Assembly (NCBI GenBank): GCA_003693705.1
Contig: RBZT01000790.1
Location: 32,033 to 96,032, forward strand
Origin: Polymyxa betae A26-41
Lineage: Eukaryota; Protista; Endomyxa: Phytomyxea
Direction: 5' to 3'
Length of the DNA stretch: 64,000 nucleotides
Under the pieces are notes generated by a model, which saw only the letters and a program-made list of their open reading frames with translations, was not told where the DNA came from and ran no database searches. Shown piece by piece: positions 1 to 64,000 of the stretch (position 1 is the stretch's first letter; every line of letters begins with the position of its first letter). A program made the position numbers and the translations under genes.

Positions 1-586
1 CTGTGTTTAGCAGATCGGGGCAGAAGATTCGCGGCAACGACGCCGAGAACTGCCGCGAAATCCATAGTTGCTCCGAATCGTCCGAGCTGGACGTCGCCAC
101 GAAAAACGGCGCCACGCGCACGTCCTGCGACAGGAACATCTCCCGCAACGCTCCATAATAGCTGACGTACCGCCCTAGTAGCCTTTATCAGGCAAGGGGT
201 GAAGGGCGACCTGATGCCGACCGACCCGTATGAACATGCGATAGAATCACGACCGGTTTCGGGGACAGCTCGTTCCGTATCGGGTCCGGGCTCCGAATCC
301 AGCCATGGACCTTGACGAGACCTAGCGCAGCTCAGCACTGCGGGTCCACAACGACCAGGGAAGTCAGACCGGTGGGTTTGGACAGATCCAGTTTGGAGAG
401 GTCCTGAAAGAGGAATGAGAGTGAGGCGGCGAATGGGGGACGGCGGCCTACACGACAATCGGGGGCGCCGGCGATCGACCTAGCCCGGATCACATCGCGA
501 ATGGCGCCGATCAGGTACAGGCCACCGACCGTATGGAGACCGTAGACGACGGTGGCCCAGATCGCATCCGATGTCGACGACTCCAT
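1..586 (-). CDS. Intron-containing gene running off the window edge; N-terminal TM helix, possibly GIDE-domain (MUL1/SP1-like) protein
   Basis: ORF 332..586 has a hydrophobic N-terminus. Downstream exons read LVKVHGWIRSPDPI and DVRVAPFFV, which loosely resemble GIDE-domain segments. Family call is tentative. Confidence 0.35.
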
Positions 587-729
587 CTCCAGGGGATGGA
601 ATCTGTATCTGAGGCTTCTTCTAATTGCGCTGCGTGATGAGAGTGACCTCCATAACCATAACGACTCTCCCTATTCAGCGACTCTATCGCCCTGCCTTCC
701 TGCGACGGCTGCTGGCGTCTGGTCCGTCC

Positions 730-835
730 AGCTGACAGACGCCTTCTCGGGAGTGACAGGACGAAGCTGACAGACGCCTTCTCGGGAGTGACAGGACCAA
801 GCTGACAGACGCCTTCTCGGGGAGTGACGGGACGG
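730..835. repeat. 35-bp minisatellite, about 3 copies
   Basis: AGCTGACAGACGCCTTCTCGGGAGTGACAGGAC.. starts at 730, 765 and 800 with 1-2 differences per copy. Confidence 0.95.
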
Positions 836-857
836 GCATAGATGACGTCGACCTCGA

Positions 858-2459
858 TTATGTAATCCCCTCCGACATGATTGCATCGGTCGTATTGATG
901 ATGGTCCGGTACTGGATCGTGGCCATGGCAGCGGCTGCTCCCGACACCATGATGATGACCGCAGCAAGGCCGAACGAAGCCCAGGCCCCGGACCACATCG
1001 CCAGGCCCGCTGATAGTACGAGAAAGACGACCGAGCCGCAGGCCGATACCTGCACGATCCGCATCAGCTTCGACGCCGTCGTCTCGATCGTTCGCCGCGC
1101 GACGACAACCACGTTGACCTCGGCGAGCTCCGCCGCGTTCATGGCGGCGTGACAATCATGAGCGCTGCGCATTTGTTCTTGCAGCGCTCGCGACTCGCGA
1201 TGGATCAGGAACCAGAGAATGGCGTACACGCCCACGACGACGAACAGTTGGGGTTCGTGGGCGGCCATGGCCGTGATCAAGGCGCTGACCACGAGGACGC
1301 TCAGTACGACGGTCAGGCCGAGACTGAATCGGTCGAGATGGTCGACGGTCCAGAGCATGGCGGCGATCGCCGTCGCATCCGTGGCGGCGACCTGCGCCCC
1401 GGGCGGCGGAATCGCCGGGATTTCCACGCTCTCCTGGTTCGAACCCATCGTGAACGACGACTCGCTGTCTTCCGGCGGCGCCTGCGGCTTCGGCGCCTTC
1501 TTCGGTTTCGCCGGCTGCTTCTTCGGTTTCGATTTCGGCGCAGGGCGGACCGGAGTCGGGGTTCGCGCGTTCTCAATATCGTCGTCCTGGTCGTCGTCGA
1601 AGTTTTCGCGGTTGCCGGACGAGCCCGAATCGGATTCGGTGCGAATATGCGCGAAGATCGATAGGGCGTCAGATTCCGCGGCCGCCTCTGAATCGTCGTA
1701 CCGATTTCGAACTGGAGACGGCTGCGTATGGACGGGAGCTGAACGCCTTTCGGGCGTTTTCGTGCGGGTGTTCTTCGGCGGTGCCCTGCCATCATCGTGA
1801 CGTCGTCGTACCGGGGCCTGCTGCCTCTCCGAGTGTGCGTTGTGCGACGGCTCCGAATCGTTGTCGAACGTTCTTCGATGAGAAGGCGTCTGATGATGGT
1901 TTGTCATACGTCGATCGCCCCGATTCGTGTTTCGTGGCGCCTCCAGATCGTCGTAGAGGTCACGATGGCGCTGATGCGTCGCTGGTCGCGAGTTCGCCGA
2001 GCGCGTGTCTTCCCAATAGTCGTCATAGTCGTCGTGGCGGCGTTGCTGCGGCGCTTGTCGTGCCTTGGCTGATTCCCAGCGTCGTGTGTCGTCATCGGAA
2101 TCGTCGAGATGGTATGGCGGGTGTCGCTGGCGGTTCGCTGACGTCCACGAAGGTTGTTTTCGAGGCGGTGCCGGGTCCGTCATGTGCCGGGCTCTCGTTC
2201 TTTGCCCATGCGGCTGGGGCTGCCAGAGATCTTCGTCGTCGTCGAAATTGATACGAGTAGGTCGAGCCTGTTGTGATTCGTCGTCGTCGTAGCCGCGATA
2301 TCGGGATGGCTGCGACGTCCTGTTGGACTGAGCGCGGCGTTCCCGCCCATACGCCCGGTCGTCATCGATCAAAGACGGCGACGAACGTCTTCGGTAGACG
2401 TCGCGACGATGGTAGTGCCGGTCCACGTCGTATGGATTCGGGTCGTCATCGTCGAACAT
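858..2459 (-). CDS. Hypothetical protein: long D/R-rich disordered N-terminus plus about 4 C-terminal TM helices
   Basis: 533-aa uninterrupted GC-rich ORF; hydrophobic segments near the C-terminus. Confidence 0.75.
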   Translation of the reverse strand: MFDDDDPNPYDVDRHYHRRDVYRRRSSPSLIDDDRAYGRERRAQSNRTSQPSRYRGYDDDESQQARPTRINFDDDEDLWQPQPHGQRTRARHMTDPAPPRKQPSWTSANRQRHPPYHLDDSDDDTRRWESAKARQAPQQRRHDDYDDYWEDTRSANSRPATHQRHRDLYDDLEAPRNTNRGDRRMTNHHQTPSHRRTFDNDSEPSHNAHSERQQAPVRRRHDDGRAPPKNTRTKTPERRSAPVHTQPSPVRNRYDDSEAAAESDALSIFAHIRTESDSGSSGNRENFDDDQDDDIENARTPTPVRPAPKSKPKKQPAKPKKAPKPQAPPEDSESSFTMGSNQESVEIPAIPPPGAQVAATDATAIAAMLWTVDHLDRFSLGLTVVLSVLVVSALITAMAAHEPQLFVVVGVYAILWFLIHRESRALQEQMRSAHDCHAAMNAAELAEVNVVVVARRTIETTASKLMRIVQVSACGSVVFLVLSAGLAMWSGAWASFGLAAVIIMVSGAAAAMATIQYRTIINTTDAIMSEGIT

Positions 2460-2974
2460 AGAAGCGACTAAACATTGAATGGCACGCGACCATCAGGACA
2501 ATGTTGTGTGTATGAGAGCAAAAATTACCGAATGCTTCGTGAGGCCAGTGTTGGCTCATTCCCATTAAACTCGCTTCACTTCTGATGTCCCCTATAGTCC
2601 ATGGGATTTACTTTGCGAATAAATCTGACTGTTTTTTTCCACCTTGATAACGTCAATCGGGTCTGGTCCTGACCGAAAACCTGAACAGAGCGGTATTCTG
2701 GCTCATGGCCAGGCAGGATGTTGACCTGCCGCGCTGCCTTCGCTTTCCATCTCGTGCCTTCGAATTTGTTCCGCTTCTGGCTGCAGCGAACCGAAGGTCC
2801 GCGCAGTCTACTTGCTGTTGCTGTTGGCTGGGATGAGCCTTACATGGGTGGGCTGCTGGTCGCCCCAGCTCATGAGAATCTCGGCGCGGCCCCATCTCAA
2901 GTCGTCTCTATGACGAAGCTTCAACTTCGAGCTCATTGCAGTTTCGGTCGACTGAATTGTGGCAGCGCTCGACC

Positions 2975-5393
2975 ATGCAGGACGCCGGCGCTAGTCAGGC
3001 TCTGCTGCCAGCTCCGGTTACTAATGTGGCTCACGCGGAACTGGGACCAGACCTTGACACATTCGATTGCTTCGAGTCGAACTCACTCGTGCGTCGGCTA
3101 GAGATTCGTAGCCGAACGAACTCGTTTTTCAGGAACCATGCATTGATTCGGTGGTTTCTGATCATGGTCGTGGCGATTTTCACAGCTTTAACCGCTCTTC
3201 TGGTTTGGGTTTTGTCTCGAGCGATTTCAGGCGAAAAGTACCGAATTGTCAGAGGTCTGATTGCTTCTGGAACTGTTGCAGAAACCATCTTGGTCCATTG
3301 CAGCTTATCTTTTATGCTAGCTTCGGCTGCAGCTTTCTTATGTGCATATATCGAACCGGTCGCTGCAGGCTCCGGTATTCCTGTGATCAAATGCGTTTTG
3401 AACGGGCTTAAGCTTCCACGCGTCGTTCGACTCAAGACGCTATTTGTGAAGGCGCTGGGTGTGGCGTTTTCTGTTTCTGCTGGGCTCCCTGTAGGCATCG
3501 AAGGGCCTATGATTCATTGTGGTGCAATCTGTGGTGCTGGTGTCTCGCAGGGAAAATCGACCGTCTTCGGCATTAATACTTCGTTCACGAAATTTCCTGG
3601 TTTTCGCAACGATAAAGAGAAACGAGACTTTATCTCAGCTGGAGCGGCTTCTGGCGTCGCTTGTGCGTTCGGGGCGCCAATTGGAGGAGTGCTTTTCAGT
3701 CTTGAAGAAGGGTCTTCATTTTGGAACCAGAAACTGACGTGGCGGACGTTCTTCTGTTCGATGATGTCGTATTTCGTATTGGCGATGTTCACGTCAGCAT
3801 TGGTCGACAACAATACTTGGGGCAAGCTCAACGATTCGTCGATGTTTACTTTCGGAGACTTCACCGCGATGGGCCAGAACGAATTCACATATTCTGCCTA
3901 TGAGCTTCCTGTTTTCGTTTTGATTGGCGCTTTTGGCGGTCTCGTTGGAGCGCTTTACAACCATTGCAACATGCTGATTGCGAAATGGCGCCGTATCAAT
4001 GTCGCCTCGCCTCTTCGTAAAATAGCAGAGGCTGGTCTGACGGCCTTCGCATTTGCTGCTATGACGTTCGGCCTGTGTTTGATGAACCGGTATCATTGCA
4101 AGGGATTGGTAACAGCCCATGAGAAGATTCGAGGGCAGCTCGTCCGGTTTTATTGCCCTGCAAGCTATTTCAACCCGTTGGCATCACTTCTGCTAAACCC
4201 GTTTGATGAGTCCATCAAGCTTCTATTCCACGCCTCATTTGAGTTCGATTACTCGGAATTGTTTATTGTGTTTATGCTGATTTTAATCGCTTCATGCTGG
4301 TGCTATGGCATGTCTATCCCTTCCGGTCTCTTCGTTCCGACTTTATTGTGCGGGGCTTGTTCAGGTCGCGTTGTTGGCCAACTGCTTAATGCCTACGCGC
4401 CGATCTCCACTGTTGATGCGGGGACATACTCGTTAATTGGGGCTGCCTCTGTTCTCGGAGGGATGTCACGCATGACGATATCGCTAACTGTTATTTTGAT
4501 CGAGGTATGCTTGCTGGAAATGGCTCAATATCCTTTATGCTCATCGCGTTTCTAAGTGTACCGGTGATATCCAGTATGGTCTGCCGATTATGATAACCTT
4601 GATGACCGCCAGGTGGGTTGGTGAATGCTTCAACGAAGGTCTTTACGACATTCATATTCACCTTAACGGATGGCAATTTTTGGAGTTTGATCCTCCACCG
4701 ATTGCCCAATATTTGCTCGCCTTTGACATCATGAGCATCGAGCCGATATACTTTCGAGAAGTCGAGACTGTTGGGAGAATCGTTCAAGTACTCAGGTCTG
4801 AATGACATTCTCTTTCACCATTATTGTCTAATCAGGGTCTTAGTAATTGCCCGCATAACGGGTTTCCTGTTGTGGATAGGTCAGAGTTGCCGCAAGGAGC
4901 GTCCATGCCTGCATTCAGAGGGCTGATAAAAAGGCAGCAACTAACTGTCCTTTTGCAAGCAAGATGTTTCTGTAAAGATATTCCACAGCCGTATAAGTCT
5001 CCTCCAAGAATTCATCATATGGCGATGGAAGCATCGTATCCTAGGTATCCGGCTATTGAAGACGTATGCTTGTCTTCGGAAGATCTTGATTATTACGTTG
5101 ACCTAACACCATATATGGATCCCGCTCCATATGTTATGCAGCAGTTAGCGCCTGCTTCCACAGTATTTCGCCTCTACAGGACAATGGGATTAAGACATAT
5201 TCCCGTTGTAACTAAGACCAACCGCTTGGTTGGTATAATCACCCGCAAGGATCTCACTCATATTCGTTTCCGTCGCCAACTTAAAGAGCTTATCAGCGAC
5301 CAAGGGGCTGTTGGCGATCATGTTGACTGGATCGATGATGTTTCACAATACGAATTCGTGAGAAGTTTCCTGGAGCGAAATCAACAGCACTAG
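2975..5393 (+). CDS. CLC chloride channel / Cl-H+ antiporter (ClC-6/7-like) with C-terminal CBS domains; spliced
   Basis: Motifs GSGIP, GIEGP, FGAPIGGVLFSLEE, GLFVP, HNGFPVV, GLRHIPVV..LVGIITRKD; introns near 4506-4556 and 4796-4835; start approximate. Confidence 0.95.
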
Positions 5394-5543
5394 AATATGA
5401 ATGGACTCCTATAATACTTGATTCGAATTTATTAATAAATACTGTACATACAGGATTCTCCACCCTCGACCGCTGCTTACCACGATACGGTTAGGAGGAC
5501 TACTATCGTTGCTGGTCAAAAGTCTCGATAAGCAATGGCAAAC

Positions 5544-8500
5544 TACACGAATATACGATCGGCGAACACCCAGCCTATCATAATGTTCAGAAGGTGTTAA
5601 TCATTCAGTTAACAAAATCCCAACCTGCTCACATCTGCATATTAACTCAAACATAAACCGCCCGATGGCGATGAAGCACACATTTAAAGTTAGATGAGCG
5701 CAAGAATCGGGCTGGATCAAACCCAGGTTGTGGTCCCAGCTGCCTGCATGCAAAATTGGGCAATTCAAATTATGTGGACCATTATTAAACCTGTCCATAG
5801 AAGCCGATGCTTTAGGTCATAATCAAATTGCCCAGATGATTGCTGAAAGCTCGGTCGAACTTTGACAGTCATCGACATTGGAGTTGCTCGTCGAACTGAA
5901 AGTAAAACTTTGATATTGACAAACTGCCCTCGTCTATCGTGACGGTTAATACAGCAAAGCAATTTTGCAAGAATACATACGGGTACAAATGATGATAGCC
6001 GCCAGTTATCAAATAATCCGAATTAAGCCGAAAATTTGGGCTGTGCAAACAAGGTGAAACCGGGGAAGAAATTGCCCTACAACAGGTTTGAAAAAGGTAA
6101 AAGTCTTCAATGTGAATCATACGTGGTCGTAGAGCTGGCAGATCGCCGATGAGGATCGTAAGATCCATCCAGTTCAAACTATTCAGAAGATAAGAATGTG
6201 GTATATTTAGACACAACTGAATGACCTGGAAAACGAAAGGATCTGGAACAATATAACGAAGATGTGATGGGGTAATCAGGGAGGCAGGAATGGCGATTTG
6301 ACCATCTACCAGCGTAGAGCAACACTTCTACCATATTGATTATCACGACAATGCAATGCGGCCGTTGAAATTCGGACCTTCCAGTTAAAGACAATCATAC
6401 TGAGGAGCTGGTTTCGGCAACTAACGTATTCTTCAACCTTACCTGTGGAATCATGCATGATGTTAGCATCGCTAGCTACGACATCATCAGAATTTGATAG
6501 AACATTAACTGAGACGAACCCAAGGCAACGATACGTTCGTCAATTTTAACGCCAAAAGATTTTCTTCGGAATGGGAATATAATTCTTTCGGTTGAGAAAG
6601 CTTCTACTTCGTACTTTAACTCCTCTGATTGATAAGACTTAGTGGTAATACTGAATAACGTAGTGGTATTACTGTGGCCGGGGACGCTGACAGAGAATCT
6701 GAAATCCGCACTGTTCACGACTTCACAAATGACCATGCAATCTTCCGGCCCGAATGAAGCCCTAAGAAGACCTAGTGTTCTTCAGCATCGCGAACAAAAG
6801 ATATAGGAGAAGAAACCTTCTGAACAGGTAGGAAACTTCCCAGAAAGCTGATATTGAGCAACCGGGTACACCTTTTCAGACACTGACACAAGAAATAAGG
6901 GCATCAAGGTCGCCACTCACCTCAAATGAACGGATAGAGAGCCCGGAATCCACGACGATTGGAAGCCTGAATGTGAGCTCTCGATACATTTCTGAGTGCT
7001 TCTCTGCAGCATATACTGCTTTGACATTGCATGATCCACTGTTGCAATAATATGAGAAAAATAAAACGGACTCGTAAAAACAAATACATTTTTTGCATAC
7101 AGCAATCGACAACAACATAGACCGATGCAGATTGGCCAGGGCGCAGAATAAGATCGGAATCCTGTTTAAGCTCCAACATGGCAGAATCTGTGCAGTTTGA
7201 GTCCTCAAAGATGAGATTGATGTCGTTAGCAGCCACTTCTCCAACATTGTGCAAAACCATCGGCATTGATAACGCCTGAATATGGATAAATACAGAATTT
7301 CTATTAATACGTAATCGCTCAGCGATACCTGACCGAAAAATCCCCGATAAGTATCTGATATTTGAACCTTCAGTAGAGGAACAGCAGAGCATATCCGAAT
7401 AGGAACAGGATTATCCAAGAGCCTGAGAAGTTTTCCAAAAATTATTGAGCGATTGACGGGTAGTGATAGCAGCTGTTCAATACCTGTCGATTTTGTGATG
7501 CGTCTCGATACCAAATAAACGAACCGAAACATTGGATAATTGAATAATTCCAACAGAAAGGGGAAGTATGGCAATACGAACGTTGTTTTCCTCCAATGGT
7601 TTCAGCGTAAGGGATATGGGGAAAGATTCGTAATCAGCATTGTCGCATTCAATAAACAAGGAGGAAATAGGAAGCTCTGAGTACCAATTATTTTCGAATC
7701 AATCACATAGACTAAAGGCTAACAGTACGATACCGATTAGGAGCGGATTACGAACTGTTACGTCGACATAAAGAAACTGCCCGACTGACAGATCGAAAGA
7801 CTTTGCACCTTTCGGCTGACCTCTTTCTGGAGACATTGCTGAAGGACGAAACAAGAACACGTCATCATCTTGATTGGTTACAGCCCGACTGGGTTTGGAA
7901 CGTTGTGGTTCTCTACATGGCGATCAGAGATTGTGCATGAATTTGCAGCAGAAACACCTTGATTTAGGAATAAGATGTGCCTCGATTGGCAGGATTTTTA
8001 ATCGAGTTATAACCGGCACCCCGATCATTTCGATATTTTGTGTCTTCGGGACCAAAGGAACGAATCGACACAAATCGCTTACTGCGATTTTGTGAGTTTG
8101 GGTATGAGCTCATACTACATCAGCCATACCAATCGCTTTTTGTCGAACTGAAGATTTCACTCTGGTCAACAACTGAGTTAGGTACATACAGACGTTGCTG
8201 AAACGGTTCGTGGCCTGGGCAGACGCTACCAACTCTGAAAGTATTGGAATCTGTAAGGCCTTCCAAGAACGCTGCGAAGATGACTCGTTCAAGTCGTAAA
8301 CTTGCGAGCATAGAAGCGACTGCATACATATAAGAATGAATAAGGCAGCCCGGACGGCGATATCTACCAATGAGAAAGATTCGTGCCATCTCTCTTTCTG
8401 TGCGAACAGCAAAGCCGCCTCTCTCATAAACATCCCGAACTTCCGTTTAGCTCCTTGCAATTGCGACAGTATGGCACTTTCGATCACAACGCTGATCCGG

Positions 8501-9763
8501 TCGTTGATTGGAATAGAGCCACACAGCTCGAACGCCCGGGACAAATAATCTAAAAAACGTCAGCTCGTTGGTATTAATGAGCATTTCTTCGAACTTTGGG
8601 ATTCGACAGGCTGATGATGAGACGCAGAGAATCGGGCCAATTTGAGAAATGCCTCGATTCGGAGCGATTCCGTGTCTGGACGGTGAGCATAATTTCTGAT
8701 CGCTTTATCGATGAGCGCGACTCGATCGTCATAGGACGCGGTGGGATCGCAACAAGCGAGCCCTTCCAGAGCGGCACCTCTCCAAACAAGGTCGCCGGAC
8801 GACTTGGTAGCATCGATCGCGGCCAAATACAGTTCTCGAGCGTCGCTCACAATTCCACTGAGCAGACTGTAATCCGCTGAAATTTTTGAAATGCGTCCCT
8901 AAAGACAAATTAGAGCTGGAAATCAAGATACATGGCGGCTACGGGTAGCAAACGCTTTTTTTTGGCAGGATCGTGCGCGACGGGTTTATCAGACGAAATG
9001 TATGGAAGCTCCTGTGATGAGCTCAAAGCCCTGGCAGCTTCCAACATCTCCTAAAAGCACGGTTGGAGGCTAAACCGGTGCGATTCGAGATTACTGCTGA
9101 CACAGATTAGACGTTCGACCACGTCCATCACCAACGTATTCATGTAGAACTGCAAATGCTTCGTATCCGCATTCGGCACCCTAAAGTTCACAATCACTAA
9201 CTCTATGCATGTATGTTAAGAGCCATACATAACGAGATTTTGCCTCTCCATGAGGTCCTGTTGTGAATCAAGCGGCTCAAACGCAAAACACCGCTTCACT
9301 AAGGCACCCGGGAATTGCTTCATCGCCGATACGAATTCTTCATGCGGAACGTCCAGGTCGGGGTTTGAAGGGCAATGAACGACACCGATTACAGCTAGGA
9401 CCTTCCTGTGAAGATATATCGAATCCCAAGGCGACTCTAACCCATATTAACAGAAGCTTGCTTTACCAGAAAAAAAGGAAGAAATACCGAACAGTCTGGG
9501 ATTATCACTGAAATTGAGAAGAATATAATCGGTGTTTCTGGAGATGTTCTTGAATGGATTGTGTGCCGGAAGTGTCAGCATACTCAGATCATATCTTCGA
9601 TTCCGCTTCACAACGTTCTGTAGCTTTTCATGAAAACCAAGCTCACAACCAGCATCTTTCCCACCATATACTTATCCATGCCCTCGGGTGGAAGCCGCCC
9701 GACAGTGAAGACCGCGATCAGGATAGACCGGGTCGCCTCCAGGTCCGACCAAGCATCGATCAT
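5544..9763 (-). CDS. TRAPPC9: TRAPP II subunit Trs120/TRAPPC9-like; many introns
   Basis: Exons encode GDLVWRGAALEG, GAKRKF and W..LQ..IL, followed by beta-sandwich-like segments; ends approximate. Confidence 0.75.
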
Positions 9764-10294
9764 GGCGGCCTAGGCCAGCCACCGTCGACGGTTGCAGAAT
9801 CGCGCACCGCCGGCGTCTTTCTACCTATAAACACTTTAATATTTGAAAAGTCTGTTATGGATGTGGGATGTCTTGATGACATGGGCGGGCCGCGTCCCCG
9901 AACGTTTCTTCAGTCAAAATTTGCTCAGAGAACCTGCGAGAATTATCATTGTTGGTTGTGTAAGGCGCAATGGTAAGCATTCATCTCTGGCATTCTTCTC
10001 GCCATCCTTGAAGTCTCCGGCAGTAGCATCGCCGGCTTCGGATTCTCGTCTGGTTAACGACGGGTAACGGTAATCAGACCATGATGTTCAGCAGAAATGA
10101 GTTAGAAGAAGTTGCCCAAGCGCCAGCTGATAGAGAATCAGAAGCTTATGACATCAATCTGGAAATGTTATTCAGTTTGCTCGAATCTAAATTTCAATCT
10201 CTGAGTAAGATTCACAAACCCTCCTGCAAAAGGGTACACTTCATTTAACTATTCCAACAGTTTTTTTGTTTATGTACAGTATTTCTCCAACGTT

Positions 10295-11458
10295 TTAGAA
10301 CCCTCCTACAAGAGCATTGCTCTTATAAGCCTGATCTACTTCTCTGTCGTCAAATGTCTTTAACGTCGACGAAGCTGCTTTCCTAGCAGCGCTGTTGGCA
10401 ACACCAGCCTCGGCTAGTCGATCATATCCGTTCACGAGACGCGACGCTTGCTGTCCGTTGCTGACCTCACCACCGGGAGCAGCATCAGCGATGCCGACCT
10501 CCTGCTGCTGCGATCCGCTTGCCCAATGGTTATCAAGCGCCCTCATGTTGGCAGAGTTGATGACCCGGCTCTCCTCCGAATCGCCATGTTGCAGGGCGCC
10601 TTGCTTCGACTCCAGATGTTGTGCAGCTACTGAACGTCCAGCAGAAGCCCCGGCAGGCCCAACCAGAATAGCATCGTTAGCAGCAACTTTCGCTGTTGTT
10701 TGCTTGTTATAGGCTTCGTTCAAGTTGTTGGCATTACGATCAGCAAGAACAGACTTCTTGGCTGAGTTGATGCCCCGTTCACGAGACTCTTCAAATTCGG
10801 CCGCCTCCGACCCACCGGTTCCCAGAGCTGCTCCAAAAGGGGAAAACCGCTCGCCTACCGATGCAAACTTGGCGGCATCCTTTTTCGAAGCACCGCGATC
10901 AAACTGCTCCGAGATGAGAGAATCTTCTTCCAGATGCTGGTCGATGTGATCGGCGTCCGAGGTCGCCTGTTCACGTCCTTGTAAGAGATTATGGTAGGAA
11001 GACCCAGCTCCAGCTACAGGGCCGCCAATCAATGCATCAGATGCTACAGTTCCTTGAACGATTCCAGTGTCTAAAGCAGAACTGGTCTGGCGCCCATTCT
11101 GGTCGACGAGCCGCGAGTTCGAAGTAATCAAGGCTCCGCGATCAAAATCGGTGATCAGGGATTTCGAGTTGGAACCTGAAGATCCGGCTGCAGCGCCAAA
11201 CGGACTTCCACCAGCGCCGATATTAACGGATTGGCTTGCCGCGCCAATCGCATTCGCCCGATCATAAGAGGCGACGTTCGAGTTCGAGTCAAACTGATCT
11301 GCATGGTCGTTGTTCTGGAGGTTAAAACCTTTGCGATATCGATCGAATTGGTTTTCTCGCATACTGCCTGCATTTCCAGGTATGAAGAGCAGAGGTTCGG
11401 ATAGGATGGTTGGTGTAATAGCCAACAAGGAGAGCAGGGTGAAGACGTGTAGACTCAT
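10295..11458 (-). CDS. Secreted Cys-free G/A/S/N/Q-rich protein with internal repeats
   Basis: 387-aa intronless ORF, signal-peptide-like N-terminus, repeated FDR..SPFGAA..DA..GP..GA blocks. Confidence 0.85.
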   Translation of the reverse strand: MSLHVFTLLSLLAITPTILSEPLLFIPGNAGSMRENQFDRYRKGFNLQNNDHADQFDSNSNVASYDRANAIGAASQSVNIGAGGSPFGAAAGSSGSNSKSLITDFDRGALITSNSRLVDQNGRQTSSALDTGIVQGTVASDALIGGPVAGAGSSYHNLLQGREQATSDADHIDQHLEEDSLISEQFDRGASKKDAAKFASVGERFSPFGAALGTGGSEAAEFEESRERGINSAKKSVLADRNANNLNEAYNKQTTAKVAANDAILVGPAGASAGRSVAAQHLESKQGALQHGDSEESRVINSANMRALDNHWASGSQQQEVGIADAAPGGEVSNGQQASRLVNGYDRLAEAGVANSAARKAASSTLKTFDDREVDQAYKSNALVGGF

Positions 11459-11962
11459 CTAGACAAAATTGAGCTGATCTGAATATTAGCAAGATCGATT
11501 TGGACTGGAGCCGGTTGCAGAAGGATCCCTCTTCAAAATCACGGCGAATGCCATTCGCCACAAAGAGAGTTTATGGGTCATCCGCTTTCCCATGCTCCGA
11601 TGGCCGAAAATCATTGAGGTCGTCTCAAACTGCTTTAATATTTATATGTAGCAATTACATCAACATGCATTAGCCGAATGCTATTTTACAATAATATCAG
11701 AATTGTTATTAGACACTTTTTCGTACGGAACGACAAAATCACTAGCAAAGCCAGAAACCATCAGTGAAGTCATGAAACGACTGAACGGAATTGAAGTTAT
11801 GTGTACCTAGCTGTAGGATTCACGTTGCAGGTAGACAATGACAAGCTGATGTTTATCATATAAGAGAATTGTAGCAGTAAAATTGGAACGATTATCAGCC
11901 CCAATCATAACTTCGATCGTCTTCGCAGTTTCTTCGTTCTGACCGGCGACGTCACGGAAGCG

Positions 11963-12698
11963 ATGCTTGCGTCGACCACCGATTGGCAGGCCCGCAGCCT
12001 TCGTCGTCTGTGCGAATGCCAGGTCTGTGAGCGTGACGGGCCGCAATCGTCGCACATCGATGGCTCCCACGACCAGGCGCTGTCGCAGCGCTTCACTATC
12101 GCCGGCCGACTTCTGCAGATTCGCGGCGGCACGACAAAATGCGCCCGTGTGTTGGCCCGCTGGCTCGAAGAGCATGCCGGCGAGCTCAATCTGACTGCCA
12201 AGGATGTCGTCGAGGTCGGCAGCGGGACCGGGCTCGTCGGCCTCGCGCTGGCTCAGCTCGGGGCGCGATCCGTCTTCTTGACCGATCAGGAGCCCGTCCT
12301 CGAGATCGTCCAGGATAGCATCGATCGCAACGATTGCGGCCCGGGTGTACAGGCCCGTGCGCTGTACTGGTCTGCTCGGGCGGCTTATGATGTGTTTGTG
12401 ATTGCTGAGCGCTGGCTGCAGGGGCGATCCGGTGCCGGACGACCTGAAAGGGAAGGCGTTGGTGATCGGATCGGATCTGATCTTCGCCAAGGAGAATATC
12501 CCATTGCTGCTGACAACCTTTGATCAGATGTGTACGACGCCGGCGCAGGACGTCCTGTTCGCCCATATTGATCGGTTCCAATGGGAGGCCGACTTCTTCG
12601 TTGGCATGACAGCCCTGCGATTCGAGACGCAACTGCTGGCCAGCGAAGACGATATCCGTATCTATCGGTTTCGACGAACGAACCAGCAGAATGTATAA
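11963..12698 (+). CDS. METTL21/family-16-like SAM-dependent lysine methyltransferase
   Basis: VVEVGSGTGLVG motif I, LTDQ, VIGSDLIF; one intron near 12369-12421. Confidence 0.85.
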
Positions 12699-12699
12699 A

Positions 12700-13314
12700 T
12701 TAATCAGATTGTGGGTTTAGATCGAAAAAGGCATCGTTTTTCCAATCGTCGTCAGCGACGGATTTCGTCAGCGGGATCAGACGACCACTAGGATAGACGG
12801 CGGCGAGATGAGCTGCTACACGATCGGCCAGGCTGTCTTGGTCTTTAGGCCGCGCGATCTTATCACGAAGGCGCTGAATCTCGTGCTTCCGCCTTTCAGC
12901 TTCGAAATCTATCGTCGTCAACGATTTCGCTTTCTTTTTGGCTTTCCGTTTCTTTTCTCTTAACGGACTTCTTGATTTTGGTTTTCTCTCTCTCGAACGA
13001 CTTCGCGATTTCTTTCTTCTTTCGCGACCTCGTTCGTGTGAGCGATTTGTCCTTTCTCTCGATAAACTTCGTTCGTTGGAATGGCTCCTAGTGCGCTTCC
13101 TCTTTGCATGCCTTCTGGTCGAGCTATCTCGATGACCACGCTTTGACTGATGTCTGGAGGAGGAAGGGCTAGGGCTGCGATTGCCTCGCTGCTCCTCATC
13201 CTTCAAATGAGCTCGCCACATGGCGTTCTTTTCCAAGTTGCGGTTGTGTTGATCAGCGTGGCGAATATGGCCGCGAAGCAGCCGAAGGCTGGAGGAGAAC
13301 GGGTCGTCACCCAT
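12700..13314 (-). CDS. Arg/Ser/Lys-rich nuclear protein
   Basis: ORF with RSRSRER low-complexity core; likely ATG at 13314. Confidence 0.65.
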   Translation of the reverse strand: MGDDPFSSSLRLLRGHIRHADQHNRNLEKNAMWRAHLKDEEQRGNRSPSPSSSRHQSKRGHRDSSTRRHAKRKRTRSHSNERSLSRERTNRSHERGRERRKKSRSRSRERKPKSRSPLREKKRKAKKKAKSLTTIDFEAERRKHEIQRLRDKIARPKDQDSLADRVAAHLAAVYPSGRLIPLTKSVADDDWKNDAFFDLNPQSD

Positions 13315-13784
13315 GGCGAGAAGCAATGAGATGACTTCAGATGACAACCGACGATTGAAAGAACGAAAACATGGCTGAAGGCCGCGCCCACCAAACAGAA
13401 GAATCTTGCCAAAAAAAATCCCGTCAATGGAATCTTTTTTTGGTTTTTATCAAAGTGCACAGTCACGGCATATTTTCATAGGGCTGTTTTGTTCCGCAAA
13501 CTGCCTCAAATGTTTTTGGTTCGCATAAATTGCGCAGTCAAGGCATAAAAAATCATCGCAGTAATCAACAGACTCAGTCACGGATTAAAACGATTAACAT
13601 TGCAACATGCCAGGCCATCTTGAAGCAGATCATTCCCGGAAGTTATCTACAGATAAACAGGATGTTCGATCTGCGTTTTTATAAAGCCAGAACGAAAATA
13701 AAATCTGAAATCTCGGTAATTCACTCAGAGGGGACCCCCTCGCGCGTCCAATCGGCGTCTTCGATTCGCCGTGGCTATGCGCCC

Positions 13785-15050
13785 ATGATCTTGGCAGCCT
13801 GGGCTCGCATCCGCCGACGCTCCCTCTCCAATGACGCGGCCGACGCCATCCTCCAAGCCTGGCGTCAACGGCAGACGACGCCGCCCGCGACCTGGGCCCA
13901 GCTCCTCGCCCACCTGCAAGCCTCGGCCGCTCAAGTCGATACCGTCCCTCTGGGCAGGGCCGTACACGCCCTCGCCAAGCTCGGATACGCCACACCTGAT
14001 CTACTCGACCATCTCTCCGGTCGCTCCCTCTATCTACCTCCTGTTTCGTCGTCGTTCCTCGTCGATCTGGCCGACACGTTCGGTCGCGCCGGCCGCTTCG
14101 ATCGCGACCTGTTCCGTACTGTCTCGCTACGGCTGGCCACGCCGAACGCCCTCGTCGGCCGCCTGTCGTCGTGCCGCGCCTCCACGCTCCTGCACGCGTG
14201 CGCCCGGGTCGGGTTCGCCGACCCGCACCTGTTCGCCGCCGTCAGCCGCGACGTCCTGGCCAATGTCGATATCATGCCGGTCACGTTCATGTCGCGATTG
14301 GTCTGGTCCCTGGCCCGGACCCGAATGGCCGCCTGTAGCGACCCGAGCCGCGACCTGGCCCGATCCGTACTGGCCCGGCTGCTGGCCATCGACCTGTCCG
14401 AGAATCGTTCAGGCGGGTCGTCGACCACGATCGTCACCGACATCATGTGGGCCTACGGGGTCATCGCCGACGTCATCGATCGGCGCCCGCAGGCCCGTCA
14501 ACTGGTCGCCGTACTGGCCCGGTATCTGGAGCCGCGTCTCGAGAGGACGTCGCCGCATTCGCTGGCGAGCGGTTTGTGGGCGGCGGCAACGTTGCAGACC
14601 GATCTGCCCGGCGACCTGTTGCAGGCCGCCGCCGATCACGCCACCCACCAGATCGCAACCTGCCGCTCCAATTCGTGTATCGCGATCCTGGCCTGGTCCG
14701 TGGCCAAGCTCCGGGTCCTGCACGACCCGCTGTTCGCTGCTGTCGCCGCTCTGCCGTCGCAGCGCTGGACGCAGTTCCGCCCCGGCGACCTGAACATGGC
14801 GGCATGGGCTCTAAGCCAGCAGAACGACTGCCGATACAATGACGCGTTGCTGGCGATCGCGCAGGCCGCCCTACAACAACTGGATCGATACCGGCCCGCT
14901 GAACTCTGCGCTCTTCTGTGTACTCTGTCCCAGCTACGGCATCGGACGCCTCTGTTCGACGACGCCGTCCGACGTCTGGGACGCGACCTGGACAAGCTCG
15001 ACGCGAACCAGCGCGCCATGTTACTGTCGGCGTTGCTGGACGACAGGTGA
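13785..15050 (+). CDS. Helical-repeat (OPR/FASTK-like) putative organellar RNA-binding protein
   Basis: Degenerate ~38-aa repeats with 'L...(A)WA.A.L', 'DP.LF.AV' and 'F.P..L' patterns; Arg-rich N-terminus resembling a transit peptide. Confidence 0.65.
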   Translation: MILAAWARIRRRSLSNDAADAILQAWRQRQTTPPATWAQLLAHLQASAAQVDTVPLGRAVHALAKLGYATPDLLDHLSGRSLYLPPVSSSFLVDLADTFGRAGRFDRDLFRTVSLRLATPNALVGRLSSCRASTLLHACARVGFADPHLFAAVSRDVLANVDIMPVTFMSRLVWSLARTRMAACSDPSRDLARSVLARLLAIDLSENRSGGSSTTIVTDIMWAYGVIADVIDRRPQARQLVAVLARYLEPRLERTSPHSLASGLWAAATLQTDLPGDLLQAAADHATHQIATCRSNSCIAILAWSVAKLRVLHDPLFAAVAALPSQRWTQFRPGDLNMAAWALSQQNDCRYNDALLAIAQAALQQLDRYRPAELCALLCTLSQLRHRTPLFDDAVRRLGRDLDKLDANQRAMLLSALLDDR

Positions 15051-15136
15051 CTGTCGTACTTGCCCCAATCTGAAAAACAATACTCTGTCCAAATGTAATT
15101 ATTATTATTATTGCCGGATGTTTTTTGTCAGCTCCT

Positions 15137-15552
15137 TTATTGCTGCGGCGTCGGCAGTTTATCAGCCAGCGCCTCCTGCCATCGCTTCTTATTCCAGTCG
15201 AGATTCTGCGGCAGGCGACGTGGCGCTTGGAACACGATACGTCGACGGACATGACCTGTTACAGGGCGGTCAGCGTCACGGCAGCCGAACGAAGCACGCA
15301 GGGCGCACCTGCCGAGTCCAGTACGGTCTCGACGCGATCCGGGTCGGTATCGCTGGTCCAGTGCCTTTCCAGGAACTTCACGACATGGGATCGGTCGGTC
15401 ATGTAATAGTCGAAGACGAGCATGCCGACGACGACGGCGGCGATCACGATCACGATCCGGATCAGGACGGTCTTCGCATCGGTCGTCGACCGAAGGATCT
15501 GCTGCAGATCCAGCTCCAGCGGGTCGAACGTCTTCTTCGACTTCGATTGCAT
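15137..15552 (-). CDS. Small single-pass membrane protein, 2 exons
   Basis: MQSKSK.. with one TM helix; splicing the GTGCGC..ACAG intron gives an open second exon ending TAA. Confidence 0.55.
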
Positions 15553-15711
15553 TATCGGATGGTCAACAACAACCACAACCACGAACAGCGCGTGTGTGAC
15601 CTGTCTAGTGTCGTGCTGGTCCCCGTTCCATGACTGTGGTCGTCCCGTCACTGAACTGCATTGACTCAGCCGCCGAAGCATTTCGTAGCGTTCGCTGGCC
15701 CCGTCGCCGAC

Positions 15712-16384
15712 ATGGATGATCTGAACAAGTCCGAACAGGTACGTACGAACACAGCCGCGAGCGCTCGGGGCCAGTACGCCACGGCCCCGATGACAGATAG
15801 AGGCCGACTGAGCTGCCGCTTAGCTGGCCTTCTCCGAGGACGAGGTTGGCAAACTAGTCAACGAGGTAAGCAGGATCGCACCCGGAAGCAGAGGGGGTTG
15901 TGCTGGCTCCTCCAGGGATGGTGTTGCCTGTCTGAGCGCTGAATACAGACTCTGGACCGCGTCCTGAACCAGAAGAACTACGACGAGTCGCTGGTCCCGG
16001 CCTGGACCGGGGAGATCTGCGAATCGCTGACCCAGAAGTTGGTCGGCCTGAGGAAACCGTTCAAGTACGTCGGTAGGTGTTCGGTCGTACTGGCTGGCCC
16101 CCACTGGGGGCACACCATGTGTGTCGGGGACCGATTTCCGGTGATTTAGTGACATGCGTGATCATGCAGCGCAACGGCGCCGCCATCCATTCCGGCCTGT
16201 CGTGCTTTTGGGACAGCGTCAATGACGGTCGGGGCTTGTACGACACGTTGTGGACCAGGCACGGAGACTGAGTATGGGTTCATGTACAGGATTGCAGACG
16301 GTATTATGGCCGAAGGATAGGTCCAGGGATTCCCTGAATCGGACCATGTACTGTATCACGACCGTGTTCGCTGTCGGTATCTAG
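15712..16384 (+). CDS. Dynein light chain Tctex-1 family (5 exons; not seen whole in the ORF track)
   Basis: Spliced exons give [17 protein letters not shown]../..[28 protein letters not shown]../..[11 protein letters not shown]. Confidence 0.9.
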
Positions 16385-16689
16385 AAGCATCAAGAGGAGG
16401 GCGCTCCAATTCGTTTATAGTTGTGCCGGGTCGTGCTTGACGATTCGTTAGAGGAGGACGGTCATGTGACCTTTGGTGGATAGATTCTATAAAGCCAATA
16501 TAGCAGTATGTTGTGCTCTGTTTTGCAATTAGAGCGGTATAGAGAGGCCATTTACGCTTTCTCACGAATTGCCTTCTTACTTCTCTAAACGTATGCTAGC
16601 CCGGCAAGGTCGCCCAAATCTGGGGGAGCAGATGATCATTCTGGAAAGGTTCATGTTCGACCGGCCGATATAATGGATCAGATCCGTCA

Positions 16690-17378
16690 AGGTGACCGCC
16701 ATGCTAGTAGAATCATTCTCGCCGATCGTGCTGGAAAACTCACGTCTCCCGAGCCCAAATCTACAAAAACCAAGAAAAAACAGGAGGCTGCACGGTGTGA
16801 AATAGGCTGTGATTTTGTTGGGAAGAATCCGGTTAAGCTCAGTGTCTCCTGCAGCAGGTGGCTTCGATAGCAGACCTCCTGAAGAGCGTCGAGCTTCGTG
16901 AGAAGTTCAGCAGGCTTCACGAGGAAGCACTTTTTGCTCAGGCAAATAGTGCCAAATTCCAAAACTTACAGAAAGGCTTGACAGATTATGTGGCTAATTC
17001 AATAATTCTCCATTCAATAGGTAAGTTAAGCAAACAGAATCCCCATCGGAACAAAAAGGACATTTCGCTCTCGATTTCTTCACCAATTGTGTTTGTGGCG
17101 GCATCCCACACCATCCCATACGCTATCTCGTTCGTGAATCGCGATGTTGTGGAGTGCAAACACCTCCGACAGAAAGAATCGCCCAAGTTGACAGCATCAG
17201 CAGTTCTTAGCATGTCTGTATAAGCGAATGAGGGCGGAAAAGCAATGTTGACAGCATATGCATCAGTTTCGATAAAAAACTTTACCTGCTTATTATAGTA
17301 TTCAGGAATAATTTTCATGTTTCCATGCAGAGTATCGCCTTGATGGAATAAAAGCCGCGCTCTATCCGGATGGTCCAA
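16690..17378 (-). CDS. Spliced gene, possibly divergent GINS Psf3-like
   Basis: Segments IPEYYNKQ, LRTADAVNL, RIIELA and LLTKLDALQ loosely match the Psf3 pattern; N-terminus not found. Confidence 0.3.
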
Positions 17379-17486
17379 TCAGCATGATTCGACGCCCTCG
17401 TCTATAACGACGGCTGGCTGTTTCCCGTATCGTCTGGCGCTGGCCGCTGAGTTGTCCAGGATCAGGCGGGTCGCCGTCCCCGCCAC

Positions 17487-19697
17487 ATGAACCATGACCT
17501 GCAAAGTGAGGCCGGCGCCGTGACACTGCCCGCCTTTTGATTAACGATGCAGGAAGCCAAGGGCGATCTGTCGATGTCGGCGATTCCTGCAATGCGATGT
17601 CGCTATCGCCAGATCATATGCATGTGGCTGTCGGCGGTCGTCATGTCCTCAAGATTCTATCGATCGCTAATGAACGATTCGAGAATTCGGCGATTCAAAA
17701 CCTTCGAACTGGAAAGGTTAATCTGACGTTCTCTTCCAACGACGTTCAGGTTGGAGAATCGTTTTGATGATAGGTGTCGTTGATTTGGTTAGTGGTCGCC
17801 TTCGATGCCGAGCAGCATTGCAACGGCCGCTACTAATGGCAAGGTCGTCATCTGGGATACAGGAAAGTCGGGTGCATCTAAACAGTCTCGTGTTCTATCC
17901 GATCATACGCGAGCTGTTAACAGAATCTCTTGGTAATGAATGCTTTGAAATAGCTATCGCCGCTAAGTCTTCTCTTAGGCATCAAACCGATCCATTATTG
18001 CTTAGCGGTTCACAAGACGGATCTGTAAAGCTTTGGGATATCCGATGCAGCAATGCTTGCCAGCACACTGTCGATGGGCATTTCGGCGCCGTTCGAGATA
18101 TCCAATGGTCGCCCTTCAACTCGAATATCTTCGCTTCCGGTCTCGATAACGGCTTCGTCCAAGTCTGGGATCTGAGATCTGCAGCCAATCTTCGGCGGGA
18201 GATCTCAGGCCATCAAGGCCCTGTTCTCGCTATCGATTGGCATCGTGAAGAACCGAATATCATTGCCAGCGCTGGTCGCGATCGACGCATCAAGGTCTGG
18301 GATCTGCATAGCGAAGAACTCGTCCCCCGACATATCATCTCGGCGAATGCCAGCGTCGCACGAATCGCCTGGCGGCCGAAATACCCATCTCATATAGCGA
18401 CGTCGTCGACTCTTTTCGACAGCCGCATTCACGTCTGGGATATTCATAATCCTTACATACCGATTGCTTCATATGCTTCGCACAGTGATGTCGTCACTGG
18501 TTTCGATTGGTTTCAGAAAGGCGACGCGGTCGTTTCCTGCTCGAAGGACTCGCATATTGCTATCAGCTCGATATCGGATGCGTATTGTCTGTATGAGCAT
18601 ATCCCGACATCCTGTCTCGATTGGGATGTCAGTGACGGTTTAGCGGTTGTCACGAATGGGCTTAAGAGAGTAGAGGCTTGTGAAAGGAGATTTATTCCAA
18701 TGCCTTTCCATGTCCATAATGATGCGAAATCATCCAGGAGCGAGACAGTTATGAGATTTATGAAATGCTCAGATGCCGATGATCTTCGTCCTTTAACATC
18801 TCAGCAGCAATTCGTATATTTGGCGGAACGTTATCAGCTTTCCGGAGCTTCGTTCGAAGCACTATGCGATCTTAATTCTAAAGTTGCCGATGATGCTGGT
18901 TGCCTGTATGTGGCTGAGGTTTGGAATATGCTGCCTTTGTTATTCGCTCCGATTCGGATTCTGGATCCGGTCAAGCGCAGACAAAGTAGCGAGTTGTACG
19001 ATGTCGGAAGCATGTTCGAGCTGGTTCCTCCAGACGATATCTCGATGGAGTCACTGTTGGAAAGCCTTCCCAATCTGAAAAAGCGACCAGGTACACCGAA
19101 CGAGGAACTTCGTGAGGCTGCGGTCCAAGATTTGCTCCTGAGGCTGGCTGATAATGGCGACGTCCAGAACTGCTGCGCTATCATGATCGTATTAGGAAAG
19201 AAGTTCCATTCCGAGCCAGTGTTTACCAGGCGATGTCTCGTCTCATATCTTGGTATGCTCTTTCCGCATTTCAGGTCGTGCTGTTAATCATGTCTGCTTA
19301 GAGCTGCTTCGTAGGCATCAATTATGGACGGTGGCCAACGAGTTGATTCGCTGTAGTCCCGATGAAACCGTCGCCCATATGAATCAGACCGATACCGAAG
19401 TGGTTGCCATCTGTACTGGCTGCAGTGAGATTCTCGCCAAAGGACAGGACACCTGCCAATCCTGCCGTAAATCGACCACATGCTCCATCTGTCGAGGGAG
19501 TGTTCTTGGCCAGTTTATTCTGTGTCAGGGTATGCCTAACGATTTCCAATGTCATCATTGCGTTAAAGGTATTGATAGGGTGTGGACATGGTGGCCATCC
19601 AGCCCATATTCGGGACTGGTTCCGAGACAATGTCCAGTGCCCAACTGGATGTTTGCACCAGTGCCGACCGCTGCAGTTGCCCTTTTGTATTCGATAA
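17487..19697 (+). CDS. WDR24: GATOR2 subunit WDR24-like (WD40 repeats plus C-terminal zinc/RING-like)
   Basis: LLSGSQDG, VRDIQWSP, IAWRP, YIP, GDVQ, LLRRHQLW, CSIC..CQGCGHGGH; ATG in CGCCACATG context at 17487. Confidence 0.9.
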
Positions 19698-19819
19698 TAT
19701 TGTTATTTATGTGAATGTTTTTATGTAAAAAAAAATAAAAAGGTTTTCACTCCGGTCCGTGCTTTAGGATTTCGACGACCCTATCAGCCCATCACGACCC
19801 CAATTCGCAACTTCTCTAA

Positions 19820-20134
19820 GAGCATCCGCACCGGTTGCGCGATATCATGCGTGATTGGCAAGTTTGGCGTAAATAGTGCATGTGTGAAATTTTGGCGCTT
19901 CCCACAGGTGCGCTTTTTTATGCGTTCGTAATCCCGCAGCGCGATTCTTTGCGCTGGATTCAACGCATGGAATCCGGCATGCGTTTAATAAATTTTCTGT
20001 ATTTTGGTATCCAATCGCGCAGGAATCTGCAACACTGGTGGGGATTGTACCTCCTTGCGTGAAAAACGGTGCGTATTTGGTGCATGATTAGTGATAAATC
20101 GCGCACAAAAAACACGCAACCGGTGCGGATGCTC
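19820..20134. mobile_element. Tourist-like (PIF/Harbinger) MITE, 315 bp
   Basis: Perfect 20-bp terminal inverted repeats GAGCATCCGCACCGGTTGCG / CGCAACCGGTGCGGATGCTC, flanked by TAA on both sides (19817-19819, 20135-20137); no transposase. Confidence 0.9.
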
Positions 20135-20191
20135 TAAGTGCATCTTCTCACTCATCTCATTTACTGTCTGCCTGGGCAAGTCACTTCTTTA

Positions 20192-21338
20192 ATGGCGTCG
20201 CTAGACCAGGCTGTCGTCTCGTTCCAGGTCAAATGGAATACACGATCCTATACGGTTCGTCTGCAGGCGTCCAACACCATGGCCGCATTCAAACAGGAAC
20301 TCGCCCAGATTACCAATGTGCTGCCTCATCGTCAAAAGATCCTGTCTATCAAGGATGCTTTGACAGGGAAACTGCCCACAGATTCAACGCTCCTTGCTAA
20401 TGTCACTGGAAAGAGTGCCAATGATTCCATTGTGGTGATGATGATTGGTACGGCTGAGAGCGATATTATCGTTTACGATGTTGAGAAAGAAGAGTCTGAT
20501 ATCCTCAACGATCTGGACATCGACTATTCCGAATCTGATTTAGCCATCAATTTTCAATATTCAGCGAAGCTGCAAAAAGCAATCAGCAAAACAGTTATCA
20601 CTTTGATCCATCCGCTCAGGGAAGGGAAGCCACTGCTGGTTCTAGATTTAGATTACACTCTATTCGATATGAAGTCTATTGCAGCAAACTTCTTAGAACT
20701 TAAACGACCCCACACTGATTTTTTTCTAACGACCGCCTATAAGTATTTTGATCTCTGTGTTTGGTCGCAAACGTCTTGGACGTATCTGGTAGGTTTACTG
20801 GAAATGCATCTCTCTTCTTTTTTCAATTGTGATTAGGAGATGAAACTGACGGAATTAGGGCTTCTTACTCATTCGGAATATCGTATCAGTTTCGTTCTGG
20901 ATAAGACTGCTATGTTCTCAATCGATGGTGTCGTTGGAGGAAGAAGGAGAAAACATCAAGTTAAGCCTCTCGACGTGATTTGGCGAAAAATTTCTAGATT
21001 CCACTGCAAAAATACGCTTCACATTGATGATCTAGGTATGCCGGTTTCTGTTTTATCCTCGATACGTATCTAACCGTATCATCCAGCTCGAAATTTTGCA
21101 TTGAACCCTAAAAATGGTAAGATAGCTGTCCATTCCAACACCGCAACGAGTAAATGTTTGCTTCTCAGGATTAAAGATTACCGCTTTTAAGAATGCACAG
21201 GTAACCAGGCACAGTGACCAAGAGCTGTGTCTTCTTGCACGATATCTCGAATTGATAGGACGGCAGAGCGATCTAACCCAACTGGATCACAAAAAGTGGA
21301 AGCATTTTCTTGCTAGGCAAGGACCCTGTAGCGATTAA
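20192..21338 (+). CDS. UBLCP1: Ubiquitin-like domain-containing CTD phosphatase 1
   Basis: N-terminal UBL (TNVLPHRQKI, MMIGT), LVLDLDYTLFD, KRP, VWSQT, VKPL, DDL..NF..NP. Confidence 0.9.
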
Positions 21339-21800
21339 TATTGATATTTATCACATCTGAGCCAAAAAGTAATTCTCTGCATTAGCATTGCAGCTGTGTC
21401 AATATTCAATAATGTCGATATTCGAAGCAAGGCCTCTATTAGAATTTTCTTCTGTATCCATCTCCAACCAAAAGAGACTGTCACCGTTGATATTATTGTT
21501 AAGAACTTTTTGGACAAATGTATGATAAAAGAGATTCAGCATCTACCAACTGCACGAAATTGTAGATTAGTTTTATTATAAATGAAGTTGTGTTTTCATT
21601 TCTTGTTCATTCGTAAATTCAGAGTCCGCTGAAATTCGACAGAGAGAAAGTGAAACACACAAGTGGGTTGCGCTACAGAGGGTTTTATTAACCTAGCTTA
21701 TGTCAAATCAGATTGAAGGAATCTCTGTCTGATAACATCTTTTATCATACACTTTCCTCAGGCGCTGTCTCTTCACCTGGTCACCGGTTGTCGTCCACGA

Positions 21801-23346
21801 ATGTTCTCCACCCTCATACGATCAACAGTTGTCGCCAAGTCGAAAGTCGGTATCGCCAAAATGCGATCGGATCCGCCTTAGTTCTCTGTAGAATGCCATT
21901 CAGAAGCGGTTTCTAAATATTCATGAATATTTATCTCACGATCTGCTTCGAAAGAATTCGGTACTATATCAGCTTTGAAAATGAATCTATAATCGAATTT
22001 ATCAAGGTTCCGACCGCCAAAGGGTTTCCAGCCAAATCCCCACAAGAAGCAGTAGAGGTGGCTAAGAAGATTGGCGGTAAAGATTTTGTCGTCAAGGCTC
22101 AGATCTTAGCCGGTGGTCGTGGCCAAGGAAAATTCACGAATGGATTCCAAGGCGGTGTTCATCTGGCAAACTCGTATGAAAATAAGTCAGCTATACGAAT
22201 TTAAGCCTGAACTTTTTTATAGACCTGAACAAGTGAAAACGTTAGCTGAGAAGATGCTGGGGCAGAAATTAGTGACGAAACAGACAGGACCTGAAGGTCG
22301 TCCTGTTGACGTTGTTTACGTCGTTGAACGCTTATTTCTTCGGCGTGAATGCTACTTTGCGATTCTTCTGGATCGATCTGCTAATGGCCCAGTATTAATC
22401 GCCAGCCCTAAAGGAGGCATGGATATTGAAAAGGTGGCAGCAGAGACACCGGAATTTATCTATAGCGAACCTGTGGCTGATTTAAAAGCCGGCCCAACCG
22501 ACGAGCAGCTTAATCGTCTGGCTGTCGGAATGGGGTTCTCAGATGAATCGATTTCAGAGGCCAAATCTCTCATGTCGTCTCTTTATCAAATGTTTAGAAA
22601 AACGGATGCGACTTTGATAGAAATCAATCCGCTCAGTGAGACGCATGACAACAAGGTTCGCTGTACCGACGCAAAGTTGAATTTTGACGACAACGCCGAA
22701 TTTCGCCAAAAAGAGATCTTCAACCTTCGAGACCGTTCTCAAGAAGACGCTCGAGAAGTCGCTGCTTCCGAATATGGGCTGAATTACATTGGTCTTGATG
22801 GCAACATCGGATGTCTCGTTAACGGAGCCGGTATGTGTTATTTATCTTGAAGATTCCATCGTTGAGCGATATTTAGGTCTAGCAATGGCGACGATGGATA
22901 TTATCAAGCTTCATGGAGGGTCTCCTGCCAACTTTCTGGATCTTGGTGGAGGCGCTACTGAACGAGAAGTTACGAAAGCTTTCGAGATCCTGGATGCCGA
23001 TCCCAGAGTTGAAGCTATTATGGTATTTCTGTTCTTGAACGTTATGTTTACCTTCACTCAGATGAAATCGTATTAGGTCGTCATCTTCGGCGGTATTATG
23101 CGCTGTGATGTGATTGCATTGGGATTGATTAAGGCGGTGACCGACCTCGGCGTCAAGAAGCCGTTGGTTGTCCGATTAGAAGGCACCAATGTCGACGCCG
23201 CCAAGCAGCTGATTGAAGACAGTGGACTTCGTATGATGACCTGCGACGATCTCGATGATGCCGCTCGTAAAGCTGTTCGTGTTGCTGAAATCGTGAAGAT
23301 GGCCCGCGATGTTGACGTGGACGTCAAATTTGAACTCCCCCTGTGA
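21801..23346 (+). CDS. Succinyl-CoA ligase beta subunit, mitochondrial
   Basis: [67 protein letters not shown]. Confidence 0.97.
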
Positions 23347-23782
23347 TAAATTGTTGCAGATTGTTTTACCTCTATTGTGCTTATTTGTTCTATTCATTTA
23401 ATGGTATAAAACAAAAAGCGGTTGATTGCATTTCTGCATTGTATGCTTTATCTTTGGGTTTCGCCCGTTTCGTATAATCTGTTCTGAGTTTCGTGTCACT
23501 GCTTCGTGACCCCTTTAAGATTTCCACATTTTACCTATGTATGAACAGTATCAGCATTAATCCACTCCAACAGCTTTAACATTAATTCCATCGCAAACGT
23601 TCTATAATGCGTGCTGGAAGTTAACAAAGAGCTAGTCGCCCAGCTCTTCATGCCAATGTGTAGAGACCGATAGCCAGCTTACATGAAAATGCATTATCTG
23701 TAACATACAAACTGGACAGACCATTGTAAGGTACATTATTGTAACCTATGGAACCATTTAATAGGGCTCGGTTTACAAAGCC

Positions 23783-26342
23783 ATGACAAATCTAGATCTC
23801 GTGAGAGAGATCATAATCAGATATCAAGACGTACTTGGTAGAGCGACCCGTCAACCTACCAATGCTGTCTGGGATCGTTCCAATCGCCGCCGCGATTCGA
23901 AAGCGGGCTCGCAGCGGAAAGCTCGAGCAATTCGAAGAGCGCATCGTGGCCCGCCTGGGCCTGCTGGCCCACATCGTCATCCGTTCCGGCAGCGATGGAC
24001 ACCCGAACGAATCAGTCGTCTCGGAAGGCGTCGCTCGTCAGGCAATCGAACGCCTGGCGCGATCTGCAGGGTTTTCGGAACATCTGAGCGATATCGTTGA
24101 TTATGGCATCATGCTCGTCTTGATCGCCATTCATATCTGTCGCCAGACCAACTTGAAAGGCGACGACGTGCTGGTTCACGCTCGTCATCTCTTAAACGAT
24201 GCTATCAACGCCACAGCGACCATCACACCGCCGCCCTCGTTCAACGATGCACAGAATCCGGAATCGCCAGCGGTTCTGATGAACGGCTCGGATCCGTCCT
24301 GGTCGTTGATTAGCAAAGCGATTGAGAAGCTTAGAGCCGAGGTTCTGGCCTCGATTCCAGCTGATGGCGTCACCGAACATAATGTCCTCTCTGTTGTCTG
24401 GCAGAACGACAACGAGGCGGATTTCAGTGCGCTTTCCTTAGAGAAGTATTTACTGACAAATATCGATAACACAGCAGAACCGGGCGAAACCGATCTAATC
24501 GAGAATAACGCGAAACGCACCCTAATGATAACAAATCAGGAATTCGAACAGCAATCCATTGAAGACGGAACCGATAACGGGAACGTCGCAGGCGAGGGCC
24601 GGTACCTAGCTCTGCAAGCACCAACCGATCAAGATGCTGAGAACGAGTCCGCTTTGATGGTACCTTGACTATATGATCCTCAGAGCTTTTGTACTGAGAG
24701 GATTGTTTAGATAGCGCCTTATGAGCCAGCTGAAGCTGCCGCAGAACACGAGTCGATGTTAAGGTCGTCGTCAGAGCAAGAATTGTTGATGTCTCGAGGG
24801 CCATCGCCGCAAGCATCGTTACCGCAGGCAACAGCATGGGAGAATAGAGACGCTGATCACGCCGACAATCAGCAGCCGATCGGAGCCAACGAAAATGATG
24901 ACGACGACAGCCGGTATTTGCACGAGATTCTGGCCGTACTGGTCCAGCTGCAAGACGGACAGAATAACATGACGAAAGAGATCCGGCTGCTGAAGGAGAC
25001 CGTTGACGGGGCTTCCGGAGCGTTTAGCCACGCCAACCGTTCCGATGAATCGTCGCCGGGCTCGCGCCGACACATCCCAAAGCCAGCGGCGCCTGCAGCG
25101 GACGATTGGCGCCGCCTGCGTAAGGCGCGCATCTCCGAAATCAATTTCGACCCGCCACCGCCTCCGAGAAGCGCCCAAACCCAAGCGAAACACGCGGCCC
25201 AATCTTCATCGATAGAGCCGATGCAGCAGTTAACCGATTCGGCGAATTCTCCCAAGCTGGACCAGCACGACGAAGTCGGCGTGCGCCAACAACGAGCTGG
25301 TGATGCCTCTGATAAGAAACCCCTGATCAAATACAAGGAGATCGAGATCGAGACGCCCGAAGACGCCTGGAGCGATGCGGACCGGAACCAGCCGTCGTAC
25401 CGTCCCAGCATCATGGTCAGTCCAGCAGAATCGACGAAGAACCGTGCGGCATCGCAAGCGAGCGACGAAGTCACCGCACCGGCAGACGCCGGATCATCAT
25501 TGGCCATGAAACGCAACACCCTGAACGAGGAGCTGCCGTCGAAGGTCGCCGTGTCGAAGGGCGACAGCGTATCGAGGAAGGCGTCCAGAACGAGCAGCGG
25601 CGATCGCTTCCGGCTGCCCGAAGAATCGGCGAGCGCAATTCTGAAGTCGGCCCGAGAGGTAATCGTGAACGCCATGTCGGACGAGCCGCTCCAGACAGAT
25701 CGTCGCCTGGTTCGCCAGAGCTCCGAATCCGAATCTGATCATATCCAGGCCAGCACGACCCGGAGACACAGCTGCCGAGCTTATTGTTCGTGCGGGCACC
25801 AGACCAGACTGCCGTCTCGCGCCTGGGCGGCGGCGTCCGAATCGGAGACGAGCGCGGGGCGGGTTCGAGTGCGTCCCGCTGCCGAGGAATCCGATGATGA
25901 CGATGCTGGCACGAGGCGGCGAAGCTCACCTCGGCGGCAAAGCTTTCGCAGACACGAGACGAGAACGGAAAGAAGACACGAAACGGGAACTGAAAAAGGG
26001 CATCGGACGCCGCAAAGTCGAATGAGAAAATCGACGAAGAGATTCGATGAAGCATCGCATTCTCATGATATGCTAACAAGTCGGTATCTGGAGCCAATGC
26101 GTGAACCAAGGTCGGCGTATTGGGAGGAGTCTCCAAGGCTGAAGAGCTATGACGTCGGATCGCATCGTCCGACCAGATTCTATGGATTCCCGGAATGCTG
26201 CCTGAACCTACAACCGGCGCCCAAATATGATCTGTATTCGGGACAGACGACGAACCCGTACCTTTGGAGGCATTCGGATTGCCGATATTGCCAAATCGAG
26301 AGATTGGGCTTGCGAATGAAGGCGTGCAGCTTTTGCCCATAA
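23783..26342 (+). CDS. Hypothetical largely disordered protein (one or two spliced genes)
   Basis: Consecutive long + strand ORFs (23835..24668, 24756..26342); no recognised motifs. Confidence 0.6.
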
Positions 26343-26534
26343 AACCCTAATCTTAAGCTGGATTTTGTAGTTCAGAATTGTAGCACGCTTCCTTGGCAAC
26401 AAAAAAGTGCGCCCATTTTTGTCAATTATACAAAAATGCGCGTATTTCTCGGGAAAAAAAAATGAAGTGAAGCGCAAAAATGAAGAAAAAGTGCGCTATT
26501 TAGCAGTGATTTCTGATTCCGAATCTTTCCAGCA

Positions 26535-27072
26535 ATGAATAACGAGACGGTATTGCCGATAGAGCGGGATCTATCAGAAATCGATTCGGGATCCGATGAA
26601 GAGATCGAGCAGCAGATGCCACCTGCCAGACAGGCCCGGCTGATACCGTCAATCTGTTAGTCTGTTATCTGGTGCTTCGCCTTAGTTTGTGAACTGGCTC
26701 CTCTTAGCGCCGCCGCGAGAACCCGAGGCTAGCCCGGAACCGAGCAGCAAATCGGATGTTGGTCATCCGTTTCGGAATCTGTTCCAGAAGGAGTTGAGGC
26801 AGATGATGTATGGAAGTGGTGATGTCAGCAATCCGCTGCCAGAATCGCTCGATTTACTGGAAGACATGACCGTCGATTTTATCACTCAGATGACCAGAAA
26901 AGCTGCTCGAATCGCCGGCAATCGCGATCGTGTTCGCAAGGACGACCTGCTGTTCGCGATTCGCGATCATCCTCGGATGTTCGCCCGAGCTAATGAGCTG
27001 CTGAGAATGAATCGCATTGTCTCTGAGGCGACCAAGAAGATCGATAACACCGATATAAAAAAGTTAAGATAA
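26535..27072 (+). CDS. TAF13: TFIID subunit TAF13
   Basis: LFQKELRQMMYGSGD..PLPESLDLLEDM..FI, DDLLFAIR..P....RA.ELL; 5' exon joined via a GTTAGT..TAG intron. Confidence 0.92.
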
Positions 27073-27073
27073 G

Positions 27074-28071
27074 TTATTTACTATGTTTATTCGGTCTCGA
27101 TTTGTTTTCTTTTCCTGTTGCGGTTGTCTTCTTCGTCGGTATTCTGGTATCGAATACAAACCCTGCTTGTAGAGATGATGGCCGTATAGACGACGAATGT
27201 TTTATAAGCCGTTGGACTTCTTCTGGTTTCTGGTTCAAAAACGATCCATTTCTTGTAAGAGATGCCAATAGGTTATCATTGTGTCGGTTGCTCGGGTTCG
27301 CTTTCGTAGACGTTTTCGTAGCAATCCATCTCTGAACTTCATGTGACGATTTGGATGCCGTCAAACGGTTTACATTCTGAGTATAATCGTCAGCTTTTGT
27401 GGCCAGAAAGCTTCAATCACGTTTTACCGTATCCCGGCTCCTAAAGCTAAACAGGTTTGCTGCTTTTTCTTCATGGATCGCTAGAGTGATAGCCTCGGTC
27501 TGTAGAACCGCATCTCGGGCCTAAACTCTTTCACATATCTAATTGAATCAGGATTGCATTGATACCTTCTTCTGTGCTACCAGAAGCCGCTTCAGATCCG
27601 TTCTGGGAATGCTTCGTTTCCGATAATAGGTTTCCTTGCTGAAATCCATTCCGGTGAATTCGTCATCATCGGATTCCATACGAAGTTCCCTTATCGGAAC
27701 AGACCTGCCTGGTTTAGCACTTTTCCAAACTCCTCCGTATTGTTGTACTTAGGTATGGGGGTAGATAAAGGCAATGGTCGCTTCTTCATAAACGGCAATG
27801 GGAGGTCGTTGTTATCATGATATTGATCATTATCTAACTGAACGTGACACATTCTATTATCGCCATCGATATCGCCTTCGTCGTCGGTTTGCATTTCGTC
27901 GTCTTCACCGAACTCTTCGCGCTCGTCTTCGTCTGTATGAAGCAGCTCTTCATTGCTTAGATCATCGCCCTCCTCTTCGTCTGATTTAGCAGAAGATCCA
28001 CCATCCTCTGCTTCTAGTTCAGACAAAATACGATCGAAGTCGTCTTCTTCGATGCCCGCGGGATTGTCCAT
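27074..28071 (-). CDS. Acidic hypothetical nuclear protein, spliced
   Basis: D/E-rich ORF starting MDNPAG plus downstream exons; family not identified. Confidence 0.55.
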
Positions 28072-28231
28072 CGTGTCTGTTTTGGCGGCAAATAAGAAAA
28101 CAACGCGGCCTCGTGATCTTTTTGGAAAATTGTCGAAAATTCTCAGCAAACTTGTTAGATGTACAGGTAAGAATTCATAAGAGCTAAACATCCAGGCAGA
28201 TATCGATTTGGGAATTGAAATGTTTATTTAT

Positions 28232-30086
28232 TTACTGCCTCGTCTTAAGAACCGAAGCTAACGGCTTCTTGGAGATCAGCTCTCGGGCTGGAGTGGCGAC
28301 CTTCATTGGAACGCGCTTGTTGAATTCTGTAAGCAGTCAAAAACCGATATCTCCACTAACATCGAAAAAGCGACATACTTCGAACGCTTTTCGTTGCTGA
28401 AAAGTGCACTGACTTCGACTTGGGTGTCTTCGGGACGTCGCCAACAGCAGCGTCCCCGGATTGATCAGCTGGTGGGGCTGCGGTGCCACCAGCATCATTG
28501 GATTTGGGCCGCTTCACAGGCGGCGATGGATCCGAGCTGACCGCAATGACCTGCGATTGCTTCCGTCGACGATGCCGACGTCGCGGTCCTGACTCTTCCT
28601 TCTCCTCAGAAGTCGGCTCGGGAGTCGCTGCTATCAACGCATCAGTCAATGTGGCCAGTCGACAGACGTCCCACAATAACACTGACTTTCAGTGGCATTC
28701 TGGTCACTGGCCACGTCATTGGGCGACACTGTAACAGGCACTGAGGGAGTCGCCCCTCCTTCAGTCGCAGGTTCAACGCCGTTTTCGTACGGCTCAGGTG
28801 TCGTCTCGACTGTAAACGCGGTTAATTCAAGTGCATGATGGAATCCTCAACAGGCAGCTCACGTTTAGCATCGTTAACGTTACTGGATGCGTCAATGGAG
28901 GGGGTGCAGCCCGCGTCCAAGTCGGAGATGGGCTCATCGTTGTGGTCATCGGCCACAGGGGTCGTCTCAACGTCCGAGCTGGTGCTGTCGTCGTCCGACG
29001 AGTCCATCAGAGCATCCTCAACCTGGGCCTGAAGCGCGATGAATCTTTTCCGCAGATCATAGAGCGGAGCCCGGGACCGCTCGGCTGACTCGGGATCCGA
29101 GGCGGCATCGAACGCCAGGCTGGCGAATGTGGCTGCATTCATTAACACCAGTGTAATCAGATTTGTAACTTGGACGTCTGCATCCTCTATTGTGGTGTTA
29201 AACAATGTATCTCGGAGGTCAGAGATCCAGAACTGACCGGACGCCATAGCAACGGCCTCAACATCTGCCACGATACGATCAAGAACCACCGTCTTTAGAC
29301 GCTTGAACAGAATCTTGTCAAGACCTTTGATAGTAGTGATTGAAATTATGAGTTTGATGAGCGATTCCAGCACTTGAAAGGCGTGTTCATCATGTGTCTG
29401 AGGAACGCCTTCCAGTGCCACTTCAAGCTGTAAACGAAGTCAGGGTCATTACAATAGAGAGATTTGAGATCTCAAACCTCATCCACAAATATATCAGCAA
29501 CGTGCATGGCGATACCTCGAGTATCTTTCTTATCCTTCACGAAAATAGCCGACCTCAGAACATCAATCAATGAGTCGCATACAGACACCTTTGACAATGT
29601 CAGTAAAAGCAGAACCAGCATGAGCACACCGCACATCTTCAATGTAATCGTTGGCAAGAATGTACTTAAACAAAGACGTCATCATCTTTCTGATCAATGC
29701 TAAGAATTTGTTGAGTCGCAGATGGTCGGTACCGGCCCATTCTCGGACCATGGTCACGAAGAAGGCTTTCAGAAACGGGGCAGCACGGTCCGGAGACAGA
29801 TTCAGCACGATATCTGCCGAAAAACGTGAGAAAGAAGAAGGCGGCGGCGGTTACTGTGTGCCAAACCGGCAAGGTTCTGGGCGAGTTCGTGCTGGATTAA
29901 GGGCTTATCCGACATCCACATACAGTAGTAGAGCGCCTTCCAGAGCTTCAAATAATCCTGTTCGGAAAGCTCTTTGCGTCGATCCAGCCATTGTTTAACA
30001 AGGTTCAGGGCGTCATCGCGGATGGATTTGTCGTTGTGGGCCAGTTTCCGAGCCAACGCGAATTTTTCCTCGACGCTGATCGCCAT
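28232..30086 (-). CDS. RRP1: Ribosomal RNA processing protein 1 (Nop52 domain)
   Basis: LAHND..IRD, LKLWKALYYCMWMSDKPLIQ.ELA, REW..D.LR..KF..LIR. Confidence 0.92.
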
Positions 30087-30266
30087 TGCTCGAGAATTCC
30101 TGGAAGTTTGCTTGCAGGTCGAAGAAAAAAAATTGCGGCCTCCTCACGGACTCCGGGTCGCACGAAAAAATTGCGATTTTTCTGAAAAAGCAATCTGAGC
30201 TTGACTTCTGGAAATAAAGTTTCAAGTCTCCCAATGCATAAAATGAACGAATATATAAATAGTATA

Positions 30267-32372
30267 TTAAGACTTTTTGGACTTCTTGGTGTTGATGAAA
30301 TCGGCCATCGGATCGAACTCTCGAGATCTATTTCGGTGATACTCCTCCAGTTCGGCTTCGGATGGGCCATCAGATTTCAGTAAAGTCGTCGACGATACTT
30401 CTTGCGCAGCACGTTTCGTATCATCCAAACGTCGGTCAGAAGTTTGCTGATGCTGTCGTGACACTGAAAGAGTTGGGCCTAAACATCATCATAAGCGCCA
30501 GCGTACTCGTAAGCAAAAGGGCATACCTGTGCAATAGGCGTTACGATATACTTGATGGCAGCATTGATAGCCCCATTTGCCATCTTGGAAGAACGAACCA
30601 AATACGGAGGTATGGCCGCGTTCGTGGATGTCTTCGTGGTATTTGCTACGCTTCTTGGCTGGCTGAGCACCTTTCAGAAGCTGTCCAAATCATATCAGGG
30701 GAAACATCCATTCGAACAACGATATCGTGACCTTGCCATCTGCCGAATACTCGACATATGTTTCGGACTGGGCAACAACAGGTGCCTTATCACGAATATA
30801 TTCTTCTCCGCCATACTTGCCCAGAATCGTTTGTTTCTTGACTTTAGCAGCTTCTTCCCTAAATGAACTGTAAGATCCATAAAAAAACTGAAGCGTGGGC
30901 ATTACTTTTTCTGCTTATGGATCTTGAACAGCATCTCGGCTTGTGAAGGTGCCGCAGTCGGATGTATGACAAGATCCGGGTCGGCCTTCTGTTCAGCCTC
31001 CCAGGCGAAACTCGCCAGCTCTGTGAAATTGCGAATATCGCCGCTAGAGCGAACGAAATTATCGCCAGCGTAACCCACCTAAGCTGACAGTTAATGCAAT
31101 GCCAAAAGCAAACTTCGAAATATTCGACCTCATCAGGTTTGGCATTTGGATGGGGATTCTCTCGCATGGAGCGCGACTTCGAATCATAGTAGGCGGAATT
31201 GACATCGAGATTGATGAGATATTTGGCGCGATCTTCACGAATACGAAGATTACGAACGGTCGTTCGTGTTCGAGCGTCACGCTTCTGGATGACGACACCG
31301 GTATCCTTCAGGTCGTCGGCCTCATCCGATAACGATCCATCCCTGTCGGAGTCCGAATCGGAGCTGCCGTCGGATTTGGCACCATTGAGCGGGGCCTGTA
31401 CGACCGCTTGAGATGGGCGCTAGACGACGGCGATCGAAGCACCAACCTGTTCGAGCTCGGCGGTTTTGCGAGCCAATCGGGCTTCGTCGGTGCGTTTAAA
31501 ATGATCGATGACCTCTTGGTACATTGTTGAATCATAGCCGTTCCAACGGTCGCGTTTCCCATCGTACGACAGGTCCACTTGTTCAACGATCTGGCAATAG
31601 AAGTTTAGTACTAAAAAAACTGAAGCAAAAAAATTGTGTAAGAAGGCCACTTTTGAAAAGAGATGAGCAAAGATAAAAGTATGTTGAATTAGACAAAATT
31701 TAATATGAATCCTGAGATCTGTTTCATGTAATTTGGCAGCATGAAGAATCAGTAAACAAAGCACCAGACAGGAAAAGACAAAAATAAAACTCAGTTTTTG
31801 GGAAACGGGATTACGTCTAGAAATACGAATAGGCGTGAGCTACAACAAAATTGGGAAAACGAACTAAAAAACATGCGATAAAAAATTTGCTGGCAATATT
31901 GATGAAAAATAAAACAAAGATCCAGATGATTACCTCATCTGGGCAGATATTTTTGTTGGTGAGAGCAGCACCACGTTTTCGAGGTCGCTCAACACAATCT
32001 TTGGCCTGGTGAGAAATAGCACCACAGTTCTGACAAGCTCCTTTCCGATATCCTTTCGCGACGCTCCCTATCAAGCCTCGTCGTCGGTATCGGTGAATAT
32101 CAGAGTCCTCGGGAAGACTATCCGCCTTCTGGTGTTTCAACGAAGGATGCGCCGCGTTTAAATACCCTAAAACGCTTTCAGAATTTCTGAGAAAAGCAAA
32201 CCTGGGTAGACGAACAAGGCGCCTGCGAGATATAGTTAGGAATGTGAGGGTTAATCATCTTGCCATCTTCGTCTAGGGCGGCAGGAGCCACACCCGACTT
32301 CCGCAGCTCCTCAAGCTCACGCTGCTTCTTGAATTGTTCCCGCGTCAGGCGGTTATTCGCTGACGACGCCAT
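30267..32372 (-). CDS. SLU7: Pre-mRNA splicing factor Slu7
   Basis: [30 protein letters not shown] zinc knuckle, [25 protein letters not shown]. Confidence 0.95.
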
Positions 32373-32556
32373 CGCTATCTGATGTCTTTTGGCAGATTTC
32401 GAAACGAAACGCCACGCAGCTGAAAATTGTGCGAATGGCCGAATATATGTTAAGAGTCGCCCATTCACCAATTCATATAATAAGCATACGAAAGAAACAA
32501 TCAATGATTAACATCTAAGCTTTATAAATATCACATCGCGCGCATCAACTGAAACC

Positions 32557-34161
32557 TTATGAGCCAGATCCCAGAGGGGCTAGCTCATCCGGATTACGAC
32601 TCTCTGTGCCCCTGACCGTAACTGGTAAGCGCCAGCTGAACCGGGCCAGGTTTGCTACGTGTGGGCCTAATGGGAATATACACAAAACTACAGCAATAGC
32701 CACTGATACATGTGCCATTTGTAAGATGGCTTCCGGGAGCAGAAACGCCACCATAGGATGCCGAATATTGCCTCGATTTTCAGCAAAATTTCTAAGTATT
32801 ATCAGTATATGGACATCAATTGGAAACATAGCTCACATCGAGACGGCACAAATTGCGGCGAGCAGGATCAGCATGGCCGCCATGAACATAAGCAGTCGGT
32901 CGAATGCAGCAGCTGACGGCGTACGAGGACGTGTCCCATACAGAAGGGCTTTAGTCCTGAGCGCTGGCCGTATTAAGAGCGTTAGAAATGCCACATCAAT
33001 CAACATGGGGACGAAAAACGGCGACAGCTCATAGGCCTGGACGAATGAACCCGCTGAAAGATTGAGCCAGCACAACGCCTGCCGTAATTGAATAAACGCT
33101 CAACGAACATCGAAACCAGAATTACCTGAATGATGGCGTACAGTGAGGCGTATACTGCCAGATGCTTCTGATCGATCGGGGATATATCTGCGAGCCGAAA
33201 TCCAGAGCTGAGGCCATAGCCGTAAAGCGCCACTGCCGCCGACAGCAGCACAGCAGTGCGCCGAAACAGGGCGCAGAAGAGCGCGAGCGATTCTAGAGAG
33301 GAGTCGCGAGTACCACTATCGTTATCGATTGCCATTGATTTGGTCCAGAGCGAAAACTCAACAATTGCCAGTATCATGGCGACGATGATGAGACCGTGCC
33401 CCCGATGGATCTCATTCCGAAACGGGATTAAAGCGATAATAATGGCGACCAATATCACCCCAATCAGCCAGATCGCGAGATGGTAGAATGTGGAAAGGTT
33501 ATACAGATGTAGAGGGAGAGAACCCCTGGCAGACTTGATTTCGATCGATCCCGAGATTAGAGCAGCATTGGGGCCGCAGTTCGAGAACACAAGGGCATGA
33601 GGCCCGGTTGTGTTCAGCCGAAGCTGACTTCGAAATTCGGCGCCAAATGGAATCAGATAACGCGCGACCACTTCCTGCTGCTTCGGTAAAACCAGCAAAC
33701 CTTCAGTGGGACATAAACCAGCGTGACGATACTCTTCCGAGCAGCAAAATGAAAGCTAATTAGAATAATGAAAAGGCTGGGAAAGCTATGGTTCAAGGCG
33801 CTTACCACACCGGGATGCAGGCGCGACTTTCCTGGAAAGCTCAGAATTTCGTTTCCGAACATAACGAGGCCTTCAAGATATCCATCGACCTTGTTTGTTT
33901 TCTTAATCGAAACTAAATGCGATAGAATTAGAAAGCACATAAACAAAAATAACATCCAGCTACAATGAAAGTCGACAGTAGTGGTACTGTCGGCAGCGAA
34001 GAATCGCTGACGGAGAGACTGACTATGGACCTGGCCCATGCGTCAGCACCATGAGGGCGCCTTCAGTAGTCCAGGCCTACCTTGGCGTTATCATACTGGA
34101 GCCGGATGGCCGTCGCCGTCCACGCCGCGGAGAGCAGGACGACCACCAGCGGCCAGCGCAT
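32557..34161 (-). CDS. GPR107/TMEM87-like (lung 7TM family) membrane protein
   Basis: Signal peptide, lumenal NC..G.LP segment, multiple TM helices with RR....V..GYG. Confidence 0.55.
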
Positions 34162-34489
34162 AAGCAGCGGGATCGATCCGTACTGCGTGATGGCATCCGA
34201 TGGTTCCTCGTCGAAACAGCGGCGACTCCTCCGATGAATATTACAGAATGATCGCGAAAACAGCCCTATAAGGGAAGGTCCGCATCCATACGACCCCATT
34301 TCGCCCCAATGGGGCTCCGCCACATCAGGTCGCGACCGTGATCGGACTGTGAATCGGGGCTGGGGCTGTGAGACTCAGGGGGCAACCCGCTTTGCGTTTC
34401 AATGGGGAGTTGGTCCCCCCGTCTCCACCCCAGCCCAAGGCCTTCACTCTCTGTTGGCACCGCCTTCGTCGATCACGCTCTCGTTATTC

Positions 34490-35642
34490 ATGGAAAACGC
34501 AGGGTTCGTGGCGCCGGTGGCGTACAGCTTGTCGGCCCCGCCTCGGGTCCTGATCGAGGAAGAACATGAGGATGATTCGATGGGGTTTCCTGGAGTCATC
34601 AGATTCGACCCGGTGGGTTCCATGGCGTCGTTTGCTTCGTTGCCGATGGGGAGAACTACAAGCTGGGGAGAGGTCAATATCTGAAATGTACCTTTGCGTA
34701 TCAGTCTGAATGTCATTTAGGTGATCGGGGAGATACCCCCAGATATCGTCATAAAAGATGAGAAGTTCGATCGTAAGGAAACAATGAAGATGTATATGCG
34801 AAACTATCGCCGCAGGTTTCTATCCGATTCGTTTATGCACAGAAAATCTTAAATGCCTTGACAGGCAAAAATCTTCCCTTGATGCGCTACCTTCTCATGA
34901 AAGGGAGCTAATACAGCAAAAGCAACGCGAACGGGTTCGTGAACGGGTTCGGAGGCATCGTTTGCGAAAGAAGCTGAGAGCAACCGGATTAGCACACGAA
35001 GATATCGAACAGAGACTCCAGGAGCTGGTGCCATCGATGGCTAATGGCCGCTCTGCCTTCACATACGGCCGAAATCAATCAAAGGTGGCGATTTGCCTCG
35101 ACGTGCCGATTGCTAAAGCGGCTTCAATCGGGAGCCAGCATCCTGCTGGCTCTTTGCGCGATCAGCTTCCTGATGTCCTTTGCAGTCAGGCACCGTTCGT
35201 CATGCAGCAGAATTTTGTTCCTGGCCAGTCGGCAAGATTTGACTTCGATCAAAGAAGTGACATGTCTTATTCGGGAGAAAATGAAGACGTGCAGAGCTCA
35301 GATGTAAAATTATCGCCGTCGTCTTGGAGTACAAATCAAGTTGGCGTATTCCTGGATGGGTTGGAGCTAAGTCATTTAAAGCCGGCATTTGAAAGGAATG
35401 CGATTGATGGCGTTGCGTTGCTGTCTTTGACGACGGCAAGATTGTGTGATATGGGCGTTGGACCCGATGAAATACGCGAGGAATTGCTGGTTGCTATCGA
35501 TTCACTCAAAAAAGTGTCGATGTTCTGTTAAATTCCACATCATTGTTGCTATATATTGTAGATTAGGTCTATTGTACATAAACACCATAAATGTTCAAGA
35601 TGCTCTCAACGAACAGTATATTATCCGCAATATCATGTTTGA
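34490..35642 (+). CDS. SAM-domain protein
   Basis: WSTNQVGVFL..L.L....AF..NAIDG.ALL.LT...L..MGV. Confidence 0.75.
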
Positions 35643-35664
35643 GCAGACGGCATCTTCCGTTTTG

Positions 35665-38600
35665 TCAGCTCGTGTTGTCTTCAGTTCGTTCACCGTCATC
35701 TTCGCTTGCACTCCTATCGGCATTAGTGTTGTCGTCGTCAACTTCTATCCTAACATTTTGCCAGTCAGTTTTGAATATTTGCAACAGCCAGCCATACCGA
35801 TCGTCTTCAGTTCGTTCTAAAGACTTTGATTTAGCTTTGCCGTGATTCTTTTCCTTTTTCCGTTTATCCGTTCCTGCACCATCACCAAGCACTTTGGAAA
35901 CCGAAAACCTGAAATCGAACGCAGCCGACCGAGAGAAATAAGATTCCAGTTGAGCTCCCTATAAAAACAAAACAACTTATGACACATACAGCCTTCGTGT
36001 TGACTTTACCTTGGAAGTTTTAGAAAATCGAATGCAACTGTGCTCAAACTTCTCCATGTGACTGGTTAGTTCGGGAAGAAGCTTTTTCTCGCCTTCGATT
36101 CTTCTTTTAGTAGCAGATTTCGACTGAGGTCGCGTTCCAACATCAACTTCCTAGAAATTGCTTCACTGATTGTTACAAGCACTGTACAGCAGCATTTTTA
36201 CCTGATGGAATTTGACCAGTGATTCTAAAAGCGATATTAGTCCACGATTCCGAAATCTCAACGAAAATTACCGATTGCAGGGTTCAGCGTTCTTCCAATG
36301 AATGAAACCATTTTTATAAAGCGGGAATGCATATCATGGCGCTTCGCTGAAGATACAACGGCAAGAACATTGATGGCGAGCTTGAAAGCTCGTATCAAGA
36401 ATCTGAGGACGTTCTTTAAAAGGTTAGGATCCTTGCTCCTGATTTTCACAAGCTCATGGGCTATCTAGTGAGAACGTGAACCGGGGAATGAGAAAACAGA
36501 ACCTGAATTGAGCATACCTGAAACGACCTATACAGTAAAAAGGTTATCGAGTCTAGGAAAGTCTTTGCACGAACGTTTGCAAACGGCGACGAATAGTCGG
36601 TAAAATGATCTGCCAGGGTCTCCTTGAGCCGCAAATCTACTCTAAAAACGTTTAGAATGGCCGCAATTCAATTACTGTACATACTGCTTTATGATACCAA
36701 GCAACCATTCGGCCAAACCAAATTCCGATTCCAGTAGTTGCAGTATCCGAGCAGTTATTGCAGGAACTGTGGATTCACAGTTAAATCCGTACTCAGTTGT
36801 AGCAGTCGGCAGTATGTCTTCCTTAATGTCTCCCATAGCCGTAATGCAGTCTTGGGCAGCTCTAAATCAAAAACTCAGCAAAATTGGTTTGGTCAAAGTT
36901 TAAGTGACTTGCCCAAATAAAAGCTTGACAGATCTCTCAAAATCATAAATCGAATAACCATAGGAAAGAAGATTTGTCGCCAGCGTCGAAACAGAAACGC
37001 TGCGACGGTAAATCTTCGATGAGTTAGTGCATGAAGGCGAACGTCGCAACAGCAGTTTTACCTCAGAAATCCAATCAATTCGGGGATCGAAATTATTGTT
37101 GAAATAAGGTATGCAGACATCCAGCATCATGAGGATAACCGACGCTTCATCTGTTAAAATAATATCGCGATCGTTACAGGTTTTAGAGAAGACTTCCTCT
37201 AAAGTTTCGAAGAACAGGTCCGGATTATGATAGTTAGGTTCACGCCCATCTTCAAATATGATAACATCACAAAGCGAAATGGATTTATAGAAGTCCTCAA
37301 ATGCTTGAGAGCCGAAAAAGGCCGCCTTGCTTAAAAGTTGATGAAATAATTCTAGGCTGGATAAAGCAACCGATCCTGACTTCCCAGGTCTCCGGCTAAT
37401 CGTGCCATTCTTAATTTGCTCTTGAGAGGTCGATAAATCGCAAAGACAGTGCCGGAAAAGTTTTGGTGCAATATCGCAACAGGCAGATAAAAATGTTTCG
37501 CTTTGCAAGGACGTTCGAATCGACGCAAAAGTGCTTTCCACATCAACGAGGGCAGTAGACAAGCAATATTGAATGAACTCTGGATTGTCAAGCAGGGCAG
37601 CAACGACGTCATCAGGTGCCTTTCTTCTGCTATGACCGTTCTGTAAAGTAAGAAGTCAGTCCAACTTGGCGGTATATGCCTACTGCATGCATACACCGAA
37701 ATGCCCGTAGATAGCGCCCAAAACCAAGCTGCACGCTTTTAGACTGAAGTACGGTAGCTTAACGCACGATTTCTCTGGGGATTTGCGTTTCCCAGGAATT
37801 CGAGAAAACGCACTCGATTTGAGATGTTCGTATGTCTTATAAAACTTAAGCACCTATATTTTGTCGGAAAAAAGTCAACCAGAGCAGTTACATCGGCAAT
37901 ACCTGGGTAACAGTGTCCATGTCTAACTCGTCCGCGGTCATCTAGGTGAGGATTAAGCCAAATCACGTAAAGCAAACGAAGGTACACTGACGAGTAGATA
38001 ATTGATGGCGATTTCATGTATTTCTAGCCAAAACAAACTAGACAGACGCAAATTGTCACGAACAATAGAGTCAGAAGCAGAAACAGAGGCAGTCCTCTGG
38101 GATTGGGTAGCAGCTTCTACACGCTCAAAAGCAAAATCTTCTAAATTGCATTGACCTAACCGGTCCAGAATGTGTTTGACAAACGTGTGGCCATTTTCAT
38201 AGTAACCACTTGAAGCCGAAGATGACTTGAGGACCAGTAAACACTGGCAGAAATGGTGAAATAATGAAGGAAGTGGCTCAATCACTGTTCCAGATTGTAT
38301 GCAATGATCAATGCAAAAAGGCAGTTTCTCATTCCGATCAGATTCGCTTAAACTCGCCAACTGCGTTTGTAAAAATCCGAAGATATTCCCTCGCAGCAGT
38401 TGAGACCCGGAATGGAAGCATTTCTGTAGGCATGAATATAGATGTGCACGAATTTGGGGTTGTTGCGAGAGAACGCGATGGAGAAGACCTTTAAACTCCA
38501 CAAAGAGTTGTGAGTCGGATGCCATTGGGGACATTGACGAAGAACTGGCTTGGCTGAATTGCACTTGCGAGGCCTGGACCCCAGACATGCTATTTACAAG

Positions 38601-40382
38601 CGTCAACATGATATCAACTATTGAACGTTAGAATTGAGGTCGAATAAAACAAAACACTAATTGCTTTACCAGCCATAATGCGGTGATGCACATGTCTAGA
38701 GATTAAACTCTTTCGGATGACAATCGTTAGTGCATCATTCAGATCCTTTCGCTTTTTTATGATAGGAACCAGGCTTCGGATTAGTTGACAGGAATTTTTA
38801 GGAATCATGTTCATCTGAGTAACTTTAAAAGTTTCCAATGTGCATATAAGCAACCATGCTTACGAGATTGTCAAACGAATTCCGAATTTGCGGCACCATA
38901 TCGAAGAATACAACTTCGTGACGCGCAACGAGCTGCCCGAGTAACACCATTGCTGGGCTAAAATCACCTCCAACCAGCACATTGGTGTTGTCACATTCAG
39001 GTTCGCAGTCGTCAGAGAGGATGCAATGGAAGACTCGATTGACGATTGTTGTTCGGCTAGCTGGGTATGAATTGAATATCGATAAGAGTGCTTGTAAAGC
39101 AGCACGAACAGCTAGAAGCTTGGGATTGAGGTGCCTTTTGTTGAGAGACTCAATAGGAAGAGTAATAAGGGCAGGGTGACTTCCTCTACAGGACTTATCA
39201 TAAAGGGTGAACAGCTCGATGCAAATCTCAACCAATTTGGGGACAAAGAATTCCCATCCCGATTCACAATATTGAACCATGAGGTCCAAAACTTCATCGA
39301 AATCTTCGAACAAGCCGATATCATTGTCATCAATAGGATTGGAGTTCTGTACAACTTTTTTGAACAAATAAGGAACGAAATTCGAAGTAGATCTCGATAA
39401 CACGAGGCGGTAAGAGTCCAAAGCGTAACTAGAAATATACGAAGAAATTGCCTTTTGATGGCGATTGGAATCCATCAAGGTTAGCAGCAGAGTGAACGCA
39501 AACGGCCCAAAGCGGATGGCCCGATATTTTAGCAGCTTCAACAGCGCGTCAGCTAGCTGATGATCTTGCTTCGCTGAAAAACTGAATGATTGTGCAGCCT
39601 GTAAAATTAGCAGTTGGAAGAGTGATATTAGCAGATTACGCACAGTGGAGATGGCATGAAGTACATTGGTTTTCGCTTCAAAAGAAAGCTTATGCGACCG
39701 TATGACAATTGATTCGCAGGAAGAAACGAAAGCCTTCATGATGGCTAAGGAGTGGTTGGGCAGTTTCTCTGAAAGATATAGAAAGTTGTAACAAGATGAA
39801 GGGATATCACAGGCGGCACAATTAACAATCCCATTGCTGAAATTTGTCACTATAGCATGGACCGTATCAGAAAGCTTGTCATCGGCTGCCTTATCGTCGA
39901 TGTGAACATCGCGAAGAAAGTACAGTATCCGTACTAGCTTAGTTCCTGTCCATCTACATCGCTTCAGTTCATGGAAAACCTCCTGCTCAAATTCCAGATG
40001 GTCCTTTGAAGACGTCGGATCACCTTCATCTTCTGGCCTCATACTCAAAAGTAGTGATGATAGCAGCGTCAGCGACTACATGAATAGTTAGCTAAGACTA
40101 CATTATCGCTGTATACTTTACCTCGGCACCATCACGTTCAGTTACTGCTCTAACGATCATATCGCAAGCCTTCCGACGACTAATGAAGTCAGCAGAGCTG
40201 ATATGATGAGTAACTGCATTCACAATATCCGTCGTCAAAGGCTGGCACCACCTCTCGCTATCTATCGGTGCCAGCCACCGGATCGCTTCGAGAAAGGCGT
40301 CAGGTGTATCGGTAAACAACTGGCCTAGAGCTCCTGTGCCTTGTTTGGCAGCATCGGAGATCAGCGACAGACGCGTTGTCAT
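35665..40382 (-). CDS. FANCI: Fanconi anaemia group I protein
   Basis: DAL.IVIRKS, SQ cluster (ASQVQFSQ), LHRVLSQQPQIR..LY, IEPL, KKLLPEL...EKFE...RFSK. Confidence 0.85.
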
Positions 40383-40639
40383 CTAGCTTGAACTAAACGA
40401 TTAAAGTAATGAGAAATAACGGTAGCACTGATGCTCCTTTCAAACAAATTGCAGAAGAGGCCCACACCCCGACTGTGAAATCGTTTCAGGATGACAGATG
40501 GAGGCTGAAGGACCCCTCACGGCAAAGACGCAGTCGGAAATCCGGCCAACGGATGGAGTACAATTCTGCATCCGGCATTGACATCAACATGACTAAGTAA
40601 CAGCGACAGAAATTCATTGAATTCTTTTACAGGAATCAT

Positions 40640-40840
40640 TAGAAGGTTTATCGACAGCGTCGGCACAGAAACATTGAGACAGTTTAGAGAGTGAATCAAC
40701 GTATCTGAGGGTGAATATCACGGAAGCGGAGAATCCAATCAATTCGAGGGTCAACATGATTCGAGAAAAACGGTACGCAGACATACAGCATCATCAGCAT
40801 GACCGACGCTTCATTGGCCAGAATAACGTCACGATCGTGA
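40640..40840 (-). pseudogene. Diverged partial duplicate of an internal FANCI exon
   Basis: RDVILANEASVMLMMLYVCVPFFSNHVDPRIDWI versus FANCI RDIILTDEASVILMMLDVCIPYFNNNFDPRIDWI (about 36980-37175). Confidence 0.85.
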
Positions 40841-41379
40841 CCACCCCAGCACGAGAAGCAATTTGAACGAACTGTCCAGTGAAAAATCGACTGACGCCTC
40901 AGACCAGCGTTCGCCATTGACCAAGGCCAGGCGTCGAATCGCTTCGAGCAACACGAATGATTCGCTCAGCAAGAGCGCCTCGCCACCGATCGATCAGCCT
41001 GATGATGGGAACTGAGCGCGTCTTTGTTAATGAAATGATATTGATATGGAGGCAGACTAGACATAGAAGCCGCGCTCGGCTCTCTCACCATCACATAAAG
41101 AGAATCGCATTTATGCAGTACTGCTGTAGCATGTTGGTTCCCGCCTGTTTGGAATCCGTTTACCAGCTAAATGATATTGTTTTCTGGCAGGTCATTTAAT
41201 TACAGAAAACAGATCGTATCGATATTATCAAGTCGCAGCATTGCCTGTCACAAAGATTCATGACATTTGTTTCCCGAGGCTGAATTCGCAAGCCAAGCAC
41301 ATGGCATCAAAACGGCTGGGTTAACAAAGATTCTACGGCGACGAATATCGAGCATCTTGCAATTATCATATTAAACAGT

Positions 41380-43506
41380 TTAAAACAGATCCCAGAATTC
41401 ATCGCTTTCCTCTCCAGCTTCTTCATACATGATGGTGGTCTCCAGGCGCTGCATTCCCAGCCTGCTAATACAATCCTTGGCTATAGCGCCCACAAACTCG
41501 TTCAAATCGGGACCAACATCAACCTCAGCGCCGGCCCAGATAAACAGCTTCGCCGAGCGCGATTTCGCTTTTCTCTTCACGAACACGAACACGCCGGAAT
41601 CGTTGAGATCCTCGGGGCCGAACACTTCGATCTCTTGCAGCCGAGGCCAGCTATAGAACACAGCGAACCCGGATTCTTCTCCAGCGATAACGAGCGGCCC
41701 CGAATCGACATGATCGCGTTCGGAATGGCTCGCTGCTGGAAGCACAACGGGCGGCGTCGTAGAAGTCGGCCGATGAGAGACCGACCCCGACCTCAACTCG
41801 GTCGGCGCCTTCTCCAACAGATCCGGCAGCGGCAGAACCAGAGCTTTATACTCATCATCGTAATCGGCCACGCATCCAGCGAAGACGGGCGCCTTGCGCT
41901 CGCCGAACAGCGACAGAAACTCGGGCGGTTCGAATCCGTCGTGGACGTCGATGGTGCTGTTCGGACCCCTTTCGAATCGCTGCAATCTGGGCACTAATGT
42001 CTGCCTTGCGTAAACATACAGCAGGCGTTGCGATCGTTTCCCGATCCAGACGTACATAGCGCTGGATGTATGGAAGACGTAGACGCCTCTCGTGTCTATT
42101 CTCGTGTCGAGATCGGCCAGCTTCCCGACGATACAGAGCGGATCGCGAGTCGGCGAGAACGACGTGATTCTGTAGATGATCGGGGCGTCGACCGCGCCGA
42201 ACTGCATTCGATTCTGCCAGTGAAGCAGGGCGACGGCGAACCCGACGTTCGGCGAGATGATATCGCGGCGCGATTTCACGAAATCGAACGCCTCGTTGAA
42301 GGAGATGCCGCGTTTCAGCATGAGATAGGCGATGACCATGGTCGCCGATCGCGAGATTCCACGATGGCAATGGACCAGGACCTTGTGATGCGGTTTCGAG
42401 AGCGCCGTCTCGATAAACTCGATGACGTCGTACACTCGGCACATGATGTCTTCGTGCTTGGAGTCGGTCAGACGCAGGCCCAGATAGGTGAACTTTTCAG
42501 GGAACTCGTTGCGGCAGGCGTCCAGAGCCGTATTGACGATATGAGTGATGCCACGCGAGGTCAGATGGTTCAGGTCGGTGCTGACGGCGACCCCGGACAG
42601 GAACAGGTTCGGCTCGATCAGGCTGGATTGCGGCGCGTAATGCTCCAGCTGGGCCAGCTTCTGCTGCTCTTCGCTCAAGCCGGATCGGAACAGATGCTGC
42701 TTTCTATCATCGGTAGGTATAGCTGCCAATGGTCCCTCCAACGACACCTGAAAGTTCAATAAGATTCATGGAGACTTTTACAATCTATAAAACGCTTGGA
42801 TCATCAAGATTCTGCCACAAAGTTGAAACTTAAAAAAAACTAAAATCATATTTACGGGGGTAATTCCTGCCAGATCTAATTGAAGGGTTTCCTTGCGATT
42901 GATGCCGTTGGTGTTTTGCCGTTGGGGATTGCCACAGATTGCTATATAGACAGGATGGTCGGATACATCGACATTATTGGGTGATTCGGGAAATGGCACA
43001 TAGCTGGTGGCGTTCCAAAGGCGCTCGATAATGGCCGGGCCGTTCGCGGCGCTTCCCAATGCTAAGACCAGCTCGAATCCCATCGTCTCAGCTGCACATA
43101 GATCATTATCGGACAGATTCCTGCCGGTCCAGACGAATATGCGATAATCGACGACGACGCCATTGGATAACGTCAGCGTCTGTTGAGCAACGTTCAAAGG
43201 TATGGTGGTATTGCTGCTGTTGAGGTTGGCGGCGCCGCTCGAGCACAGGCTCAATGCTGCCGCATTCAACGATGGCGGAGGCTCGGTTCGCAATCGTTTC
43301 GAATCGTAGATGCGCAGAGCGACAATGGCGTCACGATCGGTGAACGGCAGCATCTGGCGCAAGGCGACCGGACTCCCGTTCGGCAACCGCCAAGCAACCG
43401 CCAGATTGGCATGGGCCGGTGATGACGATGAAGATGTTCCGGTCGGTGTCGCAAGCAAGTCGTTTAGTGAAATCGCCTGTTCCGGTGTGGACAGGCGATG
43501 GCCCAT
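41380..43506 (-). CDS. Dual-specificity phosphatase with gelsolin-like segments (plant MKP1-like architecture)
   Basis: VLVHCHRGISRSA catalytic motif, ISPNVGF, DTRGVYV..YVWIG, terminal E..EFW..F. Confidence 0.9.
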
Positions 43507-43719
43507 GACGATAATTGGAGATTGAAAAAGCCGGAACAAGCACGTCGTCAAAATCGTGACGTCACAGAAATTTGCACATTGAAATTCGAATCTCGGTGTA
43601 CATTTCAAGTAGACGCTCTTGTAACGGACATGAAAAGGGGACTCTTTGGTGAATAAGGCAATGGGTTGAAAAATGCATGATAGAATCATACATTTATATA
43701 GTTGTGACGATTCTGGGCT

Positions 43720-46700
43720 TCATCCGAGGAGAAGGGTTCGGAGGTCGAGAGCTGACAGTTTTGGAATGGATCGGGCAGCTCCATCAGAGCTGATTAGCGA
43801 ATCGGAGAGCTTTTGTTTGCGGCGTTGCATTTCCAGGACTTTCTCTTCGATCGTTCCTTCGATTATCTTTGCGAAAGTCAGCAAATGGTAGCGGGATGAC
43901 ATCAGGTCGTTACATTACCATCCGATAGATATGAACAGGTCGTGTTTGTCCAATGCGATAAATGCGACAGAATGCCTGATCTTCGATTGAATAATTCCAC
44001 CAGGTATCCAGCATGAAACAGTGATTGGCAGCGGTGAGATTCAGACCAACACCGGCACATTTCAAGCTCAGTAAGAAGACGACGACAGTCGAGTCGTTGT
44101 TGAAATCATCGATGGACCTTTCACGATCTCCCCGATTCATGCTGCCGTCGATTCGAACTGATCGGATGCCTGCCGCATCCAGACACAATCCGACCAGGTC
44201 CAGCATAGTAGTCCATTGACTATAATAATCCACAATCAATCCACTGCAAACCCAGAGAACAGAAAAAGGAAGAAGACCTGAAGACGACGGCTTTTTCGTC
44301 TGGAGATTCACGCCGAATCTTAACCAGGTGACGAATTAGGAAGTCCATCTTAGGCGAGTTCCGAAAGCGCTCCAGATCTAGATCCAAGTTTAGTGCAAAC
44401 TACGTGTTCAGACAGATTCGATTACCGGATTCCCTGTTCTTCACAATATTGAACTGAATGCCATTCTCTGGGTTCTCGTGTTTCGTGAGATTGGATCCAG
44501 AAGGAAGCTTCTGACCGCAAACAGGGCAATTCCCGTTGCTATTTGATACCTATATTGAGAAGATCGATCCCAAATTCAAATAATTAAACGTTGAGCTCAC
44601 TGTTGCAGCACACTCAGTACAGAGAATATGACAGCTGTTATCCAAGATCGGCTGATCGGTTATGAAGTCTAAGCACGAAGCGCAGATGCAATCAGAGAAG
44701 CCATCCTGCTGTTGAGCTGAATTGCAATCAGCAAGGGAACCCTGCTCCTGCTTGACTTCATCTTTTGAATGAATTGAGAGAAGATTTAGCGCAGCGGTCA
44801 AGTCATCGTCGTCGTCGTCTTTCTGATCAGGAGATGAACTTGAATTCGACGCTCTTTTATCTCGCTCTTTAACATCATCGGCTGAATGTATTGACAGCTT
44901 ATTTAAAGCCGTTTCCAAAGCGTCGTCAGGCGAAGGTTTGCTGGACGAGTTCGTAGTGGATTCCGGATTGTTGCAAATGTCTGGCTCAGAACTGCTCGTG
45001 ATAGGACCTGTTTAGAGATTAGCATGCTGAGTCCACTTATGCTTACTGAACATACCAATCATGCAATTACACGCTTGACGCAACCGAAGTACCCTCACCA
45101 AAAGTTGCCTTTCATCGAACTGTAAACACACTTAGATGAGGAATAGATTGGATGGAAAATAGCCTACAGGCGCCTTCCGACAATCGTTGCTGATTTGATC
45201 GTATGCCTTCTGTTGCTCCTCGCGGAATTTCAAATTGTAAACCTCAATATGTCTTAAACCAATCAGAAATTGAGCAATAGAACGGAGCGGTAGACCTACC
45301 TTGGAGGCAGCTTGATAAGAGGATCGCCATGCTCGTCTTTATCTTCCTTAGTACGACGGATCATAATCCCTTGCAATATCGGCCGCAGCTTCTGGACTCC
45401 CTTTTTATTTTGCGATCCTGCAAATGATGAAAACGATTAGCAAGCGCTCCATGTACTCGATTAGAATCAGCGAATTACCGAAAAGCATTTTCCATTCGTC
45501 TTCATCGCAGAATGGAGCGAAGCGAAGAAATTTGAAAACGGAAAACATATCCTGTACATGATTCTGGAGGGGAGTCGCTGAAGGAAGGTCAGGGAACGCT
45601 TACAATTCCTGCATGGGACAAAACCTGTCATCATCCACCTATTTCATCAATCAATTCCGCTCTAGAATCAACAGATCGTATGGATACCTCGTCTGTGATT
45701 CGAGATCGAAAATGGCTTTGGCCGTCGCCGTATTGTGATTTTTGATGACATGTGCTTCCTATCAAAAGTTACAAATGGAGACTTTGAGCATAGACCTTGT
45801 TACATCAAGAATGATGCGAAACCAGTGAATGTCATGCAGTACAGCTTTCTGTTTAAATGATGACAACGCAGTCTATTTCACAACGTTAAAAATTTAAAAA
45901 GAAAACTCAAGAAAACTCATATCAACGAACTTGGTATGTTGTAATTACAACATTGAAACGGCCAGCTTCTGAGACGCTTTTCAGCTGATCCTTTCCATGA
46001 TGTATATGAACACGAAGACTATTCCGATGAGTATGTCGCTGAATCTCCTGACTCCACTAAAGACCAGTCAGCTAACATACCAGACATAGAGTGATGTCGT
46101 AATGCCTGAGTGGCGACGGCAAGCGGGCAAATGATTAGCGTAGAGTTGCATCGAATTCTGTCTTTGGAAGACGTTTTCGGTAAATCCGATTCCGATGGTA
46201 GCGATGTAAGAATCAAAGCGATCATCTGGATGGTCTTTCCCAAACCCATATCTGAAATAATGTCTCAGAGAGATTCTAAACTCAAATGCAGCTCTCACCA
46301 TCAGCAACGACGCCCCCTCGTGGACCTCCAGCTTGGTTGCCATCCCGCTCTCGTTCGTACATCCAGCTAAAGCACAGCTGCTGGTGCGGATAGAGCTTAG
46401 ACTTGAGCTTTTCGCTTACAGCAACCTGTCATGTTCATTTAAAAAAAATCACCACGTGAGAATTTCTTACATCTTTGACGTTATATTTCAGAGCCAATGA
46501 TTCTTCCAACAGACGAAGATCGAGCGATGCCTGAACCGAAAAAAAGTTATAAAAGCTTCAGCAGGAGAAAGTACATACTTTGGTACGAACGGATGGATTC
46601 GATCCTTGTTCAGCCAATCCGATTCGTTTCGTCTCATCTGCAGGTAAAAATTGAAGAGAAGACTCGAGTCTAGCATTCACAGCAAATACGGGCTTTGTCC

Positions 46701-47715
46701 GGATTGGATCTGGATGCTTCTGCATTTCATGTGAGCGACAGAAACAATAACGATCACGGAGCTACCTCTTTATAGGAAAGCGCATCTGATAGCTTCTCGA
46801 GCTTCAGCCGCATTCGCTCACCTCGGTCATTGAGAGTCGCCAGTAAAGCGATATCACTTAATGAAGCTTGCAATCTTTGAATGTCTTTTCGGATCGATTC
46901 TTCCGATTGCGATGCATACTCTATGGTCTGTCAGCTGAACGAAAAGCTACACCAGCAGCGAGATTCAACCGTTCGGAGGCGCATTAGCTGGGGTTTTCTG
47001 CTCATCAGAAACCGATTTAGGCGAACTTGCTTTTGACTGCCGTTGCCAGTCAGCACACCATCGAAAATAGCTGTAAGATAGGCTTACTCGTGGGCAATAC
47101 AGACAGAGCAGTAGACTTACTCGCACGAACGAGAAGAGCAAACGTAATATTCACGCTTGTTATTTCTCGCTGTAGAAGCTGTTTTTGTTGCGGCGAGATT
47201 GCCACATTTGCAACGAGGAGCTGAAATACTATCCCTTTGTGCTAAGCCTCCTGAAGCGAATTCTGCGATGGCGACGCTTGGCGATGCAGGTTCCTTAACT
47301 ACGATCGCCATGAACACGTCAAACCACTTAAAGAATCTGAATAGCTGGTCAATATCCATAAAAACATTTAACACTTGATAAACATACTTGCAATGCTTTG
47401 TCGTCCCGCAAGTGTAGAATTCCCGGCCAAAATTCGTTTCTGTATTGGCCGATTTCAAAACTGCCGGCTTTGAGCAGTTACACAGTGGTCGCTTTCCTGC
47501 TGGAATTGGGACCTTTTCCACCAAAGAGAAATAGCTGTTGACAGACAGAAATTAAAACATCTACAATTCAAGAATAAAAGAAGTCACCTGCAGTGACTCC
47601 CCGAGCCGTATTGGCTGCAGCCAAAGAATTCCCGACCTCCATTCAAACCGGTTTGGATTCGTCGACGAACGGCCAGCTTGCCATGGCAGAAACAGTGCAA
47701 GTCAGTGTCCGACAT
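43720..47715 (-). CDS. SNF2-family helicase copy 1 (GRF zinc fingers + SNF2_N + RING-like + helicase C; TTF2/Rad5-like)
   Basis: C.C..A...N.GREFY.C repeats, D-MGLGKT, DEAH, TPLQN, RLRQAC, SQW, GVGLNLT, QAFCRIYRIGQ, TIEE. Confidence 0.9.
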
Positions 47716-49108
47716 TGCTCATGTGCTGGCCGAAAGGCGGAGATGGATTCTCCAGGAATCACGGAGAGGCGAAGACGCCACTCTTCAAATGTCAACTGTT
47801 CTTCATTGCTATCAAATTGTATTATGATACAGTATAATTTTTCATGGTCTGACGTGGGAACGTAACGGATTAACGTTTCTCAATCTGCTCTGTTAGACTA
47901 ACAATCAAAGCGTTGGGTTCGAGATCGTGGCTATGAGGCTAGTTGATTGCGACGCCCGAATTCAGTGCAGCTGCTCGCCGATTTGAAGCAGCTCTCCAGC
48001 TTTAGATATGCAATTACTCGCGGCTGGTATTCGAAAGATTTTATCAGACTGAGGTGGCACGACACAAAAGACAGTATGCAATGAAACCACGACTCTATAA
48101 TGATATGACGCCCAGCGATCGATCTTGGCCAAAAGGAGGAAGAGAAGTTATATTACATAGCCGGGTCTGTGTATACAAGTGCTGAGACAAATGAACCAAT
48201 ATGAAAGAGGAGTGGCCAACTGGAACATGGGGAAAAAGCCTCTGGAACTAAATCCACCAGCTCAGGGGGGAGTTGATGCTGGATTCTAATCCCTTGATGT
48301 CTCCGTACTTTCGTCGAGCTTCTCTTAGGGTAAGGTGCTCACTGATAGAAGAGTCCAGCTCTTCGCCGCTGGCATTCGAGCTCTTTCGCAGACTAGAACC
48401 CATTTTATCAGATTCTCAGCTTGCAGTTTGACCAGCAACCCGGTTGGCCACGAAACTGCTAGCCTGCACTATCATGGTCTCTGCAGGTCTAAAATATTCA
48501 AAGAGGGCTGTAAGGAACTGATAGACTCAGTACAGAGTCTCCTGGACAATTCTAAGAGTTGCTCTCCTAAGTAGTCTAGAGAAGTCAAGACATTCGGTGG
48601 TAGTCGTACCCTCTCGTCAGTCTCGAGTCTTTCCGATCTGAGACATGTGAGCTACTTCTCCAGTCTACAGTGCGGGTCACTTCAGAGAAGCTCTTCCTTA
48701 GCTTCCTTCTCTAGAGTACACGATATGTCTCCGGTCTCCAGTCTCTTACTGGCCAGGTACTGAGATAATGTTGGAAGATCTGAAGCACCGTTACGAAGAT
48801 CTCAGTGACCGAGAGTGTGAAGACTACTGCATGAAGAACTCTTATCTCTTGACATAGGAAAAGTGCAGTTATTACAATAGCGATAATAATATTATTACGA
48901 CTTCAATAGGTCTGCTCCTTTAGAATTTGTAGAAGACGCTTTAGTTCGTCAATATTTGGTGACGACGACAAGCCGTCAGAGCTTATCAAAGCTTCCGCAA
49001 GTTCTTGTTTATGGTGTTGCAAATCCAAGACAATCTCTTCAATTGTTCCTTCAATGATCTCCTGTGCAGTGTGCATTTGCAGGGCTGCGCGGCTCTTACT
49101 ATGAGCTT

Positions 49109-49128
49109 GCGCTAGTATTAATGTGCGC
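49109..49128 (+). promoter_or_regulatory. Candidate rolling-circle origin (TAGTATTAA nonamer between GCGC arms)
   Basis: TAGTATTAA at 49113-49121, one base from TAGTATTAC; the stem is short. Confidence 0.4.
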
Positions 49129-49223
49129 GGGGCCTCTGCGCAACCCACAATTCGAGTGTGTGCGATTTCGGGGCTGCGCACTCCCCGGGGTGTGCAACTT
49201 TTTTGAAGCGCGCGCCATTCGAA

Positions 49224-50606
49224 ATGGTGTGTTTTATTGATGATGAAGCGAGCGAAGGCATTGATGTTGAAGAAGGTGATGCTGGCGATGTTACTGCTAC
49301 ACGTTGTCGCTCGATGGTGTTTACCTGTTTTGTTAATCAGCGTTTAACGCTCGATGGCGTGGATTTGGGTGAAGCTCCAGTTGCGGGTGTTCCGTCTGCG
49401 GAACAGGTGGTGCAAGGTCTTCAGTGCAAATATTTGCTGTACGGGCGTGAAATATGTCCTGAAACCGGCCGTTTCCATCTACAGGGTTACGTGCAGTTCC
49501 GGTCAGCGGTCACGTTCAAGTCCGTTCACAAAAAGTTGAAGCCGTATGTGTTTTGGTTACGGAAGGCGTTCGGGAATCCTGCGTCGAACCGCAAGTATTG
49601 TAAAAAGTCCGGCGATTGCTATGAAGCGGGCGTTGTTCCGGCGGACGGCTCGGCTGAAGGTGGCACCCGATGGGAGGAGGCTGTGTTGCTTGCGCGTGCT
49701 GGTCGGATTGACGAAGTTGACTCTCACACGCTTGTTTCTTCAATTCGTTCCAAAGAACGAATTGAGGAACGTGCAATGTTTCAGCGGCGGCTTCCTCAAT
49801 TACGCGAGATGCGGAACGTTTGGCTATGCGGCCCGGCTGACGTCGGCAAATCGTCCGTTATATCGCGTTTGTTCCGCTTGGAAACGGATGTGTTCGATAA
49901 GCAACGAAATAAGTGGTGGTATGTTGTCCACTGGATGTCAACTTGACTATGTTGTCCACTGGATAACATATTTATTAGGTGTAATTACCGTCATCAGCCG
50001 GTGGTGTTAATCCAGGATTTTGACCAGTTTCATGGTCAGAAGTTACTGTCGCACGTAAAAATATGGGCGGATGTGTATCCGTTCTCAAATGAGCGTAAGC
50101 AAGGCGCCGTTCGTATTCGTCCTTATCACATCATTGTGACATCCAACAAAACTATTGCGGAAGCGTTTTGTGATCACGATCCCGTTCACGTCCGCGCTAT
50201 TCAACGTCGATTTCGTGAAATTAACATGTTCGAGTGCGAGCGCACACTCGGTGGCGTTGCCCCTGGACTTCAACGACCGGATTGTCGCTGTTATGATCAT
50301 CATCCTGAGCTGTACCCAGATGAGACGCTTCGGCGTTTCATCCAGCGTACGCATGGCTGGTTCGCCTTTGATGATGATAATCTCATTAATGTTGATTATC
50401 CGGAGGATAGCTCATTCTTTCGTCCGTTTGTTGCGGTCGACCCGAACGTTTATTCCCTGGTGCCTGTTCCGCGGATGTCTCGCGTTCCTCAACCGCCCCC
50501 GGACGCTGAAGTCGAAACTGCTTGTTCTGTTAATACTGAAGGGGAGGCGGCGCTCGGTTTAGCAAGTCTCGCGGTATCGTCCCCTCCCGTGTCACCTGTC
50601 ATGTAA
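49224..50606 (+). CDS. rep: Replication-associated protein Rep (HUH endonuclease + SF3 helicase); join 49224..49918, 49979..50606; 440 aa if one intron
   Basis: Motif I VFTCF, motif II HLQG, motif III YCKK, Walker A GPADVGKS, Walker B LIQDFD, motif C IVTSN, Arg finger QRRF; splicing restores KWWCNYRHQPVVLIQDF. Confidence 0.93.
49919..49978 (+). other. 60-nt GT-AG intron in Rep, built from the 28-bp repeat
   Basis: GTATGT...TTTATTAG; contains an in-frame TGA; removal rejoins the TG|G Trp codon. Confidence 0.9.
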
Positions 50607-50867
50607 CGAATAAACGGTGCATCATGGCGCGTTTTTCGCGCGCTTTAAACTCCAATTCCCCTTAATAAAGCAGCAGCCTGCTTGCTGCATTTCGACATGG
50701 GTTCCCGTGCTGGTTCGCTGGGGTAGGATTCATTCCTATATGCTTATCGAACTGACCACATCAAATGGAGACATCGTTTCGATTAACGATTCCGGACGAG
50801 GCGAGTTCACCGTCCAGGTCTTCGACCCCTTCGACGTCCAAAGATGCCTTCCGCTCAGTACGTACAG

Positions 50868-50985
50868 GTATGTTGTCCACTGGATGTCAAGTTGACTATG
50901 TTGTCCACTGGATGTCAACTTGACGATGTTGTCCACTGGATGTCAACTTGACGATGTGGTCCACTGGATCTCATATTTATTATAG
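50868..50985 (+). repeat. 118-nt intron-like block: 3 full + 1 partial 28-bp units, same family as the Rep intron
   Basis: CAG|GTATGT...CATATTTATTATAG; unit (T/G)ATGTTGTCCACTGGATGTCAA(C/G)TTGAC. Confidence 0.9.
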
Positions 50986-53900
50986 TGGAAAGCCCTTCGT
51001 CAACTACTTCAAATAGATTGCGGATGAGGAATTTCATCTTGGGAGACTCACGAAACCAGCTAAGATCTGTTTCTAAAATGCGGACATAGTCAAAATATGA
51101 GTGCGCCCCAGTACCGATTTGGCTATTTTCACCAATGTAAAATTCGGAACGATCTTGCTCCACAAATCGTGTCGATAGATATTCTTTTTCATAAACAGCG
51201 CCATTTACGTTCTCACTTCCTGCCTAGAAAGAATTTAAAAAAAGCAAATGCATTCTGAAACCGCTAAGCTTACATTCGAGACGCAATCACCGTAAGGGAT
51301 GGAACAGTCACTATCAAACGTCGATTCCCAGGATGGCATTTGATTTTTGATCTGAACACGGAAGCGAGTACAGTAACAGAATGATTATGGAGACTAACAG
51401 ATACCTTCCAGTTGGTCACGTCTCATTTCAGGATGGATAAAGAGCCTGTTGAATATTGAATTCAAATCGGTCTTGGTTGATTTGTGTTTACTAAGTTCGA
51501 TTGTACTAAACACCGGCGAAGTGTTTTCCATGTCATGATTTAAGAATGTAAATTCCCGCTCAAGAAATACTGATGCCAGTCAGAATAACAATAAGCCCTT
51601 AGGTTTAAAATTTAACCTTCGTCCAGCATGCAATTGCAAGCTTGGCGAAGCCGAAGCATCCCCAAAAGTTTTAGTTTTTTCGCTGGGTCTTTATCCTAAA
51701 GGCAATATGAAAAACATAATGGCAGCTTTAAATGCCCAACAATCAGTGCCTGAAACAATTCATGTGCTTGAGTATAAAGTATTTCGTCCCCTTTTCGAAA
51801 TTTTAGGCGATGAATTGTAGAGTGTCTGACAAATGTTAAACATTCAAGTTGGGAACAGCAGCAGAACCTACTTAGGTGGCAGTACAACCAATGGATCACC
51901 ATTTTCATCCTTATCGAGTTTGGTACGACGAATCATGATTCCCTTCAAAACCGGATGAAGTCGTTTGATGCCTTGGCTGTCCAACATCCGGTTTTCTAAG
52001 ATTTACACAAACCGTTTTTAAGAAAATTTTGAGCGAATTCTTTTACGGTTGGGCTCACCGAAAAGCTCAACCCATTCGCGTTCGAGGCAGAAAGGAAAGT
52101 AACGAAGAAACCGAAACGCCGAATACATTTCTCGCAATTCATTCTGCAAGCGAGTCGCTAATCGATAACATAGATACACAAATCGACAAGAACAAATGAC
52201 GATATCGAGACATTACCTGACATTAACCACCTGTTACACAAAGAAATCTCAGCATCAGATTGGGACGGTCACCACCGTATAGCTACCTCGTTTGCGATTC
52301 TAGACCAAAAACGGCCTTTGCCATGGCAGTATTGTGGTTCTTGATAACGTGCGCTTCCTACCAGATCCCATAGTTAAATCTGGGTTTCGAAACAAATTAC
52401 GCTGCATACGTCAAGAACAATTCGAAACCAATGAATAGCTTTCAGCAACACTGATGATACTACTGTCTGGACCCGAAGATTAAAGCGTTGAAGCCTCGGT
52501 TACATCCCAAACCTGGTATGTCGTAATTATAACGTCAAACTCGGTTGCTTTTGAGAGGTCCTTAAGCTGACTGTGTCCATGGTGGATGTGAACTCGAAGA
52601 CTGTTTGGGAAGGTATGTCGTTGAATTTCCTGATGCCACTAAGGAAAGTCAGAATAGCCACTTAAAAAATGAAAGAGATATATTTGCCTGGTTGACGAGG
52701 GCCAGAGGACACACAACCAAAGTGGTCGCGGAACGGATTCTATCCATGTAGGATTCACCGTTTGGATTCAAAGGGAGCGGTTCAGATTGTGATTGTTTTA
52801 AATCTGACTCCGATGGCAACGAGGTGAGTGTCAAAGCGATCATTTGAACAGTTTTGCCAAGTCCCATATCTAAAACCCAAATGTTAAACCATAATCAGCA
52901 AATCCTTAAATTTGCTGCCATGCCGTCAGCAACGATCCCTCCTCTTGGATCCCCATCCTTCTTATTATCCCGTTCTCTCTCATACATCCAGCTAAAACAC
53001 AGTTGTTGATGCGGGAGGAGCTTCACTGTCAGCTTTTCGCTAACTGTGATCTACTGGTAAGTTGAGCGTAAACCAATTCAATAGGAACGAGAGCGGGCTC
53101 ACATTTTGCACGTTTGATTTCCTAGCTAGTGATTCATAGAGGACACGATAATCAAATTTCTTAACCAAAATCGCATTCAGTGGCACACAAAATCAAGCTT
53201 GGCGAATCTAGCTTACGACGTCGTCCTTAAGATCTTCGCTTGCAGCAGCAGCAACATCAAAATCACCGTTACCACCTATAGCTTCACGACTTTAAAGGTT
53301 TAGGCGGCGCTCCATCTCATATGCTTACGAACAATCGGACCAACTTTATACTTAACAATTGGACCGACGTCAAAGACATTTTCGAGAGCGAGATCAGGCG
53401 GCGATTGATCAGGATACATCTAAATTCAAGTATCAATTGGGAGGGGGCACAAATTTCAAACTAAAGGAATGGGACCCTGTTATAAGCAAGCGCATCCAAA
53501 TGCTCCTCGAGTGTTTTTTTCCAAAGTTTGCTCTCGTCACGCAGGAATATCTTGTCGGCTAACAACGCTTGCGATTCAAATATGTTTTCCTGGAAAGTCT
53601 CTTCCGATTCCACCGCATACTCTGTCTGTCGTTATACGTACTCAGATATCGGCAACGGGATTACGGTTGGGAGGCGGTTTTTGTACACGGAATTCATCCG
53701 GGTCCGAGTTCTCATTCGAATCAGTTGTAGTCACGTTAGAATCCAGGCTTTCTACAGCATCACCGAGTCGTGTATGCTCCTCGGCCCAAGGATTATTAGC
53801 AATATCAGATTCAGTTCGGGACGAGTTAGAATGCATAGTAGAACAATGCGGTTGACCGACATCTGCCCACTGATGAAACCTGATAAAATTTACTTAATGG

Positions 53901-56585
53901 GAAATGGGGTCGATAGCAAGTTTACCTGCATGAACGGGAAGCACAGACATAGAGTTCGCATTCGTTAGAGTGGCTTTCGTGAGAGATTGAAATAATAGCA
54001 GATTTCCCGCAATGGCAATGGGGTGGTGTTGAAATCTTTTGGTGTGACAAGCTTTCGATTGCGTTTGATGCTTTCGGATGGATCTCATTTGCAGCAATGG
54101 CTTTGCTGGCGACGTTGTCGGACCACTGGAAGAACCTACAAAGCTCAAAGAAAATATTGGGACCAGGCAAAGTGATTCACGTTGAGACCTGCAACGTGTT
54201 TTAGTTCCACAAACGTAATATTCTCTTCCTTTGTTCTTTTCACTTTCAGACACTTTTAATTTCGCTGGCTTTGAACAGTGACAGCAGGGTCTTTCTGACG
54301 GGATAGGGGGCTTCTTTCCTTCTGCAACAACGACATTAAGGCAACATGGTCAAACCACTGAAAAAAACTACAAGCCCAGCCTAAATATTGAAATCTGGTA
54401 AAGCGATATAACCACAGGCCCGCAACGTTTTTCAGTTCCACAAGTATAGTATTCTTTTCCTCTGTTCTTTTCGCTTTTAGCCACCTTAAATAAAGCTGGT
54501 TTTGAACAGTGGCAGGATGGTCTTCCTGACGGCACAGGGATCTTCTCTACCAGCGAAAAATACCTGTAAGGATGATTAGAGGCATCATGAAGCTGCTCAT
54601 ATTTCGTGTCGTACGTGCAGTGAGGTTCTCCCGACCCCCAGTTTCTACAGCCGAAGAACTCCCGACCCTCAAGCAATCCCGGTTGCTGAACCACTCTGCG
54701 AGCTGGTGGCCTCCGGTCAGGGCAAAAACAGTGTAGGTCGCCAGCTGCAATAGACTGGATAACGGCAGCAGCTCGCCTGAATCCAGCACGTAGCAGACTC
54801 ATAACATTACGGAACGGCGAATCTGAAGCGACTCATGAAGGTTCCCTCATCATCGACATTATGATACATTATCATGTCCATTATGCATACAGTATTACCT
54901 CTTTCATCAATTTTTTTGTTGGCAAACGAGAGCCAAAAATAGGAAATACCAAGTGAATGGAACTCTTCCTAAAAATCATTGGTGCCAGATACTGCTATCG
55001 AAAGGGGGCGGCGATTCTGGGCACGTTTGATTAGAAGGAAACGGGGGCGAAGAGTGCTGTTAGAATGTAATCGAAATGGATGAATAAGGGCGATGAAGTT
55101 TATACCAATAGCGAGAGAATGAACAGGTGCGGCTCTTATATCACCATCGGAAATGTTGTTCCAATGCCACTCCATCAGAGCTAATCAGAGACGTAGCCTG
55201 ACTTTGCTTATGATATTGTACTTCTAGAACCTCTTCTGCAATGGTCTCTGATGATCTGTAGCACGCCGCTTCGCTGATACGATGTTAATGGTGGACTATT
55301 GGTTTCTCGAGCATTGCCTTCAAAGCAAGTGGCCTCTGACGCGGCACTTTCAATTGTGATGAACGTTCTATATTACTGTCATTAGATATTAGAGTTTCAA
55401 ACCATCAATTAGACAAGGATCTTGTTTACTTATTGCAGATATCGTTTTGGGAGCATTGGCAATCACACTTCCTACAATAGCTGTTAGCTTCCATTCGTTT
55501 GGGTCACTGAGAGAAATGGCAAGGTGGTCGTCCCCATCCAGCAGGACGGAAGTGTCCAATGGCGTCACGGAGCAGGGATTGCACCGACGACATCACCCTC
55601 GAGACCGTCTTTGATACTATGAGGTCGTAACGGCAATAATTAACAGACGACCCGACAAATGTATTATCACGATACAATGACATGAGATCTGCTGACAAAA
55701 CATCCTATGTTAGGGTTTACCACAAACGGAGTTTTGTGTCGACAGGACCGGTAACGAAAAAGGCAGTCGCGCATCCCTTCAGCAGTGTCTGCAGAAACAC
55801 GCATTTTAACAGGATTGCTCGGATCACGCACTGCCTGCAATGAATGTTCTTTTTGTGGTCACCTGTCAGAATCAATTTCGGGCAAAGCCAGCAGAGCTCG
55901 TTGCAGATGCCACGAAACGACGAATGAATCGTTGCCGAATGACGAGAGCTTATCGCAGCGTTCATATCAGGGACGAACAACCGATGGAGAAAGGTTAAAT
56001 GCGATCAACGTGACGCCGAAAGCAGCGGCATGAGCAAGCAGAAACGGCTGATTGGACAGGATAATCCTGGAGCCGTTTTTGTGAGCAGCACACGTGATTA
56101 TACTATGGCGTCACCTATCATTGTATTCGACTTGGACGACGTCAGCAGTGAGAGCAAAATTCGCACGCACAGTATGGTAACAATCTTTATTCAAGGTCAT
56201 AAAGATGACTCCCCTCCTGTGGGCAGATGTCGCCTGCTGATTACAAACAGCGCAATTATCAGACTTTATCGGCATAATCGGCTATGTTAACGACAAGCTC
56301 GGAGGCAGTTCAAACAATCTGGAAGGATCGCCAATAACCAAGCAGTTTCGCTCACCCATGACAGTCCGCAATGCATGAAAGCAAATTCCCACATCATACT
56401 TGCGCGACTGTGACAGAGTCTTAAAAAAATGATTTCGCATTTCTATATTCCCTTTTCTCCGATCCCAGGACTTATCAGCTTTTTAGTAACGTGTTGGAAA
56501 GATGCGACAGTCTAATCCCACCTGGGGTTAGGGTTTAGGGTTTGACATTTGGCGACATTGCTCTCCTGCCAGTCTCCCATTCATA

Positions 56586-57143
56586 ATGGCGGCTGGGTTG
56601 GAGAGTCTGGTGCCCGATGTCATTCCCGACCAGCCACAATACCAGCTGAAGGTTTCGTTCACGGGTGACCTGAAGGTCACCCCAGGGCTTGAGCTTCGGC
56701 CCAGGCAGGTTCGCGACGCGCCGATTGTCGAATGGGAAGCCGACCCCGACAAGCTCTACACGCTGATGATGGTCGACCCAGATGCTCCATCCCGACAGAA
56801 TCCAGTTCGTCGTGATTGCCTGCATTGGCTGGTCTTCAATATCCCAGGAAGCGACATGAAGAAAGGCGAGACCAAAGCTGCATATATTGGATCAGGAGCT
56901 CCTCAAGGCAGTGGTCTTCATCGTTATACTTTCTTGGTCTGCCAGCAGCCTGGATCACTCAATCTGGACGAGATGGAATCGGCTGACAAGACGCAGATCA
57001 AACCTCGGCTGTGCTTCAAGACTCTCCAGTTCTTGCAATCTCACAATCTGCAACCGCTCGCTGCGAACTTCTTCCAGGCTGAATGGGACGACTATGTTCC
57101 TGAGCTGCATGCTCAGTTCGGTTATAAACCTACACCTGCTTAA
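56586..57143 (+). CDS. Phosphatidylethanolamine-binding protein (PEBP/RKIP)
   Basis: YTLMMVDPDAPSR, LHWLV.NIPG, GSGLHRY.F, ANFF.AEWD. Confidence 0.97.
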   Translation: MAAGLESLVPDVIPDQPQYQLKVSFTGDLKVTPGLELRPRQVRDAPIVEWEADPDKLYTLMMVDPDAPSRQNPVRRDCLHWLVFNIPGSDMKKGETKAAYIGSGAPQGSGLHRYTFLVCQQPGSLNLDEMESADKTQIKPRLCFKTLQFLQSHNLQPLAANFFQAEWDDYVPELHAQFGYKPTPA

Positions 57144-57377
57144 AGGTTAACATAGCAAGAGGGGAACGTTTTCGCTGCGAGCATTGTTCAAAATCGAAAA
57201 CATCGGAGTCGCTGAGCTAGAGCGACCTAGTTGCTTATAAAGGGTTTTTCGAATTGCTTTCACATATTAGGTCAGAACTGATAGAATTACGTATGAGATC
57301 GTTGATCAAAGGTAGAGCTATGATGTGCATTATGATTACAGCTGGAATAATTAAGTATGATGCATCAAGTCCTTCGA

Positions 57378-58145
57378 TCAAACATTCCTTTTCCGGAGGC
57401 GATCCTCAAGTTCTGAGACGTGATCGTGGTGCACAAGACCAGGAAGCGAATCCCAAGGCAAACGCATCGTACTGGTCGGCGTACTTGGCGATTCCAGGGT
57501 CGACCAAACATCCGCAAACGACTTGAGGTTCTTGGCGGGGACGCCCAGCAATTGGAGCCGCCGATCATCCTGGATCGCCGGCAGCAGCTCACTATCGTCT
57601 TGATCGGACTCGCTGTTGGCGAACCCGCTGAACGAACGGCTGCGTAACAGTTGCGACGACTCGTCCAAGCAACGAGCGAGATCGGCTTGCGGCACCAACT
57701 CTCCAATCGTCGTTGTCTGTGATTCGTCGAAGTCTCGACTATTAAGGCGACCGATTCTCCTCGTGATTCCGCTTCGTGCTCGAGAGATGCCGGTCTTGGC
57801 GCTGCAACGCGATGCATAGCTCTTCGACGTCTGATACGGGCCGGCATTCCCGGCGGTGACATCATAGCGGGCGATACGACGCGGGTTCGACTTCGACACC
57901 ACGAACGAGGTGCTCGGTCGTCGTTTGAGTGCGACCGAGCCGAACATGACCGTCTTCTTGACGCCGCCGCTGACCGGCTTCATCGCCGACTTCAAGGGCG
58001 AGCCGCTCTCGGACGGCGTCTCGATACTGACGAGCTCCAAGCTCGGTGCGATATCCGGGGTCTTCTGCAGCATGGGGCGGTCTCCCTCAGAGGCGACGGC
58101 GGTCAGGCCGAGGACCGCTACGACCAGAATCAGCCATTGGAACAT
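57378..58145 (-). CDS. Secreted hypothetical protein (effector candidate)
   Basis: CCACCATG start, signal peptide MFQWLILVVAVLGLTAVAS, Ser-rich body. Confidence 0.7.
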   Translation of the reverse strand: MFQWLILVVAVLGLTAVASEGDRPMLQKTPDIAPSLELVSIETPSESGSPLKSAMKPVSGGVKKTVMFGSVALKRRPSTSFVVSKSNPRRIARYDVTAGNAGPYQTSKSYASRCSAKTGISRARSGITRRIGRLNSRDFDESQTTTIGELVPQADLARCLDESSQLLRSRSFSGFANSESDQDDSELLPAIQDDRRLQLLGVPAKNLKSFADVWSTLESPSTPTSTMRLPWDSLPGLVHHDHVSELEDRLRKRNV

Positions 58146-58433
58146 GGTGGATGGCGATCCGAAAGGCGCTAAGAGACGGACTCCGTCCCGGATCCCGCGA
58201 TCCCGGGTCAAAATCGATCATGTTGCCGCGACCGGGTCCATCTCATCCCCGGAGGCGGGTTGGGTTGAGGTGCGCGGAATCGGTCGAGATGATGGTCCTC
58301 GTTTCCGCCATAATCGCCGGAATGGGGCCCGGAATCGGGGGTCCTGGGGCCGGGTTGAGTCACGATCGCCCGTTCCGGCGAACAGCGTCGAGTCATGCTG
58401 GCCGTCGTCGTCGTTATCTAACTTAACCCGCCG

Positions 58434-59275
58434 ATGGAGAGCCTCCCGCTTAATTTAATGCTGGTCGTGTTCCGGTACCTGCCCATCGACGAGGTCGTGC
58501 ACGGCCCGTATCGGGCCACGTCCCGCTATCTGCAGCAATGCTCGGAGGCGTATCTCGGTACATTGCAGGAGATCGTCGTTCGGCCCGGATTTCGGGCGAA
58601 GACGACCGCCACAGCTCCGCGCCTGCAATCGTTGATCATCGCCACGAATCGCGCCTCGAGCTGCGTCGACGACTCGCTACGCCTGCTGGTTCGAGACTGC
58701 CCGCGTCTAGTGCGAATCGCCTTTGAGAGCGGCTCGGTGATCTCTGCCTCGACGCTGGAGATCTTACAAAAAGGTACGACCGGGCTTCGTGTGATGCTTT
58801 CGGCGTTAGATGGCTGTTAGGATGCCCAAAGGTCGTCTCGATCGCGATGCCGAGCTGTAATGTTACCGATGATCATCTTCGGGTCGTGTCGCGCTTCCGA
58901 GACCTGCAGCGGCTCGACCTATCGGGCTGCGATCGCCTCACCGACGCCGGCATTCGTCATCTGGCTCGCGGATGCACGAAGCTCCAGGCCCTGGTTCTGT
59001 CCGGCTGTCCGAAGATCAGCGACAACGCCCTGGAGCTGTTAACCGATCATTGTCCGCTAACATCATCGCCTCGGTCCGCCGGTCAACGCCCTTTCGAACA
59101 TTTGCAGACGCTGGATCTGAGCGAGACGGATATCTCGGATTCCGGCGTCGATCTGGTTCGTTCCCGATGCCCGCATATCGAGCAATTCGTCGCCAACCAT
59201 TGCTATCGTCTCTCTGTATATCCAAACCTATATGAGATGTTCGCCACGAGCTGTGCCTTTCAGCCGGCCGCATAG
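58434..59275 (+). CDS. F-box/LRR-repeat protein
   Basis: N-terminal LP....VF.YL F-box pattern; LDLSGC..LTD.G LRRs; one intron near 58774-58820. Confidence 0.88.
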
Positions 59276-59831
59276 CTCACCCCGATTCATGGTTGAGCTT
59301 CGATTAGAAGTAGCGACGCTTGTCGGGGACCATGGTCATGACCTGCCTCTCTCGTCGATACTGAACGTCTGGATTTTCTGTCTATTCAAATTTTAATAAA
59401 ATGAACCAATACAATGCTGTTATAACTTTAATTGCTGTGGTTTGATGGGAGAATAATTGATCATGAATTGGAGCCCGAGTTCGACCGGGTCTAGGGTTTA
59501 GGGTTTGGAAGATTTCAAACACTGTTCGACGATTGTTCGTGATACCTTTGATAGTCGGCAGATGAGCTGGACGATCTACAGAGCTCGAGCCCAACTTGGT
59601 CCACCTTAACGTTCTACGGTTGTTAAATGTCGAGAGGTAGAGGCGGTGTCAGTGGCTTCTGGATATCGAGGCTCTTTCTGCAGCTGTTAAAATCACCTTA
59701 TCTATAAAAACGGCATTTAACGTGAATTTCCATTTTCGGAATTGGCGGAATGGGGGATTATTACAACGGTTTATTGGGGATGCAAATGGGATTTGGAATT
59801 CGGGGTTTTAAAGGGAATCAATCGCACGCGC

Positions 59832-60568
59832 TCATGCTGCCTGACAATTGAATCGTGATAGAGCCGATCCTTTGATGGCATAGGTCGAGCGAGACCGCTT
59901 GCAGGCTCCGGCGTTGGTCGAGTAGAAGCCTTCTTTGGGGACGTCGTAGATCGAGTCACTATACGAAGTACATTCAAGGATTACGGGCACATTCGGGTTG
60001 TTCTCATAAGTCTGAAAGACGCGCCACGAACGACAGTCCGGATTCCTGCCAAATCCAACGGTTAATTGATGCAAGGTCTAGGGTTTAGGGTTTCCACGTA
60101 CGAGCCACAGGCCTGTGAGCAGGTTGTGGTGAAGGCGGCCACGTTGCCGTCGAGCGTTGGTCCGAACTGTGCTGGTACTAATGTTGTGTATGAGTCCAAA
60201 ACAGGACCGCTGTAGTTTCCACAAATCGTCAGGATCTGCGATCCATCTGGAATCGGGATCGCCACGTTCTTCTCGTAAATCTGTCCTTTATCGGTGATGG
60301 GAGCCACATTATTATGAACCGCAGGCGTCATGCATCGTCGTAGCTGATACATGGTGCAGTACGTCGAGAACTGGATCGATTGGCAGAGGGGGTCTTGATC
60401 GCAGGCATTGGCGCAGGCCTGCAGAGACACAATCGACTGATCAATGTTGGTCAGAGGGCCGGCATCAATGTAGTCGTTGTCGGCGACCAACGTGTAGCCA
60501 GTCGGAGCAGTTTGTGCCTGAACCGTCAAAGCTAGAACAGACAATGCTACCAGCGCCAAATTCGACAT
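59832..60568 (-). CDS. Secreted Cys-rich protein with two PAN/apple-like modules
   Basis: Signal peptide; CANACDQDPLC and CSQACGSNPDC after splicing intron 60046-60101. Confidence 0.75.
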
Positions 60569-61391
60569 TATAAGGAATGAGCTTCGAGAGACAAGACGCG
60601 AGCGCTTTATGTGCTGTGACCAGACCGCGCCAGGTTTGAGTTTGCGTTTGCGTTTCATTCGATGCAGCCGTCAGAGTCGAAGGATGGGGCCGCTCCCAGT
60701 CCAGCTCAATAATTGCTAAGAAAACGCAGCCCTCTATAACCTCACAGCGTTTAAGTTTCGCAGGTCACAGGGTCGCCTGAGGTATGACCAAGTACGTCGA
60801 AGGTACCCTCAGCCGACATAGACGAGACGACAGCACTTCAGATTAATCAGAGAACTGTTATTGATTTCGATGAAATCGGGCAGGTTTGTATGGACGCCTC
60901 AACAATATCGTCGAGCTGTGCTCGTGACGGGTCGCCCTCTCGCGATCGTGCTTGAACAGCCTTCCTCTCGATTAGCAACCCTGTCTGAACAGGATACCTG
61001 TCAGCTACAAATGAACGTTGCAGCACAGTCGCCGTGACGAGCTCGCTGAGAAGCTGCTGTAACAATAATTAATAGCTGGATGTTTATTATTGACCAATGT
61101 CACTCGTGATCTTAATAAATCGACTCCATTTGCGGTTCGCACTGCGAAACGCCATCATAGTCAATGCTTCTCGATCGTCGAAAATGCCGAATCCAGAACG
61201 GTCGCGCATTCAAGTTCGTTCGTTAACGTTCACGTTTGTCTTGCAAAGTAGAGTAGGTTCTTTACGATCACGTAGGAAAGTTTAACTTCTAAAGAATCCG
61301 ATCATGAAGATCTGTGACTCATGGTTTCGTTCAATATCCGATCCGATGGGCTCTTTAATCCCCTAAATTGGCAGGCCCGCCCACAGCATCG

Positions 61392-62325
61392 ATGCAATCC
61401 GCATTGAAGTTGGGATCGCCCGGGGATCACGATCTCCTCCCATCTCATCGCAATCAGATTCTCGGACGACGAGGATCTCTTCGCCATTTTGCAGATGGTC
61501 TGATCTCGTTGTCCATCATCACATTGCTGATCTTGGTGACCCATCTCATCCCTCCTTATCAGACCAAAGTCGCTGATGCCGATCCCGCCTATAACGTCGG
61601 TTGCCATTTCCACCTGCGAGATGCCTCTGAACATTTACAGTACGAATACCGAGATGAGCAAGTTCCGCCTTCTGCCGTATTCGTTGTTGGCGCCCTCTCT
61701 TGGATGCTGGTCGCCATCTCAGCCGTCGTCATCTGGCGTGATCCAGCCGATTGTTATCGTAGCTTGCTGGTGTGGGCGTTGGCGATCGCCCTCACCTATC
61801 TCGTGACGAATGCGTTGAAGATTTCTGTCGGAAAGCCCAGGCCGAATTACTTCAACAATCCCGTACGCTTTGGCGCCTTTCTGATCTTGTTGTTTCTGAT
61901 CGGTTACAGAACAAGATAGATCGAGGTCTGAGCTTTCCATCCGGACATAGCTCAATATCAATGGCAGCTTGTCATCTCCTGTTTCTCTGGTTTCAATACC
62001 ATCTCAGGTATTGGTTGCCTATCTATGAAATCCGGTTGGTGACGACCATGTTAGCGATCAGAGCCGTTTCAAATTCACGACCACGCTGATCTGCGCTTTG
62101 CCCCATCTATTAGCTGGATGGATTGCGATCACCAGAATTCATGATTTCTATCATGATTCCGTCGACGTAACGGTTGGTGCTCTGATAGGTTTAGCGATGT
62201 CCAGGTTGGCGTTCTTCCGTCATTATGCAATACAGCGTAACAGAACAGCAAGCGAACTTCCGAGGGTTCTTGTTAAAACGAAACAGCAAGTTATTGCCAA
62301 TAACATATCATCAAATGAAGAATAA
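61392..62325 (+). CDS. PAP2-family lipid phosphate phosphatase
   Basis: K..VGKPRP, SFPSGHSS, TRI.D.YH...DV..G. Confidence 0.92.
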
Positions 62326-62368
62326 ACAGATGCACCGATGAGAACTAAGAGCGCTTCTATAATGTTAA

Positions 62369-63711
62369 TTAAAGATAGAAAGACGGAGGAATACAATAAG
62401 GTCTATCAGGCGGGCTTCCATCGCGAGACGCCGCCTTCACATCACTTCGATGCATTTCATGAAGAATGGAGTTGAGTTCGACCACAGACAATGACAGCTG
62501 ACGAGACGACTGCAAATTCATCTGTAGCTGCCGAACAGCGACGACAACCGCTGAACGCAACACAGCAATGGGAACTTTGTCGGCGTCGCCTTCGAGTTCG
62601 ATGACACCGCGATCATAGAAGAAGTCGACCATTTCTGCATCGGATTCTGGACACAGTTCTGTAACCGGTTTGAGCGAATGGGATTTCGGCGACCAGTTTT
62701 TGCTACTTACTGGACATGTGCCGGAAGCGCATAGGAGGAATACGATCCTTAAAGGACCAATACAGAGTACATAATAGCCCACAGGCTTTCGAGTAGAAAG
62801 GTTTATCATTGAACGCAGGAAATGTTTTCGCCAGATCCAGAGCGAGTTCAGAAGCGGTAATGGCGGCATTCTCACGCTGATGCGAACTGAGGAACTGCAT
62901 GACGTACTCGCCCATCGACGCCACACGATGCGTGTTCAATAGCCGCCCGGTTTCATGGAGGACCTTGACAATATCGCTGGCCTATGGATGAGCAGAATTA
63001 TACAAAGTTGTATTGGGACGGAGATGTGGGATGTTACGAATTGCTTTGTTGGAGCGTCGACATTGATGAAAGCCGGCATGTTGTCAAGTCGTTCTTCTTT
63101 GGAAAGAGGAAGCTGGAAAGCCGATTCAATATCGGTGATGGAGATATTGATCAGCCGATCGGCGTCGAGTTTCCCATACAGAAACATTGCTATTATCAGT
63201 CAGTATCAACGACTAAACCTTGCCTCTAAAAAACCCTAAAACTAGAGTCGAGACACGAAAATTGTCGAAAACACTGAAAGCAGCCATTTGGGAGACTTTC
63301 GAGAATAGCAAAAATCTTACATAGAACACCACGTAGGGCGTGCTCATACATATTGGGTGCATTGCCACAAATGGCTGCGATGTGTTCCCGGAAGAAGGCC
63401 CCGAAACTCAGCAAATGAAGAAGACAGGCGAAATTCACTTCTTCGCCTACAGAAACAGGCTTAGGTTGATGGTGGTTTGTGTGAGCAAACGCTCTACTGA
63501 TTTCAGCGAATCGAAGTGGCAATGTCAGACTCGGCGTCTCCTGGGGTCGCTCTGGAATCACCGAGACAAGCTCAGCGATGCGTTCTGGGTTCAGTTTGAT
63601 AACAGAACTGTGCTTCATGATGGTGGCGATCGCCAACTGAAAGGCCTCCTCACCCAAATCACCTTTATTGGTGGTCATGGCGCCGACTGGCGATTGGTGA
63701 AATGGCATCAA
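62369..63711 (-). CDS. Divergent queuosine-salvage (DUF2419/QNG1-like) protein
   Basis: LLSFG, FPAFND..FYSKA, G.IE, LRSA.V.AV, ELN..L pattern. Confidence 0.55.
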
Positions 63712-63876
63712 ATAAGAGTTGCGATACCATCACTATCAGGTGGCCGCGCCTACAACTTTTTACAAAAAATGTTAAATGGTTTTCATTTTATTTTGGAGGC
63801 AGAGGAATGATGGGGCTGCCCTCAAAACAGTGTTGTATAAAAACCTCCGCTACGCAGATTGCCAACGTTTAAACTA

Positions 63877-63922
63877 GGTTTAAATGTTTAAACATGTTTA
63901 TATAGGTTTAAACATTTAAACC
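63877..63922. repeat. Perfect 17-bp inverted repeat with 12-nt spacer (GTTTAAAC-rich)
   Basis: GGTTTAAATGTTTAAAC (63877-63893) / GTTTAAACATTTAAACC (63906-63922). Confidence 0.85.
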
Positions 63923-64000
63923 CTTGAGCAAGCAAAACGTTCAGTGAAATGTCCAGGCGTTTGCATCTACGTCTTTGAATAATACAGCAAGAGTTTGCTT

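What the first reader, a model, noticed from the sequence alone, without database searches (positions are those of the whole stretch)
49062..51010. Apparently intact CRESS-type Rep element integrated in a protist chromosome
Seen: all three rolling-circle motifs (VFTCF, HLQG, YCKK) and the SF3 helicase motifs (GPADVGKS, LIQDFD, IVTSN, QRRF) occur in order, with no frameshift or stop after one splice and an AATAAA right after the stop (50609). Host SNF2 exons flank it on both sides. Known: HUH+SF3 is the Cressdnaviricota Rep architecture; Helitrons use an SF1/Pif1 helicase and Replitrons lack a helicase. Inference: either a recent endogenous ssDNA virus that could assign a host to an orphan CRESS lineage, or a capsid-less rolling-circle transposon/plasmid that retains the SF3 helicase. 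No capsid is recognisable.
Basis: partly seen in the sequence, partly recalled or inferred. Interest (0 to 1): 0.92.

Follow-up and report, generated by a model that had tools for sequence, protein, structure and literature searches.

The report
Viral replication gene inside protist chromosome
A 1.9-kb piece of a small circular-DNA-virus-like genome, carrying a full-length replication gene from a rare unnamed lineage, sits inside a damaged duplicate gene of a plasmodiophorid (a root-parasitic protist); this gives that virus lineage a likely host, but the piece is a truncated fragment, not a complete element.

Summary
All HUH and SF3 motifs are present in order on the + strand, and the protein is a genuine CRESS-type Rep. 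A profile of it and its relatives matches a solved circovirus Rep end to end (E 6.6e-55).

The element is not intact. It spans about 49061-50985 and is single-copy in the window. It has no capsid gene, no canonical origin hairpin and no terminal repeats. Its second gene, a small ORF shared with one metagenomic relative, is cut off at the element's right end.

Rep is interrupted once by a 60-nt GT..AG unit holding one in-frame stop. Relatives lack this unit. It is a short copy of the 118-nt, 28-nt-repeat intron of the second gene.

The host is a plasmodiophorid: a neighbouring chloride-channel gene is 72% identical to that of Spongospora. The element lies antisense in one of two tandem SNF2/GRF paralogues and replaces about 0.43 kb that encodes Helicase_C in the other copy.

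The Rep clade is rare (three near-full-length proteins and four fragments found) and has its own C-terminal extension.

Best reading: a fairly recent endogenous fragment of an undescribed CRESS-like replicon. The transposon reading has no support. Read-level proof of the junctions is missing.

The parts
49061..50985 (+). Whole virus-derived insert (about 1.92 kb). The left bound is uncertain within 49061-49069; the right bound is 50983-50986.
   Evidence: Similarity of host gene B to its paralogue A stops at 49060 and resumes at about 50986. A 22-nt repeat internal to the element starts at 49069. No second copy exists in the window.
49061..49223 (+). Leader upstream of Rep. It is rich in short direct repeats (a 22-nt pair at 49069 and 49158; three hexamers each seen 3 times) and has weak hairpins, one with a near-match to NANTATTAC in its loop (49113-49121).
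   Evidence: 2 of 2000 shuffles reach the repeat count. The folds are no better than shuffles. The motif hit is at chance level.
49224..50606 (+). Rep gene, given as one part. It is full length relative to its relatives and is interrupted once by a 60-nt GT..AG unit with one in-frame stop. It has no frameshift.
49302..49631 (+). HUH (HUQ-type, single-Tyr) endonuclease domain of Rep, with motifs I-III.
   Evidence: Pfam Viral_Rep. AlphaFold model pLDDT is above 90 over this stretch. PDB nuclease-domain hits.
49647..49784 (+). Helical linker, the putative oligomerisation domain.
   Evidence: Helices 142-187 in the model. It aligns with the corresponding part of 7lar.
49800..50225 (+). SF3 helicase domain (Walker A, Walker B, motif C, Arg finger).
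   Evidence: Pfam RNA_helicase is only weak on the second piece alone.
50229..50603 (+). Clade-specific C-terminal extension of Rep. It has 11 columns invariant among four proteins, three of them Cys.
   Evidence: Among 134 fetched CRESS-like loci it is found only in L081. No Pfam family matches. The structure model was poor.
50609..50614 (+). AATAAA hexamer 3 nt after the Rep stop.
   Evidence: Its function is not tested.
50740..50985 (+). Second element gene (ORF2), truncated. It keeps a 128-nt first exon and the following 118-nt intron; everything downstream is absent.
   Evidence: 43% identity over 42 aa to the ORF downstream of Rep in L081. Exon length (128 nt) and intron phase (2) are the same in both. 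Host exon follows directly.
50870..50973 (+). Tandem array of 3.7 copies of a 28-nt unit, each holding two short palindromes, inside the ORF2 intron. A shorter copy of the whole GT..AG unit lies inside the Rep gene.
   Evidence: (6 matches against 0 expected). The fold has z = -3.4. There is no match in IMG/VR.
48906..49060 (-). Last coding exon of host SNF2/GRF gene B, preceded by a usable AG.
   Evidence: 72.7% DNA identity to the last exon of gene A. Translation.
50986..51223 (-). Host gene B exon encoding the segment just before Helicase_C. It is cut within the coding sequence at the element's right end.
43913..44335 (-). Helicase_C exon of the intact tandem paralogue, gene A. This is the part that gene B lacks.
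   Evidence: Pfam Helicase_C 7.7e-18. No second copy exists in the window.

Best explanation
The insert is an endogenous viral element. It is a 1.92-kb sub-genomic fragment of a CRESS-DNA-virus-like replicon from a rare, undescribed Rep clade, fixed or segregating in the nuclear genome of a plasmodiophorid.

Shown: the fragment lies antisense in the 3' part of one of two tandem SNF2/GRF paralogues. It takes the place of about 0.43 kb that encodes Helicase_C in the other copy. It carries a repeat-rich leader, a full-length Rep gene (HUQ-type single-Tyr nuclease, helical linker, SF3 helicase, clade-specific C-terminal extension), and the first exon plus intron of a second conserved small gene.

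Inferred: capture happened by illegitimate end-joining at a chromosome break, with loss of host DNA and of the rest of the replicon. The redundant paralogue made the damage tolerable. With no capsid gene, no recognisable origin and a truncated second gene, the fragment cannot act as a virus on its own.

Inferred: the 60-nt GT..AG unit inside Rep is a copy of the neighbouring intron. It has host-like length and signals. If it is spliced, the locus encodes a whole Rep, and the unspliced message encodes a nuclease-only form.

Inferred: the open frame implies either a recent insertion or selection on Rep.
For: Rep identity.

Host context on one contig: SNF2-related, GRF and Helicase_C domains. Paralogue alignment ends at 49060 and 50986. 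No Helicase_C is left for gene B. The chloride-channel gene at 2936-5387 is 72% identical to Spongospora subterranea and 64% to Plasmodiophora brassicae.

Fragment status: ORF2 is shared with L081, with the same exon length and intron phase. L081 has downstream coding sequence that the window lacks. No capsid family was found. There is no exact NANTATTAC and no hairpin better than shuffles.

Not a transposon: single copy, no terminal repeats.

Intron-like nature of the unit: GT..AG and 60 nt. Host introns here are about 45-70 nt, and P. brassicae introns average 60 bp (PMC4471660). The coding pieces abut gaplessly on relatives. The unit is a shortened copy of the ORF2 intron.
Against: No reads were available, so neither junction is verified.

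Viral ancestry rests on the Rep alone.

A 440-codon frame with no frameshift is unusual for an old, unselected insert.

The right end coincides, within 3 nt, with the end of the ORF2 intron. Simple end-joining does not explain this.

Composition differs only mildly from the host (GC3 0.47-0.50, CpG o/e 1.32 against 0.98).
Confidence: 0.68

Rival explanations
1. Domesticated Rep. The insertion is old, and the Rep gene (with or without the ORF2 remnant) is kept by selection as a host gene. It gained a host-type intron after integration.
For: The frame is full length and open, with every catalytic motif kept. The 60-nt unit is absent from all relatives and has host-like length and signals (PMC4471660). 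GC3 is within the host range.
Against: The intron's source lies within the element itself, so the gain could equally have occurred in the free replicon. There is no orthologous locus or expression data. The gene sits antisense in a wrecked gene without an evident promoter. The ORF2 remnant and leader repeats are still recognisable.
Confidence: 0.12
2. Assembly chimera or contaminant. Reads of a free virus-like circle were joined into a host contig.
For: Published plasmodiophorid draft genomes come from short reads of infected roots and metagenome binning (PMC6328671). The insert carries internal repeats that can confuse assemblers. CpG o/e differs from the flanks.
Against: Two false joins would be needed, and they would also have to remove 0.43 kb of host sequence between them. 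No shared stretch of assembler-word length is visible at either junction. Both sides of the Rep-internal unit are colinear, so it is not a repeat-induced misjoin.
Confidence: 0.1
3. Capsid-less mobile or episomal Rep element. A Rep-ORF2 module multiplies in the nucleus by rolling circle and reinserts.
For: No capsid was seen in the window or in the 1.67-kb relative L081. The clade is absent from IMG/VR. Both ends of the repeat unit behave as breakpoints.
Against: There is one copy in 64 kb. No terminal direct or inverted repeats and no target duplication are present. The copy is truncated relative to L081. Host DNA is deleted at the site. Known eukaryotic Rep transposons have other architectures: Replitrons have no helicase, and Helitrons have a two-Tyr Rep with an SF1 helicase (PMC10288648).
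Confidence: 0.08

Closest known systems
Rep proteins of Cressdnaviricota (best solved match: circovirus Rep, PDB 7lar; best predicted-structure matches: unclassified 'Cressdnaviricota sp.' Reps)
   Same: Single-Tyr HUH nuclease with the HUQ variant of motif II, a helical linker, and an SF3 helicase with Walker A, Walker B, motif C and Arg finger, all in the same order and spacing. HUQ is typical of Arfiviricetes (PMC10288648).
   Different: Identity to any named viral Rep is at most 32%. It has an extra C-terminal extension of about 125 aa with conserved cysteines, shared only with its own small clade. The gene is chromosomal and interrupted by a GT..AG unit. No capsid gene and no canonical nonanucleotide hairpin lie next to it.
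Rep-derived endogenous viral elements of protists, as used for host assignment of CRESS lineages (PMC9615429 and the works it cites)
   Same: A Rep-like sequence embedded among host genes links a virus lineage to a protist host.
   Different: The host group is Phytomyxea. The paper library returned no text naming both Cressdnaviricota and a phytomyxid. The Rep frame is full length. A second element gene and an intron copy are present.
Replitrons (PMC10288648)
   Same: Eukaryotic chromosomal elements with a single-Tyr, often HUQ, Rep and an adjacent helical domain.
   Different: Replitrons lack a helicase, have short direct repeats at or near their ends, and are multi-copy. Here an SF3 helicase is present, there are no terminal repeats, and there is one copy.
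Helitrons
   Same: Rolling-circle Rep fused to a helicase in a eukaryotic chromosome.
   Different: Helitrons have a two-Tyr Rep and an SF1B helicase (PMC10288648). Here the Rep has one Tyr and an SF3 helicase.
Introners, and intron gain by copying of an existing intron (PMC12166617 for introners inside integrated viruses)
   Same: Two closely similar GT..AG units lie at two sites, one of them new relative to relatives, and they sit inside virus-derived DNA.
   Different: There are only two copies, both within one 1.9-kb element. No terminal inverted repeats or target duplications were seen. The reported cases concern dsDNA viruses of dinoflagellates.

Membership tests
Cressdnaviricota-type Rep (protein family) | HUH endonuclease motifs I, II and III with one catalytic Tyr | tested here: met
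   Motifs seen. Pfam Viral_Rep is above its cut-off. PDB nuclease domains match.
Cressdnaviricota-type Rep (protein family) | Fused SF3 helicase (Walker A, Walker B, motif C, Arg finger) | tested here: met
   The profile matches 7lar through residue 291.
CRESS-DNA virus (complete genome) | Capsid gene | tested here: not met
   No capsid family was found in 10 further ORFs of the insert. Nothing was recognisable in L081.
CRESS-DNA virus (complete genome) | Origin hairpin with a conserved nonanucleotide (NANTATTAC; PMC8248882) and nearby iterons | tested here: inconclusive
   There is no exact match in the insert. A one-mismatch site sits in a weak 12-nt loop in the leader, at chance frequency. 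Short direct repeats are enriched in the leader.
CRESS-DNA virus (complete genome) | Circular single-stranded genome | not testable with these tools
   Only an assembled linear window was available.
Endogenous viral element | Virus-derived sequence contiguous with host genes on both sides | tested here: met
Endogenous viral element | Junctions supported by reads, or presence at the same locus in other individuals | not testable with these tools
   No read data were available.
Replitron | Rep transposase without a helicase | tested here: not met
   An SF3 helicase is present. Definition from PMC10288648.
Replitron | Short direct repeats at or near both ends; multiple copies | tested here: not met
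   No repeat family links the two ends. There is one copy in the window.
Helitron | Two-Tyr Rep fused to an SF1B helicase | tested here: not met
   The Rep has one Tyr (YCKK) and SF3 motifs.
Introner | Many near-identical intron-generating copies in unrelated genes | tested here: inconclusive
   Six motif hits fall in two units, both inside the insert, with none elsewhere in 64 kb. IMG/VR has none. The host genome was not searchable.
Introner | Transposon hallmarks (terminal inverted repeats, target-site duplication) | tested here: not met
   None was seen at either copy.

The most novel reading that the evidence does not exclude
The Rep-ORF2 module is not a dead viral fossil. It would be a capsid-less nuclear replicon or mobile element of Phytomyxea that is expressed and has propagated its own spliceosomal intron into a new site. 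That would be a natural, datable case of intron gain by copying of a neighbouring intron inside a virus-derived gene.
Probability: 0.1. Interest if true: 0.85.

Novelty: new member of a known kind. Interest (0 to 1): 0.55.

Why it matters
Most CRESS-DNA virus lineages known from metagenomes have no host. An insert among plasmodiophorid genes gives one small, unnamed Rep clade a candidate host group. Phytomyxea are root parasites that matter in agriculture and that carry plant viruses, and the paper library I searched records no ssDNA virus for them.

The locus also shows two things worth a specialist's look. The first is a clade-specific Rep C-terminal extension together with a conserved, intron-bearing partner gene. 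The second is a pair of sister GT..AG units, one at an ancestral intron position and one at a new position. If the new one is spliced, it is a clean example of how a new intron can arise.

If the junctions fail read-level checks, the value shrinks to a partial genome of a new CRESS clade.

Tried and rejected
- Host = Blastocystis. Rejected: the poly(A)-site motif TGTTTGTT reported for that genus (PMC4159000) occurs once against 2.4 expected, and the chloride channel points to plasmodiophorids.
- Canonical origin. NANTATTAC has no exact hit in the insert. The candidate hairpins in the leader fold no better than shuffles.
- Other copies in the window. None for Rep, ORF2 or the 28-nt unit.
- The 25-nt repeat core in IMG/VR. 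0 hits.
- Close relatives in IMG/VR. None: 168 hits match only the common helicase part, and P0016 was not found.
- Alignment A4 was too gappy for a locus search.
- Exact look-up of six window proteins. None is in the collection.
The single metagenome scan found only L081 as a close relative.
- The structure model of the second Rep piece was too poor (pLDDT 43.5) to search with.
- Rfam, tRNA and bacterial promoter/terminator scans gave nothing relevant.
- L081 downstream region. No long open frame on either strand.
All searches used the pieces apart, by reference.
Full report
OBSERVATION. The first piece reaches Pfam Viral_Rep above its cut-off (8.9e-8). An exhaustive HMMER search finds 4126 proteins at E<=0.001. 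A 40-sequence profile matches the solved circovirus Rep 7lar at 6.6e-55 across the nuclease, oligomerisation and SF3 parts. An AlphaFold model of the first piece (pLDDT 84) finds at least 500 Rep structures in BFVD. The best are unclassified Cressdnaviricota Reps with at most 32% identity.

The joined 440-residue model was left out.

REP GENE STATE. The gene has one interruption: a 60-nt unit bounded by GT and AG that holds one in-frame stop. It has no frameshift and no other stop. The two pieces abut on 7lar (residue 202, then 207). They abut without gap or overlap on five relatives. The relatives are uninterrupted there, at the DNA level in L081. So the unit is specific to this lineage. By the rules given to me it may be an intron or a nested insertion, and I treat both as open.

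THE ELEMENT IS A FRAGMENT. Downstream of Rep, after an AATAAA hexamer (50609-50614), an ATG at 50740 opens a 128-nt exon followed by GT.
- The only close relative I could fetch is L081, a 1672-bp JGI metagenome contig. It is 52% identical over Rep residues 2-168 of the second piece.
- L081 has a homologous ORF at the same place (18 of 42 residues identical). This ORF is unique among the 134 fetched loci. It has the same 128-nt exon and the same intron phase.
- L081 continues into a second exon. In the window, the 118-nt intron is followed at once by host coding sequence.
- No capsid family is found in any other ORF.
- The generic nonanucleotide NANTATTAC (PMC8248882) has no exact match. Its one-mismatch site in the leader is at chance level, and the candidate hairpins are no better than shuffles.
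- The 163-nt leader is, however, enriched in short direct repeats.
- There is one copy in the window and there are no terminal repeats.

THE TWO GT..AG UNITS. The ORF2 intron holds 3.7 tandem copies of a 28-nt unit with two small palindromes. The unit inside Rep is the same thing with two repeats fewer. The two share both edges, with 58 identical columns.

Host introns seen here are short GT..AG intervals. One of 52 nt lies in the chloride-channel gene, and several of about 45-70 nt lie in the SNF2 gene. P. brassicae introns average 60 bp (PMC4471660).

The simplest reading is that an ancestral intron, shared in position with L081, was copied into Rep. Whether the copy arose by reverse-splicing-type transposition, by a tiny transposon or by template switching is unknown. 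The element's right end also falls within 3 nt of the long copy's 3' end. That coincidence is unexplained (note 3).

HOST AND INSERTION SITE. The minus strand carries two tandem paralogues with GRF zinc ribbons and an SNF2-related domain.
- Gene A (about 47720 to 43800) has a Helicase_C exon (7.7e-18).
- Gene B (about 54900 to 48906) aligns to A up to 50986 and again from 49060. It has no Helicase_C anywhere in the window.
- The insert, antisense, therefore replaces about 0.43 kb: the end of one exon, an intron, the Helicase_C exon and most of the last intron.
- By inspection, a minus-strand GT nine codons upstream of the junction and the retained AG before the last exon are in the same phase. 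A transcript could skip the insert, but it would lack the second helicase lobe (inference).
- A chloride-channel gene at 2936-5387 is 72% identical to that of Spongospora subterranea and 64% to that of Plasmodiophora brassicae. The host is therefore a plasmodiophorid other than these two. Polymyxa is an obvious but untested candidate (GC 45.1% in PMC6328671; window GC 48.9%).

THE REP CLADE. Only P0003, P0004 (with L081) and P0005, plus the fragments P0016, P0060, P0035 and P0077, are 44-56% identical to the first piece in the A5 alignment. All other hits are at or below 42%.
- They come from Logan, JGI and ENA contigs of 0.6-5.4 kb. None is in IMG/VR.
- They share a C-terminal extension with 11 invariant columns, three of them Cys. 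It matches no Pfam family.
- The HUQ form of motif II is typical of Arfiviricetes (PMC10288648).

MECHANISM. Shown: the architecture, the context, the truncation and the kinship of the two units. Inferred: capture of a replicon fragment by end-joining at a break in a redundant gene; possible expression of a whole Rep if the unit is spliced, and of a nuclease-only form if it is not; and either recency or selection, given the open frame.

Composition is not decisive (GC3 0.47-0.50, within the host range; CpG o/e 1.32 against 0.98).

COMPARISON AND NOVELTY. Rep-derived endogenous elements in protists are known and are used for host assignment (PMC9615429). Replitrons and Helitrons fail on defining features (PMC10288648). 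I found no paper in the library linking Cressdnaviricota with Phytomyxea. The finding is a new member of a known kind, with an unusual intron copy.

SLIPS, STATED AS REQUIRED.
1. I also recalled the Blastocystis poly(A) motif before reading it in a paper. Only the motifs printed in PMC8248882 and PMC4159000 were used in tools.
2. They were written before I learned that relatives lack the unit. This report does not repeat them.

Noticed in passing
window 43800-47720 (-) and 48906-54900 (-): Two tandem paralogues encode GRF zinc ribbons plus an SNF2-related domain. Only the first keeps Helicase_C. The second may already have been decaying when the insert arrived.
   Followed up: partly
P0016, P0060, P0004 (relatives): P0016 runs into unrelated residues right after motif II, and P0004 starts just downstream of that point. 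This would be expected if these relatives have an intron or break at another position of Rep than the window does.
   Followed up: no
L081:913-1007: The ORF2 intron of the relative is unrelated in sequence to the window's. It is also built of repeats: 16-nt inverted arms that are 94% complementary, and three 18-nt direct copies.
   Followed up: partly
P0003 residues 1-60: The longest relative has a Lys/Arg-rich N-terminal extension that looks like a nuclear localisation signal. The window's Rep lacks it.
   Followed up: no
window 52650-52930 (-): By eye, two of the short intervals between conserved SNF2 coding blocks of gene B begin with GC rather than GT.
   Followed up: no
window 858-2459 (-), 13530-15050 (+), 24756-26342 (+): Long ORFs with high GC3 (0.65-0.76) and no or weak Pfam matches. 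One has a faint FAST-kinase-like hit and one looks largely disordered.
   Followed up: partly
window 730-834 and 63867-63921: Two other tandem arrays (35 nt x 3.0 copies; 28 nt x 1.9 copies), unrelated to the element's 28-nt unit.
   Followed up: no
window 49175-49196 (+): A G+C-rich 9-pair inverted repeat followed by a T run lies about 30 nt before the Rep start codon.
   Followed up: no
window 41383-42759 (-): A dual-specificity phosphatase fused to gelsolin repeats, an MKP1-like architecture.
   Followed up: no
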